64,000 nt of DNA from contig JAAILG010000301.1 in the NCBI GenBank assembly GCA_012026655.1, positions 1 to 64,000 on the forward strand, in the 5' to 3' direction. This stretch comes from Hydrolagus affinis. Lineage: Eukaryota. Each line of letters begins with the position of its first letter. Position 1 is the stretch's first letter. The notes beneath the pieces are model-generated. The model saw nothing but the letters and a program-made list of their open reading frames with translations, had not been told where the DNA came from and ran no database searches. The position numbers and the translations under genes were made by a program. Positions 1-64,000 of this stretch are shown here, piece by piece.

Positions 1-248
1 GGCCTACTCCTGCTCCTAATTCTTATGTTCTTAAATAGGGCATAGGCCTAATAATAATCCCTTGGGGGGAAAAAACAATAATAGTTTGGTAATTTCAATC
101 CACGCTTGTTGTTACTGTGAATAATTGGCTGCCGTGTTTCGCCTACAAATATACAGTCAATTCACTTTACATTATATTCCGTGAAGCACTTTGAAACATT
201 TCGAAGATGTGAAATGCGCTCTATCAATTGCAAGCATGATTATTATTG
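1..248 (+). mobile_element. CR1-type LINE 3' end followed by SINE 3' half
   Basis: ggcctactcctgctcctaattcttatgttct tail, then SINE body and tail. Confidence 0.75.
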
Positions 249-921
249 GAAAGTGAGATCAGTGTAATTCATACCTATCATGTTTATAATTGAATGGATG
301 TGAATTGCACTGCCCCTGAAACAATCTTCTCTTGGTTTTGCGAAGTAGGACTCCAGTGTGATTCACACTTGCTCTTCAATTATAGGTAGCATGTCTCTCA
401 CTGTCAAGCATGCAATACAGTAAAGTCTCCTGATTTTTTATTAATTATAATTATACGCAGATGTGTGTCGATGGGTATTATCTTTAAACGATCTATTTAA
501 TAGAATAAATTGATTATAATTAGTTATTTTTATATGTGTACATATCTATGGCATGTTCATGGAATCTGCTGTCTATTCCAAAGGAATCAAAAGAGATATT
601 TTCTTCAGCTCCGGGATTCATTTTGAAAAAGTATCTCTTTCTGCTTTCTATACGCTATTCCCATCAAACAACCTATCTGAGATGATGAAAATATATCTAA
701 CCACTTACTGTGACCAATAGACCTAGAATTAGAATTTTAGATTTCCTTCTGGGGTCGGGGTCTTTAGCTATTCTGTCAATTCTACAGTGGTTTGGAATTA
801 GAAAGTAGCACCTTGGGATGTCTTCATGACGTGAAAGGCGCTATCCAAGTGTAATTGTTGTTAATTGGAAAATATAATTGGCATTTGCATTGTACTGAGT
901 TTTCCATTTATTTTTTCCTAG

Positions 922-1086
922 GTATATGTGGAATTTGATGACTTAGAATGGGAAAACCGGGAATGGGTTAAAGTTTATGAAGATTTCCAGATTTTCTTGG
1001 TGGAGGACCAGCTGGTGTGGGCTAAGAGAAAGAACCCCAGCCAGTCTCAGGGATCAAAGAATAAGCTGATTCAGTGGCCTGCTTTG
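922..1086 (+). CDS. JMJD1C: JMJD1C coding exon 2 (exon 1 upstream of window)
   Basis: ttcctag|GTA...TTG|gtgagt; 165 nt, phase 0/0; VYVEFDDLEWENREWVKVYEDF...QWPAL matches the KDM3B/JMJD1C N-terminal domain. Confidence 0.96.
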
Positions 1087-3227
1087 GTGAGTAACATACA
1101 CAGTCAGTTCTGTTTAAGACATTTCCAAACAACATGTATGTTATAATTGATGGACTAAATACTTTTAATAATAATTTGTTCCATATGAAAACAAAGTCAC
1201 TTATCTGAAAGAAACAATTAACTGTGTTGGAACTTATTTGGGGACATTGTTGGCTGAAACACTGGCATTCACTATATTCTAAAGATTTTGTATCTTTCAG
1301 CAAAGCACATGAAGGCTCAAAAAATACCATCTTTACTCAATAGATAAAACCATGTTTTATAAAAGATTGAATCCCTTTCTGGTGGAGTGGTAAATGGGAA
1401 ATCAAACGGAACATCCATTCTGGTAGTCTATTTTGACCGTGCCTACGTCTGTCTTCCTACCTCTTTGCTCCCTCTCATCCCAATAGTGCACCACCACCCC
1501 CCGTTATGGTGTTGAACAGATTGTTCAGTGTTTTCCCGACATGAAGGGCGCTCCACAAATGTAATTTTGTTGTTGATAATGCTTGTATTTTTCCTATCTC
1601 CTTTTCATTTGGTTCTGGTTTGTCTACTTTCTATCTCTTTCTTACTGGAATTCTCTATGTGGAATGATGTTTAACAATTGGAATTCCCTGTTCTTAGATT
1701 CACATTACAATACACTGCAGCCTGAAATGCTTGCCTAAACAACTTTCTGTTGACCTGTTCACCTTGAGCTGGGGATCCTTAGCAGTTGACAAACACTACT
1801 TGCCTTTTCATGGCTAATTTCTAAGCCTCTGTGTTTTTACATTGAGGCTATGAGGATTGATCTAGCAATACCGGTATTCGTTGCCGGGTGATTATGGAAT
1901 TAACTGAAATAAATATTTCTGAGCATAAACCACAGTATGTGATACTGATACAGTATTTAGCAAGCTTGTTACTTTGTATGTCAAAAATATAATAAAATTA
2001 AGTAGATTTTTAATTATAATTTAATTTTAAAAATAAAATTCCATGTGAATAACATATTTTCATCTCATGGATTCTTTTTTAAAAAAAAGAACATGACTTA
2101 CAAGAAACAAAATTACGAAGGAATTATTACAATCATCCTCATTAGAGGATGAAACATATTTTTCCAAAGTTACCTGCTTTAATGAAAGATTTTAATGAAT
2201 ACAAGTTTTACTGAGGACTATTAAGCATGAAAGGCCCTGGAGATATACTTAAAACTAGCCAAGTGTCACAATTTTTGTTGCTTTCCCTTTCAATACTTCT
2301 CTCAAATACTAACATTAGCATCTTTCAACAGAGGGAATCAAGGCCAAAAATTAAGTTTCTATTTAACAGTTTCATACGGTGTCTCAAACTTTATTCAGAA
2401 TTTTTTTTAAATTGTCTTCATGACAAACATGTGAAGCAATGCCATAATTGTATCAAAAGCATCTTATCATTGGTTGTGAACAGCCTCATTGTGACAAAAA
2501 AGACACAATAGGTTTTTTGACAAACATTAACAATTAGCTCAACACATGAAAACAGCATAAGGGATATGTAGCATGGCTTTAAGTTATTTCTAAAGAAGTA
2601 AGAAGTCTCAATCACAGCCAGTATGATTTAGACCTTAAATCGTTAACTAAAAAGTAATAATATTTGGGGCCAACAGCTAAATTGTTAAGCCTAAAACCAT
2701 GTTTTGGACATTTCTGAATGGTAGTGAAGCAGTAATATTATTCTGTGCATAATCATAGGAATAAAAAAAAGTCTTGAAGATAAAATCAATATCAGTGGTA
2801 TGATTGTACTTTATTTTTATAATGGTTAAAGAAAATTGGACAATGTGTGGTTTATGATAGTTTAACTACTAATCTGTCAGGTTATCCATTTCTGGTATTA
2901 TAAATGAATCTTGATGAGCACATTTGTGTGAGCATCCCGTGGATGTCCGTTCAGCTCTTTTCAATACTTGTTCTCCATTGCGGTGAATGACTGGTTAATC
3001 ATTTACTGAAGTTAAGTGGTTGACCTCAGCTAACCTCAGAGTGTATGTGATTCATTTTGGCAAAATAGCTTTCTTCTCTGACAGGCTGGTGTGATCTATT
3101 ATTGCCTAAATTATCTTTGCGTCTATGCAGTCAGAGGTTTCTGGCATGTAAACATGAAACAAAACACAAGTTTACTCAAGTTTTCAAATTCAAGCATTAT
3201 CATTAGGAAGATCTACATATTATGGCA

Positions 3228-3320
3228 CAAAAACAGAAGTTGCTAGGGAAACTCAGCAGGTCAGGCAGCATCCATGGAGAAAGGAGAAGGAGTCAACGTT
3301 TCGGGTCTACAACCCTTTGT
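3228..3320 (-). mobile_element. Short retroelement terminal fragment (Penelope-like) with 12-bp TSD
   Basis: catattatggca at 3216-3227 and 3321-3332; interior actcagcaggtcaggcagcatc is a common shark repeat end. Confidence 0.7.
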
Positions 3321-5264
3321 CATATTATGGCATTGCTTGTAGAACTACCAGTTTTGTGATAAGGAGGAATGAACTGGAGTTTTTATAGTAAATAAATGTC
3401 ATATTTTCTAAATTAGCATTCAGAAGTTTTTGTCAAAGCTGAGACTGTTGAATGTGTCAATGGTTACCATAGGAACTGCAAAAAAAACACTAAAATGGTT
3501 GGTATTACGCGAGATCCAACTTTGATACAGTATATTGATTGGGGGATAAGGAAGGTGTCATAACAAAATGAGTATGAACATTAATGTACCAACAATTATA
3601 AAATTAGCAATATCCTAATTTTATTCTTATTCCATCATAATTAACAATGATTATACAACCTGTTCTGTTTGGTGATTGAATTTAAAAATAATGGTATCTA
3701 CTCTTGTCACCTGAAGCTATATCTCATGTATTCCAAATTTGTTTTGAACTAGTGAACTAGAGATACAATTTGGCTAATTATTACAGAAATTGCCTTAATG
3801 TAACCAGAAATACAAGAGCAATGATTTCTTTAAGGTACTTGTATTTTATATTCCTGATTCTCCTCCATTCATGATAGAGGCAGTGGGTAAGCAGGGTCTC
3901 CTTGGAGCTGAGTTGGCTCCAAGGTGATGTGTTTGGTAAAGGAATGTTGGAATCAAATCAAACCTCTGTGGTGGTCCCAGCAGTCCGGTTCCTGAGCAAG
4001 AATGTTCCGCAGTACTTCCAAAACACTGAGCTAGGCTGGCTCGTCAGCAGAATAGTCACTGGGCAGGGATTCTTCCCACTCGGCTCCTGGTAACCCTGCA
4101 GACCAAAGCTCTAATGCTTAGGATGGCCCTAGCTGGACAAGCAGCAGAGAGATTGCCAGAAAGTCAAGGTGTCAGCTGCTTAAATTCTGCAATACCCGAG
4201 TGTATTCTCTGGGGTCTCCAAGCCTTGCTTCTTGATAAACTGAGCCTAATGTTCTCTGTACCTGGGTAAGCAAGGTGTGTCTCTCCAGGAGAAAAAGTGT
4301 GCATTAAATTTCAGTTTGGGGAAATTTCTATGCATCTGTGCATCTGTATCTGGTGTAGATTCTCTTAAATCTGCTGATGAGTTTCTATGTGAGTCATTCC
4401 CTTGTTGATGAAGAAAATAGGCATTTCATACTTGCTATTAATTTTTGGTTCTTGTTTTTTCCTTTAGTACTTTAACAGGTTTTCATAAAACGTACATATT
4501 AAAGGATCTGATTATCACAGAATATCTGTAATGAATGTGAGCTAATAGGCAATAAATCAGAGGACCAAGAAATGTTGCTAATATTCAGAGATGATAATGT
4601 AATGAGGTACTAGGATCTTGAAACACATACTGTAATGTATACACTTCGAATTTGCAATTTTTAGGGGTTTAAGCACATTTTATTTGCTCCTGCCAAATAT
4701 TATGGCAAACAATGACAGACATGGGTCTGTCATTTATGCATTTGAATTCTCTTGTCATTTTACTTTTGTAATTCCTACTAGATATGTCCACAATCTCAGC
4801 CAGCTCATTAGACCAGCTCATTAGACCAGCTGAGGAACCAAACCAACATGGGCCTTCCTTTCTTGTGCACCTGTCAGTGGTTAGATTAACAACGGCAAAA
4901 ATCTAAACCAAACTGCGCCAACCCTCTCTGGGCCAAAATAGGGGAACTAACTAGAAAAATAATTATGCAATGCAATATATTTTCAGCTCTAATGTCAAGT
5001 TGATTTCAGTAGTAGGTTAACGCAGATGGTCTTGCAATGATGAGGTGGTATCACAATCCATACACGGAAAATGAAGTTTTCGAGATGACTTCTCATAATC
5101 TGTGTGAAATGACAGCATTCATTTTGTGTTACTTACCAGGTTCCATATAATCTACTTTTTTAGCATTAGTTCTTTAGTTTATTAAATATAAATTTGATAG
5201 ATCCTCATTTCTTATGAATATACTATTTCTGTGTTCAGTTTTTTTTTATTAGTTAAGTGAATGA

Positions 5265-5520
5265 CCAATTTTATCTGGGGGATTGTTGGATTAGACACTG
5301 GGAGAAATTCCCTTCTCTTTCAAATAGTGCTATAGGATCTTTTAATGTCCACCTGAACAGGCATCTCATTGAAAGAACAGCATCTTCAATAATACAGCTT
5401 TCCCCCAGCACTTGTCTGGAACGACAGCCTGGATTATGTGAATTCCAAGTCTCAGGAAGCAACTCAAATCCATAATCTTATGACTCAGAGGTGAGAATGG
5501 TGCCAATTGAGACAGTATGT
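5265..5520 (-). mobile_element. Ancient Deu-domain SINE (SacSINE1/AmnSINE1-like) relic
   Basis: aaatagtgctataggatcttttaatgtccacctga...tctcattgaaagaacagcatc resembles recalled Deu core; similar relic at ~33480-33650. Confidence 0.65.
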
Positions 5521-8500
5521 CACCTATTATTCAATAAACAACATTGTCTAATTGAAACACAATAAGTGCTTGAAATATTGATATTTAAAATAGAGCACTT
5601 TCAAGTAGGAGTAGACCATTGACCCTTCATGCAATTTCACATAATTAAGTGTAAGTTTTTTTTTAAAAATGTCTAAGGCAATGCAATTTGTACTACAATA
5701 GTTTGTGCATTTTTCATTGTGAAATATCATAAGTTCTTCCAAAACATCTTTCTTAAAGGAAATATACATATATATTGTATATAAGTAAGTGCATATATTT
5801 CCTATATATATATATATAGGAAAAAATGAAATGGAAAGTAATGTTATTTGAGTTGTCCAATGTTTCTGTTCTCTAATGTCAATGTGAATACAGATCTGTT
5901 TAAGAATGTTTTACGCACTTTTATGCAAATTCTTTACTTAGGCCTGTAGGTCTTCGGAAAGTGGAAGTGAGAAACTGTGGTTTTCCTGTGTGTTGTACAT
6001 ATTTGTTAAATATTGTATGCCTTCTGATAAAGGTCACATGTTTTATAGTGCATGATCCTTCCACACAAGATGTTTATCTTCTAGGGGATTTAACTGCTGT
6101 CATTTTTTTAAAAAAAATTTGACCGCCAAGAACCTTTCAGTAGGTTGAACTCTGGACAGTTAATTAAATATTTGTGGAATCGTTAACAGTCAATATGAGG
6201 CAGGTGATCGCTATAGTTCCACAGACCAGAAGCAAGCAAATGTGATTCCCATTTTCAAGAAGGATAACACTTGGAAACTGTATATCTTTTAGCCTCATTT
6301 CATTAATTAGAAAGCTGAAATTAATAAATTCAATACACAACAGGTTCCAACTGTTACTTAAGGCTACACATTGTGCTTTTTTATGCTCATGTGCAAGTGA
6401 ATAAAATTGAATGTCATGTAAAGGTGTTTTATACATTAAGGGAGAAAACTATCTTTGATGCAAGCCTGAGTCAGCAGACAGCAACTACTTTTCCCTTAAG
6501 AAAATCCTGTGAAGGTTACATGGAGGCATTTTTATGAGTCACATAAATTACTAAATTCATGCTGAGTTGGCTTGCAATGCTAATGTATGATGTTTCCCAG
6601 AACAGTGAGAGTAATTTCTGACTAGACGTGATTATTGTTTAAATGAATAACTTTTAGAAATATGATCCAGTGGTTTACAAAATGTAGATTTACATAAAAG
6701 AATTATGTAATGTGGTGAGTTGGTTTATCAGATCATTGTATTTTTCTTGAGTAATGTACAGTACATTGTATCAGAATAAAGATACTTTGTTTACTTTCCT
6801 CTGAAATACTGTACTTGAAGTTCCAGTATAATTAAAAGTTGCATTTATAAAGCACTTCATGTTAGGAGGATATTTCAAACTGCTTATATTTTTATGACAA
6901 GACAATGGCTTTTTGTACAATAGTAGTTATTCAGACCCTGTCTCTCCTCCACTAAGGATTGTGAGCCTTTTATCCCCATCCTCGCCTGGCTCCACTGGCT
7001 CACCATTTTGAGGTTAAGGTTCAAGATCTCATTCTCACTTAAATCTGTCAAGATCCTTCTCGTTGACTGCGCCCTTTGCCCCCCCCCCCACCCACCAAAT
7101 CCACAACCCGGGATCATGCCTCAAGTGCCTAGCCTCATGGGATGTTCTTCTTGCATGCAATTTGTTATTGCTATTAGTTTTGATTCCAGAATATTATAAA
7201 CAGTAACACAGATGTTATTGTGTAATATACTGAAGTTTGATGTCAGATGCTATGTTCTTATTAATTCACAAAGGAGGAATTCCTTTCCCACATTATATTT
7301 CATCGAGCCTACAGATGCAGAGTTGACCTTTTAAAATCAGTTTATCAGATGTGGTGGCTGGGGTGAGCGTCTGAGACACCTTTCAACCACGCCAAGTGGT
7401 GTCTCAAAATGATAAATACAATTTAGATCTAGTTTAGATTGTGCTCCATGGCAGGAAAAAAAGCCCTACTTTTTTTTCCTAATATGAATAACTAAATAAA
7501 TATGAGTCATGTCCAATTGCTTTGTAATGATACATGTAAAGAAAAACATTTATTTCTGAATGCTATCAGACAGATTGTAGTTTTCCACAGAACATATTGC
7601 TAAAACAGATATTCTTATACTTATTGCTCTCCTTCTGTTGAGTTTTTAAATTTCATTTTCTGAACAGCAACATTTTAGATATACTGTACTGCTAAATTCA
7701 GATCAGTTTCATGTACTGTATTACAATTAGGCCCAAAAGTATTTTTTATGGGTATGTTAGAACTGATTTTTAGCTTTTTTCTAACAACACAATAAAATAA
7801 AAACTTTTATTTTGAGACAAGATTTTGATTCTCCCCGCCCCAGAAAATATGAGGGCCATAATTTTTATTTTCATTTAGACTCATTGTTTATTTGGGTGCT
7901 ATTCTTAATGTTTCAATAATGGTGAAAAACTGGACTGTAAACCAGGGATCTTGTTATAAATGGCAGAGGGTGAGATGAAATGGGTTTTGGATCTATCTAT
8001 GGCCATTTTTGATATGGCTTTACGATAACCCAAGGCGGAATGAAAGGAGTGATTCCTGCTCCCTTTTTCCTCCCCACCCACTACCAACACAGAACACCTT
8101 GCCTCCCTGTTGTGTCCCATCTGCTTTTGCAGCTTGGTTGAGAACTAATAGCTTCACTCAATTTCAATAAATGAATTCAAGTCTCGTGCCAAGATTATAT
8201 AGCTGAAAGCAATCTAGGATTTATATTCTCCATTGTGCTTGCCAGGGCCTGAGAAGTGCTGTGCATATGGCTAACTTGAGTAGAGCTTGCTACTTTATTG
8301 TTAAAATATGGCATTTAAATAAAATCAAAAACTCTGGCTGTTTTCTTCCCCTCCTGAATTCACCCCCCCACCCCTACCCCAAGCTCGGTTGCAGACTATC
8401 AACATCCCCTTGCCTTAAGACATCCTTTCTACATGAAAGGTGCTATATACATGCAAATTGTTTTGAGTTTGAGCAGACTGCCCCAAAAATATTAAGGGAC

Positions 8501-10169
8501 ATGTTTTATAGCAATGATTAAATTGATTCAGATTGCCTATATTTTATACGGTGGTGGTGTGAACTGATATCCTGGGGAATTCTTTGTGACAACGTGGGAC
8601 TTTGTGCAGAAATTAGCACAAATGTATTTCACTTCAAAGCTCAAAGTAGTACAAACAACAGCCTTCTGGGTTCAGCACTGTAATTTGAGTTCACTTACTT
8701 CAGTTGGAAAAAAAACTATTTATTAGTTCTTCGTCAGGCTACCAAATGGAAATGTTAGGAAAGCCAAGTTTCCGAATGTGAGCGAGGAAGAAAACTTAAT
8801 TTCCCAGCCTGATCTGGTTGAATTGTTCTTCCCAAATGTAGCTCTTCAGCAGCTGAGCTTTACATTGTTGACAGTTATGGTGCTATAAACTCCTTAGCCT
8901 TCAGAATGCTATAATTAAAAGCAGAATATACTGCGCTGAGTTGGCTCATGGATGCAACAAGCCTCATTGCCCCTGGGTTGGGATGGACAAATCAACCAAG
9001 GTTCCTGTACATAATCACTTTCCACAGCAATCCTGCTGCAAAGTGAAGACAGGTTGGGGCGCTATGCTAGTCAAATAGTTTGCCGAAACCCTCAAAGCTT
9101 ACATATGAATAAAGGCCCGTTGTGCAATGTACCAGAGAGCATCCCAGCATCAGTGGTACTATACTCCAGTAGCAATTAAGGAGTCTGTTTTCATTGGGAG
9201 AATGAGAATATTTGTGCATTTCATTGTTTCCCCTTCTGCCTTTAAAACCAAATCTGTAGCTCAATTATGACTGTAACCTGGTGCTTAAGCAGAGTGGGTT
9301 TTATATGTAAAGTTGTTTCCCTAGAAATACAGGGAAAGCACTTTCCCTGGAGCACTTTACAGTAAAATCTTGTTTGGTGCTTTTAGATGTGATTGCATTA
9401 TCTATTGAGAAATTTGCAACCTACGAGTGACTCTGAAGCTGATAGTTATGAAGTCTTTGCCTGCCGGTGGTGCATACAGTCGTGGCTTATTGACTATACT
9501 TTTCGGTAAACTTTCTGACACTCCTAGACACTTTGTAACAGCTGCAAAATACATTGCTTTCAAGTTGAATGTAGTGCCAGATCATTAGAATAAACAATAC
9601 AATTCCTCCCAATGTCTAAAATAGTTAAATAATTGCATCACTTAATACATTTCTGGCCCTAGACTGGTTTGGCTGTTACTCCAGAAGAATAAGTTACGCA
9701 TTGCTGTTACAAGCATTTCGCTGGCAGTTTGCCAAATTGTTATTGAAGATCACGAATGATTTGCTAAAACGGAGCACTATGTTCTGTTGATCCCATAGGA
9801 GGCTGGTTGTCCAGAGCAGACAAAGAGCTCTCTGTGTTCAGGTTTCTGGTACGGAACCTCTCACGCAATTTTTGCCCGTTTTCAGCACAGACCAGATGGC
9901 TTTTTAAAAGGGGTCACGTTATGTGGGATCATCACAAGTGAATATAAGCATTAGGATTTCAATCGCGACAGAGTAGCTTACTCAGTTAACGCTAGAAAAT
10001 ATTTTTAAATGAATGTTTGGATCCTCTTGTATTACCATTCGTGAATAACGTTAGTATTTATTGCCAAAGACTGCGACTTGCAGTTAGCGGTAAGGACACT
10101 GTTCATTTAAAATCCTTCAGATTGTGTGTATTCATTTCTGAAAACATCTGAAGTGTTGGCTCCGCTCTA

Positions 10170-11330
10170 CCTCACAGCAGCCAGAAAACGTCCGTGTTAA
10201 TGGATTCGTTTTGAATCGTGTTTTTCGAGCCCTATTTAAACCTTCATAGAGGCTTGTTTTGTTTGCAGTGGAACTAGAGTTAAAACATTGTCAGGCTTGA
10301 CATTCATCTGGGCTGGGGGACGGCGGACACGTTGGCCTTGTCCCACCCCTCAGTTAGGCAATGAGTAATCTCGCTCAGCAACTGGAAGTGACTGTATTGC
10401 CTGCCACCTGTGACTCCAGTTCAGTTTACAGAGCGCCGCCCCTTTCCGCTTCGACCAAATTATCTGCCTCCCCTCCCCCCATCCTTTTACCTCCCCTCCC
10501 CCCCACCCCCCAATTTTTTTTTCCAATTGTTACAGCACGGGATGGATTGAAGGCAAATCGAGCAAATGTCGATTGCAGCCTGTGACGCTGTGCGTCCAGG
10601 GTTTAGAGTGTGTTCTGTGTGCCTCCCCCCCCCCTCTGGTTGCTTGTTTTCCGTTTGGGATGATTGGTTAGGCTGCCAGTGCGAGTGTAATCTTGGTGAC
10701 CCAGATCTCCCCAGTCAGTCAGGGCAACAGTTGCGGGGTTTCTCATTCGTTGGCAGTGGGTAGTGATGACAAAGGCAGATCAGTAACACACACACTCTCT
10801 GCTCCCAGGCTGCAGACACACGCCTGGTCTGTGGTCTGGTCTGGAGCAGGTCGTCGCCGGAGCTGTGTTTATTGTGTGTTTTTTCGAAAAAAAACACGAG
10901 TGGGAATCTGATTTCTGTTATTTGCAGTTGAAAATATGTTGAATCGCGAGTTGGTGGAGTACAGCTGGCCGTTTTCAAACGTTTTGATGATTTACGGACC
11001 GTTCACTGACCCCGCGGTTGAACATGATCTGATCTGATCGGAAATCCCTCTCCAGCCTGAGCCTTGTGGCCTGTTTGTATCACCACTATCCGGACTGGAC
11101 TTCGGCTCCGGGGAAAACAGTTTTGTTTTTTGCAGTCTTGTTCCTTTTTTTCGCGCGAGGATCGCATCGTCTCGATAGGTGGGTAATAGTCCTAATCATT
11201 CGAGTCCGGTTGCAACGAATAGAATATCTTATCTGTTCGAGAGGCTGGTGTTTAACACCAGGCTAATGGTTCGTTTCACACATCAATATACGTATTTAGA
11301 AACGTGGTCGATGGTCAAGTATAATAACCG
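10170..11330 (+). promoter_or_regulatory. CpG-enriched internal promoter / alternative 5' exon region in JMJD1C intron 2
   Basis: Visibly higher CpG and GC than flanks, no TE signature; CCAAT/ATTGG, CCCACCC and GCCGCCC motifs; donor gatag|gtgggt at 11178/11179. Confidence 0.65.
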
Positions 11331-11669
11331 ATAAAGCCTGAAAAACGCCATATATCTTGGTTTGGTGGCAGTACTGCTAGATATCAACTCTAGGATACAG
11401 TATTGAAGGGCTGGCTGTGTAGATTGAATGTACTGACTGACTTATATGGGCTCTGGAATTCCAATATGTCGGCTTGATCAAAATGGATTGTCGTCCAAGC
11501 ACAAGGTATTGAGGCTATTCTATCTTATGTGTGTTAGTACATGCAATGCAAGTACAATACAAACAATTCCTGTGTTGTTTTGTTTTCACCATTTGTGGCT
11601 GAAAACCTGCAATACCATGTGTAACTAACTTCACATCAGTTATACAGCATCAGAGCAGCTACAGTTAGA

Positions 11670-11790
11670 ATAATAACAATAATAATTATCCTTGCATTTG
11701 ATATAGCGCTTTTCACGTCTTCTGGACGTCCCAAAACGTTTCACAGAATATTACCGTAAAGTGAATTGACTGTACCTGAGTGAAAAACAG
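11670..11790 (-). mobile_element. SINE 3' fragment
   Basis: Reverse complement of tail gacgtgaaaagcgctatatcaaatgcaaggat. Confidence 0.85.
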
Positions 11791-11974
11791 TTATTTCAAA
11801 TCAGTAAATTTGTTCGTTTGGCACAACAATAAATATTTATAGCAAATAAACTAATGAGATAGTAGTTATTTCATGGACAACCTTGCTGTTTTTTTGTTCT
11901 TCAGCAGTAACAACTTCCACTGTTTATGTACAAAAACATAATAACTCACTTAAGACTGCTTTTATATAACATAT

Positions 11975-12275
11975 GTGGAGTCCTGTAGCTCAGTGGTTAG
12001 AGCACTCGCCTTACAAGCAGGAGACTTGGGTTCGATTCCAGGCAGGGCAAAACCCTGGGTAAGTTTCCTTACTTCACATTCCTGATCATAAATCCTAACA
12101 TAATAATAAATTGGTCATTTTAATCCACGACTGTTTGTGGGACACTGCTGTGTGCAATTGTCTGCCACGTTTCACCCACGTATATTCAGTCATTTCACTT
12201 TTTCAGTATATTCTGTGAAATGTTTGAGACGTCTAGAAGGCATGAAAAGCACTATATCAAATGGTAGGATAATTA
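11975..12275 (+). mobile_element. Full-length tRNA-derived SINE
   Basis: Box A tagctcagtggttagagc, box B ggttcgattcc, LINE-like tail; many copies in window. Confidence 0.9.
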
Positions 12276-13006
12276 TATGTCAGAAGTGTTTATTTTGGTT
12301 TACTGATAACTACATTTGGAATTTGGTGAATATTGTCACTTGATTAAAGTATGTAATTTTTCTATTTCCTTTTTTTACAACAAACAATAAAATTACATTT
12401 TAACTAACAACTCATCTGTTCTGCTGTTTTCATGTGCATGGAATGTAGTACAGCACCAAACCCCAAACAGGATACAGTTGTTGCAGGCATTTCCGTAGTC
12501 AAAATATCATGTAGACTATAAAGAATGTAGCAGTCTTGCAAATCTGAATATCTGTTTGATTTAAGACTACTGTACTACAAAGAAATGCATCTTGGGTAGA
12601 ATTGCATTATCTTGTTTACCAATAGAAGATTGTAATGCAGGTTAGTAACAGACTTCATCATTCAACTATTAGTAGCCATGTCAGAGTTATGAGTCAGCAT
12701 TTCAGCGCCTTGGGACGTACTCCCGACGTGATTTTGTAATTTTGTATGTATTTATTGCTGGTTTATTTTGTCACTTTACTTATGTTCACCTTCTGTTTCT
12801 GTACTGTACACTGGTTACTGCTTGATAACACTGCATTTGTGGAACCAGAAATGTATGTTACAATGGCCTGATATTTTTATTTAAATCATGGGTACATACA
12901 GTATATTGAGTGATACAGCTTTACAACCCTTTAATAACCCTATACAGTACTCTGGAGCTCAGCCAATGTCTCTTAATATTCCATTGCACTTGCTCATGAA
13001 ATATTA

Positions 13007-13316
13007 GGAGTCCTGTTGCTCAGTGGTCAGAGCACTCGTCTTGCAAGCGAGTGACCTGGGTTCATTTCCAGGCAGGGCAAAATCTTGGGCAAGTTTCCTT
13101 ACTCCACACACCTAATAATAACCCCAAATAAAAATATTTTTAAAATTGTTACTCAATCCACGATTGTTTGTGGGACACTGCTGTGCACAACTGGCTTCCC
13201 CATTTCCTCACAAAATATGCAGTCAATTCACTTTATAGTAGATTTTGTGAAATACTTTGAGACATCTAGAAAACGTGAATGACGTGAATAGTGCTATATC
13301 AAATGCAAGTATTATT
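13007..13316 (+). mobile_element. Full-length tRNA-derived SINE
   Basis: Same family as 11975. Confidence 0.9.
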
Positions 13317-16315
13317 TAGTGAGTTTGGTGTACCACCAAGCATACCAAACAAAAAAGATTTTGAGCATGTAAGCCTTTGAGGTATGGTTACTTGTATTTT
13401 TAAAGGAAAAAAAACAAAAGTTGTTCAGTCTTTGTTGTATAATAGGAAAAGAAAGAAGATAAATTGGACCAACTCCTCACTCACACCAAACACTGTATGA
13501 AGGATGGTATTCAATCCAAGTTTTGTTCTAAGCACTGACAATTTAATCTAATTTAGTGTTCACCTTAGAAGTGCACATTGTTCATCTTAATTGAAAACTA
13601 GATTGGACCACCATTTTGTTTTGTTGGGATGAATATCAATAGAAATTGAGAATGTCATTCTCACTCAGTATTAATTTGAGCTCTATAGTTAAAACAAAGA
13701 AATGTATCAAATGAAATATTCAGCAGAGAGATAAGAATGTGAATTCATAGCTCTCAGAATAATAACTCAAATCAAGATGGTGGTACTACCTGAGTCCAAG
13801 AATTTTTATGAAACTCTTTATAAATTTTACGTCTAGTAATGGCTGGAGCATAGCAGTCTTAAATATTTTTACAGTTGTACTCATTACTGAACAATATTCA
13901 AGCTTTTACATAAAAAATGCCCAGTTTAAATGATCTCAACCAACTGGACACAACCATACCCTAACCGAATGTATGTTGCTTTATCTCTATCAATACATCA
14001 ATAAGTGTAAACCATGTCTGTTTAGCCTCTTCACATTTTAACGTTTCTTTTTGGTAAGATAATTAATTGTATTGCACAAGAATATTTTAAGTCATACAGT
14101 ACTTTGTGGGAATAATTTGGGAGTTTCCACAAAATAGTTTGCTGATTTTGTAGCTCTGTTTTTGATCAGTTTTAAGGTGAAATCCAGTTATTTCAATTAA
14201 TGTTCTTTTGAACAAAATAGTTTTCAAATCACAGAACCACTGTATGTGGATAGTGCTGCAGTATACCTAGAAGATGCATTTAGATAGCATGAAGCAGGCA
14301 TATATTATATTGTCCCTCAGTCCCTGCATATGTTGGTTGGTAGAGTATGAAAGATGGTGGTTTTATTGGTTAAAGATATAATTTTTTTTAAGGTGTAATG
14401 TAGTAATAATAAATTCTGCACTTTAATTTGTTTTCTTTAGTACTGACAAAGTAAGATCATCTGAAACTAAGCTTCTAACCACTGGTTCAGTTTCCAATTT
14501 TGTTCTCCTCCAGGATTGCTTAAACGTTAAACATTAATGTGATCCTAATCAGATGACTACAGCAATAACACAGCATACATGCAGTAAATGCTTCTCGTAT
14601 GGGACTCTCAATATCAACATGGAGTTATTTCATACAGTAGCTCACTTTTTAAAATATGTGAGCAGTATTAGGCAAAAAAAATCATTTCTGTGAATTATTT
14701 ACAAAATGCGCGTTATCATTCATGAACAAGCATGTTCACACTGCAATTAAATGCAGTCCCCTGCAGGAAACACAATGTTGATAGCTTTCTCAGCCAATTC
14801 TACCAGCATCTTCATACGTCAGATTGCAGAAGCTCCCATGGTTTCAGTTCATGAGCTGTAATAAAAAAACTACTATGGTAATATTACATTAATGAAGCTA
14901 TTCCACCAATAGGGTAACCACTGTAATGTTAACCCTAAGCTTCTGGCAGTTTAAGCAAGTTTTAGGCTGCCATTTCCTGTTTTTAAATGAGTGATTCCAA
15001 TACAAAAGAGCTATATTTGAATGTGACTGTGATAACAAGGAATTCATTCTTAGTTTCCAATGTCTTTCACTAAAATGATCAGGTTTTTCCTGGCACTATT
15101 GATTTTATTGTGCATTCTTTTGCTTTTTAATTTATTAACATCAATTATCTTAGTGCACTATGGTCTTGTACTGATTCTAGTGAACAGAGAACTGAGCTGG
15201 TCGCTATGATCTTTAAATTATTAACATTGTGGTCACACCCGAGGTGTCCCAATCTTTTTCCCTCTCACATGCTTTAGTTGCACTGAGTCAAGCAAGTGAG
15301 CATGGAGGATAAGTCACTCGGAACTAGTATGAAAGACGATAGAAGAATGTTTACTGGTTGGCACATTCACATGAATGTACCTTTACAGGAATGTACATAT
15401 GTGAATATTTATCCATTTATTTTTAAACTAAATTGTTTCAGGAGATAACTGTTAAAAGCAGTCTTAGTTCTCCGTTTTGATGGTTCTTGAACAGATATAC
15501 TTGTAATAATTTCCCCCAAATTCTATGGATGTCACATTAGTCACTGTTTGGAAAAATAAATGTCAGATTTGAACAAAAAAGCTATACAGTACCTGTAATA
15601 AGGTGGTGTATCACTTTTTTTGCATGGTTTAGGTCCAGCTTCTTTATCCTGAAAATCCCCCCCTCCCCCATCCCTTCATGGTCCTCACAGGAATTTCACA
15701 ACCATTCTAGTTTACTCTTCAAATTAATGTCACATATAATAATTGATACAGGTGCCAAATATTATGGAATTTCTACTTGTGTGCCTTACTGTAACATCGT
15801 AAAATTAATCTCGTAGGCAAAAATATGATTTGTAATGTAGTTTTCCGTACTTTGTCGATGGACAAACCATTTCTTGGAGCACATGTATGCTTAAATCCAT
15901 TAGAGGCTGATTTCATTAACCCCAAAAGGGTAAACAGTATTAGTGTAGAATACATTGTACATCACCTATTCAATAGACATTTTCAGCTCTATTTGAGTTC
16001 CCAGCTAATGTTCCATCACAACCCATTTAAGGAATCTTGGTGCTTAATCCTTCCATTGGTCTAATTTTTTTTCAGTGCCTTGGGACATCCTCCTGACATG
16101 AAAGGCACTATACAAATGTAATTTTTTTTTAGCTTTAATTATCATTTGAATTATTAGTTTGAGGATTATTTGTGTGAAACATGGAATTCTTTAAACTGGC
16201 TTTTTCAAAGATGATCCAACAGCTTTCAAAGGCTGAACATCCTGAATATATTTTCTTATGTAAAACAACTTGGAATGAAAAAAAAGTGTACAGTATTGCC
16301 ATAATGCTAGAAATA

Positions 16316-16655
16316 AGTTATGGAGTAGGAAGAAAATATCTCCAGAAAACTCTAACCCAGAAAAGAGGATAATTGACTGACTGACGCAATACAGATTTTA
16401 TTCTAATTGCTGTATAGACGTAGTCAAGAACATAACTACTTTTTTTTTACTTTCACTTACCACCATTCCTGCTGAAATTCGGCCAATTCAGGGTAGGCCA
16501 GGGATCAAGCCTGTTTTTAGATGAGTGATACAAATGTAAAATAGGTAGATTTGAATGTGAATAATTACAAGAAATCAATTCTTAATTTCCCAATGTAGAT
16601 TGCCCTTTGTGCGGTTTCAAACCATATTATGCCATTAAGTGATCCTTCTGTGAAT
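16316..16655 (+). repeat. Left arm of ~340-bp inverted duplication
   Basis: Reverse complement of 19076-19425, about 95% identical by hand alignment. Confidence 0.95.
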
Positions 16656-16835
16656 GATTTTCTGATGACTCGTAAATTTAATAAAGTAGTAATATTTTTA
16701 GTATTGTTTTACAGACAGTTGCTATATAGCTGGTAATAGAAATAAATCGAAGTTGTTGTTGTAGAAATAATGTCATCCTCAAATCGATTAACTTTAGAGT
16801 TTCATTTAGTTTCTTTTATTTCACATTACTTTCTT

Positions 16836-17117
16836 AATAATAATAATCCTTGCATTTGATATAGTGTCTTATCACGTCTTCTAGACGTCTCAAAGGGCTT
16901 CACAGAATTACTATAAAGTGAATTGACTATATTTGTGGGCAAAACGTGGCAGCCAATTGTGCACAGCAGTGTCCCCACAAACAGTTGTGGATTGAAGTGA
17001 CCAATTTTTTTTGAGGGATTATTATCAGGTGTGTGTGGAGTAAGAAAACTTGCCCAAGGGTTTGCCCTGACCTGACGGAAATCGAAACCCGGTCTCTTGC
17101 TTACAAGGCGAGCGCTC
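16836..17117 (-). mobile_element. tRNA-derived SINE
   Basis: Reverse-complement copy of the family, slightly 5'-truncated. Confidence 0.9.
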
Positions 17118-17691
17118 TTTTCATACTGTTTTCTTAAAAACATTAGCTGATCAGTACTGTATAGTTCCTGCAAGGAAAATAAATGGCGTAGAATGCATAT
17201 TTATTTAAGTTTGTAAAATTTTGTCTGGAGAAATTTGCTGGCAGAATTGTTTTGAGTGAAATTGCAACTTTGTTTTCTTCCTACCCAATATTGCATAGCT
17301 GAGATTGCAACAAGGCTTTAGCAGAGTTTACTAAGAGATTGGCCTGTTTTGGTGAATGGCCTGTTTTGGTGAAAGAACTATGACCTCTCTTTTATGCTTA
17401 CTCTCAAAAGCTTGGGAGATGTGGGAAGCAGCCCATGCTGGACTGTATTGCTTTGCATATGCAGGGATTTGATGCATCTAAGTGCTACTTGTAACAAATT
17501 CTAGCTTTGCAACAAAAATTGGATCACAGAGTTACCTCTTTATTTTTAACCAATGAACTTCTGTATTGCTGAGCAACATGGTTTTTTTTAAACTAACTTT
17601 AGGCTTTCTAATTACATTGTTTTTTTTATAATTGCACTGTTTTGATATGTAAAGCTTCAACTAGATTATTTTCTTGTTTTACTTTATTTAG

Positions 17692-17805
17692 ACATTCAAG
17701 TCTGTAGTGGAAAAGACTGTGGTTCGTGTGTTCATTGCAATAGAATTCTTCGTGGATAAGCAGCTGATTTTTGTGACTGGGGATAGTGCCTTCCAGCTCT
17801 ACCAG
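17692..17805 (+). CDS. JMJD1C: JMJD1C exon 3
   Basis: ttatttag|ACA...CAG|gtagga; 114 nt, phase 0/0; TFKSVVEKTVVRVFIAIEFFVDKQLIFVTGDSAFQLYQ; not in ORF track. Confidence 0.93.
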
Positions 17806-18353
17806 GTAGGATAAACGATTGTGAAATTCAATTCTTCATGACTTATTTTTACTGCTTACAAATGTTATGTCTAATCAGTAATTGTCTAATGTTGTAATTG
17901 TCCTACCAAAGGCTAATGGCATAGAGCAAAAACGGGCCTTTTTTTAGTTCCAAACGCAGAAGATTTTCATGAAAACAAAATGATATTCCATTTTTTTTTG
18001 GTCATCTTACCTTTGTGGACTTTTATAATGTCCTCATCTTTGCAAACAACATCTGTAATGTCACAGTTTAGCCTGACTGTATCCTCACTCTAGGGCACAA
18101 ACACACCTACGTTAAAGTAAAAGTCACTAGATAACAATTTTGGTGATCTCCCCCACCATCCCACATTTACTATGTTATGTGAATGCTGAGACCAACAATT
18201 GTAGTGCCCTAACTGTTGCCTAGGTTGAAATCAGGTAAGTTAGTAATAGTCAAGATTCATATCTGTGATCTTTTAATTTGTGCGGCCTAGTAACCAAGGG
18301 TGCTTTTAGCCATGAGGCCATTATGGAGGGCTAAAAGTCAGCTCAGTGTAGTA

Positions 18354-18817
18354 CAGGTAGACCATGCTTAACGTCGCCTTGGTTAACGTTTTTTCGTTAT
18401 TACGTTGCTGATACATGGGACGTTGCGACGTTTGCTATTACGTCGTTTGCCAGCGCATGGAAAGAGGGCACGACAGCGCCAGGACCTGGGAGTGAGCCAG
18501 GCCAGCAACGAGAGAGCAAGCCAGTCGGCAGCGAGTGAGACCAGCAAGTGAGTGAGACCAGCCAGGCCGGCAGCGAGTGAGACCAGCAGCGAGTGAGTGA
18601 GCTGGGCAGGCAGTCAGGGAGCGAGTGAGTGAGCCGTGGGGGCAGTCAGGGAGCAAGTATAATTTTTTAAAAGGAAATTTTAATGAAAAATGTCCAAAAG
18701 AACCTAACTCCAATTTTTACATTCATTCTTATGGGAAAAATGTATTCGCTTAACGTTGTTTCGCTTAAAGTCGCACTTTTCAAGAATCAAAGAACAATGT
18801 TAAGCGGGGTCTACCTG
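18354..18817. mobile_element. Tc1/mariner-pogo type MITE with internal minisatellite
   Basis: TA|CAGGTAGACCATGCTTAAC...GTTAAGCGGGGTCTACCTG|TA terminal inverted repeats; internal (agcgagtgagaccagc)-like repeats. Confidence 0.88.
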
Positions 18818-19075
18818 TACATGGTTTGCTTTTGCCAACAACAACAAAATTATATTTGTATAGCGCCTTTCACATTTGAAGGACAACCCAATGCGCGGAA
18901 TAAACAATATTTCGGACCCGAGCTGGGGGTAGAGATCGTGGAGGATAGGGTGGGGGGGAAATATTGGCCTCTTACTCTTAACAGCACAGCATGACATTGG
19001 CATACAGTGTTCCAAGCTGCCCAAACAGGTTGGTCTTCAATCTTCCATTAATTTTTTCATAACATTGGTGCACCT

Positions 19076-19425
19076 ATTCACAGAAGGATCACTTAATGGC
19101 ATAATATGGTTTGAAACCACACAAAGGGCAGTCTACATTGGGAAATTAAGAATTGATTTCTTGTTATTATTCACATTCAAATCTACCTATTTTACATTTG
19201 TATCACTCATTTAAAAACAGGCTTGATCCCTGGCCTACCCTGAATTGGCTGAATTTCAGCAGGAATGGTGGTAAATGAGGTTTTAAAAAAAAGTAGCTGT
19301 GTTCTTGACTACGTCTATACAGCAATTAGAATAAAATCGGTCTGGTCTGTATTGCGTCAGTCAGTCAATTATCCTCTTTTCTGGGTTAGAGTTTTCTGGA
19401 GATATTTTCTTCCTACTCCATAACT
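19076..19425 (-). repeat. Right arm of ~340-bp inverted duplication
   Basis: Reverse complement of 16316-16655 with a 9-nt insertion. Confidence 0.95.
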
Positions 19426-20359
19426 AGATATAGGTATGATTGCTTTCATTCTTTGACAATGACAACAAATTGCATTTACATGGCGCTTTTTCATACCAGG
19501 AACAGTTGTTCATTCCGCATTTTTAAAGTTGCTGGAAAGTGCTTCTTGTTTTTCTCTCTCTGAACTGATTTTGGTCAGTCTGGCTGATCTATGATCATTG
19601 CATGAGCTATAAAGCCATGTTCTGAATTATTAACAATAATAATCCTTGTATTTGATAGAGCACTTTGTCACGTTGTTAAGATATCTCAAAGCCCTCAAAG
19701 TCAATCCACTTTATAATGTAAAGTGGATTAACTATTTTGTGGGCATTCTGCCCACAAATTAAAATTCATAATCTTGCATTTGATATAGTGCCTTATCACA
19801 ATGTCAATATCTCAGATAAAAGAAGATTACTGTATCAAACCCAGGCATTCTATTTTATATGCACTAGGGTGTACACTACCTTTTTTTTGATCTCTGGAGT
19901 TTTACCAATTCTGTATGTAACAGCTGGGAGTATCTTATCATTTGTAACAACTGCAATCTTCAGAAAGCAAGTGCCTAATTAGTTTGATGGATATATCTCA
20001 TTTAATTAAGGAAAGATAAATCTGCAAACCTGTTATTTTAATAGTAAAGCTATGAAACTGGTGGAATGATTGTCTGTTTACATTTCTAAAGGGAACTGAG
20101 TTTTGTTACATTTAGTGGAAAGGTTATGCATTTGAGTTGAGCAGGAGGTATTGAATTGGCTTCTAGCCAACAGAGCTGAAAGCCTGCCAAAAGGTAAAAG
20201 CGAAGGACAAAACAGACGTGATGGATTTTTTTTAAAAAAGAGTAAGATACATAATACAAACCACAACAGCAGTCGGTAACTCCTTCAATGGCTCTTTTAA
20301 AAGGGATTATTTCCAAAGTATTAATATGCTAAAATAAGATTTTATTTTGCAGTCAAACA

Positions 20360-21112
20360 CAGTAAAAGCCCGTTTATCCGGCACCATGGGACCTGGCCAC
20401 TGCCAGTTAAAGTGCCTGCCGAATATTCGGGCGGCCTGCGGCTGCAAACCCACAACAAATTTTTTTTAAGTTCTTTTAACACACACCATACACACCAGAC
20501 TAAACAATAACAGATAATACGGAATATTGTATTGGTACTTATTGTTAAAACTACTCTCTTGCGCTTCTCACCTTTACTGATTGAGGTTTACAGTCCAGCG
20601 ATTCGTTTTTAAATGGAGGACGCCAAGTGGGTGAAAAAAACGGCAGCGTAATTTTAAAGTCTCGCAACTTTACTAGCAGCAAGCCAATAGCCCTAGACTC
20701 TGATAGCCCTAAACTCCGATAGCCCTAGATTCTACTAGCGGCAAACTGAAATACTGCATCTGCGCGACAATGTGGGTTATTGGCTAGCATTATCGGCTTG
20801 CCACTAGTATGGCTTTAAATTCACGCTCATTTTTTTCACCCGCTTGGCGTGCTCCATTTTAAAAAGAATCGCTGGACTATAAACCTCAACCGCATCATCA
20901 TGGCTTCAAGTGCAGCATCTACTAGTAAAGGTGAGAAGCACAAGAGAGTAGTTTTAACAGTAAGTACCAATACAATATTCTGTTATTATTTATGCATTTA
21001 CAAATGCTCCACTGCTATTGTTCCGGATAAGTTTCGGTTTAACGAATGGCGACTTTTTTTTGGCGTGCCAGTTATATGGAAGTGCCGGTTCATCGAGTCA
21101 CGGATTCTACTG
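20360..21112 (+). mobile_element. pogo/Tigger-type MITE, internally palindromic
   Basis: CAGTAAAAGCCCGTTTATCCGG...CTACTG|TA; near-full inverted copy at 42712-43444. Confidence 0.9.
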
Positions 21113-21296
21113 TACTTTGTTTTGAAATATATTAAAAAGGATTCTAAACATTACTGCATAAATACAATTTAGTTATATACTGTATTACGAAACTGAATTT
21201 AGGGGAGCACACTTAATATCATTCTACCACCTAATTTTGCCTGATGTTACCAGATATATGGTGTCCTGTGGATACAACAACAAAATTATATTTGTA

Positions 21297-21590
21297 GAGC
21301 TCAGTGGTTAGAGCACTCATCATACAAGCGAGAGACCTGTGTTCGATTCCATGCAGGGCAAAACCTTGGGCACGTTTCCTTACTCCACACCCCTGATAAT
21401 AATCCCTCAAGAAAAAAACAAAAACAATAATAAATTGGTCATTTCAATCCATGACTGCTGTGTTCAATTGGCTGTAGTGTTTTGCCCACATATATACAGT
21501 TAATTCATTTTACAGTATATTCTATGAAGCGCTTTGAGATGTCTAGAAGACGTGACTAACACTGTATCAAATGCAAGGATTATTATTATG
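21297..21590 (+). mobile_element. tRNA-derived SINE
   Basis: gctcagtggttagagcactc...atcaaatgcaaggattattatt. Confidence 0.9.
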
Positions 21591-24500
21591 TTGTTTGCCT
21601 TATTTGATGCTCATCCTTGACACTTATCAAACTTCACGGTGTCTGCCCGATTTTAGCATGTTTGCCAAACTGGTGGTTGTTTCTGTGAAAATCTTACTTC
21701 AATAAAAAAGCCACGGAAATGCTTTTTGGAGGTGACTTTCCATAAAGCGATTGAAAAGAACTGATGAAACATCCCTCCAAATAATTATGAATCCTGTAGT
21801 TTTATTTTCTTGTGGGTAAGTTCCTGACCTCCATTTGGCAGCTGCTTACAGTAGCATAATTGAAATCAGGAGTTCACATTGTGGGGATTTATATGCAGGT
21901 CCTCGTCTGACCATTCTGTATAGCATTTAAGATGTTTTGACTAACAAACAAGCTGGCACCCAAAACTGGCTTTGAGAATAATATACAGTGCAGATATGAA
22001 GGTTGTTGCTTTGATCCCTGATCTTTGTCGAGTTAGTGTGGCAGTAGGGGCACTATAGTTTCCGTCAATAATCTTGGACTAAGGAATCGGGTGGAAAAAG
22101 CCATAGTTCTTTATTGCTATTCACCACTTTTCAAAATTCTGCAAGTGTGGATGATTGTTGAAGGATTTATTTAGGCTTAGTTGTGATACCCAGATGGTTT
22201 AATAGCTGCTGATGCTGTGCATGCAAAGAATCCCCACTTGTGCTAGTTACTGCTGCAGCTGAGAAGCCATATCGTGCAATGAATTGCTGCGTTGTGGAGA
22301 GGGAGACATGGAGTGAAATGTTCATGGTGATGTTGAGCTTATTTACATGTGTCCTGATATATGAGAGTGGGTTTCTGGTTGTTCAGAAATTCTGCCTTCG
22401 GGACATCAGACTGGAAAAGATAAAACATGGTTGTAGCAACCACAGCAAATTAAAAATATATTTTAAAATTATTTGAATTACTTATTTGAATTACTTACTT
22501 ACTCACTCTTGAATGACCAAGAGCTTAGTTTCTCATGAAGAAATAACTGTCCTGCTGTCTGGGTTGATATACTGTATAACCACAAACTCTTAAGTATAAC
22601 GGTTAAATCAAATAGCCATCCAACTTCAAAGCTTTAGTATTTGTCCAAGCCTGTTGTGAAAATGTAGTTATAATTACTGCTGTGCTTTTAAACCACAGAA
22701 TTGGTGAAAGATCAAGGTGTTATATCAAATTCAAGGATTATTATTACTATTACTTGGTTTCTCTACAAGTAATTTGCCTCAGATTTGTCAGAAGTATATT
22801 CTAAAACAGCTTCTATTTTATTATTGGATACAATATACAGTTCTCACTTTAAAGTCTTAAACATTTTTATTTATTCTCTACATTATCAACACCCTTCAGG
22901 AATAAGCTGACCACATAGGACAACATTCCTTTAAAATAATTTAACATTAGTGACCTCTGATGTTGGAACATTATACACATGATCCTTTCTACTCCCATGT
23001 TTTATTAAGGGTGGAAGAACTCTGTCATTTTCTCCTTGACTGGAAAATGTTTGCTGTCATGCATTGCCCTTCTGTGTTTTTGGAAGAGTTTTGAAAGCCT
23101 TTCCTCTTATGTCATCATAAAACTGGATGAAAGCACTGCACACAAGATAGCTAGGCGTTCACATATGATCAGGCAGCTTACCTTGAACAGATGAGGTTGT
23201 TCAGAAATCTGTGGATTACCTCCTGTTACCATTTGTTTGGTCTCTCACCGGTCGATCATCACTCTTGTACTTTTTAGTTCAGGACTGTGTAAGTAGTTTT
23301 GCAAGCTGGATTGCTTGTCCTGCTAAAAACAGATGTTTCTGCATATACTGCACATTCTCCAATTCCACTGATTCCCAGGGTCCAGGTGTTTGGAGAATGT
23401 TCCAGCTCAAAGAATTAGAATTCCTATGTGGCAGATCTGAGTTGTTTTGTATAGCTGCCTTAGTATTTAAGAGATGAGACACTTCATGTTGTTTGGAAAC
23501 AATGTTTTAAACATCACAGGATAGTGCAATTTCATTCCCAAACCAATTACTGTAATAGTAATAATCCTTGAATTTGATGTAACCCTTATCAAGTCTTCGA
23601 GGTGTCACATAGCACTTCACAGAATATACAGTAAAGTCAGTTCACTATTTTGGGGGTGAAAAGTGATTCTGTAATGCTTTGGGCTGCTGGTGTCCAGTGT
23701 AACCATCGCACCAACCACACAGAAACGAGTGTTCTGTTTCAGTTGTTTTAGAGTTGTATTTGTCCATTTGTATTCCCAAATACTTGTTGATGACCAACCA
23801 ATGTATGTATGACTTTAGTGCATAGCTTGACATAAAGAACTAACAGCGTGTGTGTTTGCTACTCTCAGCCAGGATACATGGAAGGTAAAATAGACCCAGC
23901 CTTCCTAGTATTGGAGAGGGGAAAAACAGCCAGGGTTTCTTCTCTGGTTCCTACATATTACTTTCTATTAGTTGTGCAAATGTGGCAGCCAGGTGCAAAG
24001 AAGTTGGGCTTGGCTATGACTGCCCTCTAAACCTCACAGTTAAGGCTCATACATGAATTGTGTAGCAGGATATAGTCTAGTGCCTGTGGTCAGATTAAGA
24101 ACCATTGTGGAAAATATTTCAAAAAAAGAATTGGACACAATTTTTGAAAGAAAATTTAGCAAAACACAACATTATGCAAACACTGTCAGGTGCATCTCCT
24201 GGTATCTGCTACCTTTTTTTTTAGCTGTGGTGATCACAAGAACACAATTCAAACAGTATACAATCGCAATATCTCTGACATTGTTAAGTCCATTTATTAG
24301 ATGACAGAATGTCACTGCATGCTCAAGTGCCTATGTCTTTCCCAGGAAGTTCAGGCTAGCATTCTGAGAGTGAGAGACACAGCAAAAGTTGATTCAGAGT
24401 GTTGGTTCTTTCACTTACGAATGGTAATCCATTGCAAAGCAGTCGTTGTTTAAAACGGTAATTTTCCTGCTCATTGGCCAGAGGTGCAAGATTAACATCT

Positions 24501-27500
24501 AATTAGAAATGGTGTGCTCTCATTAAGATTTCATTGTCATCTGTACAGGTCAAAATGAATTATGTTTCTAATCTTCAAGTCCTTGCCTTGTGCATATGTT
24601 CCAGAATTCAAGTGTTGTTTATGTTAGGATGTATGGGAACAACTGGAGGAAAGTTCACAGCTGGGAACAATTTGAACCTGTGGTACTGTGCAAATCACAT
24701 GACCACTACTGTAAAGTTTCATGCAAAAATGGCAGAATTTAGAACATTTCATTATTTTGTTTCATGATGATTGACTAATATGTCCCTACTTCTTTGATGT
24801 GAGACCCCACTTCACTTCCTGATGTGTTTGTTCCTCTCATATTTGAGGAAGACTGAAATGTGAAAGTATTTTATGTGTATGTGACAGATTTCTTGCTGTG
24901 TTGTGTTCTAATTACAGTCTAATTTTGTTTGAAGAAAGTGTGGAATGCATCGTTGAAAACGATGCAGTAACAGTGGATGAATTAATGATTGCCTTCCAGG
25001 CTTTTCTCAAAGCATTAAATTTAAATTCTGCTCATACATCAGCTTCATGTAGTAAAAAGACTGAACTGTTTCTGATGAATTGTTTGAGGGGGAGGGGGAA
25101 AATTGGATATTTTTGGCAACTACTTCTCTCCATAGCTTTCATTATTGCTCTCAGTGGTATTTCCCAGTAATATGCTTCCTGTTTCAGCCAGGAATATGTG
25201 GTGCTTGGGGCTATGGAAGACTCTAGGGCCAGTGTCAATCTTGGTTTATAATCGGATGAAGAAATCTGCTTCTGTAGCGCAGTTGTGCCAGTTTCCCCCT
25301 CTCCCTGCAGGGATACCTTAACAGTGCCCAATGTTCAATGTGGCAATTGTGGTCAAAAACCCTATTGATGTCAAAGCTGTAAAATTCATATTTATTGCAA
25401 ATTTGTAGCTGACCTTTATAAAAGGTCTCTGTGTGAATATTGTGGGATTACAGTAGTTGTTCTGTTCATCTTTTGGAATATAAACTTGTGTATTTTTACC
25501 TTCGAGTTTACTCGAGTTGCTATGAAGGTTGTGTAAACAGCTGATGTAAATCTATTTTTGCCCCCAAGATGCTTTTTAACAAACTGCATTTTGCAGTTGA
25601 TTTGAAAGAAGAAATTGAATGCATGGTAGCTTTGGGCTTGCAGTACATGTTGTAAGACTGTTTTTGTACACAGGCTAAATGGATTTTGTTTGAGGTTATA
25701 AATCCAGTGAATTTATCAACTTCCAATAGGACAGATTGCCAAACAGTACCAGTCCATGCTGTCTTATGGGAAAAATGAGGTGGTCTCAAGTGCAGTACTA
25801 AATTTGCATAAACGTTCCAACTTTGGATTTGTTACAGATGTTACAGCTGTTCCAAATCTAATTGAACTGTTTACAGGCTGAAAATTAGTGCAATTTTAAT
25901 TCCAGTGATGACTACAAAATGCCTCCATGCTGGAATAAACAGTCTTTCCATGTTCAGTGAATTCAGATTGTATTATTGCAAATCACTTGATTGAAATCAG
26001 CCATATTTTGTTCAGTTACTTTTGACATGCTGTTGTTGCTACCACCATGTTTTGTCTGACTCTTGGTCTGAAGCAGATCTTTGCCAGTATGCCTAGCGGC
26101 TGGCTGCTCAACTGAATGTGAATTCTATTTTTAGCATAAGCACAATTCCATGCTGGAAACTCCATTTGTCAATTTTATGTTTGCTCTTTATCATCTTTTC
26201 ATTTTAATGTATTTTTAATGCAATGCAAAGATTTTCTATCAATGTTCACTATGATTTTATTTTTGTTTGTGAAGTTTGTAGCCATGTACCTCATTTTGTT
26301 TTGTATGATTCAAGTCAGATCAACTTAAACTTGTTGTTAATTTGTCAGTGTGTGAACTGATTTGTATTATAAAATCTCAACAGAAGTATTAGTCAACTGG
26401 TTACCTCATTGCTGATTAATGCAGAAATTGTTATGTTGTTATACAGCATTGCAATGTCAATCATAGCAAGGAATATTTGGATTTATATTCTTATTTTTGT
26501 CTGCTTTGTTGATTTGACATTGTTGAAATCTCAATAGGTTTCCTTCACAATCTATTCAAAATGCATATTGATGTACATTATCAGTCTGTGATATTTAATT
26601 TTCTAGAAAATGGACAAACTGAAGACTGTTTTGAGAACACTGATTTTTGAGTGGCAGAGCTGTGGTTTTGGATAGTTTATCCTATCCTATGGAAACAAAT
26701 CTTATTTTATCTGATGCATCTCATTTCGGTGTTTTTTGCATAGAAAGTCTGGGAGCATTATGCCAGAATCCTATTTATAACAGCTATGTGGTGCACACAC
26801 CAAAACTTTTTTTAAACCATTTGTTTTTCTTTGAAGAAGTACTAAGGCCTTCCAGACTACGATTTATAAAAGATGGGAACAGCAGATCCCATATCTGCCA
26901 TGGGAATTGAACCAGATCTTTTATGAATTTCGGGTCCATTTGGCTCAAAATTCCTGTCCTGGAAGATAACCCTACTGATTCAATTATTATCAGCTAGGAC
27001 CATTTCTGAAATATGCATTTAGAGTGTTACAACAGATTCAATATTTGTTCCTGCCACGTGTGCTTTCAAAGAAAGCCTGTCCTGAGACTTCTCCCAAGAT
27101 GTCCTTTTAGAAATACAATTGGTTATAGGAATCAACAATCTTTCTATGTACATCAAGGTTCACCTCTGTTTATAAAAAAAATTGATTTCACTGCAGTTTT
27201 TCTCTTTGTTCTCTTTACATAAACCCTGTATACTAGGGTATCCTTTTCATATCCTCTGGCGGCTCTAGATCCACGTCACACTATCCCTAAGCAGCATTAG
27301 GTCAGTTGACAACGGAAGTTAATCAAAACTTCAATCAGCTGTCGAGTCAAGATAACACAGGCCAGGTTATAGGTTATTTCCCACAGCACAATTTTTTCTC
27401 TATAGCAACAAGATGAGCTCAATTCAGCATAGTACCCTGAGGTGTTGGTAAGACTGCAAAGTACAACAGATTGCATATCTTTACTAACCATGAATGGGGT

Positions 27501-28074
27501 TTGTTGAAAAACTGGATTTTTTTTTTACCATTTTCATATAGGAGATTGAGCACATTTAATTAAATAAATGTAATAATTGCAAAGCTGTGCACTGTCCTAT
27601 TATCCTAGGGTCTGGCTATATGTAGTAAACTATGTGATTTCCTATCATTTCCTGCTTTTCAATAAGCTTTGAAACTGATCACATTTAAGATTAAGCTTTT
27701 TTTTAGGTTAAACTAGTTTTTCTAACCCAGCTATTGTTTTCACTCGTGGGCCACATAGCAGCTGTAGCCAAGAAGGCAGATGAGAAGTCTGCCATTGCAG
27801 AGATAATTTCAATGTCACTTTGTACTCCTAGGAGGGGGAGGGAGAGGAGAGTCATTGGTAACTCTTCACCGTGACACAGCTGAGAACAGGATCTCTGTGG
27901 ATTTGGGGATCAAACCTGTATTTCACTATTCCACAATGTGTGATTTGGAGTAACAAAATACTACCCAATTTAAATTTATGCATGGCTTGGGAGAGATTAG
28001 TGTGACAGGCAGAATATGCATATTGTTAATCAATACATTCACACAGTATAACAAAGGACCTTTTTTTCACAAAG

Positions 28075-28180
28075 GATGATGTGGATAGTCTGAATCCAGT
28101 TCTCAGAGACAATCCACAGCTTCATGAAGAAGTAAAAGCTTGGGTGAAAGAACAAAAAGTACAAGAGATTTTTATGCAAG
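28075..28180 (+). CDS. JMJD1C: JMJD1C exon 4
   Basis: cacaaag|GAT...CAAG|gtatag; 106 nt; DDVDSLNPVLRDNPQLHEEVKAWVKEQKVQEIFMQ. Confidence 0.95.
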
Positions 28181-28521
28181 GTATAGTGCTGTGGTTTTTA
28201 TAATTCCTTACATTTATGAGAAAAACTATTGTTCTTTTCAAAGGTAATTTTAGTGATGTTAATTCTTTATCATAAGTAGAATAGAATTTATTTAACTTTA
28301 TACACATTTACACCACCATGTTGGGATATGAATGAGTGTTTTTTTTCAAACTCATATTCAGAGCAGATAGCTTTTATTAGTGCACAGATGTGGTTGAATA
28401 ATGCATTAGTCGTAATTTATCTCTCTTGAGGGAGCTTGCTTAATTTTTGTAACAAAGGGAATTAATTGTCTCAAATCCCAAGGTCCTTTACATTTGTTTA
28501 TTCATGTGTTGTCCATTCCAG

Positions 28522-28646
28522 GCCCCTATTCATTGAACGGATACAGAGTGCGAGTATACAGACAAGACTCTGCCACCCAGTGGTTCACTGGTATCATTAC
28601 TTACCACGATCTTTTAAGTCGCACTATGATTGTGATGAATGATCAG
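28522..28646 (+). CDS. JMJD1C: JMJD1C exon 5
   Basis: ttccag|GC...CAG|gtaaac; 125 nt; (G)PYSLNGYRVRVYRQDSATQWFTGIITYHDLLSRTMIVMNDQ. Confidence 0.96.
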
Positions 28647-29320
28647 GTAAACAAGAGTTGAAGAATTGACAAATCACTGCTACATTGACTCTGTGTGTTC
28701 TAAAACAGGATTTGGATCCCCTTTATATGAAGACTTTGTAAGTAAAGTATGAGTAGAAATTATGTGGGTGATCAAATTCTTACATGATTAGATATTTTAG
28801 AGGGGAACTGCGTGTTTTCCAATTCTCCCTTCCACATCCTGGAGACTCTTGAGTCATTTCAGTCACAATTCAGAGCAACCCTCAAGTGTCTTGTCTAGGT
28901 TCCCATTCTACAATGATTTTAAACAGGCAATCCTGGCAGTTTATTCGACTGCAGGCCAAGGAATCTTGTGGGAATTTAGATTTGTAGACCAGATGAACGG
29001 ATGGGCTCTTCTGCTTGAAAATGCTGCAGTATTTCACAGCTGAACATGCACACATTAAGGTCCAGCAGAGGTCATGGGATAGTTGTCAGGAGGTCATTGT
29101 TCTTTACCACCTCTACTGCCTCACAAGACCACAGAGATTGATATCTTATTGATAAGTTTGTTGTAACACTCCCAATGTTTTGACTGAGATCAAGTATTAA
29201 GTGATGGTAGAGCCTTAAGATGTTGAACAATATTCAGAATATCATTTAAGGGACGTAATGCTTAAAATGTTGATGTCTGAGTCCTTTAGATTCATATTTA
29301 ATTTTTTTTTAATAAACCAG

Positions 29321-29464
29321 GTGTTAGAACCACAGAATGTCGACCCATCTATGGTACAAATGACTTTTTTGGATGATGTGGTTCCTTCTCTGCTGAAAGG
29401 TGAAAATCTAGGTATCACATCCAGAAGAAGGTCTCGTTCCAGCCAGAAAAGTACAACTGCTCAT
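29321..29464 (+). CDS. JMJD1C: JMJD1C exon 6
   Basis: aaccag|GTG...CAT|gtgagt; 144 nt; VLEPQNVDPSMVQMTFLDDVV...STTAH. Confidence 0.96.
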
Positions 29465-30529
29465 GTGAGTAAATCAACAATAATTAACAATCGTAAACAA
29501 CACTAATGATTTTACTTTTACTGGAAGTAACTACAAGCCAGCAATCTGATCAAGTGGTTTATTTAATATCACAAATTGTGAAAATAATATTCAAACAGAT
29601 TATAAAATCATCTGAACCACAAGTAATATTCTTGCTTTAATGTGTTCCTTTTCCAAGCAGCTTTTTGTTCTGTTGATCTGGTCAGGGTTCTTCACTGTAT
29701 TATTATGCATGATGACATTGAAAGTTTAATGACTGTGATGCATACAGAGAATTTTCAGTTGATTACCTGAAAGAAATGTAACTAATGAATATTTTATTAA
29801 TGTAAAGGCTGATGTGCACTTTATGAAAGGAAATAGTTGGTTACTAACGTACTTCAGAATCAAATGTGCACTGTGAAATTGTCATATTTACGATCAGTAA
29901 AGATCTATATCTAAAACCGATGTATTTGATTGACGTGGATGTTTATTTAACTTTATACAGTACTATTAGACATCTCTGTAGTGATAGTACAATACTTGTG
30001 GTGAAAGAGTACTCCCACTATTACGTTTAATTGCTAAAACAGCTGTCGCAGTCGATTCTAATTAAAGATCTGAAATCCTTATGGTCTCTGGTACTGCTAT
30101 CCTCATACTCTAAAGTGGGAAAAGTACATTGGAACATAACAATGCTTTAAGCATTCAGATAGAAATACACACAGTAGTACACATAGATATAGTAATTTAA
30201 AAATTTGGGAAGTAGAGAGGGATGAGGGCAGATTTCCACCAATATGCCCACTCCTTCCAGGTACTCACAATACAGCAGTAATGGCAATGGAGACCTTACT
30301 CTACATTTCTAGGGTACACAAAATGTAAATGTTGTGTTATTTTTTTCTCCAAAAGTTGCCCTAGTCAGTTTTCTGCCGAAATTTTCTCCTCTTCCACCTT
30401 TTTGGATGAAGGTATTTTATTCAGTTTTTCCCATCTCAAGGGCACACATCCATGAGTCCCACTCATCCTCTGGCTTCTCAACTAAATGACCACATGCAAC
30501 ATTCATTTCTCAAGTTTATTTCCCATGCT

Positions 30530-30735
30530 TAATATAATCCGTCCACAAAAACCCACAATAATAAAAATTGCTAATTTTCAATCCACAACTGTTTGCAGGG
30601 TACACTGTGCGCAATTGGTTGCTATGTTTCACCCACAAATATAGTCAATTGACTTTACAGTATATTCTGTGAAGCACTTTGAGATGTCGATAAGATGTGA
30701 AAAGCGCTATATCAAATGCAAGGATTATTATTAGT
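30530..30735 (+). mobile_element. SINE 3' half
   Basis: Family body and tail. Confidence 0.85.
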
Positions 30736-31423
30736 ACTATTTGTAGCTTATTGAGTGTCAGTTGCAATTGAACGTGTTCCTGTCCTTATTATATGTCCAT
30801 TTGCATGTATTTTCAGGAGAAGTCATCGAATAGCAATTTTTGCTTTTTTTAAAAAAAAATGGGAGGAATCAAGAGAGAACTTTGCTGATTTTCTTTCTCC
30901 TGAAAGAGTTGCTGAAGCCATTAGTCGCTCCAGGAGTGCCTCCCCAAAGTGGTGTGCATAGCCAGAGGATTCAGCCTGAGGCCCTTATGATTTGCATAGC
31001 CAGTTACTGACCTGAAAACCTCACACAACCGTTGCATGAGCTCTTTGTTTTTAAAATTGCAATGTTTCTGCACTCAAAACATGTAAATAAACCAGAAGAT
31101 AGAGAAGGATAATAACCCCCCCAAAATTATTGCCTGCTATTTTCTAATCAGGACATCTTAATTGTATCATTAAGAGGATGTTTGTCCTTGACAGAAAAGT
31201 GTTGAAATAAAACTCCAACTGAGGGAAATAGTTATAGGTGATTATTTATATTTTTTAACTTTTAAAAAAAAGTGTTTCAGCTTCATTTCAGTTTGCTATA
31301 ATTTCAAAAGTAAACTGCATTACAATGTTTCCCCTAATGTGTAAATACTGTTTCATCCTGACGTGAAAAGCGCTATACTGTACAAATGTAATCTTGTTGT
31401 TGTTGTTACCTGATCATATCCAG

Positions 31424-31607
31424 GGACATTACACACGTGCTCAAGCGAACAGCCCACGACCAGTAATGAATTCGCAAACTGGATCGGTCAAGCAAAATCA
31501 GCAGCAGCTACGGAACATTCGTTTAAACAAAAGGAAAGGATCAGATACCAGTGTGCCAGAGGAAGAGAAGATGAAAGAGGAAAAATGTGATTGTCCTGTA
31601 AGAGGAG
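31424..31607 (+). CDS. JMJD1C: JMJD1C exon 7
   Basis: atccag|GGA...GGAG|gtaaaa; 184 nt; GHYTRAQANSPRPVMNSQ...KRKGSD. Confidence 0.93.
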
Positions 31608-31708
31608 GTAAAAATCCCGTAATAAATGCTTTATTTGCCCATTTATTTCTAAGTTGGGTATTTGGGACTGTATCTTTCAACTGGGAATAAAATGTCTTTT
31701 TTTAACAG

Positions 31709-33210
31709 AATCTTCAAAGAGCAAAACTAGGCAAGCCTCAAATAAAAGGAGAAAACCAGAAGAGGATGAAAAGCAAGTTACTTCAAAGAGGCTGAAAGCA
31801 GATAATAACTCAGATACTGAGAGCAGTGACTCAGAAAATTCCACCAATAAAATAATCTCAGATTCTTCTTCTGAGCAAAGTTCAGAAAGTGAACTGAAAA
31901 ACAAGAACACTTCAGATGACAGTAAAGATGAAGGAAAGTCACAGGAAAAAGCAGAGATAATGGAACAGTCAGTTATTCATCACCCACCTCCTTGTAATGA
32001 AATGCTGGGGAATCAGAACAATAATGAAACGCAGAAACCCGAATCAATTAGAGAAAAAATGGATTTCCAGCAGATTGAGTTCAGCCAGCTACGGAACATT
32101 AAATCACAAGAAGATATTAAAGGATGCATTGTGGAAACAAAAGGCCTCAGTGACCCTAAGTCTGGAGAACCTACCACAGCAACTGTGTTAAAATGCATTT
32201 CTAAAATAGAGAATGGGACTCAATTACCTAATGTGTTTAATGAAACTATTTGCAGCAATTCTTGCATGTTCACACCACAAGAAGTAAACTATCCCAATCC
32301 CAAACTTTTGATTACAAACCAAAAAACTTCAGATATTGACAAATCAGAGATAGATGTGCTGCTTAACAGTAAGATTAGCAACAAGGTCCATTCTGAAGTT
32401 CTAAAAACATTTTTAGTTATCAATGAATCAAACAGTAGATCTGAAAAAGAAGAAACGTATAATGCCTCAAGAGAGAAGACCATTGCTTCTGCAGAAATCA
32501 ACAAGAAAAATAAACCAAACACCTCATATGATATTATAAAAGCTGAAATCAATTACCCATGCAGCCCAGCTGCTCATGTTGCCAAGCCAACTTCTAGAAG
32601 TAAAAATGAATTCTCAAGGTCCAGCTTTCAACCAGTGGAAATGACAAAAAGCCCTTTAATTGTTGATAAAAATGAACATTTTACAGTTTACAGAGATCCA
32701 GCTTTGATCAACCCGAATACAGAAACTAAACACATGTCTTTGTATTTGCATCCACATCTTCGTCCTCTACATACGACGGCACATACAACTTGCCTGACCA
32801 CGAGTGGCTCCCATCCAGCATTAGCAACTCCACATCAATCAGGTTCCTCATCACAGTTGCCTGTTGCTCTTAACAATGCACCACACCGGTCTGTACAGTC
32901 TTCTCACCTCCATCCTGTTGTTTTGCCTGAAGTTCCCTCAACTTCTTTGCTATGCAGACATCTGGACCCTGTGCGCGCAAGGAATTTAACTCCCTTGGCA
33001 CTAGCACACCACCAGCAGCAATTTTTACAGCAACATTCACCTCAGCTTCTTGGCCAGGCCCATCCATCTGCTCCTTATAATCAGCTTGGAATCTATCCCA
33101 TAATCTGGCAGTATCCAAATGGCACCCATCTATCACCAGGCCTCAACATGACCTCATCCAAGTGGGTCCATCCTGAAAATCCTATCAATTCTGAGGCTTC
33201 ATTGAGGAGG
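31709..33210 (+). CDS. JMJD1C: JMJD1C exon 8 (large, low-complexity)
   Basis: ttaacag|AA...AGG|gtatgt; 1502 nt; contains KSPLIVDKNEHFTVYRDPAL and YNQLGIYPIIWQYPNGTH. Confidence 0.95.
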
Positions 33211-34416
33211 GTATGTGTTTTTGTTGTACGTTGTGTAATATAAATAAATACTCGGGTTTGTCAATAGCTCAAATTAGTATTTGAATTGCTTAAAGCAATA
33301 AAATGTGTTTATATAATCGTTGCATTTGATGTAGCATCTTATCATTCTGTGTCAATGTCTCAAAGCGCTTTACAGGATATACTGTAAACTGGTTTAACTG
33401 TATTTTATGGGTGAAACGTGACAGCCAGTTTTGCACTTAGCAATGTTCTAAAAACAGCCATTGAGTGAGCAATCAATTTAATTTGGGGGATTGTTGGCCA
33501 GGACACCGGCAAAAACCTTTCTTTTAGTGCCATTCTATCTATAACATCCAGTTTATCGTCTCATCGATGGATGGCACCACTACCAATACAACACATGTCT
33601 TAATGTGGGGCTTAAATCCACAACCTTTTGACTCGAATGCTGAGCCAGAATGACACACAATATTGCACCATACACAATAGGAGGATTGTCAAAGTGCTTT
33701 ACACACGAGGTGGAGTTAGTGTGGTGTGGGCAGTGTGGTTGGGTGGGGGGTGACCAAAAGAGGTAAGAAGTAGAATCCAATCCCAATGACTATTGAACAT
33801 AATTCATTTTTAAAGCTTCTGGGTCAAATATGTATTTTATGATATTGTGTTTCAAGGTGCATAATTCGCATTTATCTTTTACTGCCCATCATGGGCAGAG
33901 GTGTAAGATTTTTAAAGTCAATTTTATGATATCTAGCTATACATTTCATAGCTGTTTTGTTAATTTTAATTTGAACATGTTTTAAAAATTGAGGCTGGAT
34001 CACTTTTAACTGAGAAATTTACCATAACAATTGGAATGCATAATTATCTTACTAAAAGAGAATTGATAAACTCGAACATTGACGTTTTTCTTTCCTAATA
34101 GCATTGGTAGAAATTAAAGGTCTCTAGGAGATGTCATTTTTTAAAAAAAACAAATAAAGGTTTCATTAACTTGCCATCTTAAAATAGATGGTGCTGAACA
34201 TTTATCAAAGTAAAATGTATTACCGAAGATCTGATCTGTATGAGACTACAAATTGAGAGATTAAATTATATGACTTTTAAGGGAATTACATATTTGATGG
34301 CATTTTAAAAAAAATGTTTTTACCAGCCATACTGTTACCACATTGTGTGAAAAATAAATTATGCACACTCAAACAATGTAACATTAATTGGTATGATTAT
34401 TTGTGTTTTGTAACAG

Positions 34417-34589
34417 AATACTTCCAGTCCTTGGCTACCTCAGCCCACCATTGTAACCTCAGTTGACAGCCTTGGCTTATTGAGCCACATTCCTGTACGT
34501 CCTGCCAGTGCTGATTCTCATCGACCCCTGAAATTGACCCAACATTCTAGTCCACCTTTGTTGAAGTCAGCTGTAGATCATCAAAAAGA
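34417..34589 (+). CDS. JMJD1C: JMJD1C exon 9
   Basis: taacag|AAT...AAAGA|gtaagc; 173 nt; NTSSPWLPQPTIVTSVDSLGLLSHIPVRPASAD. Confidence 0.93.
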
Positions 34590-34807
34590 GTAAGCATCCC
34601 ATTCTGTCTCTTATGTGGTAACTTTTTAGGAGAAACACTATAAAGTTAAATAGGTAAGAACAGAACCTCCAAGGAAATCAGACCTCAATGGATTATTGAG
34701 GACGGTTGTTCTTCAATGGTATTGCAACAGTAAGGTACAAAAAGAATATGTTCTTTACTGTACATAATGAAAAGATGAGTTGTGATGAAGCAGTATAAAA
34801 ACAAATA

Positions 34808-35326
34808 CAATAAAAGTCCTTTTATCCGTGACCCGATCAACTGTAACTTCCGTATAACCGGCACCTCAAAAAAAAAAGGTCCCCATTCGAATAACCGGAT
34901 CTTATCTGGCGCAATCACAGTGGTGGCATTTTTTTCCCCTCGTATCAGTATTTTGGAATGTTGCTACTAGTGCCTGAAGGTGGCGCTGCCAGTTTTTCCC
35001 CTCTCATTGGTATTTTGGCTTGCAGCTAGTGGAGCCTTAAAGTCGCGCTGCCGTTTTTTTCCCTCACATCGGCCATTGTAGAAGATAGACTGTACAGCTC
35101 TACCCCAGCATCATAGCTTCAAATCAGGCATCTACCAGCAAAGGTGATTTTTAGGTGAATAACAAAGGTTTGTTATTATCTGTCATTATTTAGTCTATTA
35201 TTAATATGGTATATTAAAATAAGTTAATTTTTTTTGTGTTGGGGTTTCGGCGTCAGATCCACCCGAATATCCGGCATGTCGTTTTTGGCCAGGTCCCGAG
35301 GGTGCCGGATAAACAAGCTTATACTG
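34808..35326 (-). mobile_element. pogo/Tigger-type MITE, same family
   Basis: TA-flanked, shared TIR and subterminal sequence. Confidence 0.85.
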
Positions 35327-35919
35327 TATTTCTGAATAGAAAAAAGATACTTTTGGAAAAAAAAGATGCATTGTTATTGTGCATGTTTTTCATATTTGTG
35401 TTCAGTTAAAATGAGGATTTACAGAAACAACTTAACAGCAGATTTTTAAAAAATATTGATTAGTTAATATTTTCTATGATTATTTATAGCACTTATAGAA
35501 TAGTAGATAAATACTCTAATGGAATAGAGATCAGGCAGAAGAATGGGAAAAGGTGGATAATCTTTGAGAGAGTCAGTCAAGACAAGATGGGCCAATTGGC
35601 TGCCTCCTGTGTAATAAATGCCAGTGGTTCTACTTAAAATGTTTGTCAAGTATTGCATTTTGATTTGATACTAAAATATACATAATATGTGAGCCATTAC
35701 CCTGAATGTTCTTGATTTCCCCAATTTTATTCCCCATCTATACTAAGTTTTCCTCTACTTTAGAATAAAAAAATAATTTTAACCTCAAATTGAACTGTTT
35801 CAAATCTTGTTGTCAACTCAATGAAATATTTAATGGAAATTGAATTAATTATCAAGATATAATACATGGTTAAAACATTTACAAGTTTAACTTGGCCTTT
35901 TGTTTCCCTCTTTGTATAG

Positions 35920-38099
35920 GAAAATTGACAAGAAGCCTTTCGTTGAACCATTGTGTTCTGTTGCACCTGCTCAAACAAAGCCTGATTTTGATCACGGCAG
36001 ACCATTGCATGGATTGGAAAGCCAGTTGCCTCGATGCTTTACAAACACTATCTTTAGTCAGGGTAAGCAGAAAAGAACACCGCAAGAACAAAACAAATGT
36101 TACAATAAATACAAAGAAGAGAGCCATAGGATTCTACAGGAGAGCATTGAAGTCGCTCCCTTTGCAACCACTATCAAGAAAAATGATTCAGTGAAAGATA
36201 CTTGTTCCAGAATACCTTGTTTACCTACTCCGAGCCCCAAACCACAAAATATAAAACGAGAACGAGAAACCCAGCATTGTGCAACAGAACTTTATACATT
36301 GAAGAATTCATTACCTCAGACTCTACCCCAGAGTAACTATTTTACTACCTTATCAAACAGTATTGTAAATGAACCACCTCGATTGTATCCATACAAGGAG
36401 ACAGTAAATCCTTATTCTGAGAAGACTAATCCTTCAACACCTTCTCATCTTTCATATAACAATAAGACTCTTTCAAAACCTCCCCCCCTTATTAAACACC
36501 AACCGGAGGGTGAAAGGTTAAGAAGCAAAATTACAGAACAGCTTTCCCAGCAATTGTCCTCTCAAACTGGAAACATAAGTAATATGGAATACAAGAGAAC
36601 CAGAGAACAGTTATCAGGTTCATCTACAACCCCCAACAGAATTATGCCCTCTTTACACAAAGCACCGATATATCTGCCTTCATCTCAACACATTGCAGAG
36701 CGAAAAGAAGGGAACTACCGGAATCTGTCCCCACCAACTCTAACTCCAATACAACCTGTACATGCTGCTGTTAAGCTTTCAGAACTCCAAAAACCTCCAA
36801 CTTTACTACCAGAACCAAGAGCAGATGTCAAAAATTACATGAATAATCTTGCATTAGCTTCTGTTGACATCTGGAAAAATGATTCAGTGAATTGTGGTAA
36901 GCGAGAATGCCATTCTGAGAACAGCAGCAAAGTTTTCCAAGTAGCCCAAGCATCTGTTATTGTGCGGCCACCTTCTGCTATTAAGCAGGATAATCTACCA
37001 GAAATGCAGTCGAACTCAAGAGAATCTGGAAGAGAGAGATCATTAATTTGGCCAAATCCAGTAAATTACCTCAAACCATCGGAAGTAAAAGAAGTAGGAA
37101 GAATAATTTTGCCCAATTTGAATTTGGACACTACTTACACACAATATGAAAAGACCTTCAAAGGTTTTCAACCACGCAACAGTTTAAATTCTTTGGCTGC
37201 TATTAGTTCCTTTTGCAATAGCAGAACTGACTCGTTCACTTCTGCAACTCAAGCAATGAACAACGCAAGTGGTAATAATGGAGCAGCGGTTGCCAATTCT
37301 TCATCTTCTTCAACACTGACTAACAGTGCACCAGAGCATGCTGCTCCAAGAACTTCAGCTTGTTTGGGAATACAAACCCAGGAATGCAAAGTTAATGTTA
37401 CATCCTCTGGTACTATTAGTACCAGAACAGGAAGCACCGCACAGCATAACGCAAGCCTCTCAAGTACAACTGATTATTACCAGCTGAAGAAGCACAAGGC
37501 AGCACTGGCAATGGCTCATTCTGGAACCACTAACGCTAATAACAATGAGCATGCAAGCCTTAAAACTGAAGAAAGTTCAACATCTCTCTCTCCTAATAGC
37601 AATGGAACAGTCAATGTCTTGCACAAATTAAATTCTATCACTAATGGCCAAACAATTCAATCAAGCCAACCTAGTTATCACACAAAGCTTAAGAAAGCCT
37701 GGCTAACCAGACATTCAGAAGAAGACAAAAACACAAAGAAAACAGAAACTTCTGAAAAAGACACGAGCAAAGTACTTTCAGTTTGTTCATTAGCCTCTAC
37801 TTCAGATGATAAAGAAAAAGTAGATCAATCTCAGGAAGAAAAAACTGAACAGGAAGAAAGAAAGATGAGAAGAGGAACAAAACGAATTTACGAATCTGGA
37901 TCTGAAAGTGATGCTTCAGATGAGAGTGAAAGTAAATCAGATCACAGAGTCAAACGTCAACCTAAACCAACCTACAAAAAGAGACAAAATGATTTGCAAA
38001 AGAGGAAGGGTGATATTGAGAAGGATGAAGAAGAAATTAAACCTAATGGTACTTTATGTAAGATTACAAAGGAAAAAAATAAAAATAAACTTCAGAGTG
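35920..38099 (+). CDS. JMJD1C: JMJD1C exon 10 (largest)
   Basis: gtatag|G...AGTG|gtaagt; 2180 nt; motifs PQSNYFTTLSNSIVNEPPR, LKKHKAALA, HTKLKKAWLTRHSEEDKN, KRQPKPTYK. Confidence 0.96.
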
Positions 38100-39801
38100 G
38101 TAAGTGATATATTTCAATTGTCTAACTTATCCATATGATCTGTGTGCTAGTTTTACATTTACTGTTACAAGGGCACAAAGCGAAAGAATTGAGGGAGAGT
38201 GTTCCAAAGTTCCATGGCTGAAAGCACGGCAGCCAATGTTGCAGAGGATGACGGACAAGCAAGATTACCAGTGCTAGCTGAGTGGAGGCGGTGGGTGGTT
38301 GAATGGGGACTAAGCAGATCAGAGAGGTAGGGAGGTACTGGGACACAAAGGCGTTTGTCAACTCGTGAGGATTTCGAAAGATTTGTTTCTAGATGGTTAC
38401 TGTTTCTTTTAGTGTTGCTTAGATATTTAAAATGAAAAGATAACTTTGCCCACTAATAAATTGTCCAGGAAAGATTGTGGACTTATTGTTACAAACCTGT
38501 ATTTAGCTTGAAGATTTGCCATGCAGCTGTGAGTGCCCCTCCCATTTTGTACACTTCCGCAGGAGTTATTGGCTGCTTTATTATCTGGTGGAAGGAGAAG
38601 TTATCTTTGCCCCACCTCCACATGCCATGTGTTTTGCTTTTTGGCTTGCGGAAAGTTTTGAAAACCTGTTTACAGGTCTCTGCCAGTACTGCCCTATAAA
38701 CAGCTGTTATGATTCTGTGAAGTCTTTCAGTGGAGCTCAACAAGAGTTGAGAATTTTTAGGAGGCTGTCAGCTACCAGAAAAGTAATACTCGTGTTTCAG
38801 ACAGACAGTCATATAAGTTGATCTCAGCTTTCCCTTTTTCCCGTTTCCCTTGTATGCATTGTAATGTGCTTTCCTCTCATGTTGAAAATCTGTTGTTCCT
38901 AGCAAACAAAAATCCGAAGATGTCAAGAAATAAGCTCACACTTATCAGTGTACAATATCTCTTAGTTGGCATTCTTGCTTAGCATAAGGAAACGTTTAGT
39001 CATGGTAGTAATTGACACCACTGCAACAAATGCTATTCCTTCCTCTGATTCCTGAGACCCTAAACTTAAAAGGGAAGATTTCCAGTGGTTTTAGATGTAC
39101 TTTATTGTCTTTTTCAAATTCACCGTCTTCCTGTGTTGTTTGTTATGAGTGAGATGTTGGTATCTAGTTTCAGGAAACATTCAGCTGAATTTCTAAGGCC
39201 TGAAACTTTACTTGACCCTAAAGACCTTTTTTGTTTAAATTTAAGATCATACAGAATCATATTTTAAAAATTAAATTCTGCCTTAATATTGAAGCCAATT
39301 TGTTTTAGCACTTGAGAAATAACAGCTACACCATGAATATCCATTAACTCCTACATGTGAAACACTCTAGAAATGTAATTTTGTTGTTGTTGCTGTACAC
39401 CCTCGCCTAGAAATCTTGGATTCTGTTGCTTAGGGCTTGAGGCAATAATTTGAATAAACTGCCATTTTTATCATTTTCTCAGTTTAAACCACAGATAGGA
39501 TATTTCTGTTATCACATAGATTTGGACACTATTTAAGAAAAAAACTAGATTACTCTTATAAAACATGTTAATTTTGGTCAAAATATCTTAGTTTTACATA
39601 TTAAATATCTTAATTTTTCAGTTACATGCCTTTAATGTTCAATTAAAAGGTAGTAACATGTCTAAGATTTTTGGAAGTTAGTTTGATTCAAGGAATGAAA
39701 ACAAATGAACCTAAAATACATTATTCACTTTAGTAGAAATTATAATTTGAGGAAATATTTGCTTAAGATGCAGTCTACATACAACCTATGTTATTTTGCA
39801 G

Positions 39802-40003
39802 ATGATTTACCGCGATCAGTATTGAAGGACTGGCGGAAAGTGAAGAAGCTGAAGCAGACTGGAGAATCTTTTCTGCAAGATGGTTCATGCTCTCAAATAG
39901 CACCAAACCTGCAGAAGTGTAGGGAATGTCGAATGGTTCGCTATCGGAAGAATGAGGAAATAAGTCTGTCAGCTGTGTTTTGCAGATTTTATTATTTCCG
40001 CCG
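39802..40003 (+). CDS. JMJD1C: JMJD1C exon 11 (Cys-rich region)
   Basis: ttgcag|AT...CG|gtaagc; 202 nt; [24 protein letters not shown]...KCRECR...FCRFYYFRR. Confidence 0.96.
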
Positions 40004-40880
40004 GTAAGCACATATGAATTATAGATTGTTTAGAATGTGTTCTGCTTTTTTTTAAACACTGATTAATATGCGCAAACATTTAGTAGAGTTTGTGAATGTA
40101 CAATGTACTGTTGGTAACCTTTTTTTAGTTGGTATTTAATTTCCAGATGCAGTAGAAAGCCTGACTTTTCACAAGAATACAAATAAAGGAAACAAACTAC
40201 TTATTTAGAACGAAAATATTGATAATATGGTGGAGCTCTATGGTTGGACTCCATAAAATCTCACTCAGTGGTATAATGGGGCTCAATTACCAATCAGGGC
40301 TTTTGCATCGACTGCACCTGTAAAAAAAAAAGACAACTGGCTTCATAGTTATTTTGAAAGAAGCTGATGCACAGGAAGGCAAACTGACTGACTAATATAA
40401 TATGTCAGGAGGGAATCCAAGTACCGGACTTCTAGCAGTAAGATCAGCTAATTAGTTTTTTTTTATAATGATTTTCAGATGTAATCTTGATTTATGGGCC
40501 TACGAATATTGACATAAATGTTGTAAAATGTAATAAAGATCTGTAATATTTCCTGTTTGATTATGTAGGTTCAGGATCCAATATGATATTGAATTTATAT
40601 GGTTACTTTTATACACACTTCAGTTTTACATATTAAAATGTTCTGCTCATATTTTCAGTGAAATATCCAAAATATATTGTTGAAAAAAAGTAATTGAATT
40701 AGATAAAATAATTATCCCCATCAAGTATGAACTGCCAGTTCTAGGAAAATAAATACTAAATATGTTGATGTTATGAAGGAACATCTGTGATAATTGATTG
40801 CAAAACAACCTTGTTCTTACAATCCTATCACCTTGACACAATGGCAAATCAAATTAAAATTGCCTTTACTATTTTCACAG

Positions 40881-41095
40881 ACTGGCATTCAGTAAGAGTG
40901 CAGTATTAAGGACAGATGGATTCTCCACTCCAGAACAGTATGATGAAGAAGCAATAAACTTGTGGCTATCTAATGATTCTACAGATGTGGAATTGGACAT
41001 AGAAACCTCCAAGTACATTCTGAGCAATATTGGGGATAAATTCTGCCAAATTGAGATATCTGAGAAGGCTGCTATATCGTGGCTTGAACCAGATG
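40881..41095 (+). CDS. JMJD1C: JMJD1C exon 12
   Basis: tcacag|A...GATG|gtaaga; 215 nt; LAFSKSAVLRTDGFSTPEQYDEEAINLW...IGDKFCQ. Confidence 0.95.
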
Positions 41096-41309
41096 GTAAG
41101 AAAAGACCTTTGGTGGCACTGATTTATTCATATATAGTAAATTATGTATGTGCATCATAGCAAGTTAAAATGTAAATAGTAAATTCTTGATTAAAGTATG
41201 ATTGTTAAATATGCATATTATAATTTTGCATACCACAACCTGAAATTAATTCAGTATTTTTGAAAGCAGATTTGTTTGAAAGGAAATTTAGTATATTAAG
41301 TTAGTATAA

Positions 41310-42270
41310 TAAAAGCAGTAGAGAGGAAGGATCTGAAATCCGATAACCAGGAGGTAGAGTCAATATGGGCGGAAATAAAAAACAATAAGTGGCAGAAAAT
41401 ATTAATAGGAGTGCTTTACAGACCCCCAAATAGTGATCACAATATAGCACAAGATATTAATCAAGAAATCAGAGGAGCATGTAGGAAAGGTAAAGCAATA
41501 ATAGTGGGTGATTTCAATCTTCACATGTATTGTGAAAACCAAATTGGCAAAAGTAGGTTAGAGGAAGAGTTCATTGAGTGTATGAGAGACAGCTTTCTGG
41601 AGCAGCACGCTGAAGAACCAACTAGGGGACAGGTCATCCTAGATCTTGTTTTGTGTAACGAAACAGAACTAGTCGGCAATGTAGATATTAAAGCTCCTCT
41701 AGGGCAAAGTGATCACAACGTGATTGAATTTTGTATTAAATTAGAGAGGGATATAGTTAAATCTGAGGCAAGTATTTTGAATTTAAATAAGGCTAATTTT
41801 GTAGGTATGAGGAAAGATCTGGGTAAAATAGACTGGAGAATCAAATTAGGAGGTAGAACGGTAGACTAACAGTTGCAAATATTTAAGGATGTAGTACAGA
41901 ATTCACAGAGATTGCATATTCCCCTATGGATTAAGAGTACCGCTGGGAAAGCAATTCATCCGTGGCTAACTAGAGCAGTTAGGGAAAGTATAAAATTAAA
42001 AGAAAAAGCCTATAAAACTGCCAAGAAAAGCATCAGATCTGAGGATTGGGAGAGTTTTAAGAACCAACAAAAAATAACTAAAAATCTCATTAAGAGTGAA
42101 AAAATTGAGTATGAGGGCAAGTTACCTAGGAACATTAAGTCAGATTGCAAAAGTTTTTATAAATATATCAAGAGGAATAACTAGTGAGAGTAAATGTAGG
42201 TCCACTTCAGGCAAAGACGGGAGAGGTTCTAATGGGGATAGTGATATGACGGAGTCCCTAAATATTCTCT
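41310..42270 (+). mobile_element. CR1-clade LINE ORF2 fragment (APE endonuclease plus linker), disrupted
   Basis: YRPPNS, IVGDFN, EPTRGQVILDLVL, LGQSDHN motifs; stops at 41869 and 42184. Confidence 0.92.
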
Positions 42271-42296
42271 TAGTTGCCACAAGTGGTCACATAGTA

Positions 42297-42691
42297 CAGT
42301 AAAACCTTTGTTATCCGGCACCCTCAGGACCTGACTGGTGCCGATTAATCAAATATGCCGGATATTCGAGCGACAAGTTGCTGAAAATCTTCCACAAAAA
42401 AATTTACTTATTTTAAAAACATACCATATTAATAATAGACTAAATAATAACAGAATATTGTATGGATACTTACCAATAAAGCATTCCAGCACACTCAGTA
42501 AAATGATCGGTAAAAAAGCAATCCAGCGTTCGGTAAGCTTAATAAGTGCACATGCGTAAAGTGAGCATACCGCAAGTGTGCCGGATGGCTACGGTATCAG
42601 ATCTGGTTGCTGGAATGGTGAATTATATTGGGAGATACCGATTGGTTGAGCATGCCGGTTGGTTGGGTACTGGATGAACAAGTTTTTACTG
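42297..42691. mobile_element. Related pogo/Tigger-type MITE
   Basis: TA|CAGTAAAACCTTTGTTATCCGG...GTTTTTACTG|TA. Confidence 0.85.
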
Positions 42692-42711
42692 TATTCTCAA
42701 ACGAGTGGGTA

Positions 42712-43444
42712 CGGTAGAAGCCCATTTATCCGTGACTCGATGAACCAGCGCTTCCATATAACCGGCACACCAAAAAAAAAAAAGTCCCCAGTTGATAAAC
42801 CGGAACTTATCCAGAAAAATAGTGGTGGAGCTTTGTAAATGTATAAATAATAACATAATAACAGAATATCGTATTGGTACTTATTGTTAAAACTACTCTT
42901 GCGCTTCTCACCTTTGCTGGTAGATGCTGTGCTTGAAGCCATGATGCTGCGGTTGAGGTTTATAGTCCAGCGATTCTTTTTAAAATGGAGCACGCCAAGT
43001 GGGTGAAAAAAATGTAGCTCGACTTTAAAGCCATATTAGCGGCAAGCCGATAACTCTAGCCGATAACTCACATTGTCGCGCAGGTGCAGTATTTCGATTT
43101 GCCGCTAGTAGAGTCTAGGGTTATTGGCTTGCCACTAGTAAAGTCGCACAACATTAAAATCGCGCTGCCATTTTTTTCACCCGCTTGGCGTCCTCCATTT
43201 AAAAAAGAATCACTGGACTGTAAACCTCAATTAGTAAATGCGAGAAGCGAAGAAGAGGCAGTTTTAACAACAAATACCAATACAATATTCTGTTATTATC
43301 TGTTATTATTTAGTATGGTGTGTGTTAAAATAACTTTAATTTTTTTGTGGTGGGTTTTCGGCCGTGGGCCGCCCGAATATCCGGCAGGCGCTTTAACTGG
43401 CATTGGCCAGGTCCTGAGAGTGCCTGATAAACAGGCTTTTACTG
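42712..43444 (-). mobile_element. pogo/Tigger-type MITE, inverted copy of the 20360 element
   Basis: TA|CGGTAGAAGCCCATTTATCCG...GGCTTTTACTG|TA. Confidence 0.9.
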
Positions 43445-43600
43445 TATTTTTAACCAAAAATATATATTTCACCACTGTATATAAATCAGGATTTTTGGTA
43501 TAAAACAGTGACCTTTACAGAACATGGTCAGAACTGATGAACTTTTCCCTATAAAATGAAAGTTTCAGTGTGTGGTAATAGTATTTGTTTTGCATTTCAG

Positions 43601-43753
43601 CCAAAATAGCCTGGAAGAGAGCTGTAAAAGGAGTTCAGGAAATGTGTGATGCATGTGAAGCCACATTGTTTAACATCCATTGGGTCTGCCAGAAATGTGG
43701 ATTTGTGGTCTGCCTGGACTGCTATAAGGCAAGGGAAAGCAAGGGTTCCAAAG
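43601..43753 (+). CDS. JMJD1C: JMJD1C exon 13 (C6-type zinc finger)
   Basis: tttcag|CC...AAAG|gtcagt; 153 nt; [40 protein letters not shown]. Confidence 0.96.
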
Positions 43754-44716
43754 GTCAGTTTCTGAATTGATTTATGGTTTTAAAAATGCAAGAAATGCAT
43801 GATGGCAGTTTTAGTTACTTTCTTCCATACTGAGAAATCATTCCATGGGAATGTGTTATGTTTTGAGTTCACAAAAGGCCGTAACATTGGTGTGATTTTA
43901 TGAAAATTATAAAAAGATGTGTAAAACACTTCAGTGGAACTTATTACCTGTTCATGGATGTGGCAGAAATGTAATGTTTTAACTTGAGCTTTGGGCTTTA
44001 CATTGGAACTTGCCAGATCCATAAAGTGAAGCATTTTATAGACGAGTTTAGTTCCTTGCCCTCTCAGAATTTTAATCCTGTTATTTTTGGATATGTCCAT
44101 TTATATCCTAGCAATGAAATGTTAAGTCAAACAGAAATTAGCTGGTATAATTTGGTGAATATATTATGCTTTAAACATTCGTGAATATTTTGAAAACTTG
44201 CATCTTTTTGCATCCATCATCTAGTCCCCAGCAGCAATGTCCCTCTGCTGCTATTAAAAAATCAGCTGGAGGAGGGAAGAAATTAGAAGACTTTTTTTTA
44301 AAAAAGACCCATATTGCAAACAGATTCAATTTTTCAGGATTCCTCTCAACTCTGGCTTCATATTTTGTGAATGCTACCCACATTTCAAGTATCAAAGAAC
44401 GGAGTGAAAAAGTTTCTTCTTGAAGAAGTTATTAGGAGTACGATTGCTGAGGCAGCAGAGTCTGATTTGACTTTGGCTGCCAAGTTTCTTGTGCACATAG
44501 GAACTGGTGGAAGATGAGTCAATGTAATTAAATGAAAAGCATGAGTAATTTTCACCTGTGCCAAGATTCACATTTTCACTGGTTGCTGAAGCTGCCAACC
44601 TAAGTGAAGTTATAGGAAATTTAAATTTGTGGGGAATTTTCCAGGCAGATAAATTAATGTGTTATAATTTTAAAAAGCTTATAACTTTCCATTTTTTAAA
44701 AATCTGTATTTTTCAG

Positions 44717-44809
44717 AAGTTAAAGACCTTTATGTTTGGCTAAAATGTGTCAAAGGCCAAGTTCATGATGCAAAGAGCCTAATGCCCACACAGATTATTC
44801 CTGGTAGTG
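44717..44809 (+). CDS. JMJD1C: JMJD1C exon 14
   Basis: tttcag|AA...AGTG|gtaagt; 93 nt (cagaag NAGNAG allows a 90-nt form from 44720); LYVWLKCVKGQVHDAKSLMPTQIIPGS. Confidence 0.93.
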
Positions 44810-45132
44810 GTAAGTGTGTAATTTTTATTTAATTTGGACTTGCATTCTATAATGAGTAGAAACGTAACAAAATGTTTTTATACAGTGTGGAATAGTGTTA
44901 CTTGTAAAAAAAAATGTTTTGTTGTTTCTCATTGAACCTTTATTTAATTTATACATTTCTTATCTCTAACATACCATCCAAATAAACACCATATGTTTTT
45001 ATTCTGCATTGATGGTTTCTGAACAACATAGAAAACAATTTTGAAAATTACGAGAAAATATATCACTTTGTGTGTTATGGTCTGCCTCACCAATATTTAT
45101 TTACATTACACATGATGGTATTCTTGGTACTA

Positions 45133-45738
45133 CAGTAAAACTCGCATGAATCGTAACTTTAACTTAAACCGTATAATCTCCAAAGTCATACACTTGAGTC
45201 CCACTCAGTTTCCTATCAAAACCACCTAGATTTCTTTGCATTAGTCATGTTAATCATCTCCTAGCTCGTAACACCACTCCTTTATCCTCCATTACTCTCA
45301 CAATTACTGAATTGTATTGAATTGCGAGAAATACAGTCTTGATCTGTCTTGCTGCATTTTGTTCATTGAACTTCATTTCCTGCGATTCAATGATTCTCAT
45401 ACTTGTCAGTCAGTGCTGGATATCTGGAGACAGATGAATACAACAAAATTACATTTGCATAGATCCTTTTACATTGGGAGGACGTCCCAAAGTGCTGGAA
45501 TACTCATTGAATCACAGAAATCTTACTCTTGACCCTTTACCGCATGTGCAATTACCGGCTGCGTTGAAGAAAGCACCACATTTGCACTCACCAGTTTCAT
45601 TGAATTATGCACATGCGGTGTAAATTATTAATTAAATCAGAGTTTTCACAGCTTATACAGTTTGCCTGCAACTCAAACTTTACCGATGTGATGCTAAATG
45701 TTGTGGTCCTGACTGATGCGACTTATGAGTTTTATTAG
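45133..45738. mobile_element. Old degenerate Tigger-like element
   Basis: TA|CAGTAAAACTCGCAT at left, degenerate atgagttttattag|TA at right. Confidence 0.45.
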
Positions 45739-45880
45739 TAATTTGTAATAGTTTGTATAAAGTTTCTGAACAAGTTAGTACAAGTTATTTTCAATGTGTT
45801 GATTTCATTTTGTTTTACTCTGATGTCCAGGTCTTTTCTGTTCTGTAAAGCATGTTTTTTCCACAAATTGTCTATTTTAG

Positions 45881-45999
45881 TCTTTGCCGACCTTAGTGAT
45901 ATGATGAATGCCTTCAGAAACAAGTGGGAAATCATTGCACATACCAATGAACAAAATATCCAACTTGTCAAACTCTCAACAACTAACGGAATTTCACAG
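45881..45999 (+). CDS. JMJD1C: JMJD1C exon 15
   Basis: ttttag|TC...CAG|gtacag; 119 nt; VFADLSDMMNAFRNKWEIIAHTNEQ...TTNGISQ. Confidence 0.9.
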
Positions 46000-46759
46000 G
46001 TACAGTGGAAATGAGACCTTTAGGAATATTCTTAGAATAGCGTTTTTCAATATTCATATTATTTCATTGCAATGTATCGATTTGTGGATATAAATATTAA
46101 AATCCCTAACTAGATTGATTTACTTGCAACTTAGTGCATATGGGTGAAGCGGAAGAAGAGAAACTCGTGGTAATCTGTGAACTCAGTATTAATTTGAAGG
46201 TTTCAGCAATTATAATTGAGGGGTTAATTGTGTAGATGCAAAGTAGATACTTAGCTCAAGGTGACACATTAGACCAGGAGCAGTTTAATTTTATTGACCA
46301 ACTGGGACAATTAAAACGGAAGGTGAATGCACAGTAGAAGCATTTACGCAAATATTGAGGTTTTCCACAAAAATAAAGATAACTACTTGGCAAATGCTGG
46401 CATGTGGTATTCTGCTAGAAATGTTTACTGGATCCATTGAAGTGGTTCCTATGATTGTTTTCCTTCAGATAGATTTGATATTGTAAAACAGTTGCATTGA
46501 ACAATTAAAATATAGATCTGCAAACAAAGACTAGACAAGTTAAGATTCAGTTTGGCTGTCTTTGGAGTCTGTGATCAATAAACTAATGTTGGGGAAACAA
46601 AATTAAGTATCTCTTAATTATCTCAGTATCTCAGGTACGTGTCCTCCAAGCCAGTTTAACCCTAGGGAGGATTACTGAGGAAACCTGTTGTCGCTTACCT
46701 TTTTGTAAAAAAAACAATTACTTCAGTCAGTGAGTTTCAAATTTTTATTTTTACAACAG

Positions 46760-46880
46760 GTTCTACAGAGCGTTCTAAATCACAACATGAACATCACAGC
46801 AACAAAACAAAACAGTACTTCTGAGAAGCTAGAGACGAATGGCACTTCCACCAACCCTGCGAATGAAGTCACTTCCGAAA
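46760..46880 (+). CDS. JMJD1C: JMJD1C exon 16 (apparently 3'-shortened)
   Basis: caacag|GTT...GAAA|gtaagt; 121 nt, phase 0/1 fits exon 17; VLQSVLNHN...; read-through hits TAG at 46901. Confidence 0.85.
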
Positions 46881-46954
46881 GTAAGTTTGTAACTGATTCT
46901 TAGCCCTCTCTCAGCACAGTCAGGGAAGAAACAAGAATCTGCCTGTAGATTTTG

Positions 46955-47070
46955 GTAGAATATTTCGCCCACATAAATCTATAGTCAATTCACCTTACAG
47001 TATTTTCTATGAAGTGCTTTGAGACATCTCCAAAGACATAAGGTACAATATCAAATGTAAGGATTATTAT
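46955..47070 (+). mobile_element. SINE 3' fragment just downstream of exon 16
   Basis: atagtcaattcaccttacagtat...atcaaatgtaaggattattat. Confidence 0.8.
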
Positions 47071-47495
47071 GTATTTTTGTAGTTATGCATTCATAAGCGC
47101 TTCTTTCTTTATGTGAATCAAGATTTTGCTAAAGGTGATCATTTCTGGATCAATGCACCTAATGCTATTGTTGAGATCTGCAGTTCGACAGTGATTTGTA
47201 GACTACCATGCCTGTTTTTGCCTAATCTGTGCTGCTTGCCTCACTCTGCCCTCCCATGTTGAAAGATATACATTCCTGATTGAAAGTCATGGGTAAACAA
47301 TACTAAGGAGACTAATTCAGATGCTGGGCAGATGGCAGTGAGGAAGTTGATATGTGGACATTGATGGCATTCCCTACAGACTCTTTTGCATGATTTTTAA
47401 ATGTTTTCTTAACCAAAATAAGATTACGAAAAGAAACAATAAAGAACTGGAGGGCACACAATACAGCATTTCTGTTTCTTTTGATTTGGCTACAG

Positions 47496-47710
47496 AAACC
47501 AAAGAATTATCTCTCCCGAAGACAGTGAAGATTGAATTAAATCAAGCAGACAACGCCGATTCACTGAATTGCAAAGCTTCAACTGTTTGTCTCAGCAGTG
47601 AGCGCGGTTCAACCTTGCGAGATTTACTGACCACAACAGCTGGCAAATTGCGATTAGGTTCAACCAATGCTGGCATTGCATTTGCCCCAGTGTTCTCTGC
47701 AGGGACACCT
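47496..47710 (+). CDS. JMJD1C: JMJD1C exon 17 (LxxLL motif LRDLL)
   Basis: ctacag|AA...CCT|gtaagt; 215 nt; GSTLRDLLTTTAGKLRLGSTNAGIAFAPV. Confidence 0.95.
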
Positions 47711-47797
47711 GTAAGTACTGAATAGATTTTAAGTGATCATTTACTGGTGAAGTTGATTTATTTAAAATGACTTGCTCTGTCAAAAGTGACTTGCTCG

Positions 47798-47865
47798 ATC
47801 AAAGAGCCGGCACAGACTCGATGGGCCGGATGGCCTCCTTCTGTGCCATAACATTCTATGATTCA
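47798..47865 (+). mobile_element. CR1-type LINE 3' tail
   Basis: gatgggccggatggcctccttctgtgccataacattctatgattc. Confidence 0.7.
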
Positions 47866-48256
47866 ATGAAAATAAAAATAATTACCCGCAAAATTGATCA
47901 ACTATCAGTTCCCTCTGTTGCAAATGTGAAAGCGTATTAAACTTTTTCATGTTTTTGATGCTTTGGACACTGGCCTTGACCCTGGGCTTGACATTGGTAT
48001 CAAGATGGGAGTGTGACAAACCAACAACTGCCAACTCCATGTTACACAACATCAGTCAAGTCGCTGTCGCTTGCCTCAGCCAGCAATTGGACATGGGGTG
48101 TATGGTGACCAGAGATGATGTGATCTGTGTGTGTGCCATCTGTTACAGACTGTTTGTGTGGTGCTGATTTGCAGTGTATGACTGACTACACACTGTCAAC
48201 GATTTGACATTTTCTTATACATTTTGCCAGAATGTTTTGTGTTTAACAGAGTCATA

Positions 48257-48548
48257 CGTGGAGTCCTGTAACTCAGAAGTTTAGAACACTCGCCTCACAA
48301 GTGAAAGACCTGGGTTCCATTCCCAGCAGAGCAAGTCTTCTTACTTCACATCCCTGATAATAATCCTGCACAAGAAAAACACTAATAAATTTGTCACTTC
48401 AATCCATGCCTGTTCATGGGAAACTGCTATGCGCAATTGGCTGTTGCATTTTGCCCACAAATATACAGTCATTTCACTTTACAGTATGTTCCGTGAGACG
48501 TCTAGAAGACATGAAAAGCGGTATATCAAATGCAAGGATTATTACTAT
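48257..48548 (+). mobile_element. Full-length tRNA-derived SINE
   Basis: gtggagtcctgtaactcag... plus family tail. Confidence 0.9.
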
Positions 48549-48815
48549 TTTGAGTACCTGAATTTGAAGTTTTCTGAAGATATTCCAGTTTATCAGATTC
48601 TAGGACTCATTTGAGTTTGATAGATTGGTACCATCTGCATTAGTTGAAATAATCTCAATAGCCATTGCTGTTTTTACCAGATTTAAAGATATTTAAGAAT
48701 ACGTATCAGATTTTCTGTTTAACTCAAAAGCATTAGTAAATTTGTTTGTCTTAATTGCTTTATCTATTATCTTGATGTGCATTTGGTAATGTTACCTGTG
48801 TTTATTTCTTTTTAG

Positions 48816-49097
48816 ACTGGCAGAGGTGCAAGGAATGTGCCAAACATCTTAGATGATATCATTGCATCAGTAGTAGAAAATAAGATCCCACCAAGTAAAA
48901 CTCTAAAGCTAAGTGGAAAAGAAGAAACAAAAGAAAATGAGCAAGGAGGCATTAAAAATCTCAATTTGGATGAGGTTAGCAAAACTCATGCTGCAATTCC
49001 ACATTCTTGGCTGTGTGACGGGCGCCTGTTATGGCTACAAGATCCAAGAAACCACAGAAACTGGAGGATATTCAGAGAATGCTGGAGACGAGAACAG
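48816..49097 (+). CDS. JMJD1C: JMJD1C exon 18
   Basis: ttttag|ACT...CAG|gtcagc; 282 nt; PNILDDIIASVVENKIPP...PHSWLCDGRLLWL...NWRIFRECW. Confidence 0.95.
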
Positions 49098-49202
49098 GTC
49101 AGCAAAATATCAGAAAGTTATTGTGAATGGATGACTAATGTTCCTTTTCCCTTCTGCCCTCTCCTATACGTTATTTAAATTAAATGTTGTGATCTGTTTC
49201 AG

Positions 49203-49374
49203 CCTGTTTTGGTGTCGAGTGTGCACAAGAATCTAAATTCCAACATATGGAAACCTGAAAGTTTTAGGCAAGAATTTGGAGAACAGAAGGGTGACCTCGT
49301 TAACTGCAAAGATGGTACTTTAATTTCCAATATCAAAATCCAAGACTTCTGGGATGGTTTTGAAGATTCAGCAA
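49203..49374 (+). CDS. JMJD1C: JMJD1C exon 19
   Basis: tttcag|CCT...GCAA|gtatgt; 172 nt; PVLVSSVHK...FWDGFED. Confidence 0.95.
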
Positions 49375-49621
49375 GTATGTACTTTTCATATGACTGGGCT
49401 AAAGTTTGCTCTGGTTATTGGCAATATGTAAGCTGAAATGATCATAGCCAACATACTGCTGATTTAGAATCCTGGTTTTGCTTGGCACAACTATTTCATG
49501 ATTAATAAATCATGTGGGCAAAAAATATATAAATGAGATATTTAAACATCTTTGCAAGGCTAGTATAATTTAACCTCTCTAAGTTTGTACATTTATTTAA
49601 TTTTCCATTCAATCTTTATAG

Positions 49622-49712
49622 AACGATTAAAGAGCAAGACCGGGGAGGTTATGTTACTGAAGCTGAAGGATTGGCTTTCTGGTGAAGAGTTAAGAACCAT
49701 GATGCCTTCAAG
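49622..49712 (+). CDS. JMJD1C: JMJD1C exon 20
   Basis: ttatag|AA...AG|gtaaaa; 91 nt; KRLKSKTGEVMLLKLKDWLSGEELRTMMPSR. Confidence 0.94.
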
Positions 49713-50196
49713 GTAAAAGATAACTAACAGTTTAAAATGTATGTGTGTTGTGTTTTCTTTAATTGGCCATATTGGCTGAACGTACTTAAAGTGCTGTTTG
49801 AATTCTACCCCAGACCATTCTCCAAAAGACAGAGTGACAAATATATTCCTAGACTTCTGTCCATAACACTGTATCAGGAAATGCCCACTCCATCTCTCCT
49901 CCTCTTATCTAGAACGATATCTAGTATTTTGAATCCACTTATCCTATCTACTTCAGTTGCCTTTCTTGGACATTCTTTTACCAGTCATATGGTTGTGATT
50001 AAATTCCCTATTTATTTCTGTTCTAATTCGTTCTCCAGATTTTTTTTAACCACAAATAATACCAAGTTTATCTTAATTTTTCCATCATAATTTTGGATAC
50101 ATTAAGTCACCTTAAGTGTGTTTTCCAGTGAATAACTCTGTATTAATGAAGGACTATAAATCTGATGTTTACACCTCAACCATTATTTTCTTTTAG

Positions 50197-50327
50197 GTAT
50201 GAAGATTTAATGAGAAATTTACCACTGCCAGAGTATTGTAATCCAGAAGGAAATCTGAATTTAGCTTCCCGTTTACCAAATTTCTTTGTGCGGCCAGATT
50301 TAGGGCCCAGGTTGAACTGTGCATTAG
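50197..50327 (+). CDS. JMJD1C: JMJD1C exon 21 (JmjC domain)
   Basis: ttttag|G...TTAG|gtatgt; 131 nt; [44 protein letters not shown]. Confidence 0.96.
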
Positions 50328-50414
50328 GTATGTATAAAACGCATTGTTCTATCACTAATAGCATTTGTTTTTATATGGATGGAAAATATTAATTTGTAAA
50401 TAATTAAATCACAG

Positions 50415-50531
50415 GACAGACCACAGCTAAAGACTATGGAACTACCAACCTCCACCTAGATATTGCTGATGTTGTCAATATTCTTGTCCATGTTAGTGTA
50501 CCGAAAGGAAGTGGCAATGGTCATAAAACAG
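50415..50531 (+). CDS. JMJD1C: JMJD1C exon 22 (JmjC HxD motif)
   Basis: tcacag|GA...ACAG|gtaaaa; 117 nt; GTTNLHLDIADVVNILVHV. Confidence 0.93.
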
Positions 50532-51081
50532 GTAAAAAATTTAAAGTTTCAGTTATTCTTTTATGTAGATGCTATAATCAATGCAAGGATTATTATTACT
50601 ATTATTATTATCTAAATCAGATGAATTTCTTTTAGAATTTATTCCTATAAAGTTTATAGCTGTCTCACCAATCTATAAATTAGACGAAGTTATGAAAATT
50701 ACAGAAACAAAGTATTGCAGAACTGGTGTCTACATAACAGTAAAACATTGCTTTAGCATTGAAATAGAAGTTTCTGTATATTAAAGGCCATCATAAAAGA
50801 ACAAGATTGTGGGAACACGTTAAGAATTTATGAAAAGTAACTGACAATGTTTACAGAATTTACCTTGTGTTTACCTTGGAGCTAACGCACACATAGCACA
50901 GAAATTTAATATTAGTAGATTAAAAACAATCCCTGAATTTTGAAACCAAAAAATGTAGCTGAATATATATTTACCATAAGTTTATTACCATACTTTCTAG
51001 GGCCACCAGCAGGTAGAATTTGGTATTTATAGAATCAAATTGGGGTGCTGGAGTGTAACTGAACAAAAGAGCAACATAGTA

Positions 51082-51290
51082 CAGTAAAAGCCCATTTATC
51101 TGTACCCGTTCAACTGTAACTTCCGTATAACCGGCACCTCAAAAAAGGTCTGCATTCGATTAACTGGAATTTATCTGGCACAATGTATATTTAAAAACAT
51201 TTTTCTTGATGTTTTCAGCCGAATATCCAGCAGGCGCTTGAACCAGCATTGGCCAGTTCCCTAGGGTGCCAGATAAACGGGCTTTTACTA
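51082..51290 (-). mobile_element. Short deletion-derivative MITE, same family
   Basis: TA|CAGTAAAAGCCCATTTATC...GATAAACGGGCTTTTACTA|TA. Confidence 0.88.
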
Positions 51291-51526
51291 TATTCTGATA
51301 AACTCAATAAAATTAAACATCTTCAAGAACATCAGAGAATTTTATATCAACTTTTGACATTTGCATTTATAGTATTAGTTGTTGGATATAAGTTTCTGAA
51401 TATTAGTTCCAAGATCGTCATTAATTATGGTAAACTAAAATTATATAACTAACAGACTGTAATAAACTTTTAAATGGTCTAGATTTTGGAATGCAGCATT
51501 CACAATGGTGGACTTGTATTTTTCAG

Positions 51527-51666
51527 CCATTTGGAAGAGAATTGAGGAAGAAGAAATGGATGAAAATACAAAGAAAAGGTTGAAGGACTGTGGTGAAATT
51601 CCTGGTGCTTTATGGCATATTTACTCAGCCAAAGATGCAAAGAAAATAAGGGAGCTTCTACAAAAG
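51527..51666 (+). CDS. JMJD1C: JMJD1C exon 23
   Basis: tttcag|CC...AAG|gtgagg; 140 nt; [10 protein letters not shown]...KIRELLQK. Confidence 0.95.
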
Positions 51667-52478
51667 GTGAGGCGTAACATTGATAGCAATTAATTGTTAG
51701 GCAAAGATGCCTTTACAACAACAACTAAATTACATTTATAGAGCGCCTTTCACGTCGGGAGGGCATCCCAAGGCGCAATTACCTACAACAGGGGGCGGGG
51801 GTTAAAAATAATTTAAACCCATTAAACACTTGCAGTTATCTACATCAATCGAGCATTTTAAACTAGGACACACAGATAGTTGTGTCTCGAGTTATATGGG
51901 TAGAAAAGTGTACCTCTTTGACCACATTTGTGGTTAACTCCCCCCTTTCTAACCCTGTTTCTGTGCAGTTCTTTGAAACTATCCTAACACTATCAACAAA
52001 TTATTGTTGTTGTACTAATTAAATTTGAATTGGTTGTAATTGAAGTAAAGGAACAGAAAATATTGAGACTTCTTAAGGATAGATGCCAGGAAGTATTTAT
52101 TTTCTCAGAAGTTAATAAATGGTTGGAATTAGCTTCCAGAAACAGGTGGCTGAGGCCAGAACACTGTCTTCTTTAAGAAGATGGTGGAGCTTGTATTCTG
52201 GAGAGATGAGAACAAGGGGCTGAAGAGACTTGCAAAACTCTTTTGTTGTGCTGTCTGATGAAATACTTTATCTTTACTAACAGAATACTATTTATGTTAG
52301 TCTAATCTATGCCTTAATTTCAAGCAATCAAGTAATCATTTCTTATGGAATGTGCTGCAACCTGAAATTATGTTTTTCCACTGGAAAGATTTATAATTGA
52401 GACACTGGTTTATGGCTAAGGTAGGTATCAATGCATGAATAATGAAAATTGTTCCTTTTTTTTGTGCCTCTCACAAAG

Positions 52479-52643
52479 GAACGGGGTCAAGAATCAGTTG
52501 AACATGATCCAATCCGTGATCAGAGCTGCTACATGAACAAGAAATTGCGTCGGAAGCTTTACGAAGAATATAGAATACAGAGTTGGACCATCTTTCAATT
52601 CTTGGGTGATGCAATCTTCATACCAGCAGGGGCACTGCGTCAG
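52479..52643 (+). CDS. JMJD1C: JMJD1C exon 24 (distal metal-ligand position is Arg)
   Basis: cacaaag|GAA...CGTCAG|gtaaac; 165 nt, phase 0/0; [11 protein letters not shown]...[16 protein letters not shown]; start set at the first AG after the poly-T tract. Confidence 0.9.
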
Positions 52644-53423
52644 GTAAACTGTGATGTTTTGGAGCTGACTATTTTAGTTTCATTTGTCCTGTTTTTTCAT
52701 CCTTTGGGAGTGCATTGATGTGCACCATCTTCCAGCATAAGTTTTGCACAAAGATCACAAGAGAATTGGAATGAAGGAGATCATTTGATCTAATATACCA
52801 TCTTCCCATTACAAAATTAAACTGTATATTAAATAAATAGCATCATGGTATCAACCACATTTTTTGGTAATCTGATCCAACCATTAATTACTTTACATTT
52901 TACCTTTTTGGGGGGAAATACTCATTTCCCTGTGAATTTAAATGTAATGTGCTATTTGTTTTAGTCAGTCATCCTCATCAATCCAAATTCATTTCCATAA
53001 AATTTATTTGATTCCTAATTCTTGTTTTTGGGATGTGCAGATTGGTTCCCAAGTTCCCAATGCAGCAGTGTCATGAAAGGCGCTATACAAAGTAATTTTG
53101 CTGCTGTTGTTTTATATAAAATTAAGTATTATTTCCAGACCACTATCCTTTTTTAAAATTTGAGTGATTTATTAATTCCTTGTATCAATCCTTCTGCCTC
53201 AGTTTCTCCATCTATCTTTAAAACCTACATGAAGACCTAAAATTTCAAAGCTTTAATAGCTTGATATAATTTTAACATGACACATCTGAAGTACTGATTG
53301 ATGCCATGCGTGTTTTGAATATCAGATTTGTTTGTATATCGATTCTCTTCAAAATTGATGATAAACTATGAAATTATTATATATTTAGTGTTCACTGTTC
53401 AAGGATTGCTCTGTGTTTTGCAG

Positions 53424-53558
53424 GTGCAGAATATTTACAATTGCATTCAAGTCTCTGAGGAATTTGTGTCACCGGAACATGTAGTACACTCTTTCCATCT
53501 AACCCAGGAACTGAGACATCAATCAAACCAAGAGATCAATTATGAGGATAAACTGCAG
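53424..53558 (+). CDS. JMJD1C: JMJD1C exon 25
   Basis: ttgcag|GTG...CAG|gtatgg; 135 nt; [19 protein letters not shown]...INYEDKLQ. Confidence 0.96.
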
Positions 53559-53769
53559 GTATGGATTTGAACCTGGCCAGCTTCCACTACGTGGAATAAA
53601 ATTTCTGCTTCTTGAAAATGCAGTGAGTGCCTCCCGCAATGAGTCTGCAAGCCAATAGCTCTACTTGGTACAAGTTATAAATACTTATGAATAAAATATG
53701 GATTTTTTAAAATAAAGTTTGCTGCTTACAATTTTTAGAGAGGACACCTTCCAAGGAAATATTTGTACA

Positions 53770-53930
53770 AAAGCAAAGAAATAGGATAGGCCATTCATCC
53801 TCTGGAGCGTGTTCTGCCATTTCTGTAAGATCACGCTGATCTGTACCACAAAACCAATTACTGTACCTGCTCTGCCCCATATCCCTTGATACGCTGATCT
53901 AACAAATATCTATCTATCTCAGTCTTGAGC
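53770..53930 (-). mobile_element. CR1-type LINE 3' fragment
   Basis: taggccattcatcctctggagcgtgttctgccatt...ccccatatcccttgat. Confidence 0.65.
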
Positions 53931-54611
53931 TTAGCGCTCAGCCACTAGTGTCTCATTCTTGTTACTTTGTGGATTTGCCATTACACATTGGAAGTCATTT
54001 TTTTATATTCTCAGCACTTCTAATATCCTGCCACAATCCAAAGAATGTTCCCTGACTTGAACCACTAGAACACTGTTTGTAATAGAGTTCTTAATGTTCA
54101 ACATAGAAAATAGTAACATGAATATTGTTATTTTAAAGCATGATTACAGTAAAAAATAAGTGAGTTTAATGAGACAGAAGTGGACAGAAAATGTTGGTTT
54201 TGGTGCATATGTTTTTATCACCAGTTGCTCACAGTGCAACATCACCACCTTTTGGTGATACATTACTACTGTGAAGTGTTCCTCATCGCAGCATTTTAAA
54301 TGTTAAATTAGTAAGTGTTGACAATTTAAGAGAACATAATTACTAGATTGTAATTTTTAAATTATTTTTGAGGAGGTGGGTAGGTTACCTGTTCACAAGT
54401 CTCTGCAGAAACTAGTCAGTGGGAAGCAAATCATTTTCTTTTACAACTTTATTTAATCATATCTTGTGTTTCAGCAAAGAAGTTTCTGTGAACTAAAATT
54501 TGTACATTTGTTATTCTATATGAAATGTATAATTGTATTATATGCAAAATATGATTTTTTTAAAAATGTTGTGGACTAATTAATTCTGTTAATATTCTCA
54601 TTTCTTTGCAG

Positions 54612-54701
54612 GTAAAAAATATAATTTATCATTCAGTTAAAGATGCTGTGGTAACTCTGAAGATGCATGAAGAAAAGATGTCAAATACACAAAACTCTTA
54701 A
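54612..54701 (+). CDS. JMJD1C: JMJD1C exon 26 coding part with stop
   Basis: ttgcag|GTA...TCT TAA; VKNIIYHSVKDAVVTLKMHEEKMSNTQNS*. Confidence 0.95.
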   Translation, partial: VKNIIYHSVKDAVVTLKMHEEKMSNTQNS

Positions 54702-55520
54702 TGTTTTTGCAGTTTCATGATTCTATAATGCTGACCATATTAAGACAAATATTAGCTGTTATACAGTCACTGTTCAAAACCACAAATCGATAGTGCCAAG
54801 GAAATTTCAAATGGTGTCATTGGAAGTCATGGCTACTGTATTAAATTACCCAATGTTCAAATTAGTGTGATTGCAAAGAAAACTAATTTTAGCTTATGAT
54901 AATCCACAGGAGAATAGCACTGTGTTGTTCCATGTATTATATTGTACATTGTGAAAATGACAGATATATTTATTTTTCAAAAATAATATGCTACAAAATT
55001 TTATGCCATATTAAAGATCAATGTGATTTGTACAGTTTAGTTTGCTACAATTAATATTTTTCACTACATTGAGACAGTTACTGTGAGAAGGTAAACACAG
55101 CTACCATCTATGCCTAATTCTTTTATTGGTGAAGCGCACAGCTGTCCATGTCATAGCTTAACATGTTGACAAATAACTAAAGATACTGAAGATCCACATA
55201 ATACAAAAATGACAATAGATATTATACAGAGACATCAGCATTTTATTAAGTATTCATTGTAAAATTTAAACATTTATTACGTTGTAATTTATTCAGAAAT
55301 ATTGTCTTGTTAAATTTGTTATAGTGAACTTTTGGAAGCAAATTACTATTACCAAGAAAGTTAATATTCTGTGTAAATACTTATAAATATATACATTCAA
55401 TTATGTATTTTTTTAAAACAGCTTGTTCGGTTTGTTATTAAAGTGCAAGTGTTATATGCTTTGTACATTGGAGTTGAAAGGGGTTTTACATTTTCCATTA
55501 AAATAGATTTATCAAATATT
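54702..55520 (+). other. JMJD1C: JMJD1C 3' UTR with poly(A) signal
   Basis: AU-rich, repeat-free stretch after the stop; ATTAAA at 55497-55502 (another at 55437) followed by U/GU-rich ttgttgtgtgtg. Confidence 0.65.
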
Positions 55521-58364
55521 TATTTGTTTTAAAATTTGTTGTGTGTGCATATTATTGCCTGGATGTATGCCCCATTTGTGGTATCATATCCAATTTTTTT
55601 CCTGTTTCCTTTCAAGAATGCACCAATTTACATTTTCATTTTTGATTAAGTTGTTGTAAAGTGAAGAGAAAACGGAAAGCCAGTCTACCAGCATCTCCTC
55701 AGTTCATCAATCAGTACCTTATCCAGCTTGAGTAAGGTGCTGCTTCAGGGACTTGAGGCTGATCAGGAAGGTAGTTCAAGCTGGGGAGTTGAGCCAGGGT
55801 GTGGGGAGCTTGGGGCTGGTAGAGAGCCACGGTGGTGGTGAGATTGAGCCAGGGGAAGGTTGGGGAGTTGAGCTTGAGCTGCGTCAAGGGCGAGTTGGAT
55901 GGAGATGGGGGTGATTTGTGCTGGGGTTAGCCTGGGTCGGGGGCTTGAGCCAGATCAGAGACAGTGTTGCCAGATTGGGCAGTTTACACCTGATTGGGTT
56001 TATTTCTACTTAAACCATGCGTGAAACAAATGACTGAGGGTGCCTAATTTTTGAGGTAGCCTGGGATAGTTTTTGTCTTTGGTGCAGGACAATCAATCAA
56101 TACTTATATTTATATAGCGCCTTTCATATTGAGAGGACGTCTCAAGGCGCTGTACAGTTAGGTAGGGACAAGAGCAGGGGGGGGAGGAGTCGGGGCAGGA
56201 TGAAGAAGAGTAGGAAAATTGACTATATTTGTGGGCGAAAGGACTGCAGGTTTGTGGATGTTTTGAATGGTTTAAAAGTCTTAGCTATTTTTAAACTTCT
56301 GAAAACTGATGATTCTAATCTTGAATCCTTTTCCTGTTTAAACGGAGTCGGAGGCGTTCGTGATTCATCGTCACTCTTCCCAGTCCACTGCACAGGTGAG
56401 AACCAACACACATAAATAACATAAGGATCTGAATTACCCGCTGGCATCGTCTCAGCTGCTGACCCCGTGATGGTTGGAATTGGTGTACCTTCTAGACCAG
56501 CTGCTATCCAAACACACTAAACCTGAGTTAGCCAAGCAGAAAGGTGATCAGAGAGGAAGGTAGGAACAATATTCTCAGATGCAATGAGAGTTGAACAAGA
56601 GGACTTATGTTCTGGAAACATGAGGTCAAATGGGCTGAAGGGCCCTCTACAATCCTGTGATTACGTTTCTGATCTGGTAATATTTCATTAAAGTATTTGA
56701 GCCCACTATGTTGAGAAAAAATTGCTTTTGTGTCCAATGATGAAAAACCACATTGTATTCAGTGATGACACAATATATCAGTTGAATGTAATAGGGTGTG
56801 TTTTAAATCATCCACTTCATCCCAAAGTAAGACTTCCCTTGTTCTATTGCAGCCTCCTAAGCTTTGTTCTATCATGTCTCCATTGAAAATCAGCTGGTGA
56901 GTCAGCCAGATGAACTAAACCTATTCAATAGTGCACAGAAAGTTTCAATTTTGGCTGCACATTTCTTGAAAAATTTACGGGGAGTACTTTCTGTTGAAAA
57001 TGTTGTTCCTATAGCAGAAAATAAGTTAAATGCATTTTATCATTCTAATATTGGTTTCCTAGATTTGTATAGATACTGGGTGATTCATTTATGCTTAAAA
57101 GACTTCTTAAATGCATTCTTCCATCTCTACTCCTTTCAATACAGCCCAATGCTTTAGATTAGCCTGGGAAGTACTCTGAAGTTGTCCACCCTAAAAAACA
57201 GTGCTGGAAAGTATACAGCATTGTTAGTCAGCTAGAAATCAATAGCCTCATATTTATTCAGCTTCATCATTGGATATTGCAGTTTAATTCATTAACTGTC
57301 ACATTGCTGCTAATCTCCACTAGAGGTCAGCAGTACACTACGTATCATCCTCATCATGTCTTGAGATAAAATGCTCCAAGGGGATTCTTTCAATTTTTAC
57401 ATTCATCGCTGTCAAGTTTGAAACTTACTTTGTAGAAGTTCAAGAAATCAAAAAACACAAGTTTAATTGTATAGATGTAATTGCATATCTGTTTCCAACT
57501 ACAATAAATTACTGTTGTTAGTAGTCATACTGTCTATTATCTTGGATGTATTTATGTATTTATACATGTATGCCTAACTCCTAATAACTTGTCATTGAGG
57601 AGTGACAAGTTTACTGTAATCTAGTTTTGTCCAGCACACTTGTGCAAAGCATTAGTGCACCAATATTCTTTCTTGGACTCTCATTTAAATTGGTTCATCC
57701 AGCAAGTTTAATGCTTTCAAATTTCAGTTTAAGCCTTCGACCAATATTTTAACTCACTATCAAAACAGACATTCCAGTGCAGTAATGAGAAAGCACTACA
57801 TTAATCAAAGGGCCCGTCTACCAGTTTAGATGAATGTTAAAGATGTTATAGTTCTGTTTTAAAGAGAAAGCACATCTTCATGTGTCCTGATTATTCTCTC
57901 ATTTCAAATTCAAAATAAGACATACTGTTCATCCCTAAATCAAGAGTTGTCTGTTGAAAGATGTAATTAAAGTATAAATCGTGTGATTAATACATTAAAT
58001 AGCAAATTTCTGTGAAATGCTTAGATGCTACTTATTGATTATATTTGTAGATAAAATAGCAAATTTATATCCCATGAATGTATGTCCCATGAATAACCAA
58101 TTTCACTGGAAGATTATTGACTAGAACTTATTTTTGAATTAAGTGATTATTGCTACTTCAACAGGCAGAAGATTACACCAACCATACAGTGTACCTTCTG
58201 ACTCAAGAGGTATGAATGATATCAACTGAGCCACGCTGACACTTGGGGACAGACATAGTAGTACAATACAATTAGCTGTCCTGGATTTCCAGATAATACT
58301 AATATTTCAGAAAGCTGGTGTGCTTGAGTGTCAAATTACATTTATAATGCTCTGATGCAATTTA

Positions 58365-59182
58365 CAGTAAAAAGCCTGTTTATCCGGCACCCTCGGGACC
58401 TGGCCAATGCCAGTTAAACTGCGTGCCGGATATTCGGGCGGCCAGCTGCCGAAAACCCAACACAAAAAAAAAACTTTTTTTAAACATATTAATAAGACTA
58501 AATAATAATATTGTATGGATATTTACCAATAAAACAATAAATATCAATTAGTCTATAAACAATCACAAAGCAAACTTCTACAATGGTGGACTGTAGTGGC
58601 TTAAAGTGGTACTGCCATTTTTACCTTTCTTTCTCTCCCTCCTTCCCTTTCTCTTTCTCACACGCACACACACACAGTCAGTCTGGCATCTCAATGGCTC
58701 CAAACCCAAACCCCCTCCACCTCCTCTCATTTTCCATCTAAATTAGTCAACTCATCCCCTCTCTCTCCACCCCCCACCCCCTCTCTCTCCCTGCCTCTCC
58801 CTCTTTCTCCCAACCCCCCCCCCCCCACCAAAACAGTGTATAAACCCATGATACCGTCAGGCTACACAGGCAATGTACTGTCCATCAGAGAGAAGGAAAG
58901 AAATAAAGGGGATGAGATAGAAAGAGAGAGAGAGAGAGGAAGGAAAGAGAGGGAGAGAAAAAGGAGGGAGAGGAAAAACAGTCCCCCCTTTAAGACCAAA
59001 ACCCGGAAGTGTCACTACTGGCAGCATTCAGAGTTAATCGTACTGTACTCTATTGCGACAATTGACTCATTAAATGCTCCACCGCAATTGTGCAGGATAA
59101 GATCCGGTTATTCGAATGGGGGCTTTTTTTTGTGTAACGGAAGTTACGGTTGATCTGGTCACAGATAAATGGGCTTTTACTG
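58365..59182 (+). mobile_element. MITE, same TIR family, different low-complexity interior
   Basis: TA|CAGTAAAAAGCCTGTTTATCCGG...GATAAATGGGCTTTTACTG|TA. Confidence 0.88.
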
Positions 59183-59269
59183 TATTTAGAAATCTGAATG
59201 CAGAAACGGGTTCAAAACAAACACGTGCAATTTACTTAAGAGTTGAATACAGAAATAGTAATTATGAAA

Positions 59270-59778
59270 AGCATGTTGCAAGGTTTGCTCTTTTAATTAT
59301 TCAATCTGCAAATCAAATACTGACACTAATGTTTTCCATTCATGCAGCAACAAAAAATTATAATTCATTTTTAGACAATTCATCACACAGAATACAGTAA
59401 TTTTTAGATTTACACAAAACAGTTAAAAAAAATTACAATGATGAACCCCGATTACTGTGTTATGTAAACTGATCGATCATTGAAAAACAAAATTGCTCAT
59501 TTGGTTCCCTCTTGATACAATACAAACTTGTGTAATGTTCCTGATTGGCTTTTAAATTTGCATCACATTGAAAACTCAGTGAGTGGCACAGACTGATTAA
59601 TGTAGGTGAGTACCTGAATGTAAACAGTACCTCAGACCATATGAACTAGCAGGTCATTTAGTGTATGTATACAATCATCTGGCACTAATTGTATCGTACA
59701 TTACAGAAACATTAACTGCTATTCTGAGGCACTGTACAATTTAATAATTAAAACTGGTATCTTTTCCAAGTATGCTCC
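59270..59778 (-). other. NRBF2: Probable NRBF2 3' UTR
   Basis: Follows the stop; candidate ATTAAA on - strand at 59292-59297; true end uncertain. Confidence 0.45.
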
Positions 59779-60516
59779 CTATAGTTTGTCCCTTTTTGAG
59801 GTTTCCGTTTGGTTGTCCAATAGTTCTTTCAGGTTAGATGCAACCTCAGGAAGTTCCAGAGGGGGGAGATCAGCCAATGAAATATCCTGAGCTGGCATTT
59901 CCAAAGGAGGAAGATTAGGTATCGGAATGTCCTTTGCTTTCCCAGCATTGGTAGTTTTATCTGGTGTCTGACTCAGACACCATAATTCAGACTTCACAAA
60001 GTCTGCAGCTACATCCACTTCCTTCTCTGATGGGAATTTCCTAAGTCTTGCATTCTCTGCCTTCAGCTGCCTATTCTCCTTCTTTAGTCTCTCATTCTCA
60101 GCTACGAGTAGATCAACAAGTCTTTTTAGCTCTGCAATTTTCATTTCTTGTTCCTCTATCCTTGTCTTGTCATCCTTCAGAGTTTTACTCCCTCTACAAG
60201 TCTTTAAAGGCATTTCCTTTTTCTCTAGCAGAAAGAGAAGTGTATCTGGTTCTCGATCACATGAGTTTCGAATTTGCCTCAGATATTCATCCCGATCAGA
60301 GCTACTCATTTCCACATTTGTGGAAAGTGTTTTTTGACTATCAGGTTCATCAAAGGAGGGTTTAACAGATAACTGGGATTCAACTTCCTTTTCTACAGTT
60401 GTCATGTGTATCTGAGCCCTTAGCTTTTCTTCCCTCTTGGCCCGCTTCCATCTCTCCTCAATTAGGAGCTGATGTTTGATATGGCTATCCCGTTGTAGCT
60501 TCAATGATAATAATGC
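59779..60516 (-). CDS. NRBF2: NRBF2 last coding exon (end of MIT domain, LxxLL, coiled coil)
   Basis: ctgcag|GCA...TAG on - strand; [72 protein letters not shown]; tail-to-tail with JMJD1C. Confidence 0.95.
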
Positions 60517-61162
60517 CTGCAGATTAAAGTACAATATTTTATTAGCATCAACCTGAAATTACTTAAACATTAATTGATTAGATCAATATAAATCATGTTA
60601 ATGTGCAACAATTATTAAGACAGTAAACAATGCAATGCTAATATGTCCTGGTGGCTGTTTGCTCAATTGCAATCCACAGATCCTGATTAAACCCCCCACC
60701 CAAAGATTGAATTTTGGCAACTGATAACTATAATTTCTAGGTATATGACTGGGTGGATTCCCTGTCACAATTCAGTTGAGCGACCTGTTGGGAGATGCAG
60801 AGCTTCAGCAGCAATTTTTTAACTCTCTCTATACTAGTAATGAATACCAAGTATTGCATATAGGAATGTGTTCACAAAGCTAAATGAAAGCTTGGGATAA
60901 CAGCTTTCCAGAAGCTGTTATCCCAAGCCTCAGAGTTTCTTCATCAGCTATTCAACGTACACTTGCATTTGCCCTTTATACTGTGCAGAGGATTTTTACA
61001 CAGACAATTGGTTTCATAAGCAGTATTGGAATTGGATCCCTAGTCAACTACCTTGATTCTAGCTATACTATTTAAATATTGTTTACTAAATATCAACTGC
61101 TTAAACTAGGTCCTCATTTGAGGCTTTGGCAAATAGACATGGCAGCTATGAAGCCAACTTTG

Positions 61163-61432
61163 TGGAGGCCCGTACTTCAGTGGTTTGAGCACTTGCCTGA
61201 CAAGCGAGAGACCTGGACTCGATTCCAGGCAAGTCAGGGTGAAACCTTGGATAAGTGCTTACTCCACAAACACATCTGATAATAATCCCTCACAAAAACA
61301 TAATAATAATTTGATCACTCAATCCACGATTGTTTGTGGGACACTGTGCGCAATTGGTTACCGTGTCTTGCCCACAAATATACAAAGCTGTGATACGGCA
61401 CTATATCAAATGGAAGGATTATTATTATTATT
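61163..61432 (+). mobile_element. tRNA-derived SINE in NRBF2 intron
   Basis: Family head and tail with internal deletion. Confidence 0.88.
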
Positions 61433-62310
61433 AACTTTGCTTCCAGGGTACTCAGCAATCTATCAGTGTAACCTACAGCCCTGCTTCCCCAGGGCCACTT
61501 CCTCTTTTAATCACAAATCTACCTCACAGTTTGGTCCTGAACTTCATAAACAGGTGAAACAGCAACTGTTCCACTGCATGCCCAGGAACTCGGCACTGTG
61601 CCAAACATCATTTCTGTTGCAATGTTAATTTTAACCTGGCTGTTAGGGATGTGCAACGACTACCTAGCCTAACATGGCTGTAGATTTACATTTGTTAGGA
61701 CATGCTGAAAATTGATGCACAAATGATTGTTTTAAAACAAAATAAACAATCGATTTTGTGAACTAGCACTGCACAGGTATAACAGATTGAATGGCATATT
61801 TTTGTGCCCATATTTCTAGAATAAAGAACTAAACGTTCCAGTACAGAATTTATCAAACTAATTAGCAAATGAATGTTGCATAATCAATTCTCTTTATATT
61901 ATGTACAGTATTATATATCAATATACACCTGATATGACAACTAAGTGAACAACTGGACTGTATGGTATGGTACTGATCTATACAAACCAGACCTGGTTTG
62001 TGCTGTGTTTAGCTGATCTCAGAGGCAAACTGTATGAATGTTATATTGGGCATTCATGTCTACAAGATGAGTAATAAATAAAATCAGATTGTACCCAAGC
62101 AATCATATCGTTGTCAACAGAGAAGCGGAACAAACTAAAGAAACCAGGTAATCATGGTTTAGAAGCTACAGTGCACCACAGAATTACAACATACTATATA
62201 TACACATCGGCTCAGTGCTACTTTAAGGATGCAGCTGTTTTGTCAGATTCCACACTAAACAACACAAAGTGATTCAGTTAAAGTCTGTGCATTCTTATCA
62301 CAATGCATAC

Positions 62311-62351
62311 CTGTTCTGACTGTGTTAGTTTCATGGCTTCCCCAAGGTGGT
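62311..62351 (-). CDS. NRBF2: NRBF2 penultimate exon (41 nt)
   Basis: ttacag|AC CAC CTT GGG GAA GCC ATG AAA CTA ACA CAG TCA GAA CAG|gtatgc = HLGEAMKLTQSEQ, in phase with the last exon. Confidence 0.93.
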
Positions 62352-63649
62352 CTGTAAAGAAGAATGAAACCAATCAGTTCAACAACTATTTGACCAGATT
62401 CCCAAAGTAGCATTCCATATGAATAAACCCCAACAAGTATCAAAAGGATTACAAAATGATGGAGTACTGATTCAGACCATGGTCATTGATCAGCCTCACA
62501 ATAGGAATAAGTATTTCAGAATAGAATACTAAACCAGGCTTACAAATTGGGACAACTAGTAAGGTATTATTTACGTACATAATTTGGAGTACTATATTCT
62601 TTGTTAATTGTCAAATAGAACAGGTATTGGCCACTCGTACCTTTGGTTCATACATGCAAGGATTCCTTATGTTAAATACTATGAGAGCAGGGAGTGTTTG
62701 AATAACATCATGTGAACTCCTTACTGGAGTCCAAAGACAATCTTGAATATCCTGCAAGACTGCAGTGAGTTAGCCAGCCCCAGGCAGGGTTGCAATTGGC
62801 CACATCCTGCCTAGCCTAGGAAAGAAGGGGTGGGAGTTAATGGTCGGGGTTTCAGAACCAGTTTTCGGTCTCATGACTCCTGTTAGAAATGCATGTGGAC
62901 AAGACTGGACTCAGTTGTGATTGCTCTCACATGGTTGAATAACTTACAAAAACTATCAGAAAGCAGCTTCCATCTATGGAATCAAGCAAAGACTTATCAA
63001 TTTCATTTGGATTTTAAATGTGACTATCATTGTAGAAACCAGTCATTTACTGAAGGATTGAAACTGAACTGAATGTTACTTTTAACATTTAAAATAAACA
63101 TTCAAAATAAAATAATTTGCCCTTTATTAATTTGTCTTCAATGGTGCTCAAGTTGAAGTCCTGTTATCTGGGTGTAATTACTACCTCTCACTCAAGTTGG
63201 TCATCCACAATCAGTTGAATTTTATTAGTGTTACCACATATACATATGTTGGTCAACATTCAACAAGCATTGAAGATGAATACAAATGAACCTGAAACGG
63301 TGCAATAAACTGGATTTTCTGCTTTCAAATAAATTGTCATACCTTTTCCCACATATCTAAACTGAAACAATGGCTTGCCATTCAGTGGAATTGCTAATAA
63401 TTTCTTCAAAAATGATTCCTCCCTCTACAGTATCTTCAGCAGTAAAACACACCATTGAACATTAACGTCTGATTTAACAATAATATCAATCGAACATAAC
63501 AAATGTAGGCCTTGAAAATATATGTACATTAACGTTTTTCTATAAAATACACACCTAATGCATATGACTCAAAGTCCCTTCCATCCCTGTAGGTTATTTA
63601 TCAATAATTGTTATTAACTTTGCAGTTTAAAAAAAATTATCGGGTTACT

Positions 63650-64000
63650 ATAACAATAAAATTAAATTTTTATAGCGCCTTTCACGTCGAAGGGGCATCC
63701 CAAGGTGCTGGACAGGCAGTGTTTCAGACCTGAGCTGGGGTCAGGATCGGGGAGGGTAGAGCAAAGGGAGGTGACTGATGGCACAGACGAAAGGCAGGTT
63801 TTGAAGAAGTCTAGGGAGGGGGCGAGGCGGAGGAATTGCGAGATGGAATTCCAAAGGTTGGAGGCAGAGTGGCTGCAGGCTCGCCCGCCGATGGTGGGGT
63901 GGGTGGGTTAGGGGACATGGAGCTCGCCAGAGCCCGATGAGCAGAGGGAGCAGACAGGTTGCTGGTGGGTTAGGAAATCGCCAGAAGTAGGGTGGGGCAA
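63650..64000 (-). mobile_element. L2-like LINE 3' region running off the window end
   Basis: Reverse complement of the tail gcaccttgggatgccccttcgacgtgaaaggcgctata, then GC-rich body; tail-only copies near 810, 1530, 16075, 18840, 31350, 51715, 56090. Confidence 0.75.

Follow-up and report, generated by a model that had tools for sequence, protein, structure and literature searches.

Arginine in place of the distal Fe(II)-ligand histidine of JMJD1C in a chimaera and other cartilaginous fishes

The JMJD1C locus and its JmjC exons

The window, i.e. the whole stretch of 64,000 nucleotides of Hydrolagus affinis DNA that was analysed, contains 25 coding exons of the JMJD1C gene and, downstream and tail-to-tail with them, an exon of NRBF2. 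The main features are the following:

922..54701, + strand: JMJD1C gene, 25 coding exons, with the ATG-bearing first exon off the contig and orthology assigned by the tree (100/100)
17692..29464, + strand: exons of the highly conserved JMJD1C N-terminal region (111/117 scored sites invariant in 13 chondrichthyans)
39802..44809, + strand: exons of the C2HC4 zinc-finger region
59779..60558, - strand: NRBF2 exon, the downstream neighbour

The contig begins at base 1 of the window, which is why it lacks the ATG exon. The spliced model has AG/GT at all 24 of its 24 junctions and comprises 7134 nt and 2377 amino acids, ended by a single terminal stop; the unbroken frame over 25 exons announced in a preliminary description of this DNA is thus borne out, while the exons numbered 24 and 22 there are actually the 23rd and 21st in the window. 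The model is identical to Callorhinchus milii P0001 at 2199 of 2377 residues, and the gene is colinear with full-length JMJD1C from the N-terminal region through the long middle exons and the zinc finger to the JmjC domain. In a maximum-likelihood tree of 44 JmjC domains, it groups with the named JMJD1C proteins in a 25-row clade (100/100), apart from KDM3A and KDM3B. NRBF2 is also the neighbour of human JMJD1C. Two kinds of repeats were noted in the introns: a fragment of a LINE-type retroelement endonuclease (41300-41869, + strand, Pfam PF14529), and high-copy interspersed repeats at 51080-51300 and 51715-51776, on either side of the exon 51527-51666.

The positions of the JmjC domain that matter for cofactor binding are these:

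50453..50461, + strand: H-x-D motif with both proximal Fe(II) ligands retained (H2176 and D2178 in the window model)
52479..52643, + strand: JmjC exon with the distal ligand position (AG/GT, phase 0)
52638..52640, + strand: Arg codon CGT at the site of the distal Fe(II)-binding His (residue 2302 in the window model, equivalent to human H2466 by offset from H2336)
53448..53450, + strand: Gln codon CAA, ten positions beyond the distal ligand, at the site of a Lys in KDM3A and KDM3B

The exon 52479-52643 ends with ATA CCA GCA GGG GCA CTG CGT CAG, followed by the GT donor, and in a gap-free alignment the Arg encoded by CGT falls on the distal-His position of human JMJD1C (5FZO, 2YPD, 9GDK) and KDM3B (4C8D). 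Both the Arg codon and the retained HxD of the preliminary description are confirmed: compared with a canonical Fe(II)/2OG JmjC oxygenase, the chimaera JMJD1C possesses the proximal HxD but lacks the distal His. As a separate observation, chondrichthyan JMJD1C keeps the ancestral Asp of this motif (window 50459-50461), while all bony-vertebrate JMJD1C proteins have Glu (HxE).

Authenticity and distribution of the replacement

Eight sequencing runs were considered, and the codon is covered by contigs of runs X6 and X13 and by RNA reads of run X18; X9 stops short of the exon, and X17 gave no aligned sequence. The X6 contig (organism B) spans 52215-52816 with three substitutions, none of them in the CGT codon, and the X13 contig, from the more distant organism D, also runs across the exon and has 17 listed differences, all of them outside 52638-52640. 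The RNA reads of X18 and X19 come from a relative. Those of X18 cover the exon at a mean depth of 11.4 (bin 52580-52693) and leave the codon unchanged among the rows listed, and those of X19 splice into the JmjC exon and end before the codon. Furthermore, four multi-exon Logan contigs of the skate cluster (P0528, P0533, P0527 and P0531), probably of transcript origin in view of their size of 1.5-8 kb, encode Arg, so that spliced Arg-type JMJD1C transcripts would exist in a relative.

A His-bearing second copy of JMJD1C, proposed for search in the preliminary description, was not found in the animal's own genome, where the three matches are JMJD1C itself and two KDM3A/B-type genes, in both of which HLD, the distal His and the downstream Lys are intact. 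As this assembly is fragmented into 245,464 contigs, the absence is good but incomplete evidence. It is extremely improbable that the Arg reflects an assembly error, a rare allele or a dead duplicate lying beside a His-bearing copy. Such an explanation could draw on the fragmentation of the assembly and on the runs closest by word share, which showed no contig over the exon; none is listed there for runs X1 and X2. It is opposed by the identical codon in contigs of two other organisms, by the NRBF2 neighbour of the window gene, by the single JMJD1C among the own-genome matches and by the occurrence of Arg in 19 named genera. Assembly error and rare allele, the reservations attached to the preliminary description, were rejected on account of the contigs of the two other organisms and of the presence of Arg across chondrichthyans.

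The distribution of the replacement was surveyed in 289 database proteins plus the window model (18 chondrichthyan and 272 bony-vertebrate entries), drawn from the best 120 of 501, 1270 and 1151 matches. The set consists of redundant isoform clusters, with most weight on birds, mammals and teleosts, and salamanders, Xenopus, lungfish, lampreys, hagfish and squamates were left out. Among the matches listed, 18 of 18 chondrichthyan entries have Arg at the distal site. The bony-vertebrate entries divide into 264 with His, 4 with Tyr, 1 with Gln and 3 that lack the domain. The four Tyr-type entries are the four amphibian ones. Look-ups of the clusters extended this pattern, with Arg in 58 of 70 further chondrichthyan members (12 without the exon) and Tyr in 20 of 22 further amphibian members (2 without the exon). 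By name, the Arg-type protein is found in 19 genera of chimaeras, sharks and batoids, and the Tyr-type protein in 9 genera of caecilians and frogs (P0035, P0056, P0121, P0157, P0438-P0459). Two species of Triplophysa have Gln, and 148 further representatives gave His in 141, Phe in 5 (teleost-type JMJD1C), Tyr in 1 (a KDM3-type fragment) and no site in 1. The proximal His and the Asp/Glu are present in 287 of 287 scored entries among the matches listed; the lost ligand is always the distal His, and HxD/E is kept in every case.

The loss of the canonical facial triad, which the preliminary description had noted for a single orthologue, is therefore real, but far older and wider. Since Arg is fixed across chimaeras, sharks and rays, these alignments show that it arose on their common stem. 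Given the tree and the His of KDM3A, KDM3B and invertebrate-type KDM3, the different replacements (Arg, Tyr, Gln, Phe) imply that the distal His was apparently lost at least four times independently within JMJD1C. The teleost losses to Gln or Phe (P0239, P0463-P0466; P0324, P0332, P0335, P0340, P0341, P0462) may affect one of two duplicates. In amniotes and ray-finned fishes, where His is nearly invariant, the metal site probably still matters. Outside JMJD1C, a KDM3A/B-type fragment, P0374, has Tyr at the distal His position.

Constraint, fold and the rest of the pocket

Evolutionary rates were compared as protein branch lengths, obtained with FastTree for 34 orthologues on a tree of fixed topology, with 60 column bootstraps. 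With the large middle exon as reference, the tree length of the JmjC domain is 0.53 in chondrichthyans (0.45-0.66) and 0.45 in amphibians (0.36-0.54), against 0.31 in amniotes (0.24-0.36) and 0.23 in ray-finned fishes (0.19-0.28). Relative to the N-terminal and zinc-finger regions, it is 2.20, 2.26, 1.49 and 1.19, respectively, with intervals that overlap those of the amniotes. In the two His-less clades, the rate of the JmjC domain is raised about 1.5-2-fold, and these clades top both rankings, an order that has a chance of 1 in 6 when four clades are compared. The zinc-finger region of chondrichthyans (39802-44809) is also fast, its tree length being 0.69 vs 0.20 for the N-terminal region, compared with 0.12 vs 0.44 in amniotes, and the whole catalytic unit is possibly relaxed.

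The JmjC domain of His-less chondrichthyans is not decaying: its identity is 77.4% between chimaera and Heterodontus vs 76.0% between chimpanzee and coelacanth. AlphaFold modelling of the skate P0528 JmjC domain gave a pLDDT of 80.8 and a target TM of 0.93 to 5FZO, and an intact double-stranded beta-helix JmjC fold is thus predicted for the skate protein, not for the window protein itself. Altogether, the chondrichthyan JMJD1C appears to be an intact, expressed gene under purifying selection, as judged at the protein level, that has lost a catalytic residue. The invariance of the distal-site Arg is unexceptional, since 13 chondrichthyans share 7 of the 25 arginines of the JmjC domain, and 176 of its 365 sites, without any change. 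The idea that this Arg was specially selected as resisting CpG reversion was also considered and is unsupported, 4 of the 10 JmjC arginines with CGN codons being equally invariant.

The distal His is not the only pocket residue that differs. Ten residues after it, Gln is found in 25 of the 25 JMJD1C rows of the tree set, and Lys in 18 of the 18 other KDM3 rows that include this strand; Lys is invariant in KDM3A, KDM3B and invertebrate-type KDM3 at the position where JMJD1C has Gln. Among the matches listed, 279 of 281 scored JMJD1C entries have Gln, the exceptions being one His and one divergent C-terminus. In KDM3B this Lys is probably a ligand of 2OG, and the residue replaced by Gln in JMJD1C would likely bind the C5 carboxylate of 2OG; a search of the literature for confirmation of this role found none. 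In general, the C5 carboxylate is described as being usually held by a basic residue and a hydroxyl (PMC4233403). Three papers, reviews included, state that the cofactor residues of JMJD1C are fully conserved, and another attributes to JMJD1C atypical active-site features and perhaps a need for another co-substrate (PMC13149330). The Thr located three residues before the proximal His is also variable: ray-finned fishes have Ala there, and among the matches listed four shark entries have Ile.

Function of a JMJD1C protein without the distal histidine

The human orthologue, JMJD1C (KDM3C; 5FZO, 2YPD, 9GDK), shares with the window gene its clade, its fold and the Gln at the KDM3 Lys site, and the window JmjC domain is 62.5% identical to that of a chimpanzee JMJD1C entry. 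The human protein has the full HxE...H triad, whereas that of cartilaginous fishes has HxD...R. KDM3A and KDM3B, which are active H3K9me1/2 demethylases, have the JmjC fold, HxD and exon boundaries in common with the window JMJD1C, but retain the distal His and the Lys where the latter has Arg and Gln. Counted by hand, 53 of 55 positions agree between the chimaera KDM3B-type exon and human KDM3B, against 33 of 49 between the chimaera JMJD1C exon and human JMJD1C.

JmjC proteins deficient in ligands are already known, namely JARID2, Epe1, PHF2 and plant KDM3s (PMC13003115, PMC2579438, PMC3623819, PMC13632499). Plant KDM3s, with variant cofactor sites, and JARID2 are, like the JMJD1C described here, expressed JmjC proteins with lost ligands, and are thought to be scaffolds. 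However, they are paralogues that are dead throughout, whereas JMJD1C is one orthologue whose triad is present in some vertebrate classes only. In S. pombe Epe1 and human PHF2 (KDM7C), as in chondrichthyan JMJD1C, the distal His is replaced and the proximal ligands are kept, and the His-to-Tyr change is shared by these two proteins and amphibian JMJD1C. They belong to a KDM2/7-like subfamily other than KDM3, and their Tyr can ligate a metal, which is not expected of the chondrichthyan Arg. Mutation of the proximal His of Epe1 is reported to disrupt Swi6 binding, even in EDTA, in a protein that is not unfolded (PMC7192584). Epe1 is the closest precedent for the JMJD1C pocket as a putative binding module. 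As that mutant loses binding, H-to-A mutants of JMJD1C do not prove catalysis.

The best explanation of these results, which we hold to be probable, is that chondrichthyan JMJD1C acts as a chromatin scaffold without catalysis, in which the JmjC domain is maintained for its fold, as a binding or conformational module. The bulky, cationic Arg at the metal site would block productive binding of Fe(II) and 2OG in a pocket that the JMJD1C-wide Lys-to-Gln change may have weakened beforehand. The retained HxD would shape the pocket for the binding of a partner or of a histone tail, as the equivalent His does in Epe1, and such a role would explain why HxD/E is never lost. Demethylation of H3K9 could fall to KDM3A and KDM3B, in which all ligands are present, and the coactivator function could be exerted via the conserved N-terminal region. 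The human data fit a largely non-catalytic role of JMJD1C: its H3K9 activity is described as absent (PMC3623819, PMC13149330), and a non-catalytic, RUNX1-binding function is assigned to its N-terminal region, the JmjC domain being required in some leukaemia lines only (PMC12120245). Pointing the other way, mouse JMJD1C has been reported to be a His-dependent H3K9me1/2 demethylase (PMC2965226).

It is unlikely that the protein has remained an oxygenase, using either an iron site with two ligands (His, Asp) or a different co-substrate, in which the Arg would swing aside or bind an acidic co-substrate in replacement of the missing Lys. The invariance of HxD/E in the scored entries would fit such residual metal binding too, PHF2, with Tyr at the distal site, is reported to be active in vitro (PMC11790891), and 'unusual co-substrate requirements' have been proposed for JMJD1C (PMC13149330). 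The H725A and H679A variants of AspH, which have one Fe ligand, are likewise reported to be still active (PMC10947486), but these are His-to-Ala cavities, and their Km for 2OG is raised 100-200-fold. Moreover, Arg, Tyr, Gln and Phe at the distal site have no common ligand chemistry, and human JMJD1C, with its full triad, is itself described as inactive in two studies (PMC3623819, PMC13149330).

The pocket could alternatively be vestigial, the Arg having been fixed by drift and having no role of its own, with selection acting on the fold or surface only. The faster evolution of the domain in His-less clades, the number of arginines and other sites that are invariant anyway, and the further pocket change from Thr to Ile in shark entries all speak for it. 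We nevertheless regard it as quite unlikely, for no clade varies in HxD or in its replacement residue, all scored entries among the matches listed keep the proximal ligands, and the replacement Tyr of Epe1 is reported to be itself required (PMC7192584).

The preliminary description had presented this gene as a natural experiment on whether JMJD1C catalysis matters. This is upheld for cartilaginous fishes and amphibians: judged from the residues present, the survey shows that canonical JMJD1C catalysis would be dispensable in two vertebrate classes, but not thereby in mammals. It does not decide the matter for mammals, since among the matches listed 264 of 269 scored bony-vertebrate entries retain the distal His. 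A full-text literature search found no mention of the ligand loss in shark or amphibian JMJD1C, whose substitutions might be visible in alignment figures or supplements. The protein acts in germ cells, and leukaemia depends on it; whether it is an active enzyme has been in dispute since 2010, and a paper of 2026 still calls this activity unclear. The Arg- and Tyr-type proteins are natural variants ready for rescue tests in mammalian cells, and frog models are predicted to run already on Tyr-type JMJD1C.

A broader possibility, to which we give less credence than to its contrary, is that JMJD1C has been a pseudo-demethylase since its early jawed-vertebrate origin, through the loss of the KDM3 Lys, and that its pocket is a binding or conformational switch. 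Such a switch would need HxD/E and not the third ligand, and cartilaginous fishes and amphibians could therefore drop the distal His. If so, the phenotypes of mammalian H-to-A 'catalytic-dead' mutants would result from lost binding and not from lost chemistry, and active-site inhibitors of JMJD1C would target a non-enzyme. In the databases, the His-less JMJD1C proteins are all annotated as probable demethylases, which is a problem of annotation.
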